DNA of 64,000 bases from Lingula anatina (Eukaryota > Animalia > Brachiopoda): contig CM120649.1 in assembly GCA_051362555.1 (NCBI GenBank), positions 19,296,567 to 19,360,566 of the forward strand, given 5' to 3'. The notes beneath the pieces were generated by a model. The model ran no database searches. It was given only the letters and a program-made list of their open reading frames with translations, and was not told the origin of the DNA. Shown here one piece after another: positions 1 through 64,000 of this stretch; position 1 is the first letter of the stretch; each line of letters starts with the position of its first letter. Both the position numbers and the translations under genes were made by a program.

Positions 1-65
1 CAGCTACAGCAATCAATCAATACGTGATCCCAATAGTAGACTCGGTACCAGTAATATCCCATGAA

Positions 66-233
66 CAGGGGCGGATCCAGAAATATTTTCTGACAGTCTT
101 CCAAATTATCTTTGTTGATTCATCCTCCATTTTCCACAGTCTTCCGACAGAAAAAATTAGATACCCATCAATATTATCTTGAAAATCTGACCGTCTTCCG
201 GAAGACCCAGAAGACGGCCTAAATCCGCCCCTG
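66..233. mobile_element. ~168-bp MITE with CAGGGGCGGAT terminal inverted repeats (hAT-like)
   Basis: caggggcggatcc...taaatccgcccctg; duplicated with the array at 3381-3548, 7797-7964, 9167-9334, 13039-13205. Confidence 0.8.
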
Positions 234-1308
234 TATGAAGGTCTTGGGAACAGATGGCCCTAAATATTTGTTCCAATCCAATAACGATATAAGCTCTAGA
301 TATTTTTTATGATAAAATAATTACACCAGCAGAGTCATATGTTGCAAGTCTAACAGGTTGTGATTAAAATGACACAATATCAGCAGCAAAGTTCGAGTTA
401 CATTCGGTGCGGCAATGTTACAATAATACCCATGCATATATGGTCGCTGATTTTAGGAAGGAAGCTGTTTTTTTTTTTTTTTTTTACAAAAAAAAATCAT
501 TTAAAATGTAAAGCCAAATAAAAATTCATTTTGGAATGTTATTGTGGACAAAAAACTGAGCTGCTCTTGTTGCAGAATGATGAAAAAAAGGAAATGAAAG
601 ACTGAAGAAATATAAAATTAATAATCAAAAGGACATTAGAAAGCAAAAATATTATATAGGCAGAAGATTTAATAACACTGAGCTCAAGTGGGGAAATGAG
701 GAAAATAAATGAATATAAAAATAATGGAACAATACAAAGCTTTTAACAAAGACCTAAAGTATACTTTTCGAAGATCCAATTAAATGAAGCAAGGTGACGC
801 TATATCTGTATTGTAGGAAGAAAATACCTTTTTCGGTTTTGGTATTTTCTCTAATACTAAGACAGCTATCAAAGTGATCAAAACAACAGTATAAAGCTTG
901 ATGACATCACTACAAAAGGACATTATAAAATTTTCTCAATGACTTTTCTTCCTTCTGATATTAGTGGATTTTATGTGCACATTATTCTGAACTGTTCACA
1001 GCAAAAAACGACAACAAACAATTTTCGACAATCCCCGCTTTCTATCTATAATATCACTGTGAGGATGTCTTGTGATTGTTTGGTATTTCCAACCCAGTAT
1101 TAACAGATGAATTATTCAGATTTCTACTGGCAATTGTGGTCAAAAGTTTGAGTCAAGGCAGCAGATAAATACACAGCATTCGTGAAGCCAAGATAGAAAT
1201 CTTAAGTCAAGGGAAAAAGACTCATCAATTTTCAAGGAAGTTAGATAAGATCGCAAGTTTATGTGTAAGAGAGCAAAAGCCAAAATATCTGGCCACATCT
1301 TTGCCACG

Positions 1309-2754
1309 ATGGCAAAACTTATGACGTGTGTGACTTGGTTGACTGGAGTGTGTTCAGGATTGTTGCTGGTCTATGTAGCAATGTACTTAAAAGGTAACGT
1401 GTTCTATATTATAGACTGATTTCGTGTTTTATTAATTTAAATGATGAACTCAGCTTGGAAACTCTCTCTCTCTCAGCACAGATTTACACACGATGACCTA
1501 GTTTCCTGCCTACCTTAATCAGCACCGATACAGAATCATGGTTTGTTTAATATATATGACACTATATTACTGTTTTCAGTGGGCGTCATCTCTTTTACCA
1601 ATGTGCCAACGATTCTAAGATGGACCAACATGTATCGCCGTGTATCGACGCCACCTGCAACAGTGGAAGTCACACGTGGTCCAGAATCTGTGACTGAGTC
1701 GCCCCCTGTCGAGATAAAAGTATCTGATTCTTTGGAATTTTTTCCTAAAATGACCAGCATAAAACCGTCGCCGCCTGTCAAAACCTCAATGACACTTGCT
1801 AGCGAGGCAACCACTGTGTTTGCTGTCAGTAGGCCCACGGCATCTCCGACCACTGGAGTACTCATTTTTGCCTATTACCGATCAGGGTCGTCATTTTTTG
1901 GTGAAATGTTCAACAGAAATCCAAATGCTTTATACATATTTGAACCATTGTTCAACATAATAAACGCGCAACAGCCTAAAGCCAATGACATTGCTCTCTT
2001 GAATGGAACAAAGATGAGTGCAGACGATGTAGGAACGCAGAGAATATTTTTTCACAGTTTGATTGGTCTATTTGATTGTGATACGTCACGGATCCCTTTG
2101 TCTGTACTATGGAGTCGGATGTATATTAATAAGGACCGCATGATGCACGTGAGGCGTTTTACACAATGCACCAAAAGAAACACAGTGAAAAATATTTCAT
2201 CCCCATGTTTGCCAATTTACAAAGACATTTGTGAAAAAACAACGGTGAAAGTCATTAAATGTATACGTCTTAATGATATAAATATTACTGAGAAATTTTT
2301 ACAAACTAACCCAGGGATCCGCGTCATTCATTTGTTGAGGGATCCACGAGGTGCCTTGTCGTCTGGTCTTGCCACGAAGGAGCTCAGACGTCTTGGAAAA
2401 ACACGCGCCACACTAAACTTATGTAAGCGTATGAAAAACAATCTTGTCAACGGACGTCGAATTCAAAAACGCTACCCAGGGCGTTTCTTTGAAATACGGT
2501 ACGAAGATGTGGCAGAAAATCCATTGAAAATGATATCATACGTTTACAAAGTTCTTTCCCTCAGTATAACAGAAGATATCAAGCAGACATTTATGCGACT
2601 GGCAAATGGAAGTAAAGCTGACGGGACTTTCGGGACTGTCCGAACAGATTCTAACGCTACTGCGCATGCCTGGAAGACCAAAATCAATCCTCAGGTTAAG
2701 CAAACTATTGATAGTATTTGCGTCGATGTATTAAAGTTGGTAGGGTACGCATAG
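1309..2754 (+). CDS. Carbohydrate sulfotransferase (CHST1/3/4/5-like, Golgi type II), copy A; exons 1309-1393, 1580-2754
   Basis: Kozak gccacgATGg; exon 1 encodes a signal anchor MAKLMTCVTWLTGVCSGLLLVYVAMYLK; phase-1 GT-AG intron joins in frame; T/P/S-rich stem; 5'-PSB motif YYRSGSSF, EPL, 3'-PB motif RDPRG..S, RYED. Confidence 0.9.
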
Positions 2755-3380
2755 CTTAATTTTACGCGAAACGCCATTTCGAAACATCCTGGTCGCTCAC
2801 TGTATAGTTTCCGCAAGTGTTATGTCGAGATTTCGAATTAAAATCGTTATAACTGCAACAACGTTTCATAGAATGATCAACTTGCACAGAAAATTGGCAA
2901 CAGCGGTATAAATGTATGTACATGTATATGTAGGCAAGTGATGAGGAGTTCCATTCACTATTTGGTAAGATTTGTTTCTCTATCGTAGGCATAACTGACA
3001 CTTTATTGTGGGTAAAACTGAATTGCAAAATTAAAACATTTAAAACATTTATGCTCATTTTTGTTTAAAATAGGTTTATACCTTAACATTCAGACATACA
3101 CATGATTAAAGCAATAGAAAATTTTACCAACATTGCATTGGGTTAGACATATCCAGGAGGCCTGTTATTGAGCTCCAAGTAGTTTTAAAATTTATGCTAC
3201 CCTAGCAATCAGATTAAACAACTTTAGATGCACATTTTCAGTATCATTCGTGCACCTGGCTCTCCATAAAAGTGAGTTCAGCCCTAAATGACCATCTATA
3301 TAGCTAGAGACATATCTGTGAATATCTGTAAAAAAATCTATCACTCGCCCTGGTAGAGGGTACCAGTCATATCCTATGAA

Positions 3381-3548
3381 CAGGGGCGGATCCAGAAATA
3401 TTTTCTGACAGTCTTCCAAATTATCTTTGTTGATTCATCCTCCATTTTTCACAGTCTTCCGACAGAAAAAATTAGATACCCATCAATGTTATCTTGAAAA
3501 TCTGACCGTCTTCCGGAAGACCCAGAATACGGCCTAAATCCGCCCCTG
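3381..3548. mobile_element. CAGGGG-TIR MITE, array copy
   Basis: Same sequence and TIRs as 66-233. Confidence 0.8.
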
Positions 3549-4379
3549 TTATGAATGTCTTGAGAACAGATGGCCCAAAATATTAGTTCCAATCCAATAA
3601 CGTTATAAGCTCTGGATATTTTTATGATAAAATAATTTCACCAGCAGAGTCATATTTTGCAAGTCTAACAGGTTGTGATTAAAATGACACAATTTCAGCA
3701 GCAAAGTTCGAGTTACATTCGGTGCGGCAATGTTACAATAATACGCATGCATATATGGTCGCTGATTTTTATTAAAGAAGCTGTTTTTGATATTTTACAA
3801 AAAATCATTTAAAATGCAAAACCAAATAAAAATTCATTTTGGAATGTTTATTGTGGACAAAAAACTGAGCTGATCTTGTTGCAGAATGTTGAAAAAAGGA
3901 AATGACAGACTGAAGAAATATAAAATTAATAATCAAAAGGACATTAGAGAGCAAAAATATTATATAGGCAGAAGATGTAATAACACTGAGCTCATGTGGG
4001 GAAATGAGGAAAATAAATGAATATAAAAATAATGGAACAGTACAAAGCTTTTAACAAAGACCTAAAGTATACTTTTCGAAGATCCAATTAAATGAAGCAA
4101 GGTGACGCTATATCTGTATTGTAGGAAGAAAATATCTTTTTCGGTTTTGGTATTTTCTCTAGCACTAAGACAGCTATCAAAGTAATCAAAACAACAGTAG
4201 AAAGCTTGATGACATCACTACAAAAGGACATTATAAAATTTTCTCAATGACTTTTCTTCCTTCTGATATTAGTGGATTTTATGTGCACATTATTCTGAAC
4301 TGTTCACAGCAAAAAACGACAACAAACAATTTTCGACAATCCCCGCTTTCTATCTATAATATCACTGTGAGGATGTCTT

Positions 4380-4502
4380 GTGATTGTTTGATATTTTCAA
4401 CCCAGTATTAACAGATGAATGTGATTGTTTGGTATTTCCAACCCAGTATTAACAGATGAATGTGATTGTTTGGTATTTCCAACCCAGTATTAACAGATGA
4501 AT
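4380..4502. repeat. 41-bp VNTR upstream of sulfotransferase exon 1 (3 units here)
   Basis: gtgattgtttggtatttccaacccagtattaacagatgaat x3; 1 unit before copy A, 3 before E, 2 before F. Confidence 0.85.
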
Positions 4503-4698
4503 TATTCAGATTTCTACTGGCAATTGTGGTCAAAAGCTTGAGTCAAGGCAGCAGATAAATACACAGCATTCGTGAAGCCAAGATAGAAATCTTGAGTCAA
4601 GGGGAAAAGACTCATCAATTTTCAAGGAAGTTAGAGAAGGTCGCAAGTTTATGTGTCAGTGAGCAAAAGCCAAAATATCTGGCCACATCTTTGCCACG

Positions 4699-7170
4699 AT
4701 GGCAAAACTTATGACGTGTGTGACTTGGTTGACTGGAGTGTGTTCAGGATTGTTGCTGGTCTATGTAGCAATGTACTTAAAAGGTAACGTGTTCTATATT
4801 ATAGACTGATTTCGTGTTTTATCAATTTAAATGATGAACTCAGCTTGGAAACTCTCTCTCTCTCAGCACAGATTTACACACGATGACCTAGTTTCCTGCC
4901 TACCTTAATAATAATAATAATAATTTATTGAGCACAAAGAAATAGTTTACATTTACAGGCTCTCTAACTAATACAAATATTAAAAAGAATAATTTAAGTA
5001 ATAAACTATGCTCATCCACGCAGGGATACACGCTTTTTAATTGCACTGTTAACAAATTTACATATGGCAATCACACTCTGCGCAGAGAGTGGATTGAGTA
5101 AAATAGATAGTTTATTGTCTGTTGGACCCTGCAAATTCACCTCTGGTATGGAAGCGAACAGTATTTCCCGTTCGACTCTGTGTTCACTGCATTCTAGAAA
5201 AAAGTGTGCTTCATCTTCTACTGAGTCGCAGTGGGGGCATTTCCTTTTGTCAATTGGCTTCTTTGGTTTTGTATATCGCCCTCTTTCAATTTCTAATTCA
5301 TGATCACTGATTCTCATTTTTGCTAATACCCTTTTTTGAGCTAAAGGAACATTGAGTTTTACATAAGGTTCAGCCTCATAAGTGTGTTTAATTTTTCCAT
5401 ATGTTCTGAGTTTATTGTTTTCTCCTTTTTGCAATTCTTCCCAAAAATTTGACTTTATTTTTTTTATTATTTCTTCCTTTAGGTATTGGTGGTTGTGGAT
5501 TTTAGTATGTGTGTTGTTATTTGGGTGGTAAACTTCCCAGCATGCCGAAAGATTTGTAGTAGCCCAAAACCAGTTTTTTCCCTTTTCTGTTTGCTCCATG
5601 TCGTAAGCTTGTTTGACTAGTCTGTGAGTTGGAAGGTTGTCCAGTCTTGCACTGTATTTGGACACCAAACTTACAATGTCCAAATACAGTGGAAGGCGTC
5701 CAAGTTCTGCCCTGCAAGCATTACTGCTGGAAGTTTTTCTTAAACCTAGTGTCCATTTACACATTTTTAAATGTATCTGTTCAAATGGCATCTTATTCAA
5801 TTTGTGTAGTGTCATTTTTTTGTCTATAAATATCTCTTGTGCCCAAACCTCACAGCCATATAGCAGGATTGGTTTAATCATTTGGTCAAAAAGTTTCATG
5901 GTTAGTAGGGGTGAGGAAATTTCTTGAGAATTAATCAGCACCGATACAGAATCATGGTTTGTTTAATATATATGACACTATATTACTGTTTTCAGTGGGC
6001 GTCATCTCTTTTACCAATGTGCCAACGATTCTAAGATGGACCAACATGTATCGCCGTGTATCGACGCCACCTGCAACAGTGGAAGTCACACGTGGTCCAG
6101 AATCTGTGACTGAGTCGCCCCCTGTCGAGATAAAAGTATCTGATTCTTTGGAATTTTTTCCTAAAATTGCCAGCATAAAACCGTCGCCGCCTGTCAAAAC
6201 CTCAATGACACTTGCTAGCGAGGCAACCACTGTGTCTGCTGTCAGTAGGCCCACGGCATCTCCGACCACTGGAGTACTCATTTTTGCCTATTACCGATCA
6301 GGGTCGTCATTTTTTGGTGAAATGTTCAACAGAAATCCAAATGCTTTATACATATTTGAACCATTGTTCAACATAATAAACGCGCAACAGCCTAAAGCCA
6401 ATGACATTGCTCTCTTGAATGGAACAAAGATGAGTGCAGACGATGTAGGAACGCAGAGAATATTTTTTCACAGTTTGATTGGTCTATTTGATTGTGATAC
6501 GTCACGGATCCCTTTGTCTGTACTATGGAGTCGGATGTATATTAATAAGGACCGCATGATGCACGTGAGGCGTTTTACACAATGCACCAAAAGAAACACA
6601 GTGAAAAATATTTCATCCCCATGTTTGCCAATTTACAAAGACATTTGTGAAAAAACAACGGTGAAAGTCATTAAATGTATACGTCTTAATGATATAAATA
6701 TTACTGAGAAATTTTTACAAACTAACCCAGGGATCCGCGTCATTCATTTGTTGAGGGATCCACGAGGCGCTTTGTCGTCTGGTCTTGCCACGAAGGAGCT
6801 CAGACGTCTTGGAAAAACACGCGCCACACTAAACTTATGTGAGCGTATGAAAAACAATCTTGTCAACGGACGTCGAATTCAAAAACGCTACCCAGGGCGT
6901 TTCTTTGAAATACGGTACGAAGATGTGGCAGAAAATCCATTGAAAATAATATCATACGTTTACAAAGTTCTTTCCCTCAGTATAACAGAAGATATCAAGC
7001 AGACATTTATGCGACTGGCAAATGGAAGTAAAGCTGACGGGACTTTCGGGACTGTCCGAACAGATTCTAACGCTACTGCGCATGCCTGGAAGACCAAAAT
7101 CAATCCTCAGGTTAAGCAAACTATTGATAGTATTTGCGTCGATGTATTAAAGTTGGTAGGGTACGCATAG
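4699..7170 (+). CDS. Carbohydrate sulfotransferase copy B; exons 4699-4783, 5996-7170 (LINE fragment in intron)
   Basis: Near-identical to copy A; same splice sites; intron expanded by about 1 kb insertion. Confidence 0.88.
4910..5930 (-). mobile_element. 5'-truncated non-LTR retrotransposon (RTE-X-like LINE), ORF2 C-terminal part
   Basis: Open frame 5012-5930 with PILLYGCEVW, ELGRLPL, RISDHELEIERGRY, C..C..VEDEAHFFLEC zinc-finger-like tail; simple-repeat tail (reads aataat on + strand); TTAAT duplicated at 4905-4909 and 5931-5935; absent from the other array copies. Confidence 0.88.
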
Positions 7171-7796
7171 CTTAATTTTACGCGAAACGCCATTTCGAAG
7201 CATCCTGGTCGCTCACTGTATAGTTTCCGCAAGTGTTATGTCGAGATTTCGAATTAGAATCGTTATAACTGCAACAACGTTTCATAGAATGATCAACTTG
7301 CACAGAAAATTGGCAACAGCGGTATAAATGTATGTACATGTATATGTAGGCAAGTGATGAGGAGTTCCATTCACTATTTGGTAAGATTTGTTTCTCTATC
7401 GTAGGCATAACTGACACTTTATTGTGGGTAAAACTTAATTGCAAAATTAAAACATTTAAAACATTTATGCTCATTTTTGTTTAAAATAGGTTTATACCTT
7501 AACATTCAGACATACACATGATTAAAGCAATAGAAAATTTTACCAACATTGCATTGGGTTAGACATATCCAGGAGGCCTGTTATTGAGCTCCAAGTAGTT
7601 TTAAAATTTATGCTACCCTAGCAATCAGATTAAACAACTTTAGATGCACATTTTCAGTATCATTCGTGCACCTGGCTCTCCATAAAAGTGAGTTCAGCCC
7701 TAAATGACCATCTATATAGCTAGAGACATATCTGTGAATATCTGTAAAAAAATCTATCACTCGCCCTGGTAGAGGGTACCAGTCATATCCTATGAA

Positions 7797-7964
7797 CAGG
7801 GGCGGATCCAGAAATATTTTCTGACAGTCTTCCAAATTATCTTTGTTGATTCATCCTCCATTTTTCACAGTCTTCCGACAGAAAAAATTAGATACCCATC
7901 AATGTTATCTTGAAAATCTGACCGTCTTCCGGAAGACCCAGAATACGGCCTAAATCCGCCCCTG
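7797..7964. mobile_element. CAGGGG-TIR MITE, array copy
   Basis: Same sequence and TIRs as 66-233. Confidence 0.8.
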
Positions 7965-8477
7965 TTATGAATGTCTTGAGAACAGATGGCCCAAAATATT
8001 AGTTCCAATCCAATAACGTTATAAGCTCTGGATATTTTTATGATAAAATAATTTCACCAGCAGAGTCATATTTTGCAAGTCTAACAGGTTGTGATTAAAA
8101 TGACACAATTTCAGCAGCAAAGTTCGAGTTACATTCGGTGCGGCAATGTTACAATAATACGCATGCATATATGGTCGCTGATTTTTATTAAAGAAGCTGT
8201 TTTTGATATTTTACAAAAAATCATTTAAAATGCAAAACCAAATAAAAATTCATTTTGGAATGTTTATTGTGGACAAAAAACTGAGCTGATCTTGTTGCAG
8301 AATGTTGAAAAAAGGAAATGACAGACTGAAGAAATATAAAATTAATAATCAAAAGGACATTAGAAAGCAAAAATATTATATAGGCAGAAGATGTAATAAC
8401 ACTGAGCTCATGTGGGGAAATGAGGAAAATAAATGAATATAAAAATAATGGAACAGTACAAAGCTTTTAACAAAGAC

Positions 8478-8798
8478 CTAAACAATCTTGTCAACGGACG
8501 ACGAATTCAAAAACGCTACCCAGGGCGTTTCTTTGAAATACGGTACGAAGATGTGGCAGAAAATCCATTGAAAATGATATCATACGTTTACAAAGTTCTT
8601 TCCCTCAGTATAACAGAAGATATCAAGCAGACATTTATGCGACTGGCGAATGGAAGTAAAGCTGACGGTGCTTACGGGACTGTCCGAACAGATTCCAACG
8701 CTACTGCGCATGCCTGGAAGACCAAAATCAACCCCGAAGTTAAGCAAACTATTGATAGTATTTGCGTCGATGTATTAAAGTTGGTAGGGTACGCATAA
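8478..8798 (+). pseudogene. 5'-deleted sulfotransferase fragment (copy C)
   Basis: Spacer sequence ...aaagacctaaa fused at an AAA microhomology to NNLVNGRR...VGYA*; exon 1 and PAPS-binding motifs lost. Confidence 0.85.
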
Positions 8799-9166
8799 CT
8801 TAATTTTACGCGCAACTCCATTACGAAACAACCTGATTGCACATTGTATAGTTTCCGCAAGAGTTCTGTCGAGATTTCGAATTAGAATCTTTGTAACTGC
8901 AACAATGCTTCATAGAATGATCATCTTGCACAGAAAATTGGCAACAGCGGTATGAATACATGTCTATGTAGTTATGTGATTAACAGTTCCATTCACTATT
9001 TGGTAAGATTCGTTTCTCTATCGTAGGCATAACTGACACTTTATAGTGAAACTGAATACCTGTTATCGCATCATTGTGTTATAATTTATAGAAGTAAACC
9101 ACAGCTACAGCAATCAATCAATACGTGATCCCAATAGTAGACTCGGTACCAGTAATATCCCATGAA

Positions 9167-9334
9167 CAGGGGCGGATCCAGAAATATTTTCTGACAGTCT
9201 TCCAAATTATCTTTGTTGATTCATCCTCCATTTTCCACAGTCTTCCGACAGAAAAAAATAGATACCCATCAATATTATCTTGAAAATCTGACCGTCTTCC
9301 GGAAGACCCAGAATACGGCCTAAATCCGCCCCTG
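9167..9334. mobile_element. CAGGGG-TIR MITE, array copy
   Basis: Same sequence and TIRs as 66-233. Confidence 0.8.
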
Positions 9335-9615
9335 TATGAAGGTCTTGGGAACAGATGGCCCTAAATATTTGTTCCAATCCAATAACGATATAAGCTCTGG
9401 ATATTTTTTATGATAAAATAATTACACCAGCAGAGTCATATTTTGCAAGTCTAACAGGTTGTGATTAAAATGACACAATATCAGCAGCAAAGTTCGAGTT
9501 ACATTCGGTGCGGCAATGTTACAATAATACGCATGCATATATGGTCGCTGATTTTAGGAAGGAAGCTGTTTTTTTTTTTTTTTTACAAAAAAAAAATCAT
9601 TTAAAATGTAAAGCC

Positions 9616-9685
9616 AAGACCAAAAGTTAAGCAAACTATTGATAGTATTTGCGTCGATGTATTAAAGTTGGTAGGGTACGCATAA
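9616..9685 (+). pseudogene. Tiny 3' sulfotransferase remnant (copy D)
   Basis: aagaccaaaa|gttaagcaaactattgat...gcataa followed by the normal 3' flank, fused to spacer. Confidence 0.8.
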
Positions 9686-11220
9686 CTTAATTTTACGCGC
9701 AACGCCATTACGAAACAACCTGATTGCACATTGTATAGTTTCCGCAAGAGTTCTGTCGAGATTTCGAATTAGAATCTTTGTAACTGCAACAATGCTTCAT
9801 AGAATGATCATCTTGCACAGAAATTTGGCAACAGCGGTATGAATACATGTCTATGTAGTTATGTGATTAACAGTTCCATTCACTATTTGGTAAGATTCGT
9901 TTCTCTATCGTAGGCATAACTGACACTTTATAGTGAAACTGAATACCTGTTATCGCAATATTGTGTTATAATTTAGAGAAGTAAACTACAGCTACAGCAA
10001 TCAATCAATCAATACGTGATCCCAATAGTAGACTCGGTACCAGTAATATCCCATGATAATGAAGGTCTTGGGAACAGATGGCCCTAAATATTTGTTCCAA
10101 TCCAATAACGATATAAGCTCTGGATATTTTTATGATAAAATAATTACACCAGCAGAGTCATATGTTGCAAGTCTAACAGGTTGTGATTAAAATGACACAA
10201 TATCAGCAGCAAAGTTCGAGTTACATTCGGTGCGGCAATGTTACAATAATACGCATGCATATATGGTCGCTGATTTTAGGAAGGAAGCTGTTTTTTTTTT
10301 TTTTTTTTTTTTTACAAAAAAAAAATCATTTAAAATGTAAAGCCTAATAAAAATTCATTTTGGAATGTTTATTGTGGACAAAAAACTGAGCTGCTCTTGT
10401 TGCAGAATGATGAAAAAAAGGAAATGAAAGACTGAAGAAATATAAAATTAATAATCAAAAGGACATTAGAAAGCAAAAATATTATATAGGCAGAAGATTT
10501 AATAACACTGAGCTCAAGTGGGGAAATGAGGAAAATAAATGAATATAAAAATAATGGAACAATACAAAGCTTTTAACAAAGACCTAAAGTATACTTTTCG
10601 AAGATCCAATTAAATGAAGCAAGGTGACGCTATATCTGTATTGTAGGAAGAAAATACCTTTTTCGGTTTTGGTATTTTCTCTAATACTAAGACAGCTATC
10701 AAAGTGATCAAAACAACAGTATAAAGCTTGATGACATCACTACAAAAGGACATTATAAAATTTTCTCAATGACTTTTCTTCCTTCTGATATTAGTGGATT
10801 TTATGTGCACATTATTCTGAACTGTTCACAGCAAAAAACGACAACAAACAATTTTCGACAATCCCCGCTTTCTATCTATAATATCACTGTGAGGATGTCT
10901 TGTGATTGTTTGATATTTCCAACCCAGTATTAACAGATGAATGCGATTGTTTAGTATTTCCAACCCAGTATTAACAGATGAATGTGATTGTTTGGTATTT
11001 CCAACCCTAAATTAACAGATGAATTATTCAGATTTCTACTGGCAATTGAGGTCAAAAGCTTGAGTCAAGGCAGCAGATAAATACACAGCATTCGTGAAGC
11101 CAAGATAGAAATCTTGAGTCAAGGGGAAAAGACTCATCAATTTTCAAGGAAGTTAGAGAAGGTCGCAAGTTTATGTGTCAGTGAGCAAAAGCCAAAATAT
11201 CTGGCCACATCTTTGCCACA

Positions 11221-12670
11221 ATGGCAAAATTGATGACGTGCGTGACTTGGTTGACTGGAGTGTGTTCAGGATTGTTGCTGGTCTATGTAGCAATGTACTT
11301 AAAAGGTAACGTGTTCTATATTATAGACTGATTTCGTGTTTTATTAATTTAAATGCTGAACTCAGCCTTGAAACTCTCTCTGTCTCTCTCAGCACAGATT
11401 TACACACGATGACCTAGTTTCCTGCCTACCTTAATCAGCACCGATACAGAATCATGGTTTGTTTAATATATATGACACTATATTACTGTTTTCAGTGGGC
11501 GTCATCTCTTTTACCAATGTGCCAACGATTCTAAGATGGACCAACATGTATCGCCGTGTATCGACGCCACCTGCAACAGTGGAAGTCACACGTGGTCCAG
11601 AATCTGTGACTGAGTCGCCACCTGTCGAGATAAAAGTATCTGATTCTTTGGAATTTTTTCCTAAAATTGCCAGCATAAAACCGTCTTTGCCTGTCAAAAC
11701 CTCAATGACACTTGCTAGCGAGGCAACCACTGTGTCTGCTGTCAGTAGGCCCACGGCATCTCCGACCACTGGAGTACTCATTTTTGCCTATTACCGATCA
11801 GGGTCGTCATTTTTTGGTGAAATGTTCAACCGAAATCCAAATGCTTTATACATATTTGAACCATTGTTCAACATAATAAACGCGCAACAGCCTAAAGCCA
11901 ATGACATTGCTCTCTTGAATGGAACAAAGATGAGTGCAGACGATGTAGGAACGCAGAGAATATTTTTTCACAGTTTGATTGGTCTATTTGATTGTGATAC
12001 GTCACGGATCCCTTTGTCTGTACTATGGAGTCGGATGTATATTAATAAGGACCGCATGATGCACGTGAGGCGTTTTACACAATGCACCAAAAGAAACACA
12101 GTGAAAAATATTTCATCCCCATGTTTGCCAATTTACAAAGACATTTGTGAAAAAACAACGGTGAAAGTCATTAAATGTATACGTCTTAATGATATAAATA
12201 TTACTGAGAAATTTTTACAAACTAACCCAGGAATCCGCGTCATTCATTTGTTGAGGGATCCACGAGGTGCCTTGTCGTCTGGTCTTGCCACGAAGCAGCT
12301 CAGACGTCTTGGGAAAACACGCGCCACACTAGACTTATGTGAGCGTATGAAAAACAATTTTGTCAACGGACGACGAATTCAAAAACGCTACCCAGGGCGT
12401 TTCTTTGAAATACGGTACGAAGATGTGGCAGAAAATCCATTGAAAATGATATCATACGTTTACAAAGTTCTTTCCCTCAGTATAACAGAAGATATCAAGC
12501 AGATATTTATGCGACTGGCGAATGGAAGTAAAGCTGACGGTGCTTACGGGACTGTCCGAACAGATTCTAACGCTACTGCGCATGCCTGGAAGACCAAAAT
12601 CAACCCCGAAGTTAAGCAAACTATTGATAGTATTTGCGTCGATGTATTAAAGTTGGTAGGGTACGCATAA
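11221..12670 (+). CDS. Carbohydrate sulfotransferase copy E; exons 11221-11305, 11496-12670
   Basis: Same two-exon structure and motifs as copy A. Confidence 0.9.
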
Positions 12671-13038
12671 CTTAATTTTACGCGCAACGCCATTACGAAA
12701 CAACCTGATTGCACATTGTATAGTTTCCGCAAGAGTTCTGTCGAGATTTCGAATTAGAATCTTTGTAACTGCAACAATGCTTCATAGAATGATCATCTTG
12801 CACAGAAAATTGGCAACAGCGGTATGAATACATGTCTATGTAGTTATGTGATTAACAGTTCCATTCACTATTTGGTAAGATTCGTTTCTCTATCGTAGGC
12901 ATAACTGACACTTTATAGTGAAACTGAATACCTGTTATCGCAATATTGTGTTATAATTTAGAGAAGTAAACCACAGCTACAGCAATCAATCAATACGTGA
13001 TCCCAATAGTAGACTCGGTACCAGTAATATCCCATGAA

Positions 13039-13205
13039 CAGGGGCGGATCCAGAAATATTTTCTGACAGTCTTCCAAATTATCTTTGTTGATTCATCCTC
13101 CATTTTCCACAGTCTTCCGACAGAAAAAAATAGATACCCATCAATATTATCTTGAAAATCTGACCGTCTTCCGGAAGACCCAGAAGACGGCCTAAATCCG
13201 CCCCT
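13039..13205. mobile_element. CAGGGG-TIR MITE, array copy
   Basis: Same sequence as 66-233, terminal G missing. Confidence 0.78.
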
Positions 13206-14319
13206 TATGAATGTCTTGGGAACAGATGGCCCTAAATATTTGTTCCAATCCAATAACGATATAAGCTCTGGGTATTTTTTATGATAAAATAATTACACCA
13301 GCAGAGTCATATGTTGCAAGTCTAACAGGTTGTGATTAAAATGACACAATATCAGCAGCAAAGTTCGAGTTACATTCGGTGCGGCAATGTTACAATAACA
13401 TGCATGCATATATGGTCGCTGATTTTAGGAAGGAAGCTGTTTTTTTTTTTTTTACAAAAAAAAGATCATTTAAAATGTAAAGCCAAATAAAAATTCATTT
13501 TGGAATGTTTATTGTGGACAAAAAACTGAGCTGCTCTTGTTGCAGAATGATGAAAAAAAGGAAATGAAAGACTGAAGAAATATAAAATTAATAATCAAAA
13601 GGACATAAGAAAGCAAAAATATTATATAGGCAGAAGATTTAATAACACTGAGCTCAAGTGGGGAAATGAGGAAAATAAATGAATATAAAAATAATGGAAC
13701 AATACAAAGCTTTTAACAAAGACCTAAAGTATACTTTTCGAAGATCCTATTAAATGAAGCAAGGTGACGCTATATCTGTATTGTAGGAAGAAAATACCTT
13801 TTTCGGTTTTGGTATTTTCTCTAATACTAAGACAGCTATCAAAGTGATCAAAACAACAGTATAAAGCTTGATGACATCACTACAAAAGGACATTATAAAA
13901 TTTTCTCAATGACTTTTCTTCCTTCTGATATTAGTGGATTTTATGTGCACATTATTCTGAACTGTTCACAGCAAAAAACGACAACAAACAATTTTCGACA
14001 ATCCCCGCTTTCTATCTATAATATCACTGTGAGGATGTCTTGTGATTGTTTGATATTTCCAACCCAGTATTAACAGATGAATGTGATTGTTTGGTTTTTC
14101 CAACCCAGTATTAACAGATGAATTATTCAGATTTCTACTGGCAATTGTGGTCAAAAGTTTGAGTCAAGGCAGCAGATAAATACATAGCATTTGGGAAGCC
14201 AAGATAGAAATCTTAAGTCAAGGGAAAAAGACTCATCAATTTTCAAGGAAGTTAGATAAGATCGCAAGTTTATGTGTAAGAGAGCAAAAGCCAAAATATC
14301 TGGCCACATCTTTGCCACG

Positions 14320-15771
14320 ATGGCAAAACTTATGACGTGTGTGACTTGGTTTACTGGGCTGTATACAGGCTTGTTGCTGGTGTATGTGTCTGTGTACTGG
14401 GAAGGTAATGTGTTTTATATTATAGACTGATATCATGTTTTATCAATTTAAATGCTGAACTCAGCCTTGAAACTCTCTCTGTCTCTCTCAGCACAGATTT
14501 GTACACACGATGACCTAGTTTCCTGCCTACCTCAATCAGCACCGATACAGAATCATGGATTGTTTAATATATATGACACCATATTAATGTTTTCAGTGGA
14601 CGTCATCTCTTTTACCAATGTGCCAACGATTCTTAGATGGACCAACATGTATCGCCGTGTATCGACGCCACCTGCAACAGTGGAAGTCACACGTGGTCCA
14701 GAATCTGTGACTGAGTCGCCCCCTGTCGAGATAAAAGTATCTGATTCTTTGGAATTTTTTCCTAAAATGACCAGCATAAAACCGTCATTGCCTGTCAAAA
14801 CCTCAATGACACTTGCCAGCGAGGCAACCACTGTGTCTGCTGTCAGTAGGCCCACGGCGTCTCCGACCACTGGAGTACTCATTTTTGGCTATTATCGATC
14901 AGGGTCGTCATTTATTGGTGAAATGTTCAACCGAAATCCAAATGCTTTATACATATTTGAACCATTGTTCAACATAATAAACGCGCAACAGCCTAAAGCC
15001 AGTGACATTGCTTTCTTGAATGGAACAAAGATGAGTGCAGACGATGTAGGAACGCAGAGAATATTTTTTCACAGTTTGATTGGTCTATTTGATTGTGATA
15101 CGTCACGGATCCCTTTGTCTGTACTATGGAGTCGGATGTATATCAACAAGGACCGCATGATGCACGTGAGGAGTTTTACACACTGCACTAAAATAAACAC
15201 AGTGAAAAATGCCTCATCCCCGTGTTTGGCAATTTACAAAGACATTTGCGAAAAAGCAACGGTGAAAGCCATTAAATGCGTACGTCTAAATGATATAAAT
15301 ATTGCTGAGAATTTTTTACAAACTAACCCAGGAATCCGCGTCATTCATTTGTTGAGGGATCCACGAGGCGCCTTGTCGTCTGGTCTTACTACGGGGGCTT
15401 TCAGAAGTGTTGGAGCAAAGCGCGCCGCACTAGACTTATGTGAACGTATGAAAAACAATCTTGTCAACGGACGTCGAATTCAAAAACGCTACCCAGGGCG
15501 TTTCTTTGAAATACGGTACGAAGATGTGGCAGAAAATCCATTGAAAATGATATCATACGTTTACAAAGTTCTTTCCCTCAGTATAACAGAAGATATCAAG
15601 CAGACATTTATGCGACTGGCAAATGGAAGTAAAGCTGACGGTGCTTACGGGACTGTCCGAACAGATTCTAACGCTACTGCGCATGCCTGGAAGACCAAAA
15701 TCAATCCCGAAGTTAAGCAAACTATTGATAGTATTTGCGCCGACGTATTACAGTTGGTAGGGTACGCATAA
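14320..15771 (+). CDS. Carbohydrate sulfotransferase copy F (most diverged); exons 14320-14404, 14597-15771
   Basis: Exon 1 MAKLMTCVTWFTGLYTGLLLVYVSVYWE; YYRSGSSF and RDPRG motifs intact. Confidence 0.9.
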
Positions 15772-16765
15772 CTTAGTTCAGCGGCATTAGGAGAAGAGAC
15801 ACCAGATTCATTTTAAGGAATGGTGATGATAAAATGTTTGTTTATAAATTTATCTCTTTTAGTAATTTCTTCACGCTTCTTTTATCTCTCTCTTTCAAGG
15901 TATCCAAAAGAGGATTTTCGCACCAAAATTCATATTTGGGATTATGTGCATTAATTAGAGCAATAGCAGGTCATACAGATTTTAGAGGCACATAATGACA
16001 GGTAGATCTTTTAAACACCCTGTAAATGTCAAAACGTTCCTTACCCTCCTAGGTTTACACACCTTGGAGCACTAGGAGCTGGAAAGCGTTTTTATTTTTT
16101 ATTTTTTTTAAGTTTCTAGTTACTCAGTCACTGTTGCCATGGAGACTTGCAAATATCACTTGTGAAGTTTGATAGATATTTGGTTTATTGTGTAGATATT
16201 TAGAGCGGGTCTATAGATGGTTAACGAACCTATTTTATATTCGCAGTACCTTTAAATTAGTTGAGTTGTACTTTTGTGGGCAGAAACACATACTTTAAAA
16301 GATGTGGAGGTATTTGGTATACATCCCTAAACAAACAGTAAATCTAGTTAAAACCTGTCAAATAGACCAACTTTCTAACGAAATGAACGTAAGTTTTCGG
16401 GGAAGGGGATATGTATTATGCATTACTTTGTTCTTTAAGCATTTTAAAGCATTTTGAAGCATTTCTGTTACATCTTTTTTTTATACTCGGAATCTCAATA
16501 AGGTCCATTCTCACAAATCGTGAGCTGAGAATTTTAAAACTGGAAAGTCAGAACTGCGATTTGTAGAACCCTTTTATTCGTCAAAGCAATATTGTGAAGG
16601 AGGTGTATATAAGACGACTAACAGAATCTTGACAAAATCAAGAAAATGATGCCCACCACAGTTCATATAGGTGTATTGTTTTTATTAAACAAAGTCTGAG
16701 AGAAAAGACTTGCCACTGAAAGGATGGACCGGTGGAAGAAAGTTCAAGGGCCGTGAACATGTGTT

Positions 16766-17134
16766 TTAAGCCTCATTCTGTTCTGGGGGATTCATCTCGG
16801 GGTCAAATTCTTCACTGTCTATCTTGCCATCATTGTCCATGTCCATGGACTCAAACTGGTCTTCGACAGCTTCTTCCCCGCCAGTGGCAGCGTCGAACTC
16901 TTCCTGGCTAATGAACCCGTCTCTGGAACGTAAAATTTGATATTTCAATTTAATTTCTACACAAAACCTGATCGCTGACTAGCTTGTTACTCGAGATTTC
17001 GAATTAGAATAGTTGTGAGTGACAAAAAAGATTCATAAGATGATCAATTTGCTCAGAAAATTGACATCAGCGGTATGAATATATGTAGGCAGAAAGTGAG
17101 CAGCTCTATTTCCTATTTGCTAGGATTCGTTTCT

Positions 17135-17173
<39 letters not shown>

Positions 17174-17952
17174 CTGAAACTGAATACCTGTTTTTGCATT
17201 ATCATGTTGTTGTCTAGGGGTATTAAACGGCAACTATCTGTTACAAGATTGTATCAAAACGTAGACCAAATAGTAGACTCAATGCCCTAAGACGGAAGTA
17301 CCAAATTATTTGTTCAATTCTTTTAACGTTTTAAACCGTGGATATTTTTATAATAAAAGAATACACCATCAATGTCGTGTTGCATTGCGAGCTTTGAATA
17401 AAATTTATTTATAAACTCATTTTATTCTTATTGTATATCCTTTATTTTACGTAAAAATTTTCATTTGTAATTTTTATTCTAATCCAGTTTATGTACAACT
17501 TCAAGCTTTTGGTAGCCATGTATTAGTCAGGAGCGGATTAAGGCCGTCTTTTCAAGTTTACATTGATAGGTATCTATTTTTTCTGTCGGAAGCCGGTCAA
17601 AAATGGAGGATGGATCAACAAAGTTAGTTTGGAAAACTGCCAAAACTATCTCTGAATCCGACCCTGTTAGTAGACTTACTATTATTATTACTTTTATAAA
17701 ATGACGCAATATCATCAGCGGATCTCGAGTTACATCCGATGCGGCAATGCTACAAGGATTAAAATGCATGTTCTTGGGTCAATACGTTCACCTGACTTAC
17801 CCGTCGGTGTCAATGGATTTGAAGGTTTCATCCATACTCTGATTGCTCTGGTCACCCGAGTCTTGTCTTTTGGTTACAATTCCTGCCCTGGTTTCTTGGA
17901 GAACAACAGCTATCACACAAGCCGCAATCAGCAGTTTTACTAGGGAACCCAT
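16766..17952 (-). CDS. Small secreted acidic protein with two EF-hands (~102 aa); exons 17952-17801, 16922-16766
   Basis: MGSLVKLLIAACVIAVVLQETRA signal peptide, then GIVTKR|QDSG; phase-2 splice rebuilds EF loop DTDGDGFISQEE; second loop DMDNDGKIDSEE; AATAAA on - strand near 16680-16685. Confidence 0.85.
17528..17666. mobile_element. Diverged CAGGGG-TIR MITE, opposite orientation, independent insertion
   Basis: caggagcggatta...tgaatccgaccctg flanked by TTAGT on both sides. Confidence 0.7.
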
Positions 17953-19519
17953 GTCTGAAAGAACAGAAAACCACATATATTTCCATTTCTCTCTCTCTCA
18001 ATAAATCTCTTTACTAGACTTTACTCTTTACTAAAATGAAACGTATACATTGAGAGAAAGAGATAACCCCCCTCAACTTTTAGACATAGCATAATGAATC
18101 CATTTCTTTAAAAAGTAAAAAAAAAAGTGGCTGGGTGAGAATTCCAAACAGCCTATAATAGACACAAATGTAACAGCACGTCATATGACAATAAAGGGTT
18201 ACTTAAATTGAAATAAGATTTAATTGTTTTTACAATTGCAACAACAACAACAACAAACAACTCTCTACATGGCCCAGTGTTAACTACAGAACAACACAAC
18301 TGCAAAACACCATCCCAGCAAACATGGCACGTGTTTTGACATAACCATAACCTTTTTAGTTAAATAAACATTGTCCTTGTATTATTCTCATGATATTATT
18401 TTGCTGGGATAGAATGTGGCAAACTTTTTGTGGAAATCAGTCTATCTTACTTGCTTTTATATCAAAAAGAAAATCACACAGCAAACTTGAAATTGACTAA
18501 AAATACATTCTTTCTCTTGTAGGGCGAATGCCAACAACGCACGCGCAAAAACATGTTTTTCGTAAATTAATCCGACCATGCCTATTTTCGAAAGAAAGCT
18601 GCCTTAATTCTTGCAACAAGTCTGAAATAAAAGGGTGTGCTTTATTACTTAATTATGGGAAGAACATCACCAAAATTCATTTTAAAAAAATCCTATCAAG
18701 CTGATTTTAGAAAGAAACCTCTCTTTCTTACCAAAAAGCCAATAAAATGTAAAGTCAATCGAAAACTGTTTGAAAAAGTTTAGTGTGAACAAAAAACTTA
18801 TCTGTTCTCGCGACATAATGGAGAAGGAAAAGAAAGAAAAATTATGATTGGATAAAAATTTAAAAGCAAAAGGACAGAAGAAAATTAAAGATATATGCAA
18901 AGTTTTTCAAAGAACTGAGGAAAATAAACGAACAAGAAATAATGGAACAATTAATATTTTAAAGAAAGAGATAACTTATACTTTTCAAAGACCATTATAT
19001 ATAGGCCTAGTAAGTTGACGCCGCATCGGTATGTTGGGGAGAAAATAACTTTATTTTCGGTTTCGGTATTTTCTCTATCATCAAGCCAGCAGCAAAATTA
19101 CTAAAACGACGATATACAGGTGAATTACAACACTACAATAGGACATCACAAAATTCTCAAAAATGACTTTTCTTTCTTTTGATTTTAGTGGATTTAAGGT
19201 GCACATTACACTAAACTATTCACTGCAAAAAGAGATAACAAACAATTCGACCATTCCTGATATCTATCTATAGTCCATACACTTTCTAATAATTAGTCTT
19301 CTTTCGTATAAGACTACCTATTTGAAATTGCATCAGTGTGCAACAATATGGATCATTTTTGACAGCAATGAGCTGCTGAAATAGGAAATAAATTATGAAT
19401 CTATCTATATTTATATCAGTACAGTTTCATAAATAGAAAACTATTATTAACTCCGTAGCATAAACTCTACCTTCACGTCTTTCTTGTGCATCATCAAACG
19501 TTTCAAATAATTTTCTTAC

Positions 19520-19620
19520 CTGAATATGCGACAGCCTGTTGAATACAGTGTTTCTGGTGTTCAGATCAACGTCGAATCTTACAACAAACAACGAGCGAGA
19601 GGTTTGCCTATATTTATATT
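19520..19620 (-). promoter_or_regulatory. Putative TATA box and non-coding first exon of the EF-hand gene
   Basis: TATAAATA on - strand near 19610-19618, followed about 90 nt later by donor cag|gtaag at 19520/19519; acceptor tttcag lies 2 nt before the ATG. Confidence 0.5.
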
Positions 19621-19850
19621 CAGTGGGATGGTAAAGTGTGCTTTTTGCAAAACGCTCGATGCCTGCTGGTGGTAATCACACCAGCATGTGCAGTAGAACA
19701 AAATCGCCCTGAAATGAGTAATAAAATGGCTTTTTTCAAAAAAAAGTTCAAAGCAATTTTGACAAAAAGTACCTGCAGTTGTATTTCTGTCTGTTTGATA
19801 TTGCAAAAAAGATATTAACTGCGCAATTTCATCGATGTTGGTTCAATTAG

Positions 19851-20058
19851 GGGACCATTCCCATAACCCTGTCGTACTAGCAGGATCGCTCTAACTCCGA
19901 GGGGATTCTCGATAAAGTGCATTCACTGTTAGCGTGTGCGATTACCCCCTAGCAGCTTCAGTGGGCGTGACATTAAAGTCGTTTAAACTGAATGCAATCT
20001 AGTTAGAATCCTCTCGGACTTAGATCGATCCAGCTAGTACGATAGGTTTATGGGAACC
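19851..20058. mobile_element. Palindromic MITE (Harbinger-like family)
   Basis: ttcccataaccctgtcgtactag...ctagtacgataggtttatgggaa imperfect inverted arms; related to 42602-42851. Confidence 0.6.
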
Positions 20059-20254
20059 CTGTCTTGGACACGAGCAATTGTAACCCAATACCGATTTCCA
20101 TAGCTTTTATTTGTCAGAGGTGGAATATAAATTTTGGGTGAAAACACTGCCCTTGAATATGTCCAAGATTGCGACTGGGTTAGATAAATGGGACCCGTTA
20201 CTTGTAACCTTGACGAACAAATTATTAATTCGATGCAGGACGATATAGGAACAC

Positions 20255-20494
20255 TGACCAGATGGTTTTAAAAAATGGTAGAGTGCTGGCCTCCTGTGCA
20301 TTAGGTCGTGGGTTCACTCCCCTGCCGGGTCATGCAGGTACCTACTGGTTCCTTGCTTAACACTCAGCATATAAAGGTTGAAGTAGGGAACAAATCCAGT
20401 ACTGTTATATGACTGGTAACAGAGGGCCATGTGGAAGATAAGCTTACGCTTCACTTGTTACCCTCTTAAATAAAGTTCAAAATAAAAAAATAAA
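20255..20494 (+). mobile_element. tRNA-derived SINE
   Basis: A-box-like tggtagagtg and B-box gggttcactccc, 3' aataaa-repeat tail, AACAC duplicated at both ends. Confidence 0.65.
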
Positions 20495-20602
20495 CACAGA
20501 ACATTGTTTTCCACAATCTGATTGGTCTTTTTGGTTGTGATACGGCACGTCACATACCCCTTTATCAAAACTACAGAATACTAAGGAGTCTAATTCACAT
20601 AT

Positions 20603-20768
20603 AAAATGTCACAGGCCCAGTCCCAATCCAGGTTTATTCTAAATCCACTAATCCTGTAAATTACTTAATGTATAAAGCTGTGCTGCTTTTAACAATTAAC
20701 GCATTATGCCATATTGAGATTAGTGGATTTAGAATATACCTGGATTGGGACTGGGCCTGTGACATTTG
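20603..20768. mobile_element. MITE with ~50-bp inverted termini
   Basis: aaatgtcacaggcccagtcccaatccagg..ctaaatccactaatc / gattagtggatttag..cctggattgggactgggcctgtgacattt. Confidence 0.7.
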
Positions 20769-23700
20769 TCTTAATATATAAAGACCGCACCGTGCACGGT
20801 TGGCGTTGTGCACAGTGCACCAGAAAAAAAAGCAATGCCTTAACACCCCCCCCCCCCCCCCATTTCGACAGTTTACAAGGTAACTTGCAAACTAACGGTT
20901 GAATCATTTAATGTATTAGTGTAACTGATACGGATATTGCTCAGAAACTTTGGGGAAAAAAGTACATTGCACCCATGAAAATGTCATGTCCAGCCTCGTT
21001 TTGATAGCTAGATTTTGCTGCGATAACAAACTTTACTTTTCAGCATTTTCAAAAACATCATATTGAATAATGATGGACAGTTCTAATGTTCGACATTAAT
21101 TAACATGTTTGTTGACTCAAAAAAATATCGATACATTCCACTTTATTAGATTTTCTCTTGCAAGACAATGTCAAACACGGCAGAACTTTTGTCCTGCTAA
21201 CCATAACAATAAATCGACAAGCATTTTCTCCTCTCCGGCCCATCATATAATCATGAGCACCCTTACTATAACGTAATCCACGCCACAGCTCACAGTGTAG
21301 TACAGAAAGATCTGCATCTCTTTTTTTCTGAATAAGTTTCACAACATTCGTTCGTTTATTTGTTTCTTTATTTTAATTATATTTCTGTCTCCCTCTGTTT
21401 ACTCCTATATTTTCTTGCAAATGTTGAAAAATACTTCTCGTTCTGGTAGACCGAATTGGCAAAAAAAAAGAACAAAAAGATAATGAATAATATTATAATA
21501 GAATAACCCTTTTTCAAGTAGAGTAGACTTTGTATTTACTGCCATGTCTAAATAAACATGTTGCACCGTGTAACCGGGACACATTGAAAGACACTTAACA
21601 AAATAAACTTGGTTTTTGTTAGTTTTTTGTTTATATTGCATCAAATGAAACATAATCTGCAGAATCATGGTTAACTGCTCCATTCGGAGGACATAATAAG
21701 TGAACTCGTTACTTTAATTCACTCATTGACACCCGCGATTATGGCTTTGATGGGCTGAACAAAATTAAAAGAACCACCAAGCAGAAAATCTATCGATGGA
21801 AATTATTATAAAAACTCCAACTAAGGGATCAGTGGACCACTTTAAAGAGATCGCATTCTTTTCAATGGAACTTCTGCACGCGAACTTGTTTACGTCACTT
21901 GAATTACTTTAAAAAACAAGTCTTTTTCTCATTTAGTATTATTTTACCATCTTTAAACATTACATCATGTGCAGTCTTCCCCAAAGGCAAACATTAGGTG
22001 AAAACAGGTGTACAGAAGAATCTAATACCGCGTGTGTATAGAATGCCCCCTTTCTAGTCCCCGTGTTGTCGTTTCACGATTCTTTACCCCAGAGAACCCA
22101 CTGAAAACGTTTTCTTTTCCGCTTGACCGCCACAATAGTTAAGAGTTGAATTTACTGCGCTTTTCCCTCTATTTTCTCCAATTCACTATGGCCAGAGAAA
22201 ACCAGGGGGTTTTCAATAAGGCTGTGATTAGCGTTCGATCGATACTTAAGTCACACCTGTTGTTAATCCTCTAACTGAGCCCTTTATAAGAACGCATTCA
22301 GGCACAAGGACCCGAGTCATGGATATCTGTGTGCCATTAAAACCGTATTCATGTGCTGGCGTTGTTTATGAGAACTGAGAGGCCAAGTTAGTGTATAACA
22401 GAACGCCCAGTGGGTTGATTCTCGTCTGGTTAAGGGCCCTTGGTTACGGTACACTACTTGGCTTTAATAAACTCTAAGTCTTTGAAAATCGAAGTTATGC
22501 CAGTGCAAGAGGACGGAAACTGAGGCAAGAGCTTTTGGTGTACTTCATACACGGTGGAGAAGTGACTTTAACAGGACGGGTTTGGGGATTTACTGCTGTA
22601 TAAATTGTATAAATTGCCGGTGGGGATATACAGTGTACAATACGCCATTGCCGTCAACAGGACTCAGGTAAAGTAACAGGTGAGGTGTGAGGGTTGAGTT
22701 AGAGACGTTATTACCTAGCAGTGCGTGACAATGTCTGTATAATTGGGTAGGACTAGTTCTTTCTGTGTGATGTAGAAAATGTACATATGATATTTTGGGA
22801 TTTATTTGAAAAAGACTGTGTTAAGGGTACGTACATTGTATATGACAATCATCTCTCTCTTCCATTTTTTTCTCCTTCAACCCCCTCTCTCTCTCTCTTC
22901 TTCTTCTTCTTCTTCTTCTTACTGAAACTACCTGTCAGAGGTGTTCCACGACTGTCATAGGTATATAATAATGACATTATAACAGGTGCTCCCAGCTTTA
23001 CTACAATATATCAATTACACACGTGAACATACTGGTATTGTGCCCAATTACATACACACGTGGCATCACAGGAAGCTTGTATTCATCATCATCACTACCT
23101 GGCCTGGTCTTGTTTATTTCTGTTCTTATTATTTATTTCTTCTTTGTTTTAAGGAAGTTATGATTGTCATATACTCAGTATAATACATCCAGGCGCTGAA
23201 ATACACGGTGAATACTAACACATTTCTGTACGTCGTGTTCTATGAAGAGACAATTTCTATGTGGGAGTTGACTTCATCAACACAACATGGCATTTCAGGC
23301 TAAATGTATTCATCAATATGAAGAAAAGTAAGGAGAAGACAAACAATAACATTTAAAAGCTCTCAAATGTATCTACCCCAAGGCAATGCATTTGGATCAA
23401 CAGAATTCCATCAATTCTATTTAGTATGGCGTAAGAGGCACAATAATAGACCGACCCCCTTCCTCTAATCGACCGACATCTAAATCAAGCCTAAAAGCTG
23501 ATCGTTCAACAAGACAAAACAAATATCAGTGAAGTTATCAGATTTATTAGGTACACGACAAACAATTGTATGGCAGGGCTTAGGTATTGATTCGGTTTAT
23601 ATTCAGCTTAGGAAACGATCCTGTCGGGTCCCCCTTGTCTTGATTCATCCACAATTGAATGCAATGTGGTTGTAATTGAATGTAAAACATTTTAGTGGAG

Positions 23701-24652
23701 GAAAAAAGCACCAACAACGTCCAGGTAATGGAATAGATATTGTTCTGTTGAAATCTTTCAAAGCAAGACAGTTAATTGTGCAGATAAACATTGATTTAGC
23801 ATCAAAGAGTCGATAGGACGGTACACGCAGGCAGGCAAGGTGAAAATGAACAGTAAGTCTGAATCACCAAGTCAGCCTTGAACGGGTATACGCAATATCA
23901 GCATAGAGTATACCGCAGGAAAAAAGACTTGAAATGTTTATATGAGGGCAAACTGTCGCGTGTCACCGGCGGATTGGAGCCTCTAAATTATGGAATACAC
24001 TAGAGAAGAAAATTATTATTATTATTATTATTATTAAACGCAAACCTGGAATATAACATTTAAGATTTACTTCGACTCACACATGTAGCTCAACGTACTA
24101 ACAACTTAGCCTAAACCAAGTATCTTTAAGTATCTCTATAACCATCAAGTAAATTTAACCATAGTTAAATAGTTATACACAAAATTAGGGACCGCACTGA
24201 TGGCTAGAAAGTCATATTCAGGATAACGGGTCGTGTTATAGTCATTGGTATATGTAGTTTGGAATACAGCTGCACTGTAGATTTAGTGACGTTAAATATT
24301 TTATAAAAGCACTAGAAAAATAAATTGCTGTCTACCTTCATGTACGTTAATCGCTTTACAGAACGCTGTTGTTTTGTTCATACTGCAAAAAGCAGAGTCA
24401 CAGCGAGGAATAGTTGGTACAGCAGTTGGTAAAGGGAGTCATTATTACAGCTGTGACTGTATTCTCTTGTTCGTGCAGCAGAGAAAGGGAGAGAGAGCTG
24501 ATATCAGTTTGACAGCAGAGTGAATTTTCCACAAAATTAAATCCTTCTTACGTCAAGTGCAGGCTGTATGGGCTGCTACAATAACAACGCTGTTTACGAC
24601 CAGTCTATTATTCATTCCTTAGCTCACATATTGTTGTCAAGTGCACAGGTAG

Positions 24653-24871
24653 ACCTTGTGCAGTCTTTGTGGAGTTAAAACCTTGTGCAGTCTTTGTGGA
24701 GTTAAAACCTTGTGCAGTCTTTGTGGTGTTAAAACCTTGTGCAGTCTTTGTGGTGTTAAAACCTTGTGCAGTCTTTGTGGTGTTAAAACCTTGTGCAGTC
24801 TTTGTGGTGTTAAAACCTTGTGCAGTCTTTGTGGTGTTAAAACCTTGTGCAGTCTTTGTGGAGTTAAAACC
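24653..24871. repeat. 27-bp minisatellite, ~8 copies
   Basis: aaaaccttgtgcagtctttgtgg(t/a)gtt tandem units. Confidence 0.95.
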
Positions 24872-27002
24872 AGTGACGTACAAATGTTTTCATTCTGTAC
24901 TGATCAGTTGAGGGCAGATTTAGCGATAACACAGAAAATTTAGTTCATATTGATTTCGGGTTAAGAGCCCGCCATATGTTTACAAGCCCAAGCCAAATTA
25001 TTTATTATCCGCCCCGATGATCACAAACTTAAGTCTCTTCAATAATAAAATATCCAATCTTACACGTCTGTAGGTAGGTTTTTTAAGTTAGCAAGAAATA
25101 CAGCCTGAATATATGTATATTTTGAACAGAAAAAGAGAAGCTGCACAGCGGCTCTGTTCACGGTGTTAGGAATGTATATACTCAGCACGTTGAACACCAT
25201 GTCCAAACTTTTTTTCAATTGCCTTTCTTCGTGATCCCCTTCACGTGAAGTGTGTGTGTTATCACGGGGCGCGTGTGCCACATTTTAGACGCTACACAAA
25301 CAAGGTGTTGACACGTGTCTCTAGTTCATGTGTTTGATATCACTTTTTGAAGTCTGACGAAAAACTAGGATTTAGCCAGGCTTAAAGATTTTATCAGAAT
25401 TTAAAGGCTTCATTTCAAAAAGGTGCTTAGTCTTGAATTCAGTTCGACAGCCCTGAAGGGAGATTTGAACATGAAAAAAAAAACCCAAGATAATCAGCTC
25501 TGTAAAAACAAGCTACAGTATAACTGCTGGATAATAGGCCCGTCATCAACAGCCATTATGTACAATCATATGCAAATTTAAATAATCACCTGGTGAAAAC
25601 AACATAACTACTGAGGTCCAGAGTGTTTTTTTTTTCTTTTTTTTTCTTTTTTTTTCAGTGATGTGTTCTACGTTCAGTAAGTGCAGAATTAGTCCAGAGA
25701 ACTAGAGGCGTACAAATTGTGGCAAATTCCATGTATGAGTATCGAAATCAATTTTGGTAGCAAACGTGCCGTGGATATGTTACACAAAGTGAGACGTTAA
25801 GCAGAGAAATACCATTCATGTTGCTTAGTGCCGTCTGCTTGGCTTAATCAAGGACGCGGAAAGTCAACAGATTTGAATTACGTCTTTTTACAGCATTTTT
25901 ACACTGACTGGTTATTTTAATGAAAATTTAATTGGATATAAAGTGACATCTACCTCCTGGCTACAACGGCATTGTGTGGTATTTTTTCCCTTAATTGAAT
26001 GTATTGATTTGCGTGGGAGACTTAACAAAGCGACCTTTTTATCTTTTTTTACTCTTTTTCAATATAAAACCTTAACCGTGACATTTACATTACAGTGTCA
26101 CGACCGCCTCCCTAAAATACATGTGGTAAAAAATCAATCTCTCTTAGATATAGCAGGGAACTTACTGACGCAAATAATGCCTAACCTATTACAGTTGACA
26201 GAAAACATTTAGCGAAGACAACAATGTATATAATCTACAGTTAAACACGAATCTATTTAACCGTCCAACAACGCCTTTTATGCCTCAGTAATGTGCCGGA
26301 GAGCAATTTCACGTTAAGGGTCGCTTACGTCAACAATATATTTGCACGAGTATTTAAACACACCGAGAAGTGTTTTGAGTTGCTATTTTCTTGCTATTTA
26401 AGTATGAATGTAGTGGGGTAACGGTTCATTTTTCGCTGTTCTGATCGATTATGTTATAGTGATGAACGGTAAATGTGATGGAATTAAGGTCTATAAGAGC
26501 CTGGAAGTAGACTAGTAAACTGAGCGAAAAATATGTCCTAACCCAGGACTAATAAATAAAACTGTTCCACTACTAGGATTTTCCTAGATTTTTAGTATGA
26601 TCATATGGGCTACCCAAAGACTTAAAAAAACATATTTCAAATTTTTTTTTTTCAATTAGTCCCGGGTCAAACCTTTTTTTTCTTAGACTAAAGAACAGAA
26701 ACTGCCACTGTACCAACAGTATTTTGATCCAGGATTCCAATGCAAAAATTATCAACAAAAATGTGGTTCATGTGATATTGAAGGTCATATATTCTGACAT
26801 ACATTCCGTTTATTCATATCATATCATATTAAAGAAAGTCCCCAGTAAGTGAATATTCAGACCTACATGTAGCTGGCTATGTTCAAACTTGTTTCACCTG
26901 GGCCATGTTGGTGCGCTAAATACTACAGATTTTATTCATTTGCGATTTTGTTTGCTGTGATATAAGTACATATTTGAGTCTCTGTTGTATTTTTAGTTCA
27001 CG

Positions 27003-29150
27003 ATGAGCACCCCAGACTTACCCACCCTACGCAAAAACCTGCTGCGATATGTTCGCAACCATGACACAGAAAAGGTGAAGAATTTCGTGAGTCAGTATCA
27101 GCCGCATATAGCTGCGATTGCGGGCCGTCCTGGCACAGATGACAAGGATGAGTGGTGCCCTCTAGGCTTGGCAGCTAGCCAAGGATATCTGGATATTATC
27201 AAAGTAAGGATTTTATATATAGTTCTCACAGTCTGAATCTTTTGTCTTTATTAATGTCTCAATCATGACGTTATCTGTAAACAAAACTTTTGTCAGGACC
27301 TAATTGGTTCTGTCGACCTGGCATACCCTGAAGCAATTACGCTATTCATAATTTCCACAAGCAAAGCATGGTGCATGTATTTTTTAAGGCAACTTGTTCA
27401 TTCTTCAAAAATTCTAAAATTTTTAAAGGTGCAGGAATTGAGTCATGTCAAGTTCTTCCTGTATCCCACAATGTATCCCACAATATACTCATTCAGTCTC
27501 TAACTGACAACCCGTCCAATCTCTCCAGGTTTTCATCCAAGCAGGCGTCTCTCCAGACGCGCGGAACCTGTTCGCCACGCTCTACACAGAACCTCCCAAA
27601 CCACCGGAGAAGCGACCCGACGGTCTGTTCGCCCAAGATTCCGCCATCTTCTTCGTCGACACGGACGGACCCAGCGCCCTCTATTCAGCGACGGAGCGCA
27701 ACCAGCGAGTAGCGGCGGAGATGCTCATAGCAGCCGGCGCCGATGTGAATACTCAGCGAGAGTCTGGCTCCACGTGCCTCCACATTGCCTGCTTCAAGGG
27801 GTACAAGGGTATGGTGGAAGCGTTGGTCAGTGGGGGAGCCAATGTGAATCTTCAGACGAAGGATGGTGTGCCGCCGTTGTTTGTGGCGGCACAGGAAGGC
27901 CATAAGGATATCGTGAAAGCCTTAATGGCGAAGGGAGCACAGGTAAGACAATAGTCTGAACCCCCTTTTCTTAAATTTTACCTCTAGCATGCATCCTCTT
28001 GGACACAACTACTCAGAGAACCTGAATTATGTCCAGAAATAATGAATGATAACTATAGATCTAAGCATCTAAAAGTGTAAATTTTGATTCGAATAAATCC
28101 CTTGGTTTATTTTATGATTATTCTTGTGTCATATTAACTAGTCATAGTCTTTCCCGGTGCAGTCAAGTACTGTCTAACAGGATCAATCTCACTTCCCAGG
28201 TAAACCTTCCCAAAAACAGCGGCGCCACCAGTCTCTTCGTGGCCGTAGAGCGGGGCCACAAACCCGTGGTGGAGACCCTAATGGAAGCCGGTGCCTACGT
28301 GAACATGCAACAGAAACGCGACTGCAGCAGTTGTCTCTACATGGCCGCCCAGAAGGGACACTCTTCCATAGCAAAGATGCTTTTATCACGAGGTGCCGGG
28401 GTCAACGTTCAGAAGGATCTTGGCTGGATCCCGCTCCACATCGCGGCTTATTTTGGTCACCTGGATACAGTAAACGCCCTGCTGTCCCTGGGTGGGGACG
28501 TCGACAAGGCGGCCTATAATGGGAAGACACCGCTCCACCTAGCGGCGGAGAGCGGGCACAAATATGTGGTGAAGTCCCTGATGGAGTCTAGAGCAAACAT
28601 GAACGCGCAGGATAAGGAAGGGAAGACACCGGTCCACATAGCGGCACAAACCGGCCACGTGCATATCGTGGAGATGTTGGTCGAGGCGGGAGCGGAAGTC
28701 AGCATCAAATCGAAAGATGGCACCACCTGTCGGGAGATCGCCGAGAACAATCCGGCCATCATGGAAGCCATCACCAAGGCCACCAAGACGCGCAAGTCCG
28801 TCTCCCAGTACGACGAGTTCACCAGACTTCTTGAAGCAGTCGCTGACAACCTTTGTGTGAACCAACACTGGAAGTTATTAGCACGTGATCTGCCTGTCAC
28901 AAACGCTGATTTCGTGGAAGGGTTCTTGGCTGAGTTAGAGAAGGCGTATCCAGAGAGCCAAAAGGAGCAGGCCTTCAGAGCCCTACGCGCCTGGAGAAAG
29001 TACAAAGGGAAAGAGGCCACGGTTGAGGCTCTCTTGGACGGCTTGAGGAAATACAGCTACACTAGCGCCGCTGACGGCTTGGAGCAAGAAGCAAAGAAAC
29101 TGAATTTGTTGACTTTACCAGCTGAGACAGCCTCAGTACCTGACGAATGA
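27003..29150 (+). CDS. Ankyrin-repeat + C-terminal death-domain protein (~521 aa; ANKDD1-like architecture); exons 27003-27203, 27529-27942, 28200-29150
   Basis: Both introns GT-AG, phase 0, in frame; multiple G.TPLH.AA..GH..VV..L repeats; C-terminal WKLLARDL...EQAFRALRAWR..GKEATVEALLDGL death-domain signature. Confidence 0.88.
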
Positions 29151-30413
29151 TCAAAATAATCAATTTTGTTTATACAAATAGTTACAATTCTGCCATGTAC
29201 GGTATTTATTTTTATTTATTTTATTTATTAATTTATTTATTTATTCTTTTTTTTTTGTATTTGTAGTTTCAAACCGTTGCCTGTTTACTGGACAGTTCAA
29301 AGATGTATTTGATATATAATCAAATATTTTCTAAAGATTTTTTAAGTGAAATACGTCATCAAAGGTTTAAAACCTGTTGTCTCTTTGTGATTCAGTTTTT
29401 GAATTATCATCAACTGTGATGTTTTCATATCAATAATACGCAATGCTGCACTAAGCCTCATTTCTGTTGTTCTTCCAATGGTGCAGTATCATTTACCAGA
29501 CAGAAATTGCAGAAAAAAAACTACCAGTTTTCACCCAGTTTTAAACCAAGATAATATAATAATGCAAAAAATGTGCGTGTTCATTCTCATGGTCAATTCA
29601 CATCAAATTAAATTACTTCCCGGCAAGTATTAACATATTCAGTTTTACCATTTATTTAGGTCAAGCAAGCTTTTGTTGAACCAAATTACTGTCAAGAAAC
29701 AAAGGGTGCGTGTAATAAAAAGTCCACCCTCCGTTAGATCCACACAGAATTTGGTAAGCTCGACGTCATTAAATCAAAATCTAGGACAGGTCCCGCCTGT
29801 ATAAATCAATGGGAACCGAATCCCGTATCACAAGGAGCTCTCTCGTACACGACACCCAACAACTCCCTTTTACGAGGAATATACAATATGTGCTGGTTTT
29901 GTAGGTCTCAGCAGAACGCACTGTTTTGTTTTAAGGGACCCAGAATGGAATCGCTTGTGTCTGTGGAGTACGTGATTGGAGCTTAATTATTAGCAGTCGC
30001 CCCCCCCCCCCCCTCTCCACTCCCCACCACCACCATCTTACACACCATGCACACAAACCCAAAACAACAGGAGCGTTTTGAAAATAAGACTTAAGTCCAA
30101 TAGTGCCACCTTCAGTGTTAAATCACACTATAATTATAAACATATAAAATGTCGAAAAAATACATTACCAATAGTGTTTTTTAATTTAATCACAATTGAA
30201 CATAAAAACACTGGCGATTGAAAGAGCATTGAATCTATATCCAAAAAAAAAGGCGAAAATCTCTCAGATAAAGAGAGTTGTTCTGTTTAAAATCGTGAGT
30301 GTCTACTTTTTAACCGCAGACATGATGAATAGGAAAACTATAAATAGTTTTTGCTTTCTGTCAAAGTTTACAACAGTCATGACAACGCGTGGATTTTATG
30401 TTCGGATCGATTT

Positions 30414-33400
30414 CTAATTCTCATTTAGACGCAATAAACGAATGAGTTCGTTCCTCAAAATATTCTCTTCCATAGACTTTTCTAATTTTCTTTTGAAATC
30501 GTCTCGTCTTGGTCCCATCCCGTTGCCAGCGCCCTCTTTTGCCGTTTCATCTCTACTCGGAATCTCGGGCTGTTTCACTGCAGCTGCAATACCGAAGTCG
30601 TTCGTTCATTGAAATCATAAAAATTATTTTTAATAATTAAGATTATAAGATCAAATATTAAAAAAAGGTAATTGTGAAAAAAACATGATAATATAAATCA
30701 TAGGTCAAATAACTATCAGTTCTATGCTAATAATTTTGTTCACTAGACGAGCTGTGTCAATTTTGCATACTGAGTTATATTTGTGGGTTTACCTTCGCGT
30801 ATGGGGCCAAGAATTTGGTCTACTGCTGACGTCATGACCTGCAAGTCTCGTTTAAGTCTCGTGGCGTGCAACACGGCCAATGACACGTGCTTTACCAGAA
30901 CAAAATCCATCACAGCATCACCTGTCAGAAAATATCATTGTTGATAAGCTGCTGTTTCAAATAATTTGATTCTATCTAATTAGCATTACTGATTCCATTC
31001 AATTTATTTCAAGACAACTGTGGTGTCTGATATACCAATATAGTACGGCAACTATCAAGATATCATCATTCTTTAGATTATTTTGTGCAAGAATAAAATA
31101 GTGAAGAAAACTTAAGCTTCATTCTTTATTTACTGCGAATATTCATATGTCAACTGAGCGAAGCCAATACCTATATTCTCAGCAGTAATATCCACGATCT
31201 TCTTCAACTGTTCCTGTCGTGTCTGGAGACACGTCACATCACTCAGCAGTTTGGTTACCAGTGACTGAGCGTTAAACTGATCCTGGTGGAAACAGATTTC
31301 ATAGTGAGAAAGATAAAAGAAGTAGTATTGAAGCTTGATAAGAATGGCATGAAGAGGTTAAACTGAGCTTGATGTAAAGAAGAATGTCAACAAGGGGTGT
31401 ACGTTGATCAGGGGCGGATCCAGAGATATTTTCTGAGTCTTCCAAATTATCTTTTTTGATCCAACCTCCATTTTTGACCGTCTTCCGACAGAAAAAAATA
31501 GACATCCGTCAATGTAAACTTGAAAATGTGACCGTCTTCCGGAAGAATCAGAAGACGGCCTAAATCCGCCCCTGTTGATTGTGCTCTTTACATAAATACT
31601 GCACGTGATGACCGCAGTAAAATCATCTTGCAATTGTACTTTGTTTTGAAAATATCTGATGAAATGGCATGCGCCTATTATTTTACTTTACTTACTCCTT
31701 CGTCTTCAGTAATAATATTCACGTATGAGGAAAAACTTATGCATTCACTTGGTTTCTTCTTAAACCCTAAAGAAGGACAAAATGTCAAATTTTTAAATGT
31801 ATATTTACGTCATTGGTGTCATCATTGACCTACAAATGTAGCCACAGTAAAGAGCCTGATACACGGGACAATGATTATACAAACATGCCACCTAACCTTT
31901 TCTAAATATCATTGCTTTGAATTTGTACAAGATATAAAATTATGCGTATTCGTCTATAACCTGACGATATCACTTTTGTTATGGTTTATATAAATTAAGT
32001 TCTTTTTGATTACTGCCGTATATAAACATTTCTACTGGATCAAATGACAATACATATGTCCGTACCTTTCTCAATGATTCGGTCCAATGTTTGACACACC
32101 TGTCCCAATAGTGACACTAACCAGTAACCGGTATATCTGAAGTCGCCTTCAAACTCATAGATGTGGTCTTGCAGTTCTCCATCTACAAAGTGGGTAAATA
32201 CGAAAATCTTTCCAGAGAGATTTACCTTACAAATGTGACGCACAATTTTGCTTTTTGTCGGCTCTTGCTCATTTTATTTTTCAATTAACAATAAAATGAA
32301 ATTGCTCTTTACCATTGAGAGTGGGAGAGTTGTGATTTCTCGGCGCCAGCTGCTCACGATTAATTCACACTTACAAAATTTCAAATTAAACGATACACTT
32401 GAACATCCGATAATCCACTGAACTATTTTTTTCAACCTTTACTTGAATATCTTTGAACTAAAGCACTAAAGAAATAATTCAATAATCACAAGAAGCGTCT
32501 TCGGCCAGTTTTCCTGCTGCGCATTTTCTTGCGGCTACGGAATCTTTCAGATTAAAGGCCTGACGCTTTAGATCTGCCATCATCGTAGCCATAGCAGGAC
32601 TTCTGAGGGCTGGAATAGAATGGTTCAATAAAATTAATTTAAAGTAGGGTATAACTTTGTGTGAAAATAGTTTAATTGTCTTAAGTATTTAAAAAACTAC
32701 CTTTGATAATTTTTTCTAGGAGTTGAAATGTAAAATAATGTATTCGATGCAACTGAACCTATGGAAAATAAATTGCAAACATCTTCAAAAGATGTCATTA
32801 TAAAGTATAAAAGAGTTTACAAAGACGTTATCTAAGGGGCATATGACGTCATATTGTCACCATGACGTCAAATGACGCTTTCATTGCATCACGTGGCTGC
32901 TGGGAATTCTTGATGTGCCTCGATGCTATTATGCTATTGGTAATCGTTAATCTTCAATTATAATTTTATTTTTCTAAATAAAACTTACGTTCATTGTTTA
33001 CGTTACTGTTTCTTTTACGGATAACTTTACGTCGTGTGGTAGAACTAACGGGCATTTCTCCACTTTCTTTTCTCAACGGCTGTGTGGACTTCGGCCTTGT
33101 CCTGGACTGGCGCTACAAAAGTGAATGAATAAGAACATTTTTTATATAAGGGACTGACCTGAATAATCAAGGCAAACCAAACAGTCTTTTTTGTTTACCT
33201 TAAAATAATTCCCTGTTCAATGTACACTTAGCAAAGCTTATCTCAGTGAAAAAATGATTTTGAAACTCACGAGACTCGCTAGCAGTTCACGCGTGGTATC
33301 ATCCGACGAATCTGAAGACTGGATCTCGCTTTCTCCTGTAAAATAATAAAGAAAGAAAGAAAAGAAAAAAAAACAAGTATTTCATCACATGTATTTGAAG

Positions 33401-35667
33401 ATTCGAGAAAACCTGATATTTTGTAAAAAGGTTTTGCTTGATGAAACCAGGAAATTCTCAGATTTTGTAAAATGCATTGCTTGATGATAACAATAAATAT
33501 TAAGCTTTTGACATTTAATAAACCTCGTTGATCTACTTACGTTGACGTAGTTGACGTGCCAAGTTGTATACTGCTCTGGTGATGTTTTGTTCGACCCAAA
33601 ATATTCTACAAACGTCCATCACGATAATAGCAACGTTCTGTACTAAATCTTCATCTGCTAGATCTTCAAAAGACGAATTTGTTAAAGAATAAAGGGACAA
33701 TATCTGATGAAACAAAGCCGCTGCTGTTTTACCGCTGTTTAAGTGACATTTGAATAGATAAGACGTGGAGTAATATGAAATGGTTGCTGTCATCATTTCA
33801 GCAATGCTTTTTTATTGAGTGAAAGACATCCTACTTTGCTCTCTAACTGCAGTTTATTAACTGGGTATTTACAAATTCCTTCAGAGCAGAGACCTCATTC
33901 AAAACAAAAATAATTAAAAATGCTGAAAAGTGTTCAACGTTTATCCGGTCATGGTCTACCAGTCATGTACCAGTAGGATAGAGGAAATATGTGCTCATAT
34001 TTTCGGGGACATGCTTCCTGAAAACTGGTTATTAAATGGCCGATTTATCGATGCTCACCTACGGTGCTTGTTGTATTGAAGACTGCGTTCTTAAACAAAG
34101 TCACTTTCCCGTGCATACAGGAAAGATCGGCCAGTAGAGACGCTGATAAACCCCGGGCAACGTCGCCACTCTGAAACAAGAGACAGTGACAAGTGACGCT
34201 ACTGAAAATACGGACTCAGATTGGTTTGATATCCTTTTGTAAAGAAAATGGTAAAAATGCCAGATCCAGGTGTGATTCATTATCAAGATTTGTCACGCAA
34301 ACTCTAATAACCTGATCAATCTGTGCAACTGATCTCTTTAGGGAACGCACAACATTTTCATTTTTATCAATATCATAAATTTCATTCAGTGATAAAACAT
34401 AAAATTATGTCATACTTTTTCTGCTAATGCTTCGCCTGTAGCCGTTGGACAAGGGCATGGACTGAGACTGACAAAGATTTGAGTGTTGTAATTTCAGAAT
34501 TTTTATGAGTGGACACTAATATGATACAAAGTTTAAAGCACTTAAATAATTACAATATATTTTCAGCAGTTGACCCTTGTTTTTCTATGTTACGTACCTG
34601 TAGTTGTTAGATATGAGTGCTGGATGATATAGATGATCAGCTGAATTTTCCTGTTGATATTCATTTAAATTACATCTTGCACGACACAATACTTACATCG
34701 TCTGCTTCGAGGTCATAATTTTTGACAGCTTGGTCAAATTGTGAACAACGTCTCCAGCCCGACCCGACTCCTTGAAAGAGAATTTAGTGTTCATTTCACT
34801 TCTAATGAATCAGTCTGTTTCGGATCCACCAATTTTTACATTTTGTATACAGCATAGCAACGTTTTCCTATGTCATTTTACATTTGTGTTACCTAAAACC
34901 TTTTTATTCAGCTCGTTCATACTATTTACATCGTTTGCAGAAATATTCTATCCTCACTTAAACATAAATATGTGTTTCCATTAGACGCTGAAACGCTGAA
35001 TGAAACAGTGGGGGGTGGGGGGGTGGCAGTTATTTCATTTTTGAATACATTTTTCGAAATGTTTCTTAAACCATTCAGAATTTAATTTGAAAAAAAAATA
35101 ATACTCTTAAAAGACGTTTTACAGACATAGCCTTTACATCGGGTCTTCAACATATTAACCAACCTCCATCCGGGATTCTGCGCTCCTTATGAATACATTA
35201 TGTTAATTAGGTTTAATTAAGTGCACGGGGGGGGGGGTAATTGGCGAGAGGACAATTTAAGACTTTAACTGATATCTATCTCGCGATAGCTCAGTTGGTA
35301 GAGCGGAGGACTGTAGTGGATATTTAGGGGCATCCTTAGGTCGCTGGTTCAAATCCGGCTCGCGAGACACTTTTGCCTAGCAAACTGATGGATCGTTACT
35401 GAACTCATCGCAGTCTTAGTATATAATATTGCTTCTGTCAAATCCATCTCATTCTATCTCTCCACCCTCTCTATCTCTTAATCTGTTTTCACTTTTGAAC
35501 TCTAAATTTTCACTCCATCTATCTTTCACTCTCTCTCTCCCTCCCTCTCTCTCTCTCTCGCACACATACACACACACACACACAGAGAGAGAAAGAGAGA
35601 AACGCAAACGTACACACGTGTGAAAACTTGCAATTATGTTCACCCAAATAAAATAGAACATGTCTGA

Positions 35668-35723
<56 letters not shown>

Positions 35724-36877
35724 CCGGCCCATATCAACTTGCTCAAGAGGGTCCACAGGTCCAACGTCATGAAATCAGCGACATCTTTTACCTGTTGAAG
35801 ATCATCGTTCAGTTTGACGAAATGTTCACCAAGAAGACGTGCTAGAAATAGAAATAAATTTGATGTGACTGAAATGAATACCTAATTATAAAAGTTTAAA
35901 CAAGCTATTCCTTTCTGCGCTTATTTATCTATCAATTTACTTATCATTCGCCCATGTATCTATTTATGTTATTGTTCATTGTTTTGTCTATAGTGATGGT
36001 TTTATCTATGGGCAGAGAAAAAGGCTCCGTCATGCAGTGAAACCTTTGACAAAATGCAGCCGATGATCACATCTTTTTGCCACCTCAAGGTCATTCGCTT
36101 TATCAAAAGCACACAGCATGTCCATGGTCTTGTGCTAGTCCAGAGTTATAAGAACTCGCTAAGGAAGAAGGGGTAAAATTTTGTTCTAAAAACGGGTGCT
36201 TTTTTTGGTCATGTTTGTAGAATGTATGTAGCAGGCCTGTGGCGGGGGTGTGGGGGGGGGGGGTTAAATGATATATATATAACTACCAGGAAATCTTGTA
36301 CAAGTATTTACCAGCAGTGTCCTGAGCCAGCACCTCGCTCTCTCTTCTTAACGTGGCGAAAGAGGCGTTCACAGTGGCCAGTCTGCTACCTAGCGTCCTT
36401 ATAACTGTGTTAATATAATCCGTGGACAAGGCTGTAAAGTGAAAATGGCGAAAAAAGTTAGTATATAGTAATAGATAAACTACGTCTTCATTTTTCACCA
36501 TAATTTTTGGTCATTGTCATTCAATTTGATTATTCTTGAAACATAATTCTACTGTCACTTGTGTCTGAGAAGCACGCGTACCTGCTTTCTTTCACGTGCG
36601 ACCGTGCAGATTTATGCGTGTGCGCGCTCTTTAAGTTGCCTTGTGCGTAGTTCTGCATTCCGCGTATATACTGTACGTGTATCTTGTATATTTTATGCAT
36701 TATCTTTTTCAATTAAAACCGTCACTCCCACAATTTAGTTAAAATATTGTACTTACGGTCAAGTAGTGTTCGTTTTTCAACTCTGTTCTCATCTCTTGCA
36801 TACTTCAGAATATTGGCCAGTAGGCTGCCGGGCTGGTAGTCTGTCCCTACACCATTAGATGGCGTGCTGTCTCCACT
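30414..36877 (-). CDS. Uncharacterised two-module protein (gene 2, >520 aa, first exon not resolved); exons 36877-36757, 36431-36312, 35841-35725, 34770-34697, 34170-34059, ~33663-33541, 33335-33271, 33112-32989, 32609-32490, 32182-32066, 31766-31696, 31282-31171, 30921-30793, 30583-30414
   Basis: 14 exons with GT-AG ends and compatible phases give one stop-free frame; exon sizes and key residues repeat internally and match the neighbouring gene at 40523-50605. Confidence 0.75.
31409..31574. mobile_element. CAGGGG-TIR MITE, independent intronic insertion
   Basis: caggggcggatcc...taaatccgcccctg flanked by TTGAT on both sides. Confidence 0.8.
35280..35367 (+). tRNA. tRNA-Tyr(GTA) with 15-nt intron
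   Basis: ctcgcga/tcgcgag acceptor stem, TAGCTCAGTTGGTAGAGC, anticodon loop ctGTAg, intron tggatatttaggggc, GGTTCAAATCC, downstream TTTT. Confidence 0.95.
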
Positions 36878-36933
36878 CTGGAGAAAAAAAATACAGTAAA
36901 ACGCGTCTACAGTGCCTTCTACCACAAGTCATA

Positions 36934-37149
36934 GGCTCCATTCCCATAGATTTTAGATCGATCTATCCCCGCGGGGAGTCTCACTAGATTACTTTCAGAT
37001 AATCCGACTTAAATGTCCGTCCCGCCTACTACAAGCTGTTAGAGGGTAATTAACTTTCGTGTCCGCCCGGCTGACAGCTATTTAGCGTGAACCCCCAGGG
37101 AGTTAGGTCGACCTAAAGTAGGTCGATCTAATCTATGGAAATGGGGTCA
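36934..37149. mobile_element. PIF/Harbinger-like MITE
   Basis: ggctccattcccatagattttagatcg...cgatctaatctatggaaatggggtc, ATA on both sides; near-identical to 43726-43940. Confidence 0.75.
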
Positions 37150-37706
37150 TATATTGGATATTCCACTAGATATTCACAGACGTATCTCAGAAGAATTCTT
37201 AACACTTTGTTAACTGCGAGTTTTTCTTTGGTATTTTAATTTACTTTCCCCACCTTTAATGATTATGTGTTTTTCGCACCATCAAAACCGCAGCTAGAAT
37301 TTGACGACTCTCGCTCAAATCAAATCAAATCAAATCACATAATCATCAAAACTAGTAAATTATTCTTTAGTCGATATGTGCAAATTATAAAACACCATCA
37401 CTCAGTTGCCCTTTAGTGCAGAGTACGTCTATCAAATTTATCACAGATAATGAGGAAATCCCAGGACCAACCGGAGGGGGGGGGGCGGCTCTTAGTCTTG
37501 ATTACTTCATGGATAAATTACTTTTACTTTAATTGATGATAACGAGACTGTAATGAAATGGACTCGCGTGAAGATAACCATCTCGTACCTCTTGGCGTTT
37601 CACGCCGTTTATGACAGTAGTATGTTAATTAGGCTTAATTACATGCACTCTAAATGATTCATGTAATTGTGGCCGTAATGTGGATACACATATAAGGAAT
37701 TTATAT

Positions 37707-37795
37707 CTCGCGATAGCTCAGTTGGTAGAGCGGAGGACTGTAGTGGAAATATATAAGATATCCTTAGGTCGCTGGTTCAAATCCGGCTCGCGAGA
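37707..37795 (+). tRNA. tRNA-Tyr(GTA) with 16-nt intron
   Basis: Mature sequence identical to 35280-35367; intron tggaaatatataagat; TTTTT terminator. Confidence 0.95.
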
Positions 37796-40086
37796 ACTTT
37801 TTCCCTGACGCCTCAAAGAAACCTACACCTTAAATAAAAACTGCCGTTGTTCTGCCAATGATCAATAATGATTTTGAGCGAGTTTTTACTATCTTTTATG
37901 TACTAGTTTTTACTATCTTTTATGTACAATAAAATGGGGAAAAAAGAAAGTATTAAAAAACATACCGTACTCTTTTTTCTATTTCCATGTAATTCATCGT
38001 GAGCGGCTGTCAGTGTCATTAAAACTAAGGATACCGCGAGAAAACTCCCCAATTTGACTCCACCCATGGCTTGCGGGGTGCCCTATAGAGTAAGACAAGG
38101 TGTGTTACAGTGGTCTTATTCTCGTTTTATAATCCTGATCTTGGTCGGCGATCGCTCTTCCACCTTAAGAGTAGGTAGGCGTTCGTAAGCACAGCGCGTG
38201 ACTTGTACGGTTAATGTTTCAGCGAGGATCGACTGCGTATCCTCAAATTTCTGTGAGTGTCATCAGACTTTAAAGAAGATCAGTTTTTTTCTTGGAATAT
38301 CCAAAAATGTCTGAGTATATCGACATAGATATATTTCGCACTTTTTCGTCTTCTTGTTGACGCTTTGCCTGTCCGTTTGTTGGTAGGACTCTGACTTGTC
38401 CTTAGATACAGGGGTTAAGAAAATACTGTAGACACTGCGATACTTTTTAAATAAGGAATAAATTAAATAGTTTAACAACAGATGAAGCGTTCTGTGTATC
38501 TCTGGACGTTACACCCATTTAAAAGTGACTTACACCCCACTGTCCTGGTTGGCCGTTTACGAAGGTCAAAGAGAGGATGTTGTCACTATATTTTTAAACA
38601 GATATTTCTCTAGCTAGAAATTGGGTGCACATTTCGTACTGCCCATCGAAAATATTTGCGCAAACCATCAACAAGCTGACCTCTGGTAGAGGGTTGTCAT
38701 TGACCGCGAGGATGAGCGTCTTCAGGGGTTAAAGAAGGGGGTCAAGAATGCAGGCAAAGGTGGACGTAAAGACATGGGGCAAGGGAGTTACCAGCTAACG
38801 CTGCATTCAAACGAAAAAAGAAAATCTACCTCTCCTGGACAGGGGCACCGGTATTGTACACTATTTTCTCTTCTGCAGCCGTAATCCCAATTGGCCCCAC
38901 ATCCTTCCAGCCTCCCCCCCCCTTATCCCCCACCCCCACCCACTCTAAACACATCTCAGCTTTTGCTCTTCAAATATCCAGGCGACGTGTGCGCGAATTT
39001 TTTGCCCTCTGCTCTTTCCGCTTGATTTGATCCACAGTGTCTACTATATATTTATCCTGCTAATAGCGAACACTATCTCTAAAGTTTACGAAAGAACAGA
39101 ACACCCGCAGGTAAATATCGAAGTTCCTTACATTGCTGTGCAAATATTATGCCTGCTTCTAACGTAAAAGGTGTTTTCGTTCGGTCTTGGATACGCCGGT
39201 GTGTCCTGTTATTTTGGGATATCAAACAGTTTACCGTGAGTAGAAAGTCATTAGTTTTACAAATACTACCCCCCCCCCCCAAAAAAAAAAAAAAAAATGA
39301 AAAGAAAAGAAAAAAAGAAACCCTGACTGTAAATCTGTTCACGGCAATGCAGCATTACGTTTAGGCAGTACTTATCTGTTGGTTAATGAACTAATATAAA
39401 TGCTCAGCTAACTTCACTTTAATGAAGCGGAAGTACAACGAAATAGAACCGTTAACTTTTTAGAAGCAAAATAAATGCCAAAAAGAATTTTAAAAAAGAC
39501 TAATACGGAATTTCGCCTATTTCGTAAGCTTCAAAAACCGCAAATGGCGTCAGAAACTTACGGTGATGTTGGCATGCCGCTCTAAATCATGAACTAGTAG
39601 AACACTTTTAAAACACCATAACAAAAAATTTCGTGACAACTTTTATTTCGTTACAGAAATTCTGGAAAGATGCATGGAATTACAGGCAATTGAACCCTCA
39701 CCTTTCGCGAGAAAATTAATCCCGTGCCCTGAAGTCTCGCGTAGAGGGGCGAGAACTTGCGAGTTTAGGAATCTCTAAAAACATCGAACATGCTATTGGG
39801 GTTCGGCCTGATTGATACAGGCTCCAAATCTTATTTGCACAGGTACTGTTCTGTACTTCTCTATGGTTCCAATGCCACAATGAAAAGATGAAAATGTGTT
39901 TTATTTATGTCCTTTTACATAACTTGAAATATCCTTTTGATAATATAACCTGTATTATGTTTCCGAGTAACCTTACTTAGCAGTGCTAATATATGTAGTA
40001 AAATAGCATACAGTGACATATGATGCTTCTTTCATCGCACTCTCTTTAACATTATATTACTGTACGCACTTAATACATGCATCTAA

Positions 40087-40132
<46 letters not shown>

Positions 40133-40522
40133 TGAGAAAAAGGGAAAAAGTAGACAGAACATGTCATGATGTAATGCACACTTATTCTACTTTATTGCTG
40201 CCAGCATTGTCCTTGAACAGAACGCTTCGTTGTTATGGTCGTCGTGGTGACGGCTTCACTCACGGGGAAGTCAGAGACGGGTGACACACCCAAATTGTGA
40301 AGAAAATGCTTTGAAAACGGCATGTGGATACAAAAATCGGATACGCCGGCATAAAACTTTAAAACTGATAGGAATGTAGTGACATATCTCCATAAAAAAG
40401 TTTATAAAGCTTAATTGTTTTGTGGTTCACAGGTTAAATGATAAATTCATGTGTTGCCTTGTCTACCAACATTTAAAAGACCTCCCCTGGAGTGTTACCA
40501 AATTCCCCGCGTGGCCGGCCGT

Positions 40523-43141
40523 TTACTTCCTGATCCTTTCCTCGAGCATTTTTTCCAGGATGTCTCGAAGCTTCATGGTCAAAGCGTGATCAGAGAAGTC
40601 ACGCTCCACGTATGCCCCGGATGCTCCAGACGCCCCGGATGCTCCAGACGCTCCGGATGCTCCAGACGCCCCGGATGCTCCAGACGCCCCGGATGCTCCA
40701 GACGCCCCGGATGCCCCAGACGCCCCAGATGCTCCAGACGCCCCGGATGCTCCAGATGCCCCGGTTGCTCCAGACGACCCAGATGCTCCAGATGCCCCGG
40801 ATGCTCCAGACGCCCCGGATGCTCCAGGGTTCACGCCATAATATTCTGAAAAAAATAAGGTGGATTGTGATGCACCTTCTCTGTTTAATGAAATTTACCA
40901 GCAGACTGCAACTGATGAAGAAGGTTTTGTTTTACATTTTACGTTATCTGTACGCGCAGATCTGGGGTTAAAGTATACTGGGCGAGCTACTGGTGGTAAA
41001 GGGTTAGAGGTATACTGGGCGAGCTACTGGTGGTAAAGGGTTAGAGGTATACTGGGCGAGCTACTGGTGGTAAAGGGCTAGAGGTATACTGGGTGAGCTA
41101 CTGGTGGTAAAGGGCTAGAGGTATACTGGGCGAGCTACTGGTGGTAAAGGGCTAGAGGTATACTGGGCGAGCTACTGGTGGTAAAGGGCTAGAGGTATAC
41201 TGGGCGAGCTACTGGTGGTAAAGGGTTAGAGGTATACTGGGTGAGCTACTGGTGGTAAAGGGCTAGAGGTATACTGGGCGAGCTACTGGTGGTAAAGGGT
41301 TAGAGGTATACTGGCGAGCTACTGGTGGTAAAGGGTTAGAGGTATACTGGGCAAGCTACTGGTGGTAAAGGGTTAGAGGTATACTGGGTGAGCTACTGGT
41401 GGTAAAGGGTTAGAGGTATACTGGGCGAGCTACTGGTGGTAAAGGGTTAGAGGTATACTGGGCGAGCTACTGGTGGTAAAGGGTTAGAGGTATACTGGGC
41501 GAGCTACTGGTGGTAAAGGGTTAGAGGTATACTGGGCGAGCTACTGGTGGTAAAGGGTTAGAGGTATGCTGGCGAGCTACTGGTGGTAAAGGGTTAGAGG
41601 TATACTGGGCGAGCTACTGGTGGTAAAGGGTTAGAGGTATACTGGGCGAGCTACTGGTGGTAAAGGGTTAGAGGTATACTGGGCGAGCTACTGGTGGTAA
41701 AGGGTTAGAGGTATGCTGGCGAGCTACTGGTGGTAAAGGGTTAGAGGTATACTGGGCGAGCTACTGGTGGTAAAGGGTTAGAGGTATACTGGGTGAGCTA
41801 CTGGTGGTAAAGGGTTAGAGGTATACTGGGGGCATTTCTGGTGGCATATACTCCACGTAACAGACAATTTCAAATATGTCACAAGGTTACGGACTTATAC
41901 AACTGAACATTTTCAGGAACCTCTAGTTCCCGTGAAGCACTTACTCATGTATCCGTTCATATAATTAATCATGGTGGCGGCGTCTCGGGAGATGGCCATC
42001 ATGTCGTATATGGTGTGTGAGATCTGTTCAAAAGCCATGGCACTCTTGCTGTCAGTTATAGTTCCTACAAATATTCAATTAGTAATACACACCAACTGTC
42101 GTATTTATACATGTAAATGTACGTAAATTTTGTGTATTATGAACCAAATCCACATATGAGAAATAATATATTTTTAACCAACACTAATGAATGTAGGTAA
42201 ATTTCGTGTAGCATGAAGCAAATTCACATCGACGAAGTAATATATTAGTAATACATGTACGAGTATTTAAAATTGATCGCTAATAGTATAACTGTACTAT
42301 AAAAGCAGGAAGATTAAAACAACGTACGTATGTCGTACAAGTTTAAAGTAGGACAGTGCATAGTTATTACCATTCAGAGAGACAGCAATTGCCACGTCGT
42401 TTGCCAACGCTTGGATCTTTCCGTGGATGCAGGCCCTATCCTGAGCCAAGGCTGCCGCGACTGCTGATGCTTCGGCTTCCTCCTAAAATGGCACAATTTA
42501 CATACAAGTCTTTCGGACCGTCTAACGTCCATCCACAGGATTCAAACTTAATCTTGATGGAATAATCTGACTTTTGCTGGCCTGTTCATCTTAGACTTGT
42601 TGGTTGCCATCCCTAGATCGGTCTAACAGGATCGGTCCATCTCCACGGGGTCCCTCGCTAAATTTCTTTCAGCCCAAGCGGCTTAGACGTCTGAGACGCC
42701 CACCAAAGCTGCTAAACGATAGTTAATTACCCCGTATCAGCCTCAGCATTCGTGACAGACATATGAACCGCCCAAGTTAATTGCAATTAAGCGAGAATCC
42801 TCTCGGAGATAGTTCGATCCAAAGTTAGTACGATAGTCTGGGAATGGTCTCTTATACTACAACTTGCACAATGTCCCACACTCAAAAACTGTCCTCTTAC
42901 CAGAAGAGTTCAAAGAAAAATTGTAAAACTTACACTAATTCCCAAGGTCGGATTAGCCTTATGTTGCGCTATCATATAGTCAAGGGTGTTCCCAAGGTTT
43001 CTACACGCATCGACGTTGCCTGCCATTCCTAAAATTTACAGTTATCAAAATTGTTCGCAAAAGAAAATAATTTAAAAATAGTTTGAAAATAATTTTATTC
43101 ATTTCTTTATTTAATTTATTAATTTATTTAATTATAGTAAG

Positions 43142-43179
<38 letters not shown>

Positions 43180-44406
43180 AGGGAGGGAAGGAGAGAGATA
43201 GAATATGCTGTGGTAAACAAAAGCATACGCCATGTACATATATTCAGTAGAACAAACTCCCCTTTACCTGTTCTTTCAAAATATACCCACGGGGGTAGCG
43301 GTGGGGTGGGGGTGGGGGGGTTGTCTGCACTCACAGGCCCCAGTGATGAAGAGGGGAGTTTAGACTTGAGGTGGGTAGAGAGAGAGCTACATGTAAGCCC
43401 CGTCGCGTCTCCGCCGCGACGATTAATTTAGTGGCCATTCAGAATAGACGATCTGTGTATCAACTGGTCCAAGGCTCAAATATGGCGGACCCTACATGAA
43501 AGGAAGACCGCTTAATCTTGTAATGGTCTATCCGTCTCCCCACGCGTCTGGTCGAATGGAGTCGAGATTTAATTACTGTGCCCCTGCAGGGACGACGCGT
43601 GGGGAGGCGTGTGAAAGGCGGAGAGACCATTACAGGGTTAAGCGGCATTCCTTTCATGTAGGGTCTGTCATATTTGAACCTTGGGCCAGTTGATATTTAG
43701 ATCTTCTATTCTAAATGGCCCCTTAGGCTCTATTCCCATAGATTTTAGATCGATCTATCCCCGCGGGGAGTCTCACTAGATTACTTTCAGATAATCCCAC
43801 TTAAATGTCCGTCCCGCCTACTACAAGCTGTAAGGAGGTTATTAACTTTCGTGTCCGCCCGGCTGACAGCTATTTAGCGTGAACCTCCAGGGAGTTAGGT
43901 CGATCTAAAGTAGGTCGATCTAATCTATGGAAATGGGGTGTTAGATTCAGATCAGGCTTACCCGCCCATAACATCCGGCTGAATGCGTGCATCAGCGTGT
44001 ACATCATCATCCCGCCATGGGGAGCCATCGCCTCGAAGTCAGCTTTCAATTTCAGCATGTGCCAGACAAGTGCAGTCCCTAGAATAAAAACCCACATGTT
44101 GGCAGCGAGTTTCAACTTGAAAAGGATGACAGCTGTTCCTATGAGAGTCTTAATTCTCAATAAATACATTATAAACTCATAGAAATATAACAAATCCCAT
44201 TTTACCACCTGGAATGCGTTCTTTCCATCAGACCACGTGGACCTTACACATGTCGCTGGCTATACTCAGTACCTCCGTAATAATTACTATAGAGATTTTT
44301 TAAACAAGCTTTTTAGAAAAAACTAAATCTGAATGTAGAAATGGATTCATTTAACAATGGTAAGTATTGGAAATCGCCGTTTACCACAGAGAAATCCGTT
44401 TTTCGG

Positions 44407-44457
<51 letters not shown>

Positions 44458-44685
44458 ATATAAAGTGCAAAATAAACATGGGGTCAGTTACATGATAATG
44501 AAATAACTGTCTCATTTTGTACTCACTGGTTGTGGAACTGGCTACGTCATTCGAGTCCTGCACTATTTGTTCAAAGGCTGCTTTAGTACCATTGAGGAAG
44601 CTTTGAACATCTGCCTTGCCTTTGTTGTATTCACCGGCAGAAAGGGCTGTAAAGAAAAAAATCTAATTACCGGGTCATAGGCTGA

Positions 44686-44765
<80 letters not shown>

Positions 44766-47700
44766 CCCGGTAATTAGATATATATCCTCAGCCTATGGAT
44801 TTTACCGCCAGGGGCTCTCATCAGGACGCTTTTAAAAGAAAAAATTAAGAGACTAATGGTTTGGAAAAAAAGAAAAGACACCTTATGAAGATCCTTCTTT
44901 TTTCAAATACCTAGGGGGATGTAGCCCCCCCCCCCCCCCCCCCACCCCCCAGTCTCTTTTAAGCACTGGTACATGCAAAATCGTAAGCGTTGTACCCTCG
45001 GGTCCCTCAGGAATACAGTACATGTACATCAATGGCCCCCACCCTTGTGTTTCTTCACACATATATTCAAGCACTTTTTAAACACAAGTATTTACTTTAG
45101 TTGAACACTGGTAATTATGCCAGAATACGTATACCACACTGATCTGCGCAGTGCTTTGAAACAACAGTCGCTTACAAAGCAGTTGATTGTGCCGTTGATT
45201 GCCGACCCCATAGTGTGGACAATATAATCACTGGGGGGGCCGTAGCAATAGTCCGAAGGTTCGATAGTCCGAAGGTTCATTGGTCCGAATATTCACTATA
45301 GAACCTTCGGACCAATGAACCCTTGATTAATAAATCGATGAAAATGTTACCACTTTTCGGACCAATGAACCTTCGGACTATCGAGACGCCCCCATCACCC
45401 GTATTGCATGGGTCACATGAGGAAAGGAGCAGATCGAGGACAGATTATCAACGAAATGACACAGCATTGGTTTAAGGTCATGTTATATAGTAACCACTGA
45501 GGTATCAGTTTACAAATATACGGTCCTGTATTTTAAGTTTTGTTCCCTTCAAGATTCCGCCAAGATATCTGTCGTAGAAATCATCCGAGATTCCCTTAAA
45601 CGATCAGAGGCTTTCTGTACTACGTGACGCCACTAGAGGCTAGAAAACATGTGAGAATCGACGTGACTTAAGGCTTAACATTTAAGCGATAAGGGCAAAA
45701 CTTTGTTTAGAAAGTAATAAAAAGCCTCATCCAAAATATGAGTAATTCAAACTGTTGTACAATTAACTGTAATTTGAACAGAAATTTAAAGAAAACAATC
45801 ACACAGTGTTCCTGGATAAATATGGCCTGACTCCACTCTTCTTAAAAACCCGCAAAATCTTGCTTTATTTTACGCTGATCGCGAGAATTTGGGCTTTCTT
45901 GGATGATTCGAATTTGACTATCTACAGATGCTGTTACAGAAATGTATGTCTTACGTAGTAGTTTGGGATAGCCCTTGCTTCCGTCTTCCTTATCGTCATC
46001 ATCATCGTCATCATCATCATCATCATCATCGTGATCATCTTTGGCAGCCTTGCGCAACTGGAACTTCGAGGTTTCTTTGGCTGCCGGCTCAAGAATGGCT
46101 TGCTAGAAAAAGAAAAAAGTGAATGCTAAGTTAAACTCTTGGTTGTCACTGTTACTGTAACTTGCCTGGCTTGTATGCTTAAACGCTAATTAACTAATTC
46201 TATAACATACTGCAACGAAATTATGCTGGCTTCGCGCTTTATTATTTTAAAAGTTATTTGCATAGATCAAATCTTTTATTTTATAATCAATTAATTTCAA
46301 AGTACAAGCTTATCATCGGTTCTTTGTTGTTGTTGCTGTTGATGATAATGATGAGGAAGATGTTTTTGTTGTTTCGAATTATTTTGGTTTGGATATTGAA
46401 TGTCTTAACCCATGAAGTCGGGTAGCTGATCCTCACTACCAATTATAGGGGAAACGTGGCTGAAGAAACAATTTTTTGGGGGGAAAATGTTTGTTAAAGA
46501 GAAAAGAAAAAACGAATATTTTGTTCTTATGTTGAAATACATGTACTGTTATTTGTAGTTACATGAGCAGTGTATGTTCTTTTTAAGATAAATTCACAGG
46601 GTTTTATTCAAAATCAAGAGTGGCCCACCACGGGTCAAATCCCAGCGCAGACTAAGGCTTCGTTCACATGGAATGTGTATTTTCTAAAAATCTATTTTCT
46701 ATTCGCGCTATCTTATGATCACGGTCTGTGCCCTGAATATCCCGCCGCGTAATTACTGGCAGCGCGAGCCAGTTACTTATAGTAACTTATAGTAACTGGC
46801 TCGCGCTGCCAGTAATTACGCCGCGGGATATTCAGGGCACAGACCGTGATCATAAGACATACCGCGAATAGAAAATAGAATTAAGAAAATAGACATTGCA
46901 TGTGAACGAAGCCTAAATTTCTTTGTTACTTTTTATTTTAATGCATACACTCAGAACGAGTTCCTCTGAACTAAATTCCGAAAATTAGAGGAACGGAGGA
47001 ACGTTCGTGAAAACGTTCTACGACAAATTTAGCCACCGCCAGGGTGCAGCACAGGCCAGAAGGAACCAGCGTCTCCTGAAACTCAGTCCCCCAGATAAAA
47101 TATTTGCAAAGAGGCCTTTCAAGTCGACATTTTTAAGAACCTGTCACGCCGGACTTTAGAACGTTAAGAAAACGGATTATTACCCAGTCTCGCTCCTTGC
47201 AAATGTCAGGCTCTGACAATATTTGATAGTCAACTTCAGATTCATACATCATTGTTGACCAACTTTTAAAAACATTGCAGCCCTTTCTTTCGCCGTGAGA
47301 GTAAAGGAACGCTGTTTCTTCAAGTGGTCGCAAGGCCGGGATTAACAGGGGCACAACTCTCCGATCACATAACGTGTACAGGTAGAAAGAAGTGATTGGG
47401 TTGATGAACAGGAGAGGCGATCAACGCCCAGCAGGAGGGCGGCTTTAAGTGGACGCCATTAGTGTCGAGGAGGGGTCAGATAGTGACAAGAACACTTGTT
47501 TTGAAGGTGTGCTATTCATTCTTATTCTTAACTACATAAAGCAATCTTAACTATGGGACATGAGTTGCTCTGTGGGAAACCCAGACTATCCCGGTGTTAG
47601 AAAATGAGGTTCCGTGTAACAGATTTAGATCCAGAGACTCCGTCCTTCATTTGATTCAAACAGGTTATGATTAGCATTACCTCATTGATTCAGAATCTAA

Positions 47701-50605
47701 GACGGGGCTTACCTGCACAAATCAATGAGGACCGGACCCTGTATCACGGGGGTGGGGGTGGGGGTGGGGGGTCCCGTGCATGATAATTGCTGTGATTGAC
47801 AATAAGGTGGGATTGGACCTCAAATCGCTGTACCTTTACACAAGTCTTTGTACACTGAAATCTCCAATCGGCTCTGTCTAAAGCAACATAAACGTTGTAC
47901 ACTAAAGAATTGGGGGACTATGAAGGCGCTGTAGGCAATTTTATAAGTTAATAGTTTTAAGTCCAGAAAACCGGTTTACCAGTCTTATTTTAACCATCTG
48001 CACTCTCGGGTAAAGGGGGGCAAGGCCTGTCTCACGAATTGGCAGCGGATATGGCTCAAACGTAACGTCAACCTGGTAGCGAATTTCCAAGTTTTTCTGA
48101 CTGTAAAATCTAATTCTTACGACTTAAATAAAGATGAATAAAAACAAAGTAATAACAAGGGGGAAAGTTTCTGTTATAGAAATACCTGTATCCCAAGGCA
48201 CCTTTAGAAGAACCATAGGCCTATATGATAATTTTTGAAAACCATTCATATATATGCAAGATGCTTCGGGGAGCTTCTTTTCTTTTTAATTTTTTTTTAA
48301 TCTGATGGGGAGAGGGCGGTTTTCTTCGTCCAAACCGGTTGATGTGTCTTAAGCTCAGTTAAGGTAACTGGGCACGACTTCTAGGCGGTCGTAGAGCACA
48401 AACAAATTGCGCCCCGACAGTGCTGCCCTGGTCACGTGACCGCAAGCTTAAAGGGCGTTGCCCAGGTGTGCAGACAAGTTTTTCAGAACAGTTGAATAAT
48501 ATGTCGCAACTGCTTTTCTCTTATACAAAAGCAAGAAATGCGTATAAAATGCTTCTAACCACTGAAGTCTAAACGTTTCACACAGTTCTGCTATTATAAT
48601 GTACGTTTGTGACAAGGATTACCAAGAAGTTGCGATTGTGTAATCACTCGTGGGTTTTCAACCTTGCAAAATGCGAGCATTCATTACATATTTGACATTG
48701 AAATATGCTGCATTCTTATCAGGCTCTATGAAATCGATCGAAAGAAAACTTGACCAGGGTAACATAATATTTAAAGACATAATAACAGAATACCTTGTGA
48801 TTTCGCAATGCACACGCTGGTAAACGCGATCGCTCCATTGGTCTTATTAACGTTAATCTTAATGCACACGTTACTCAAAGACTAGTTACAATACAGGGAC
48901 ACCAGACAGAGGGCGGGGGTGGAGGGTGTGTGTGTGAAGGAACCCGCTTAACTGGAAAGGGTCCACTTTAAATTCAACTTTGGTCAAGATTTTTGCCATT
49001 CCCGTATCAGCTGACCACTACTACACTACTCCTAGAGACTTAGGCCATTTTGATGCCTTTTACGAATACATTTTTTCTGGTGAAATCTTCACTTTTCTAA
49101 CCGCAAGTGCAGGCGGATAAATGGCATGCTCTGAAAGGGGGACAACAAAGTTTTTACTAGATATTCGGGTTTATTTCTTCACTCGCTAGGAACATTTCTG
49201 TACTGATTTTTACACAACAATTATGCCGTCGCCGTAATATGGTATTTTGCCTTCTGGTCAGGTTGTGGTCTATAGTATGTTTCTATAACATTAGGTGCTT
49301 TTTGCAAAATCCACCGCTGTGCACTCTTTGTGTTTGAGGAAAAAATCCAGACGTACCTCAAGCAATTTTCAATGCTCTTATCGTGAAGCTTAGTCACCAC
49401 GTTTATCTCAATACTTTTTTATCCCTAGAGGGAGATATAGATAGACGCCTTGCCCCAGCTGTAGTCACATCACAGTTAAATCAGACATCTTTTCTTTTAG
49501 AAATGTCCGTCAAAAAGTTCAACTAATTTTGAAAAGGGTTAAAATTTGATTGAAGCTTTAATTCAAGCAAAGACACGTCAGAAGTTTATATTCTTAGCAG
49601 AATCAGGACTTGTACTGTACTAGGAATTATAAAATTACAGTATATATATTTTTTAAATCCCATTAAAGCTAACAAAATTAATGGCAGTCCCGTAACAAAA
49701 TCCCTCTTTTACGATAAACTTGCCTGATTGTATTATAGTTGAGGGGGGGGGGAGGTCAAAACCAATAATTTTGATGCTCAACTTGTTTCAGTTTTGTTCA
49801 GCTTTCATTGCATACAACATGCAATATATATTGAATGCATATACAATAAGATAGTAATTAAATGGAATTCGATTCAATCTTTAAACAAACCTTTAAAATG
49901 AGTATTAAAGAAGGTAAAGAAAATAAGAAAAATGAAAACTCGTGTTCCTCTTTCTTCTAACAATAAAAAATTCATGAATAACCACAGTTCTTTGATACAT
50001 GTAGAAGCAGTATATATATATCTATATCGTTTAGTCCGACATTTCAGTAAAATATAACCGTAGTGATTCCCGAGGTCCTTTTCAATTAATGACGCGGGTA
50101 TTTGTTAAAAGAGGCTTCAATCTGTAATTTAATCTCATTAAACATTTTTATTTTCACAATTAAGAACGCCGAGACTTAGCAAAGTCCATTGCTTCATTGC
50201 TTCATTGTTTTTGAGTTCAGGGTATATAATTGTTCACTCAACGTTAAAGGACACTAGTTCATACAGACATTACACTAAGGATTAAATCCCTTTAAATGGC
50301 CAGTTACACAACACTTTTGTATACATATATTAACAATTGATTAAACTGATTAAAACTTAACAGATTTGTAATAATCCCCTCTGTTCAATCACCAGTTTAT
50401 GTACGATGTAAACAAAGCAATCAGGTGATCGAACATCTAGAAATCAACCTGATAATTGTATCAATTGACGTGAAGGGGTCCTCGTCCCTACTTTATCGTC
50501 ACTCTGCAGATCCCCCAAACTTACCAGCTCCGCCTCGGATATCGTCCTGGCGACCGCGCACGCCACGAAGGCGGCGAGAAGGAAAAGTCGAAGGATTGTC
50601 GACAT
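40523..50605 (-). CDS. Uncharacterised secreted protein (gene 1, ~364 aa) with poly-Asp tract, helical module and (GAS)n tail; exons 50605-50525, 46102-45955, 44646-44527, 44078-43962, 43408-43335, 42482-42371, 42064-41945, 40845-40523
   Basis: ATG plus signal peptide MSTILRLFLLAAFVACAVA; 8 GT-AG exons in compatible phases; TATA box upstream; AATAAA on - strand at ~40191-40196; exon sizes match the paralogous modules in gene 2. Confidence 0.8.
40612..40827 (-). repeat. Coding 9/18-bp repeat encoding (Gly-Ala-Ser)n, ~24 units
   Basis: ggatgctccagacgcccc units with mostly third-position variation in the GAS frame. Confidence 0.9.
40973..41830. repeat. 37-bp G-rich minisatellite, ~23 copies, intronic
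   Basis: gaggtatactgggcgagctactggtggtaaagggtta tandem units, no spacers. Confidence 0.95.
42602..42851. mobile_element. Degenerate palindromic MITE
   Basis: Right arm gagaatcctctcgga..cgatcc..tagtacgatag..gggaatgg resembles 19851-20058. Confidence 0.5.
43431..43722. mobile_element. Harbinger-like MITE with long (~115 bp) TIRs
   Basis: gtggccattcagaatag..ccctacatgaaagga.. / ..tcctttcatgtaggg..ctattctaaatggcccc; TTA on both sides. Confidence 0.8.
43726..43940. mobile_element. Harbinger-like MITE
   Basis: Copy of the 36934-37149 element, TTA target duplication. Confidence 0.8.
45234..45393. mobile_element. Small foldback-type element with 15-bp subterminal repeats
   Basis: (atagtccgaaggttc)n on left, (gaaccttcggac)n inverted on right, GGGG/CCCC ends, ATCAC near both flanks. 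Confidence 0.65.
46656..46913. mobile_element. Near-perfect palindromic Harbinger-like MITE
   Basis: ggcttcgttcacatg...catgtgaacgaagcc with ~120-bp arms, TAA on both sides. Confidence 0.85.
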
Positions 50606-50684
50606 CTTGGGTCTTCTAGTTCACCTGTGGAGTGGGAAGTCGTGTGGCGCAGGCTCACAATGGACCGGGCCCTTGGATACCGTG

Positions 50685-50811
50685 AGGTTTTATATGGGCA
50701 CGGGGCGCAGTGCTTTACACTGCAAACAATGGCATGCGGGGACAATATAAAGGTAAACCCCACCGTTCACCTTTGACATGTGAACCAGCTAGTGAACTGT
50801 GGGAATTTTCC
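50685..50811 (-). promoter_or_regulatory. Putative promoter of gene 1: TATA box, DR1-like element, kB-like site
   Basis: TATAAAA on - strand at ~50688-50694, about 85 nt upstream of the ATG; atgtca-a-aggtga (- strand, ~50767-50779); GGGAATTTTCC at 50801-50811. Confidence 0.5.
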
Positions 50812-52505
50812 TTTCATGTTGGAAGTCTTGAAATTTTGACAGTAAAAAAAAAGAAAGAAAGAAAGGTATTTGAGTGATAACATTGTAATTGATCTAAGCA
50901 AGCAAGTAAGTCGAGTGGGTTAAATTTGAAAGTTGTTTTTTTATATAAGAAAGGCAGGGCATCGTAAATAGAACGGAATCCTTAACGCTGTTAAATGTAG
51001 GTAGCTTTTGGCTCAATCGTATTACGGGCATTCCCATTTTCAGGGAAATGAAAGCAGACGATTTCATACCCAGCACAAAAATGAAAAACAAATAAATTAA
51101 TTATGAAATTAATTGAATTTGAATCCTCGTTGCCCAGTGCCACAAATGCACTGCGTTAATTAGAAAATAGACAAAAAAGATGGAAGAAACTTCAAATATC
51201 AAACATGCCACCGCCTTTTTTATTTGATATAAGATTACAGGGGGTCATATGTGAGATATTGCGAAATAATTTCTCAAGCAGAAAAGACCAGAGAAGGCTC
51301 CTTGTGCGTAGGTGGAGAGCACCGATATTTAATACAAACACTCAATATGGGTGGATTTGGTTGGACTGTTTGTGAATAAAAGCCACTTTTGGAAGGAATA
51401 TGTCAACGCCACAATACCTCTGAGTAGGACTGTGAACTTTTTTGTTTGCCCAGGTATTATTATGCCATATTTTCATGCACTCACCTGGTCTGATCCAGAT
51501 ATTTTTACCTATCAGGTCACGATGTCTATTCTTCTGTTTTCATCTGATGTGTCTTAATCCATCAACTTTACCAAAACACGCAAAAACATTGCGAAATAAT
51601 GGCTGTATAAGCTATTTTGCAACTTTCTCAAAGCACAATAAAAAAAGAAGAAGAAATGCATTGCGAAATGCTTATGTACAATGGCTGTTTGAACTATTTT
51701 GCAACATTTACGACACGCATAAAATATTGCGAAATGTTTACAATGGCTGTTTTAGTCCACTTCGAGACATTATCAAAGCACGTAAAAACAAAGTATGATG
51801 ATAAAGACGTTTTGTCAATATTGACGATTTTCTTAAAAAAAAAAAAGAAATTTTTGTTGTGCCGCGGTTTGGAGCAATAAGAAAAAGTGTTATCCACGTG
51901 CGGCAACCAAAATCCTACCACACTTCCACTACGACAATCTTGCAAGCCGAAATTAAGAGAAGTCCAGAACATATTTTATGTGTAGGTTAAATTATGTTTA
52001 CTAGATTTTGAACATATTGTCTTAAATCATTAGTTGCCAATTTATGGTTAAATCGGAATTGTAATGTAAGTTTTTCAAACATTTTAATTAAAATTGACAT
52101 TTAATTTTTGGAGCTTTTTATGTTGCACGATATCAACGTAGTTAGCCTTACCCGGATTGCTTTCAAAAGCGTTCGGGTTGTTGCTCTCTTTCTCCACCCC
52201 CCCCCCCCCCACCTTCTCCCACCCCCTCCCCACCCCACCATCCTGAAAACAATTTCGCAAAAAAAAAAAAAATTAAAGAAAATATTTTTGTAAACGAGCA
52301 CTTGGACATATGCGAATAAAGAATTTCACATACATACATGGGAGGTACACAAGTCTTTTGATATTAGTAAAACAAGCACACTCTGAAAAATTTAGAGAAT
52401 AACGCCATGAAGGTGGCATAGAGAAAAATTAGGAAATCAGAATTCGCGTCATGTGATATATTTATAGCTCACATGACAGTCACATGGCCTCAATGTGGAT
52501 CCAAA

Positions 52506-52759
52506 ATGGCGACCTCCAGAGCTGTGCTGCTGTTGTTATTCCTGGGAAGTTGTGTGGGTGTGCGGCTGTTCCACAGAGGGCGGCCTCGGGGCGGCATGGT
52601 GGGGGTGCCAGCAGTGAACTGGGAACATGAACTGCCACCAGATCAGTGGATAGAACAGCAGCTGGATCATTTCAATGACGCAGATACCAGGACGTGGAAA
52701 CAGGTGCTTGCCTAATATCACATTTGTAGCGTGATGAAATTCTACTTTAAATGTAAAGG

Positions 52760-52810
<51 letters not shown>

Positions 52811-55800
52811 TTTGTAACATGATGCAGTTTTAAACATAAGTTAAAAGTTTCTGGTGAAATACTGCTTTAAAGGTAAAGTCCTTCCCCCTACCCACAAGAC
52901 CGGCCTTGTAGTTTAACATATTGCTACGCACTTTCAGGTAGTAAAAATATGATATAATAATTTTACATGAGAGTGCAAAAGAAGAGGCTGATTAAGGATT
53001 ACTACACGTAGTACTCAGGCTACTCATAAATGTTACCTAAACTGGTGCAATACAGAATGTAAAAAACAATAATTTAAAGCATTTTTTTTTTTCAGAGATA
53101 CTTTGTCAACGCCACATTCTACAAGCCTGGTGGTCCAGTATTTGTCCAGATTGGAGGTGAGGGGACGGCAGATCCTATCTGGATGGTCACTGGACAGTGG
53201 ATTAAGAATGCAGAGATTTACAATGCCATCTGTTTCCAGGTGGAACACAGGTTCTATGGGAAGAGCCACCCTACACCGTAAGCACCAATGTTGACAATAA
53301 TAATAATAATAATAATGATAAATAAAAAATAATAAAAATAATGATGATTATGAATAATACTGATAATAATAATAATATAATGATGAAGGAAGTGAGAAGA
53401 TCTTGATAAATGGGTCTTGAATTTATCTTCATTTTAACCACACTTTTTACAGAGCTCATACTTGTAGCTGAATGTTTATTTTACATGGTTAAATTATTGA
53501 AAGGTGAAAACATGACGGTTAAGTTGTAACTTTTAGCAAGTTATTGTTTCCAGATGAGATATTCATTCCATATAGCACAGTTATCACATATTCAATAAAT
53601 TGTTTATTAGACAAAGTTCTTTCAGATGATATATAAAAATCTTTCCAAATGAATGTAACACTTATCGCTGATCACCCAATGGCTCTTCCATTTTCACAAC
53701 ATAATTCCCAACTCTATATTTTCAGTGACATGAGCGTGGACAACTTACGATATCTGAGCAGTGAGCAGGCGCTGGCAGATCTGGCTCACTTCAGAGAGTA
53801 CATGGGAAGAAAGATGAATCTCACCAACGCTAAGTGGATCACATTTGGGGGCTCTTACCCAGGTACTTGAGTATATAGTGGGTGGAAGATATGTGGTATC
53901 CAATTCTATACGTCTTGGATCCTCTTTGGTGAGGAAAGGAGAAATAGGGTTGCCAGATTAACATTTTTGTAATTTTTCCCTTGAATTACAGGCATTTTTT
54001 CTTTATTTAATGTTAAAATATGTAATATGCTAAAATATAAAAATATTTTACAATTGTTCTTTTAAGGTTACTAAACAGTTTTCATTTATTCATTCAAAAC
54101 ACTGTATTCTTGAGTCACATGTCATTCATTTGAAGTGATGTTTAATCCTGAATGCATAGAAAAATACTAAGATAAGATTGGATCAATACTCTTAATGTAT
54201 GACAGTAAAGTGTCAAATTTTTAGAGCATTTCAAACGAAGACAAACATCTTATGAATTAAATGATCAGTTTGAATTTTAATTTAAGGCTTATATTGCAAG
54301 AAATTACAGGTATAGTTTGATCTGTCCTAGGCTCGCTGTCTGCCTGGTTTCGTCTGAAATATCCTCACTTAGTGCATGCTGCTGTGGCAACCAGTGCACC
54401 TATGTTTGCCCTGCTCAACTTCAAAGGTATAGAATGCATCTATTATTATTTTTAATGTCATCACACTAGCATACAAATAATTATAGAATAAACTCATTAG
54501 AACAGAACATTAACTGACATACCAGATAAAAAGAAAAAAATCACACTAGTACTTAACATGCTTAATATACTGGTATGCATATAAAAAAAGTAAAACATAT
54601 ACACATATGTAATATACATTATAACAGAGGGCAACATCTGATATTACATCCATTATCACAGAATAATAGATATCTTACTTATAAGTTGAAAGTGGCAAGA
54701 TGCATGCAACTTTTTGTATTAGAACATGTGATTGAAAATGATGCTTTGATTTTTTTATGCCTTGCAGCATATTAATTAACATCATTTGATATAGTTCTTT
54801 TGAATTATTTAATTGTTGATATTGCTGTATATTTTACCAATCAAATTGATAAATTGCCTGTCTCATGTTTTTTTTTTAAATAATTTTTAAATTGCACTTC
54901 TGGAATGAAACTGTGTAGATCAGTTATACACGTACAAGTACTGCAGGTTACAGAAACTTCTGTTGATATTTTAAACTATAGACAACATAGCATTACGTAA
55001 ATATTATATCTTCTGCGTAATATCATAGAAGTAGAGAAAATATTTAATTTCGTATTCTTTTGTAAATGACCAGATTATCTGTCAGTGGTCCGTGATGCCT
55101 TGGATACCACGGCAACAGGAACTATGTGTAACAAGCTGATAGGTGTCGCTGTGGATGCTGTGTCCCAGGCCATCAAGACAGACCAAGGAAAGAAAATGAT
55201 GAAGGAGAAATTCAGGTATATTGTAAGCCACTTGATGTACACTGTCAAGAAGTTTGTAAAAGTACAATAGTGAATTAATTCCATTTTATTGAAAAGTGTT
55301 GATTTAAAACTTCGTGTGAAGGTTCATTTGATGATAGTTATAAATTAAACTGAAATATTTACAGGTAACAAAAATTGTTTTAACATTGTTTAACAAATTT
55401 GTGAAAAAATATCTTCTTTGATCTTGTGGTGTTTTTTTGCCCATTTAGTTTACTTTGTTTGGACTGGCATTTGTACTAAACTTTTTCAGTCCAAATAAAC
55501 TGGCCCAAAATGAATGCTGTACTACCTCCAAAGTTTTCAAATATTTCTCACATTCTTCCTGTTCTTCCTCAGACTTTGTGACAATCTTGATGGTGCCTCT
55601 CCTAATGATATCGCCAACTTATTCAGCACTTTGGCAGGAAACTTTGAGGGGGTGGTGCAGTATAATAAGGACAACAGGGCTTTTGAGGTTCGTCTTATTG
55701 TTATCTTTTATGATTTTAGACATTTTTAAAAATTAAATCAAAAATCTGTGTGGGAATACTGGTTACTATCTGCTCACCATGTATAATGATACATACAACA

Positions 55801-57379
55801 CAGTGGTATCGGTATACTGCAGACATGAGCTTTTTCCGCAGAAAAGTGGAATTTTGCATTTTTTAATTCAATTCTGATGATTCCTGAGATTCATCAAGGT
55901 TAGGTGTTGGCTCCCATGATAAATGTTCAGAGGGTTTTTTTTAAACCTGGCTTATGTGTGATACTGTAACATGCACTAAGTATTTCCATTTATTCCCAGG
56001 GAGCCGTGGGCACCAACATCACCATAGACACCCTGTGTGGACTGATGGCCGCCCAGCGCGCTGACCCTCTGACTGGCTTCTCAATGGTCAACTCTCTCAT
56101 ACTGGACACATACAAACAACCCTGCCTGGACTTCTCATATAAGAACATGATCAAAGAGTTACAGTTGACTGACTGGAATAGCAGTGCTGCTGAGGGGGGT
56201 AAGAGAAATGAAGGGAAAATGGTATGAAATAATTTTGCCACTATGTAAAGATATTGTCACAATGTATCAGAAAGTGTCTACTTTTGTTATTTTGTATCAT
56301 TTTCAGGGCGCCAGTGGACGTACCAGACTTGTACAGAGTTTGGTTGGTACCAGTCGTCAGATCTCACAGACCAGCCCTTTGGTCACATGTTTCCTGTCAG
56401 GTAAACCTCATCGATGACCGTTCATTTATATGCTAGGTTGATTTGTCTCTTTGTTGTATATTGGTTGGTTGAATGTGAGGAGATGAGGTCAAGTTCTTTA
56501 ATTGGACATTTGTCAGAAATTGCTACGGGTTTCCTGTGATGAAGGGAACTCTTTTGATTCTGGTGGAAAACACTTATTATAATTTTTTTTGATTGACGCA
56601 CTTTCCATTGGCAGATCACGTATGAATACCACACAGAACTGTGTAAAGAAACATTCAACATGGAGAACTGTTTATGTCCTAGATACAACGCATCAAAATT
56701 CATTGCACTGCGTCATTTTAAAGTAACCTAACTGGTGTTTCATTCTCTCTCTTACAGTTTCTCAGTTCAGCAGTGCAAGGATATATTTGGTGACAAATTC
56801 ACTCAGGCTCTCAACGTACAAGGTATAAACAGGACCAACACTAACTACGGAGGATACGGGATCAAAGTGAGCCGTATTCTCTTCCCCAATGGTTCCATAG
56901 ACCCCTGGCACGCTCTGGGGATCACCAAGGATCTCACACCTGATGCCAGGGCCATTTTTATTAAAGGTGAGAATAATTGTCACAGTGTGTACACAGCTGA
57001 ACATAAGTGGTTCAGCGAGAAAAATAAATAAATGAAAAATTAAAATGAATAAACAAACACTGCTGCTGTATCACTTAAAAGGGTTAAAGGAAAAAAATCT
57101 TGCTGTTGAACCAATTTTCAAAAAATCACCAATAAGATATATATTTATAATTATTTATAATTACTGAGATGATTATAGATATATATACATAATGATTATC
57201 ATTAGGAAATAATATAACATATAGTACATTCCTATATAAATGTACATGTTAATTTACATAAAATTCCAGGAACAGCTCACTGTGCCAACATGTATCCTGA
57301 CTCACCCTCTGATTCCCCCCAGCTGGTGGCGGCCAGGATGGCCATTAGGAAACAGATTGGACAGTGGCTGCAGAGCTGA
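52506..57379 (+). CDS. PRSS16: Peptidase family S28 serine protease (PRSS16/TSSP-like, ~493 aa); exons 52506-52703, 53096-53277, 53726-53862, 54331-54426, 55074-55215, 55573-55687, 56000-56198, 56307-56400, 56758-56966, 57270-57379
   Basis: Signal peptide; [27 protein letters not shown], catalytic [40 protein letters not shown]; all splice phases consistent. Confidence 0.9.
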
Positions 57380-58445
57380 GGGACAGAAATCTTCCCTGTC
57401 CTCTGATAGCAGCTGTAGTGAAGAAATGGCTCAAATAATAATGAAGAACAAAAGAAAAATGAAAATTTTTCTTGGAATGGCAAGAAATGTCCAGCTGTGA
57501 TAGATGACCTCTGGTTGGTGTATTGGTTGGGAGGGTAGGATTTGGAAAAATAATGATAATAATATCCACAGAAAAAAGATTTAGAAAAATTGTTGATAAA
57601 ATCAGGTCTTCGTTGATTCAGGGATTCATTGGAGATGATGGAACACTTCATCAGTTTATCTCAAGACAGATTCGAAAAGAGTAGAAACATGTCTGTCGCA
57701 GCAGGCTGCACCACATGTATCAATATGGCAAAAACAATGATTATGCAGTTTTTTAAATTGAGATACTTAATGATTAACATTTGATATCTGATAAATGGTT
57801 GTATTTGTCATCTGACACACAAGAAAAATATAAAATCTTTATATGAGGTAGATTTTTGTAGATGTTCAAAGAAAAATAAAATTATGGACAATTTTGTGGT
57901 TATTTATTTTTTTAACAAATGCAAAAACACATGCTCAGATCATCTAATTTTGATAATTTTTTCAGTACGAATAAACAAACCTTAAAAGAAAACTATGAAA
58001 AAAGAGAAAGAAAAAAGTGCAAATTCATATGAGAAATAAACTCTGGAATATATTTTAAGTTGACATTGTTTTTATTTGTCTTTTTGTGATAATTTTTGTT
58101 TTCTTAATTCTTTTTGCTCATTTATCTCAGCATTAAAGGTGTATATTTTCCTTACATCAGTAATGATTATTACCACCAATCTCATCTGAAAAAGAAAATA
58201 ATGTTTGCCAAAAAGACGAACAACCTGTTCTATGATTATAAAATCATTAATTTTTTTGGCACGCTTTCATTTGAAGAATGTTGTAAGTAAAATTATTTCC
58301 CCTCATAAAGAATACTAAGTTGCTTATTTATTAAATAAATTTATTTTTATTTTATTTTCAATTGAATTTATCTGGTTTTATTTAACCAGCACTAAAAAGT
58401 AAATCACACCCAGCAGTAAGAACACCTGAAGCATCCAGGGGTGCG

Positions 58446-58453
58446 TGACGTCA
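58446..58453. promoter_or_regulatory. Palindromic CRE (TGACGTCA) upstream of MSL2
   Basis: Exact CREB/ATF consensus about 120 nt before the ATG, where AT-rich DNA gives way to CpG-richer sequence. Confidence 0.45.
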
Positions 58454-58569
58454 TCATTTTCTGTGCACCGCCATTACACAAAGCCCGTCGTAGGCGGAGA
58501 TACAATGTGGTAAAAATACACACCGACGGTTCCTCGCTGCGACTTCCATCCCTTCTAGACAGGGGCAGG

Positions 58570-59715
58570 ATGGACACGGTATCTCTTTATGTCACCACGT
58601 GCAGGTATGTTATGCGATCGGATCCCAACGATCCGAGCACCTACAGTGAATTGTACCGCTACGTCCCTTTCCTTCGCCAAGCGTTACTGTGCTACGTGTG
58701 TGGAGGGATATTGCAGCGTCCTATGGGTCCTGTGGAGAAAGTCTGTCAGCATAATGTGTGTAATGATTGCGTCGGTGGGAAAATGAGGCTTAAGCCACAG
58801 TGTAGTTGGTGTAAAGACCATAAAGCGTTCATAGAAAAACCACAGCTAAGGATCGTAGTACAGCTTTTCAAAAAATTATGTGAATACATTTTGAGTACAC
58901 CGCTAGCGGAGAAGATAGCCGCAGGGAGCGTGAATGGAGAGAGTAATTCTTTATTACAAATCATGCAAGAGGCGGTGGATTTTCGGGACGATCTGTATAG
59001 CAATGGCGAATCTCAGAAGAAATTGAAAGAAAATGGACCACCGAAGCTAACCAAGATAAACAATAACAAACCCAGTAAATCTCACCTAACGCAACGGGGA
59101 CGAAAGCCGTCGTCTCAGCAGTCGCAATCAGCGCAGCCTCCATCACCGTCGCTCTCTTCTCCAACGGCGGACAGCACGATTGTCGCTCCAACAAACGACA
59201 CGAACTCTGTTAACACTGCCGAGCAAACTGTCACATCTAGCAGTACTTTGTGTGAGGGGGTGGTTTTATCAGGTATTCCTTTACAACAAGATGCCATGGC
59301 AACAGTAACCTCAGCGGGGCCGGCTGAAGGGCAAGCCGCAACGTCGAACCACCACTACAGCGTAACTCTAACCAACCATGACACCCCCAGACTAAAACTT
59401 AAACGTAAATATCCCACAGACGATCACTCCAGTATGATTAAAAAATACAAACCAGACAGCGCGATTACTTCAGGTAATAAAAAGACCTCGTCAAAAAACC
59501 AGAACGCCGACGCGAAGAAGAAGGGTTGCCGGTGCGGTAACGCCACTCCTACACCGGGCAAGCTGACGTGTTACGGTCAGCGGTGCCCGTGCTACGTGCA
59601 GCGTGTCGCGTGCACAGAGTGTCGATGTCGCGGCTGTCGGAATCCAGTAAAACCCATCAAAGTTGAAATATCTGAAAACTTAGAGGTAGAAGAGGAGGAA
59701 ATAAGCGTTGTATGA
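58570..59715 (+). CDS. MSL2: E3 ubiquitin ligase MSL2 (male-specific lethal 2 homologue), 381 aa, single coding exon
   Basis: N-terminal RING (C..C...CQHNVC..C.GGKMRLKP.CSWC) and C-terminal CXC domain (GCRCGNATPTPGKLTCYGQRCPCY...C..C.CRGCRNP); start at aggATGg. Confidence 0.93.
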   Translation: MDTVSLYVTTCRYVMRSDPNDPSTYSELYRYVPFLRQALLCYVCGGILQRPMGPVEKVCQHNVCNDCVGGKMRLKPQCSWCKDHKAFIEKPQLRIVVQLFKKLCEYILSTPLAEKIAAGSVNGESNSLLQIMQEAVDFRDDLYSNGESQKKLKENGPPKLTKINNNKPSKSHLTQRGRKPSSQQSQSAQPPSPSLSSPTADSTIVAPTNDTNSVNTAEQTVTSSSTLCEGVVLSGIPLQQDAMATVTSAGPAEGQAATSNHHYSVTLTNHDTPRLKLKRKYPTDDHSSMIKKYKPDSAITSGNKKTSSKNQNADAKKKGCRCGNATPTPGKLTCYGQRCPCYVQRVACTECRCRGCRNPVKPIKVEISENLEVEEEEISVV

Positions 59716-60835
59716 TTACTTGTAGTTGCTTTGTAACTTATATATTCCACAATATTTGCTCCTCCGCTACATTTTTTTCATGAAATATTTTATTTTGGAG
59801 TATCTTATAAAATTAAGGGAAAAGAAACATTTTAACCCCATGTTACATCTCTTCTCTTTAATTGTTATGGATGTAAGTGTCAACTAGTTTGGCTCGGTGT
59901 AGGGTGTGCGTAGGGGTAAATATTGTGAAATGGCTCCTTTATGAAATAGACTACGTTTGTTTTTTCGGTTTATGTGACATCTTCGACTTGTATAGAAAAG
60001 TAATAAGGGATAGTGTTACTAGGAAAACTTTGGTTTTATTCCATCGTGAACTTCCAAGAAGTTTCACAGATTAGAGATGCAGTGCATTTTCTGGACAAAT
60101 TCTCGTGAGGCTTGTTTTATTATTATATAATTCATTTTTCCATGTATTTAATTGTTTACTTTATTATTCTTCGTCTTGACCAATTCTTGTAGGAGTGAGT
60201 TTTTGAACGGCAATGAGCGGTTGACACAATGGCAAGTAAACGTGGCCCGGGCCGTCATTTTCAAAAACAAATATGTTTGTTCACAAATTTTTACTAATCA
60301 CTATTATGACTCTACGAAAAATCTGTCTTCAGCAATTATGTTTGTAAAACATTTGAATTTTAGCGGACATGTATGCTGTCAAACTGTACAGGCCTTATAG
60401 TCGGAAAAAGTCCACTCGGAATAAAAAATTGATCTGGTTTCTATGATATTTTTCAAATTGGGTCAACTGGGGGGGGGGGGGGGGGAATTTTTCAGAAAAT
60501 TAATCCCCTTTTGAAAAAAGCTTGAAATCCACAAGCCTGCTGTATTAAGTAGTCAGTATGCTCCTATAACAAGTGGTCTACGTCATTAATTATTGCGTAT
60601 AGCACATGTCACGTGTTTGAAGACGTTAAAAAAACGACGAAGAATTTACTAGCTGAGACTGATTATTGATTGGTTATTGTAAGGTGTTTTTGTATTTACT
60701 TTGTTAAGGCTACCTCGAAGTTTGTGGTGTTGCTTGCTTGGATTACGAAAAAAAAGGATATGCACCGAAATAAGCGAAAACAATTGGTAATTTGCTATCA
60801 ATTTTCAGTCGACGTAAAACTCAGATTTAATTTAA

Positions 60836-61168
60836 AGGGATAACAACTGTTCATTTTGGCCAAAAAAATGAATTATCCTGGGGTAAAGAGCAATTTTTCC
60901 ATACTTTCCAATGGTTAATGAATCCATTTCTGCATTCAAAGTTAGTCCCTGTTTTTTTCTAAAAAGTTTTTTTATAATAAACTCTTAAGAGATTATTACA
61001 TAGTATAGCCATATATGCAGGTCACGTGGTCAGATGACAAGCACATATTTCAGATTTACTGCTATTACTGTCGTTTTTTTTGGAAAATGGAATATATTAT
61101 ATTTCTGTGAGCTGTTTACAACGTATTTATTGTGAAATATAGATCTCATACGAAGAGTTGTTATCCCT
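60836..61168. mobile_element. Non-autonomous TTAA-targeting DNA transposon (Kolobok-like)
   Basis: TTAA|agggataacaact...agttgttatccct|TTAA. Confidence 0.75.
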
Positions 61169-62772
61169 TTAAATAGAATGGACCCCTCCTTTTGTACCAT
61201 GCACACAAAAAGCGCATCACTAAACAGTGTTCAGTTAGTAGATTTCATAAAAAAAACGGGTTACAGTAGAGGGTGCATTTTTCAATAGAAAGTTGAGCTA
61301 TTCTTACTACATTGTTTTCGTAAGATCTCTCGTTTTACGTGTATGTAATACATCTCTGTTTACCGTTTTCTAACTTTTGGTCATTTAGTTATCAGAGTGT
61401 TTGAGCAACTGGGTATTTTTACTGTCTCAAAGTTACGTCCGTGATATATTCTACTTAAGTATTTTGCTGGATATCGCGTATGGCACATAAGTATCTTGGT
61501 CATAATTGCGTTTGTTTTGTCAACAGTTGTAGCTTATAACCTGGTACTTTGAAATTTGCAATTAAAAAGTTGAATGGTTTGCATATGGTAAAGAGCATGG
61601 TTTAACTGTTATCAAGATTCTTGCTGTTATATAAATTAGGTAGAATTCCATTTCAATTAAAGGCGCATTCTCGTTAACTCTCGTTCAGGGTTGTAATGTT
61701 CATCTGTTAAAACTAAGATGTTAGAAGAAATAAATACATGTACTTTATGCTTGTGTTTATGTCTTCGACACCTCGACGTCGCCGCACAACGACCTGTCAC
61801 CATCTTATTGCTCCGCTGTGACAGGAATGGTAGTCCGCGAAGAACCGTAGTCCGTTCCCCATTACTTTGCACAGGTGACATTTGTCCCATATTCTAACCC
61901 CCATACTCCGTCTAACCCTTACCACTTATTATAATGGTCCCCGGACTTCTATTTCTAGGACTTCCATTCCTGTCACAGCGGTAGGACTTATCATAAATTT
62001 GACCCACTTGAGACAAAATGCATGAAAAATAATTTTTTTGCTACAATGGTTTATTAAAATTTTGTGCAAAATTGTTTACCCTGATGTCGGCATTTATTTA
62101 CTATAAAACTAAGCTTTCGCGATTAGACAGTTACAAGCACTCAACACCACGCACCCTGGGCGGGTATTCGAGAAATACTGAATTTACATTTTGTTCGATA
62201 ATAATTATAAAGCACCGGTAAGTCTTGACCTTGATCCTAACGCCAGTAACCTAAGACCGCGGGTAGGGATCTGGGGTAGGAAAAAACAGGCCGTGTCTGG
62301 TAGTTGGGTAGGCCTGAAGAACCACCCATTGGACCCAAAAAATGGTCACTATGAATCAAAATGTAATCAAGGTTCTATGCCATTTCTAAGTTCTTGGGTC
62401 AATAATGACAGTAAATAAAAAAAGGTCCACTTTTCCAGAGAAAAAATCTTTGAAATTGCTGCGAACGGGACTGTTCCATGAATGGTTCGTCTGAACTAGA
62501 AGCTAATAACCTTTAACTGAATCTCTTTAACCTCTAATTCAAAGCGTCCATCATCCATCCTACTAATGTCACTTCTTGTTAATGAATCAGACATAATGCT
62601 AAATCAAATTAATGGATAATTGTTAATGTTTAATCATCTATCGGCGATTCGTGTGGCTCAAATTACAGATAAATTTATCATTTTCAATGGGATTCATGGC
62701 CTTGTCACCCCGGTCCTTTTCGAGGCTCACGTCACCATGGTGATCATCCAAACTGTGGTACCCCGTTGATTT

Positions 62773-63196
62773 CTACTGTGAAGACCCCATCATCAGCTTC
62801 AAATCTTCCTTGGGATGTCGCACGTCGACGGCGGATATCTGGTACTTATCTACCAAGATATCCAGCACAGTGGGCGTGATGAAGGCCGGGAGGACAGGCC
62901 CCAGGCGAATATTCTTCACGCCAAGATGGAGAAGAGAGAGGAGAACAGCGACCGCCTTCTGCTCGAACCAGGACAGGGCGATGGAGAGAGGGAGCGAGTT
63001 GATGTCGGTCTCGAAGGCCCCTGCCAGAGCGTTGGCGACCACCACGGCGCCGTAGCTATCGTTACACTGACCCATGTCCAACAGACGGGGCAGACCTGAA
63101 AGTGATGACCACAACATGTTGGAGTTTATTGGGGAGAAAGGTGTTTATTGTACACTAAGAACAGGTGTGTGTGTGTGTGTGTCAGAGAGAGAGAGA

Positions 63197-63232
<36 letters not shown>

Positions 63233-63941
63233 ACCTGTTGTCCCCAGCGTCCCCAGCTCCTTACGGTTAAAGCGGAATTTGGCACATCCCATGGTGAGGA
63301 CCACGGTCTCTGGCGGCAAGCTGTCCACCAGAGTGGCGAAGTAGTTCCGCTTGTGTTCGGCGCCGTCACAACCACCAACCACGAATATGCGTTTCAATTC
63401 GCCTGATTTCACTGCTTCAATAACCTATTTGAATAGAACAGCCGGTCGGTGACGGTTTAAACTGCATAAAACCAGCAAGAAATTCAACTTGCGAATATAT
63501 CAATCCAAATATGAGAAAACGTTCAACATTTGACAACGGGTACTTCGTACGACGGAAAAAACCAGCATTCCCATCGCAGAACAAACTCAAACAAAAGTGC
63601 CATTTTAAAAAATGGAGAGCCTGACCATCCCCTACCTTGTCTGCGTTGTCTAACAGGACATCTCTGCCAAATCCCACACTCAGGAACTGCTCTTCCGTCT
63701 TGTCGTCTGCCTCGGGAAACCCTTTCAGCTCATTGGCTAGTTTGATCACGCGGTCCATGTCACGTGTTACGTCGATGTGCTCAACACCTGGCCAACCACA
63801 GTCGTTCAAAGTAAAAAGGCGGTCCTTGTACGATTTCATTGGTTCAATCATACAGTTGGTTGTTATGACAACGGGACCAGGGAATGTCGGGAATTCAAAC
63901 TGCTGAAGCTGCCACGCCCCTCCAAAATGTCCAGCAAGGTG
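62773..63941 (-). CDS. hcp: Hybrid-cluster protein (hydroxylamine/NO reductase, prismane), 3' part; exons 63941-63636, 63424-63235, 63095-62773; gene continues beyond the window
   Basis: Spliced frame [106 protein letters not shown]; GT-AG introns of phase 0 and 1. Confidence 0.92.
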
Positions 63942-64000
63942 CTGAAATGGTACAAAAGATATTTCTGATTCTGATTCAGAAAAGTTAGAACCCTCACCAG

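What the first reader, a model, noticed from the sequence alone, without database searches (positions are those of the whole stretch)
30414..50605. Hidden family: three copies of an unrecognised ~180-aa helical module with a fixed five-exon pattern
Seen: gene 1 has one module and gene 2 has two. Each is built from exons of 120/117/74(71)/112/~120 nt with splice phases 1-1-1-0-1-1. Each begins PL(S/R), has His at position 7 of the 117-nt exon (RTALVWH, ARLLGEH, YGELQDH), one Cys in the 74-nt exon and D..C at positions 15/18 of the 112-nt exon (DRACIHGK, DLSCMHGK, DVTCLQTR), while overall identity is low. Amphipathic periodicity suggests an all-alpha fold with one disulfide. I do not recognise the family. 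Inference: a fast-evolving lineage-specific secreted family (cytokine/hormone-like, gamete-recognition, toxin or matrix protein).
Basis: partly seen in the sequence, partly recalled or inferred. Interest (0 to 1): 0.85.

Follow-up and report, generated by a model that had tools for sequence, protein, structure and literature searches.

The report
Orphan secreted helix-bundle family in Lingula
Two neighbouring genes of the lamp shell Lingula carry three diverged copies of an otherwise unknown module of about 185 residues, and one gene is spliced into RNA as modelled; the modules are predicted to be helix bundles that are likely cut from secreted precursors and likely act as extracellular signals.

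Summary
Two minus-strand genes of the brachiopod Lingula carry three homologous modules with exons of 120/117/(71-95)/112/(120-129) nt and phases 1-1-1-0-1-1. In exon register they are 16-28% identical (z 5.7-9.9). RNA reads confirm 9 of 10 tested introns of gene 2, in 1 of 4 runs; gene 1 was not tested by RNA. RefSeq holds gene 2 only as two 'uncharacterized' fragments. No relative was found among 1.84 billion proteins (module 3), in Pfam, NCBIfam or the PDB. Low-confidence AlphaFold models give one long helix per exon and only generic bundle matches. Both genes have a signal-like start, a pro-exon, and a helical tail; in gene 2 a Lys-Arg site precedes each module. Best reading (0.4): convertase-processed precursors of ~20 kDa disulfide-pinned helical ligands. 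They fail the interferon intron-phase test and lack ferritin and hemerythrin motifs. 'Fast-evolving' is not supported between alleles (17 synonymous to 6 replacement changes). Gene 2 is absent from a published shell-protein list. No look-alike was found in this scan's earlier notes. A real, undescribed lineage-specific family of unproven function.

The parts
40523..50605 (-). Gene 1, 8 coding exons, 371 aa: signal-like start, acidic pro-region with a poly-Asp run, module 1, 24 Gly-X-Y triplets (mostly Gly-Ala-Ser), amphipathic tail
   Evidence: Open frame with GT..AG introns; Gly-X-Y count; Pfam collagen hit on the last exon, E 7.8e-16; not tested by RNA
50688..50694 (-). TATA-like box upstream of gene 1
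   Evidence: Sequence; function inferred
50525..50605 (-). Gene 1 exon 1, signal-peptide-like
   Evidence: Highest hydropathy window of the protein, 2.85 over 11 residues
45955..46102 (-). Gene 1 pro-exon (148 nt, phase 0 to 1) with poly-Asp and one Arg-Lys site
41945..44646 (-). Module 1: exons 44646-44527, 44078-43962, 43028-42934 (3' end uncertain), 42482-42371, 42064-41945
40523..40845 (-). Gene 1 last exon: Gly-X-Y repeat and C-terminal helix-like tail
30414..38067 (-). Gene 2, 15 coding exons, 558 aa: signal-like start, pro-exon, module 2, two linker exons, module 3, tail
   Evidence: RNA joints; RefSeq fragments LOC106179831 and LOC112041928
38125..38131 (-). TATA-like box upstream of gene 2
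   Evidence: Sequence; function inferred
37966..38067 (-). Gene 2 exon 1, signal-peptide-like
   Evidence: Hydropathy 2.6 over 11 residues; same start in RefSeq P0002
36757..36877 (-). Gene 2 pro-exon (121 nt, phase 0 to 1); Lys-Arg four residues before module 2
33541..36431 (-). Module 2: exons 36431-36312, 35841-35725, 34770-34697, 34170-34059, 33663-33541
32989..33335 (-). Linker exons 33335-33271 (65 nt) and 33112-32989 (124 nt, second pro-exon; Arg-Lys-Arg seven residues before module 3)
   Evidence: the intron joining 33541 to 33335 was not seen in reads
30793..32609 (-). Module 3: exons 32609-32490, 32182-32066, 31766-31696, 31282-31171, 30921-30793
   Evidence: All junctions seen in run X6; whole in RefSeq P0001
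30414..30583 (-). Gene 2 last exon: flexible stretch, basic sites, C-terminal helix
   Evidence: 35 junction reads; helix 232-260 of P0001, the best-predicted part of the model

Best explanation
These two genes likely encode secreted precursor proteins from which a prohormone convertase would release ~20 kDa modules, predicted to be helical bundles pinned by one disulfide, that likely act as extracellular signals (hormone, cytokine or pheromone) in a restricted tissue or state. Shown: gene structure, homology of the three modules, splicing of most of gene 2, expression in 1 of 4 runs, purifying selection. Predicted: one long helix per exon (A, B, D, E) with a short helix in the Cys-bearing exon, and an antiparallel A-B hairpin. 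Inferred: secretion, the disulfide between the two invariant Cys, cleavage at the basic sites, receptor binding, and the origin of gene 2 by duplication of a six-exon unit (pro-exon plus module) into one reading frame.
For: Both proteins start with their most hydrophobic stretch and have no clear membrane-spanning segment later (19-residue hydropathy at most 1.57). In gene 2 a Lys-Arg site lies 4 and 7 residues before each module and another before the tail helix. Invariant Cys pair and N-glycosylation sequons at similar places in modules 1 and 2. Helix-per-exon pattern in two separate models. Transcripts cover the exons in X6 at about 25-fold from 1.14 Gb read, and not at all in X1, X4 and X7. 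Deep paralog divergence with constraint inside the species is usual for ligand families (my knowledge). Gene 2's RefSeq ids are not in a shell-proteome supplement that uses RefSeq ids.
Against: No receptor, homolog or structure supports a signalling role. Basic pairs are common in gene 2 (19 sites, several inside the modules, and the only strict R-x-K-R site lies inside module 3), so the flanking sites are weak evidence. Gene 1 has no dibasic site next to its module and carries poly-Asp and a Gly-X-Y repeat, which suit a matrix protein. The models are poor (pTM 0.30 and 0.32), so the four-helix packing is not shown. Intron phases and the short A-B link differ from known helical cytokines. The tissues of the four runs are not known, so restricted expression cannot be tied to an organ. 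No signal-peptide predictor was available.
Confidence: 0.4

Rival explanations
1. Structural proteins of an extracellular material (shell, chaetae, pedicle cuticle, mucus, egg coat): the helices would form coiled coils between chains, with poly-Asp binding calcium and the Gly-X-Y run forming a collagen-like trimer.
For: Gene 1 has a poly-Asp run and 24 Gly-X-Y triplets. Weak side peaks at slides of 4 and 7 suggest heptad-like periodicity. Best, non-significant PDB sequence hits are coiled coils. Lingula has lineage-specific helical shell proteins (PMC4595640, passages).
Against: Gene 2's ids are absent from the supplement of PMC13425148. Moderate expression in the one positive run. The Gly-X-Y run lacks Pro. 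The known Ala-rich shell proteins have other motifs and 43-57% Ala. Gene 1's RefSeq id is unknown, so it was not checked.
Confidence: 0.2
2. Soluble carriers of a metal, lipid or pigment: the invariant His, Asp and Asp (plus a His in two modules) would form a buried site in a ferritin/Dps-shaped bundle.
For: Only polar non-Cys invariants are His7 and Asp14 of exon B and Asp15 of exon D. The spacing (short A-B link, 24-32-residue link with a short helix, turn-like D/E junction) resembles the Dps pattern (recalled). By my own geometric reasoning these residues meet only if helix D runs parallel to helix B.
Against: No ExxH or HxxxE/H motif in any module. The models matched antiparallel three-helix bundles and hairpins. 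With three sequences, a few invariant columns are expected by chance.
Confidence: 0.15
3. Gamete-recognition proteins of a broadcast spawner, working like abalone lysin or sea-urchin bindin.
For: Secreted-type precursor with helical domain and Gly-rich repeat recalls bindin; lysin is a small acrosomal protein (PMC2120550, abstract start; its helical fold and the bindin features are recalled). Expression in 1 of 4 runs.
Against: Replacement-to-synonymous ratio about 0.1 in the modules; modules are acidic (pI 5.0-5.7), whereas lysin shows tracks of basic residues.
Confidence: 0.12
4. Defence or membrane-active proteins, kept inactive by acidic pro-pieces and using a moderately hydrophobic late helix to enter membranes.
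For: Second most hydrophobic 11-residue windows fall in the last part of each module (1.76-2.21). Acidic pro-region in gene 1.
Against: These stretches stay below membrane-spanning values; modules are acidic; no family or fold match stands out.
Confidence: 0.1

Closest known systems
Class II helical cytokines (interferons, IL-10 family) and class I long-chain helical cytokines
   Same: Size of about 180-200 residues, signal peptide, mostly helical, five-exon coding pattern with helices mapped to exons, few Cys, low sequence conservation among paralogs, tandem copies.
   Different: Interferon and IL-10-type introns are phase 0 (PMC2654155 passages; bioRxiv 10.64898/2026.05.30.728932 passages); here 1-1-1-0-1-1. 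Helices A and B are joined by a 3-residue turn in both models, not a long overhand loop (loop feature recalled). Here there is a pro-exon, a tail and a two-module polyprotein.
Ferritin/Dps-like four-helix bundles
   Same: Two helical hairpins joined by a longer link with a short helix; similar length (pattern recalled).
   Different: No ExxH motif; helices longer (34-42 residues); pro-protein layout; no Pfam match.
Lingula alanine-rich shell matrix proteins with a predicted three-helix bundle (Luo et al. 2015, PMC4595640)
   Same: Same animal, lineage-specific, signal peptide, tandem genes, predicted helical bundle; the designed bundle 4TQL is a generic match for both.
   Different: Those are 43-57% Ala, basic, 103-253 aa, with R(A)4-5 and GYGY motifs; none of this holds for the present modules.
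Abalone sperm lysin/sp18 and sea-urchin bindin
   Same: Secreted lineage-specific proteins of broadcast spawners; small helical domain or processed precursor with Gly-rich repeats (mostly recalled).
   Different: No sequence match; acidic rather than basic; purifying rather than diversifying signal between alleles.

Membership tests
Interferon / IL-10 (class II helical cytokines) | Five coding exons with intron phases 0-0-0-0 | tested here: not met
   Phases 1-1-1-0-1-1 against the rule in passages
Class I and II helical cytokines | Long overhand loop between helices A and B (recalled) | tested here: inconclusive
   Both models show a 3-residue A-B turn, which argues against, but pTM is 0.30-0.32
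Class I and II helical cytokines | Profile or fold match to a cytokine | tested here: inconclusive
   No Pfam hit for the two RefSeq fragments or single exons; fold searches rest on poor models
Class I and II helical cytokines | Binding to a cytokine receptor with JAK-STAT signalling | not testable with these tools
   Needs experiment
Ferritin-like superfamily | Di-iron site with ExxH motifs | tested here: not met
   0 ExxH in 3 of 3 modules
Ferritin-like superfamily | Four-helix bundle with crossover between helices 2 and 3 | tested here: inconclusive
   Sequence spacing allows it; low-confidence models do not show it
Hemerythrin | HxxxE and HxxxH iron ligands in a ~118-residue bundle (recalled) | tested here: not met
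   No HxxxE/H; 2-6 His per module; 182-188 residues
Lingula alanine-rich shell matrix proteins | High Ala content, R(A)4-5 and GYGY motifs, basic pI | tested here: not met
   Definition from supplement passages; sequences and pI
Lingula shell matrix proteome | Peptides detected in shell | tested here: inconclusive
   Gene 2's two ids have 0 occurrences in the supplement of PMC13425148; gene 1's id is unknown; the 2015 list uses other ids
Convertase-processed prohormone-type precursors | Signal peptide plus basic sites flanking the mature domain | tested here: inconclusive
   Met by sequence for gene 2, only partly for gene 1; many other basic pairs; cleavage not shown
CATCHR tethering subunits (exocyst, COG, GARP) | Pfam or sequence match; cytosolic protein without signal peptide | tested here: not met
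   Atlas feature hits at 0.92-0.93 for module 3 are not repeated for module 2 (best 0.76) and have no Pfam or phmmer support; both genes have signal-like starts

The most novel reading that the evidence does not exclude
A family of helical protein hormones or cytokines that arose independently of the vertebrate class I/II cytokines and is invisible to sequence search, with two different ligands released from one polyprotein and possibly a His-Asp-Asp metal site in a Dps-shaped bundle. It would be a first protein ligand of this type in a brachiopod, and its exon-size and phase signature would give a way to find hidden relatives across spiralians.
Probability: 0.25. Interest if true: 0.75.

Novelty: new variant of a known kind. 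Interest (0 to 1): 0.45.

Why it matters
Helical protein ligands are hard to find outside vertebrates because their sequences diverge beyond recognition; gene structure is one of the few handles, and it works here (the M1-M3 pair is invisible to alignment but clear in exon register). The family is undescribed in the searches made, RefSeq breaks gene 2 in two, and no record of gene 1 was found. If the modules are ligands they open brachiopod endocrine or immune signalling to test. If they are matrix or carrier proteins they are one more orphan family of Lingula, which is less surprising.

Tried and rejected
No whole genome was held, so other copies in the genome could not be counted; inside the window there is no fourth copy (best other scores under 10 against 67-85 for the three copies). 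Word-based protein searches: one exon of module 2 found none of 25 candidates; the three 117-nt exons found 1 of 163, P0001; module 2 found none of 397. phmmer with P0001 over 1,835,955,588 representatives found only itself; modules 1 and 2 were not run in that search, so their distant relatives are less well excluded. Pfam: best E 0.13 for P0001, none for P0002 or five module-1 exons, one weak TadE hit at 0.035 on a module-2 exon. NCBIfam none. PDB sequences: best E 0.64 and 0.14. Metagenome contigs: 0 of 504 pattern matches confirmed. The whole spliced proteins of genes 1 and 2 were not scanned or folded; module 1 was tested only exon by exon, which is weak. Foldseek: no match at E 0.001. 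VIA-align: best Z 11.7 (rmsd 4.7, 173 aligned) and 10.8 (rmsd 1.4, 81 aligned), below the tool's bar of about 13 for helical bundles; no cytokine, ferritin or hemerythrin among the 50 rows shown in either list. Atlas hits to tethering-complex subunits rejected as generic. Similarity of the two C-terminal tails is not significant (122 of 1,500 shuffles reached it). The dimer prediction never ran because the queue was full; nothing is known on oligomers. Run search: no RNA holder listed; the nine runs came by species label. Literature: 0 papers hold any of the six accession ids; listings showed nothing on this family. The large expression tables of PMC13121700 could not be read and may bear on tissue or stage. 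Earlier scan notes: nothing alike.

Full report
What is there. The window is DNA of the brachiopod Lingula: the only database protein matching the modules is a Lingula anatina RefSeq model, and unchecked notes on the same genome name the same animal. Between an ankyrin-death-domain gene and a peptidase-like gene lie two minus-strand genes. Gene 1 (50605-40523, 8 exons, 371 aa) reads signal-like start, acidic pro-region, module 1, 24 Gly-X-Y triplets, helical tail. Gene 2 (38067-30414, 15 exons, 558 aa) reads signal-like start, pro-exon, module 2, two linker exons, module 3, tail. Each has a TATA-like box 58-83 nt above the ATG.

The observation. Exon sizes are 120/117/95/112/120, 120/117/74/112/123 and 120/117/71/112/129, with phases 1-1-1-0-1-1 throughout. 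In exon register and without gaps the three pairs share 32, 18 and 23 of 116 residues (z 9.9, 5.7, 7.2; 0 of 20,000 shuffles each). The third exon of gene 1 is better modelled at 95 nt; this is untested. The exon before each module is phase 0 to 1 and 121, 124 or 148 nt, the last holding a poly-Asp run, so the duplicated unit is likely pro-exon plus module (inference). No fourth copy lies in the window.

Transcripts. Reads of four runs were laid on 30150-35200 (about 6% of X1, X4 and X6 and 25% of X7 were read). X6 covers the exons, first mates all on the plus strand over the exon bins, as expected for a minus-strand RNA in a usual stranded library. It shows 9 of the 10 introns as joints (4 to 35 reads each at the modelled sites), and 12 reads run on into the next exon upstream. 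At the 112-nt exon of module 2, 12 reads use a site 6 nt upstream against 4 at the modelled site; this keeps the frame and is likely allelic. The intron 33541/33335, which joins module 2 to the linker, was not listed; it lies beside a repeat at which reads seemed cut. That gene 2 is one transcript therefore rests on the open frame, similar depth on both sides, and splicing of the first linker exon to the second, upstream of RefSeq's internal start. The two non-overlapping RefSeq fragments also share one 90% cluster of three members, of which two were read, which hints at a bridging record. X1, X4 and X7 show only an intronic dispersed repeat. Mean exon depth in X6 is about 25 from 1.14 Gb.

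Evolution. The modules share only 38-40% DNA identity in register. Of the 60 differences found between X6 and the window, 40 were shown and the 32 exonic ones were used: 17 synonymous and 6 replacement in the modules (193 and 665 sites; ratio about 0.1, my arithmetic), and 5 and 4 in linker and tail. The family looks old and constrained, not rapidly diversifying, at least at this depth.

Relatives. phmmer with P0001 over 1.84 billion representatives returned only itself. Word-based searches with exons and with module 2 gave only P0001 or nothing. Pfam, NCBIfam, PDB sequences and metagenome contigs gave nothing significant. The Atlas placed module 3 near tethering-complex subunits at 0.93 but module 2 at 0.76 or below; I read this as generic long-helix character. 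Module 1 was searched only exon by exon, so its relatives are the least well excluded.

Structure. Two AlphaFold2 models on shallow, partly misaligned alignments have pTM 0.30 and 0.32. They agree on a 34-residue helix for exon A, a 3-residue turn, a 42-residue helix for exon B, a short helix in the Cys exon, and a long helix from exon D, which the module-3 model continues through exon E. The D/E junction has Gly, Asn or Asp residues in all three modules and a glycosylation sequon in two, so I infer a turn there and a four-helix bundle. Fold searches gave only generic bundles and hairpins. By hand geometry the invariant Cys pair can form a bond whether helix D runs parallel or antiparallel to B, but the invariant His and two Asp meet only in the parallel, Dps-like arrangement. 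This is a lead, not a result.

How it likely works. Signal-like starts, pro-exons, Lys-Arg sites 4 and 7 residues before the modules of gene 2, a Cys pair, sequons and on/off expression fit a precursor that is secreted and cut to release ~20 kDa helical ligands (0.4). Against: basic pairs are frequent in gene 2, gene 1 lacks a flanking dibasic site and has matrix-like repeats, and no receptor is known. Rivals are matrix protein (0.2), metal or lipid carrier (0.15), gamete recognition (0.12) and defence (0.1). Gene 2's two RefSeq ids have no occurrence in the supplement of a shell-proteome paper that lists RefSeq ids (PMC13425148: abstract, section 8, supplement search and part 1 seen). The novel shell proteins of PMC4595640 differ in length, composition and motifs (passages and supplement passages).

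Comparison and novelty. It may work like a helical cytokine or protein hormone, but it is not a member of the interferon/IL-10 class by intron phase (passages of PMC2654155 and bioRxiv 10.64898/2026.05.30.728932), and it lacks ferritin and hemerythrin ligand motifs. No paper in the library holds the six accession ids, and five topic searches, seen as listings only, showed nothing on it. The large tables of PMC13121700 could not be read. Verdict: a real, undescribed, so far Lingula-restricted family of secreted-type helical-module precursors; function unproven; interest 0.45.

Noticed in passing
window 1-15800 (+): Tandem array of sulfotransferase ORFs: four of 411-439 aa and fragments, in blocks 91-99.6% identical; Pfam Sulfotransfer_1/3 on the one tested. 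Recent expansion or partly uncollapsed assembly.
   Followed up: partly
window 62773-63144 (-) and exon-like pieces up to 64000: Hybrid-cluster (prismane) protein gene, Pfam E 4.6e-36, apparently with introns: a mainly microbial enzyme family (recalled) in an animal genome.
   Followed up: partly
window 27000-29150 (+): Ankyrin-repeat protein with a C-terminal death domain, tail to tail with gene 2.
   Followed up: partly
window 58552-59715 (+): Single-exon MSL2 (RING and CXC domains).
   Followed up: partly
window about 52460-57340 (+): Multi-exon gene that looks like an S28 serine peptidase (PRSS16/PRCP type), divergent from gene 1; judged by eye, name recalled, not tested.
   Followed up: no
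window, introns 1 and 4 of gene 2 (between 37960-36880 and 35720-34780), + strand: Two intron-containing tRNA-Tyr genes nested antisense in gene 2.
   Followed up: partly
window 36932-37155 and 43724-43947: The same 224-bp element (95% identical) sits in an intron of each gene; likely a mobile repeat rather than a trace of the duplication.
   Followed up: no
window 40965-41830: 37-bp minisatellite, 23.5 copies, filling most of the last intron of gene 1.
   Followed up: no
window 31405-31576: Dispersed repeat of about 170 bp in an intron of gene 2, with copies in the sulfotransferase array; it draws reads in all four runs.
   Followed up: partly
window 46655-46914 and 43430-43723: Long inverted repeats in introns of gene 1, MITE-like.
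   Followed up: no
window 5012-5962 (-): ORF of 316 aa resembling the end of a LINE retrotransposon reverse transcriptase; by eye, not tested.
   Followed up: no
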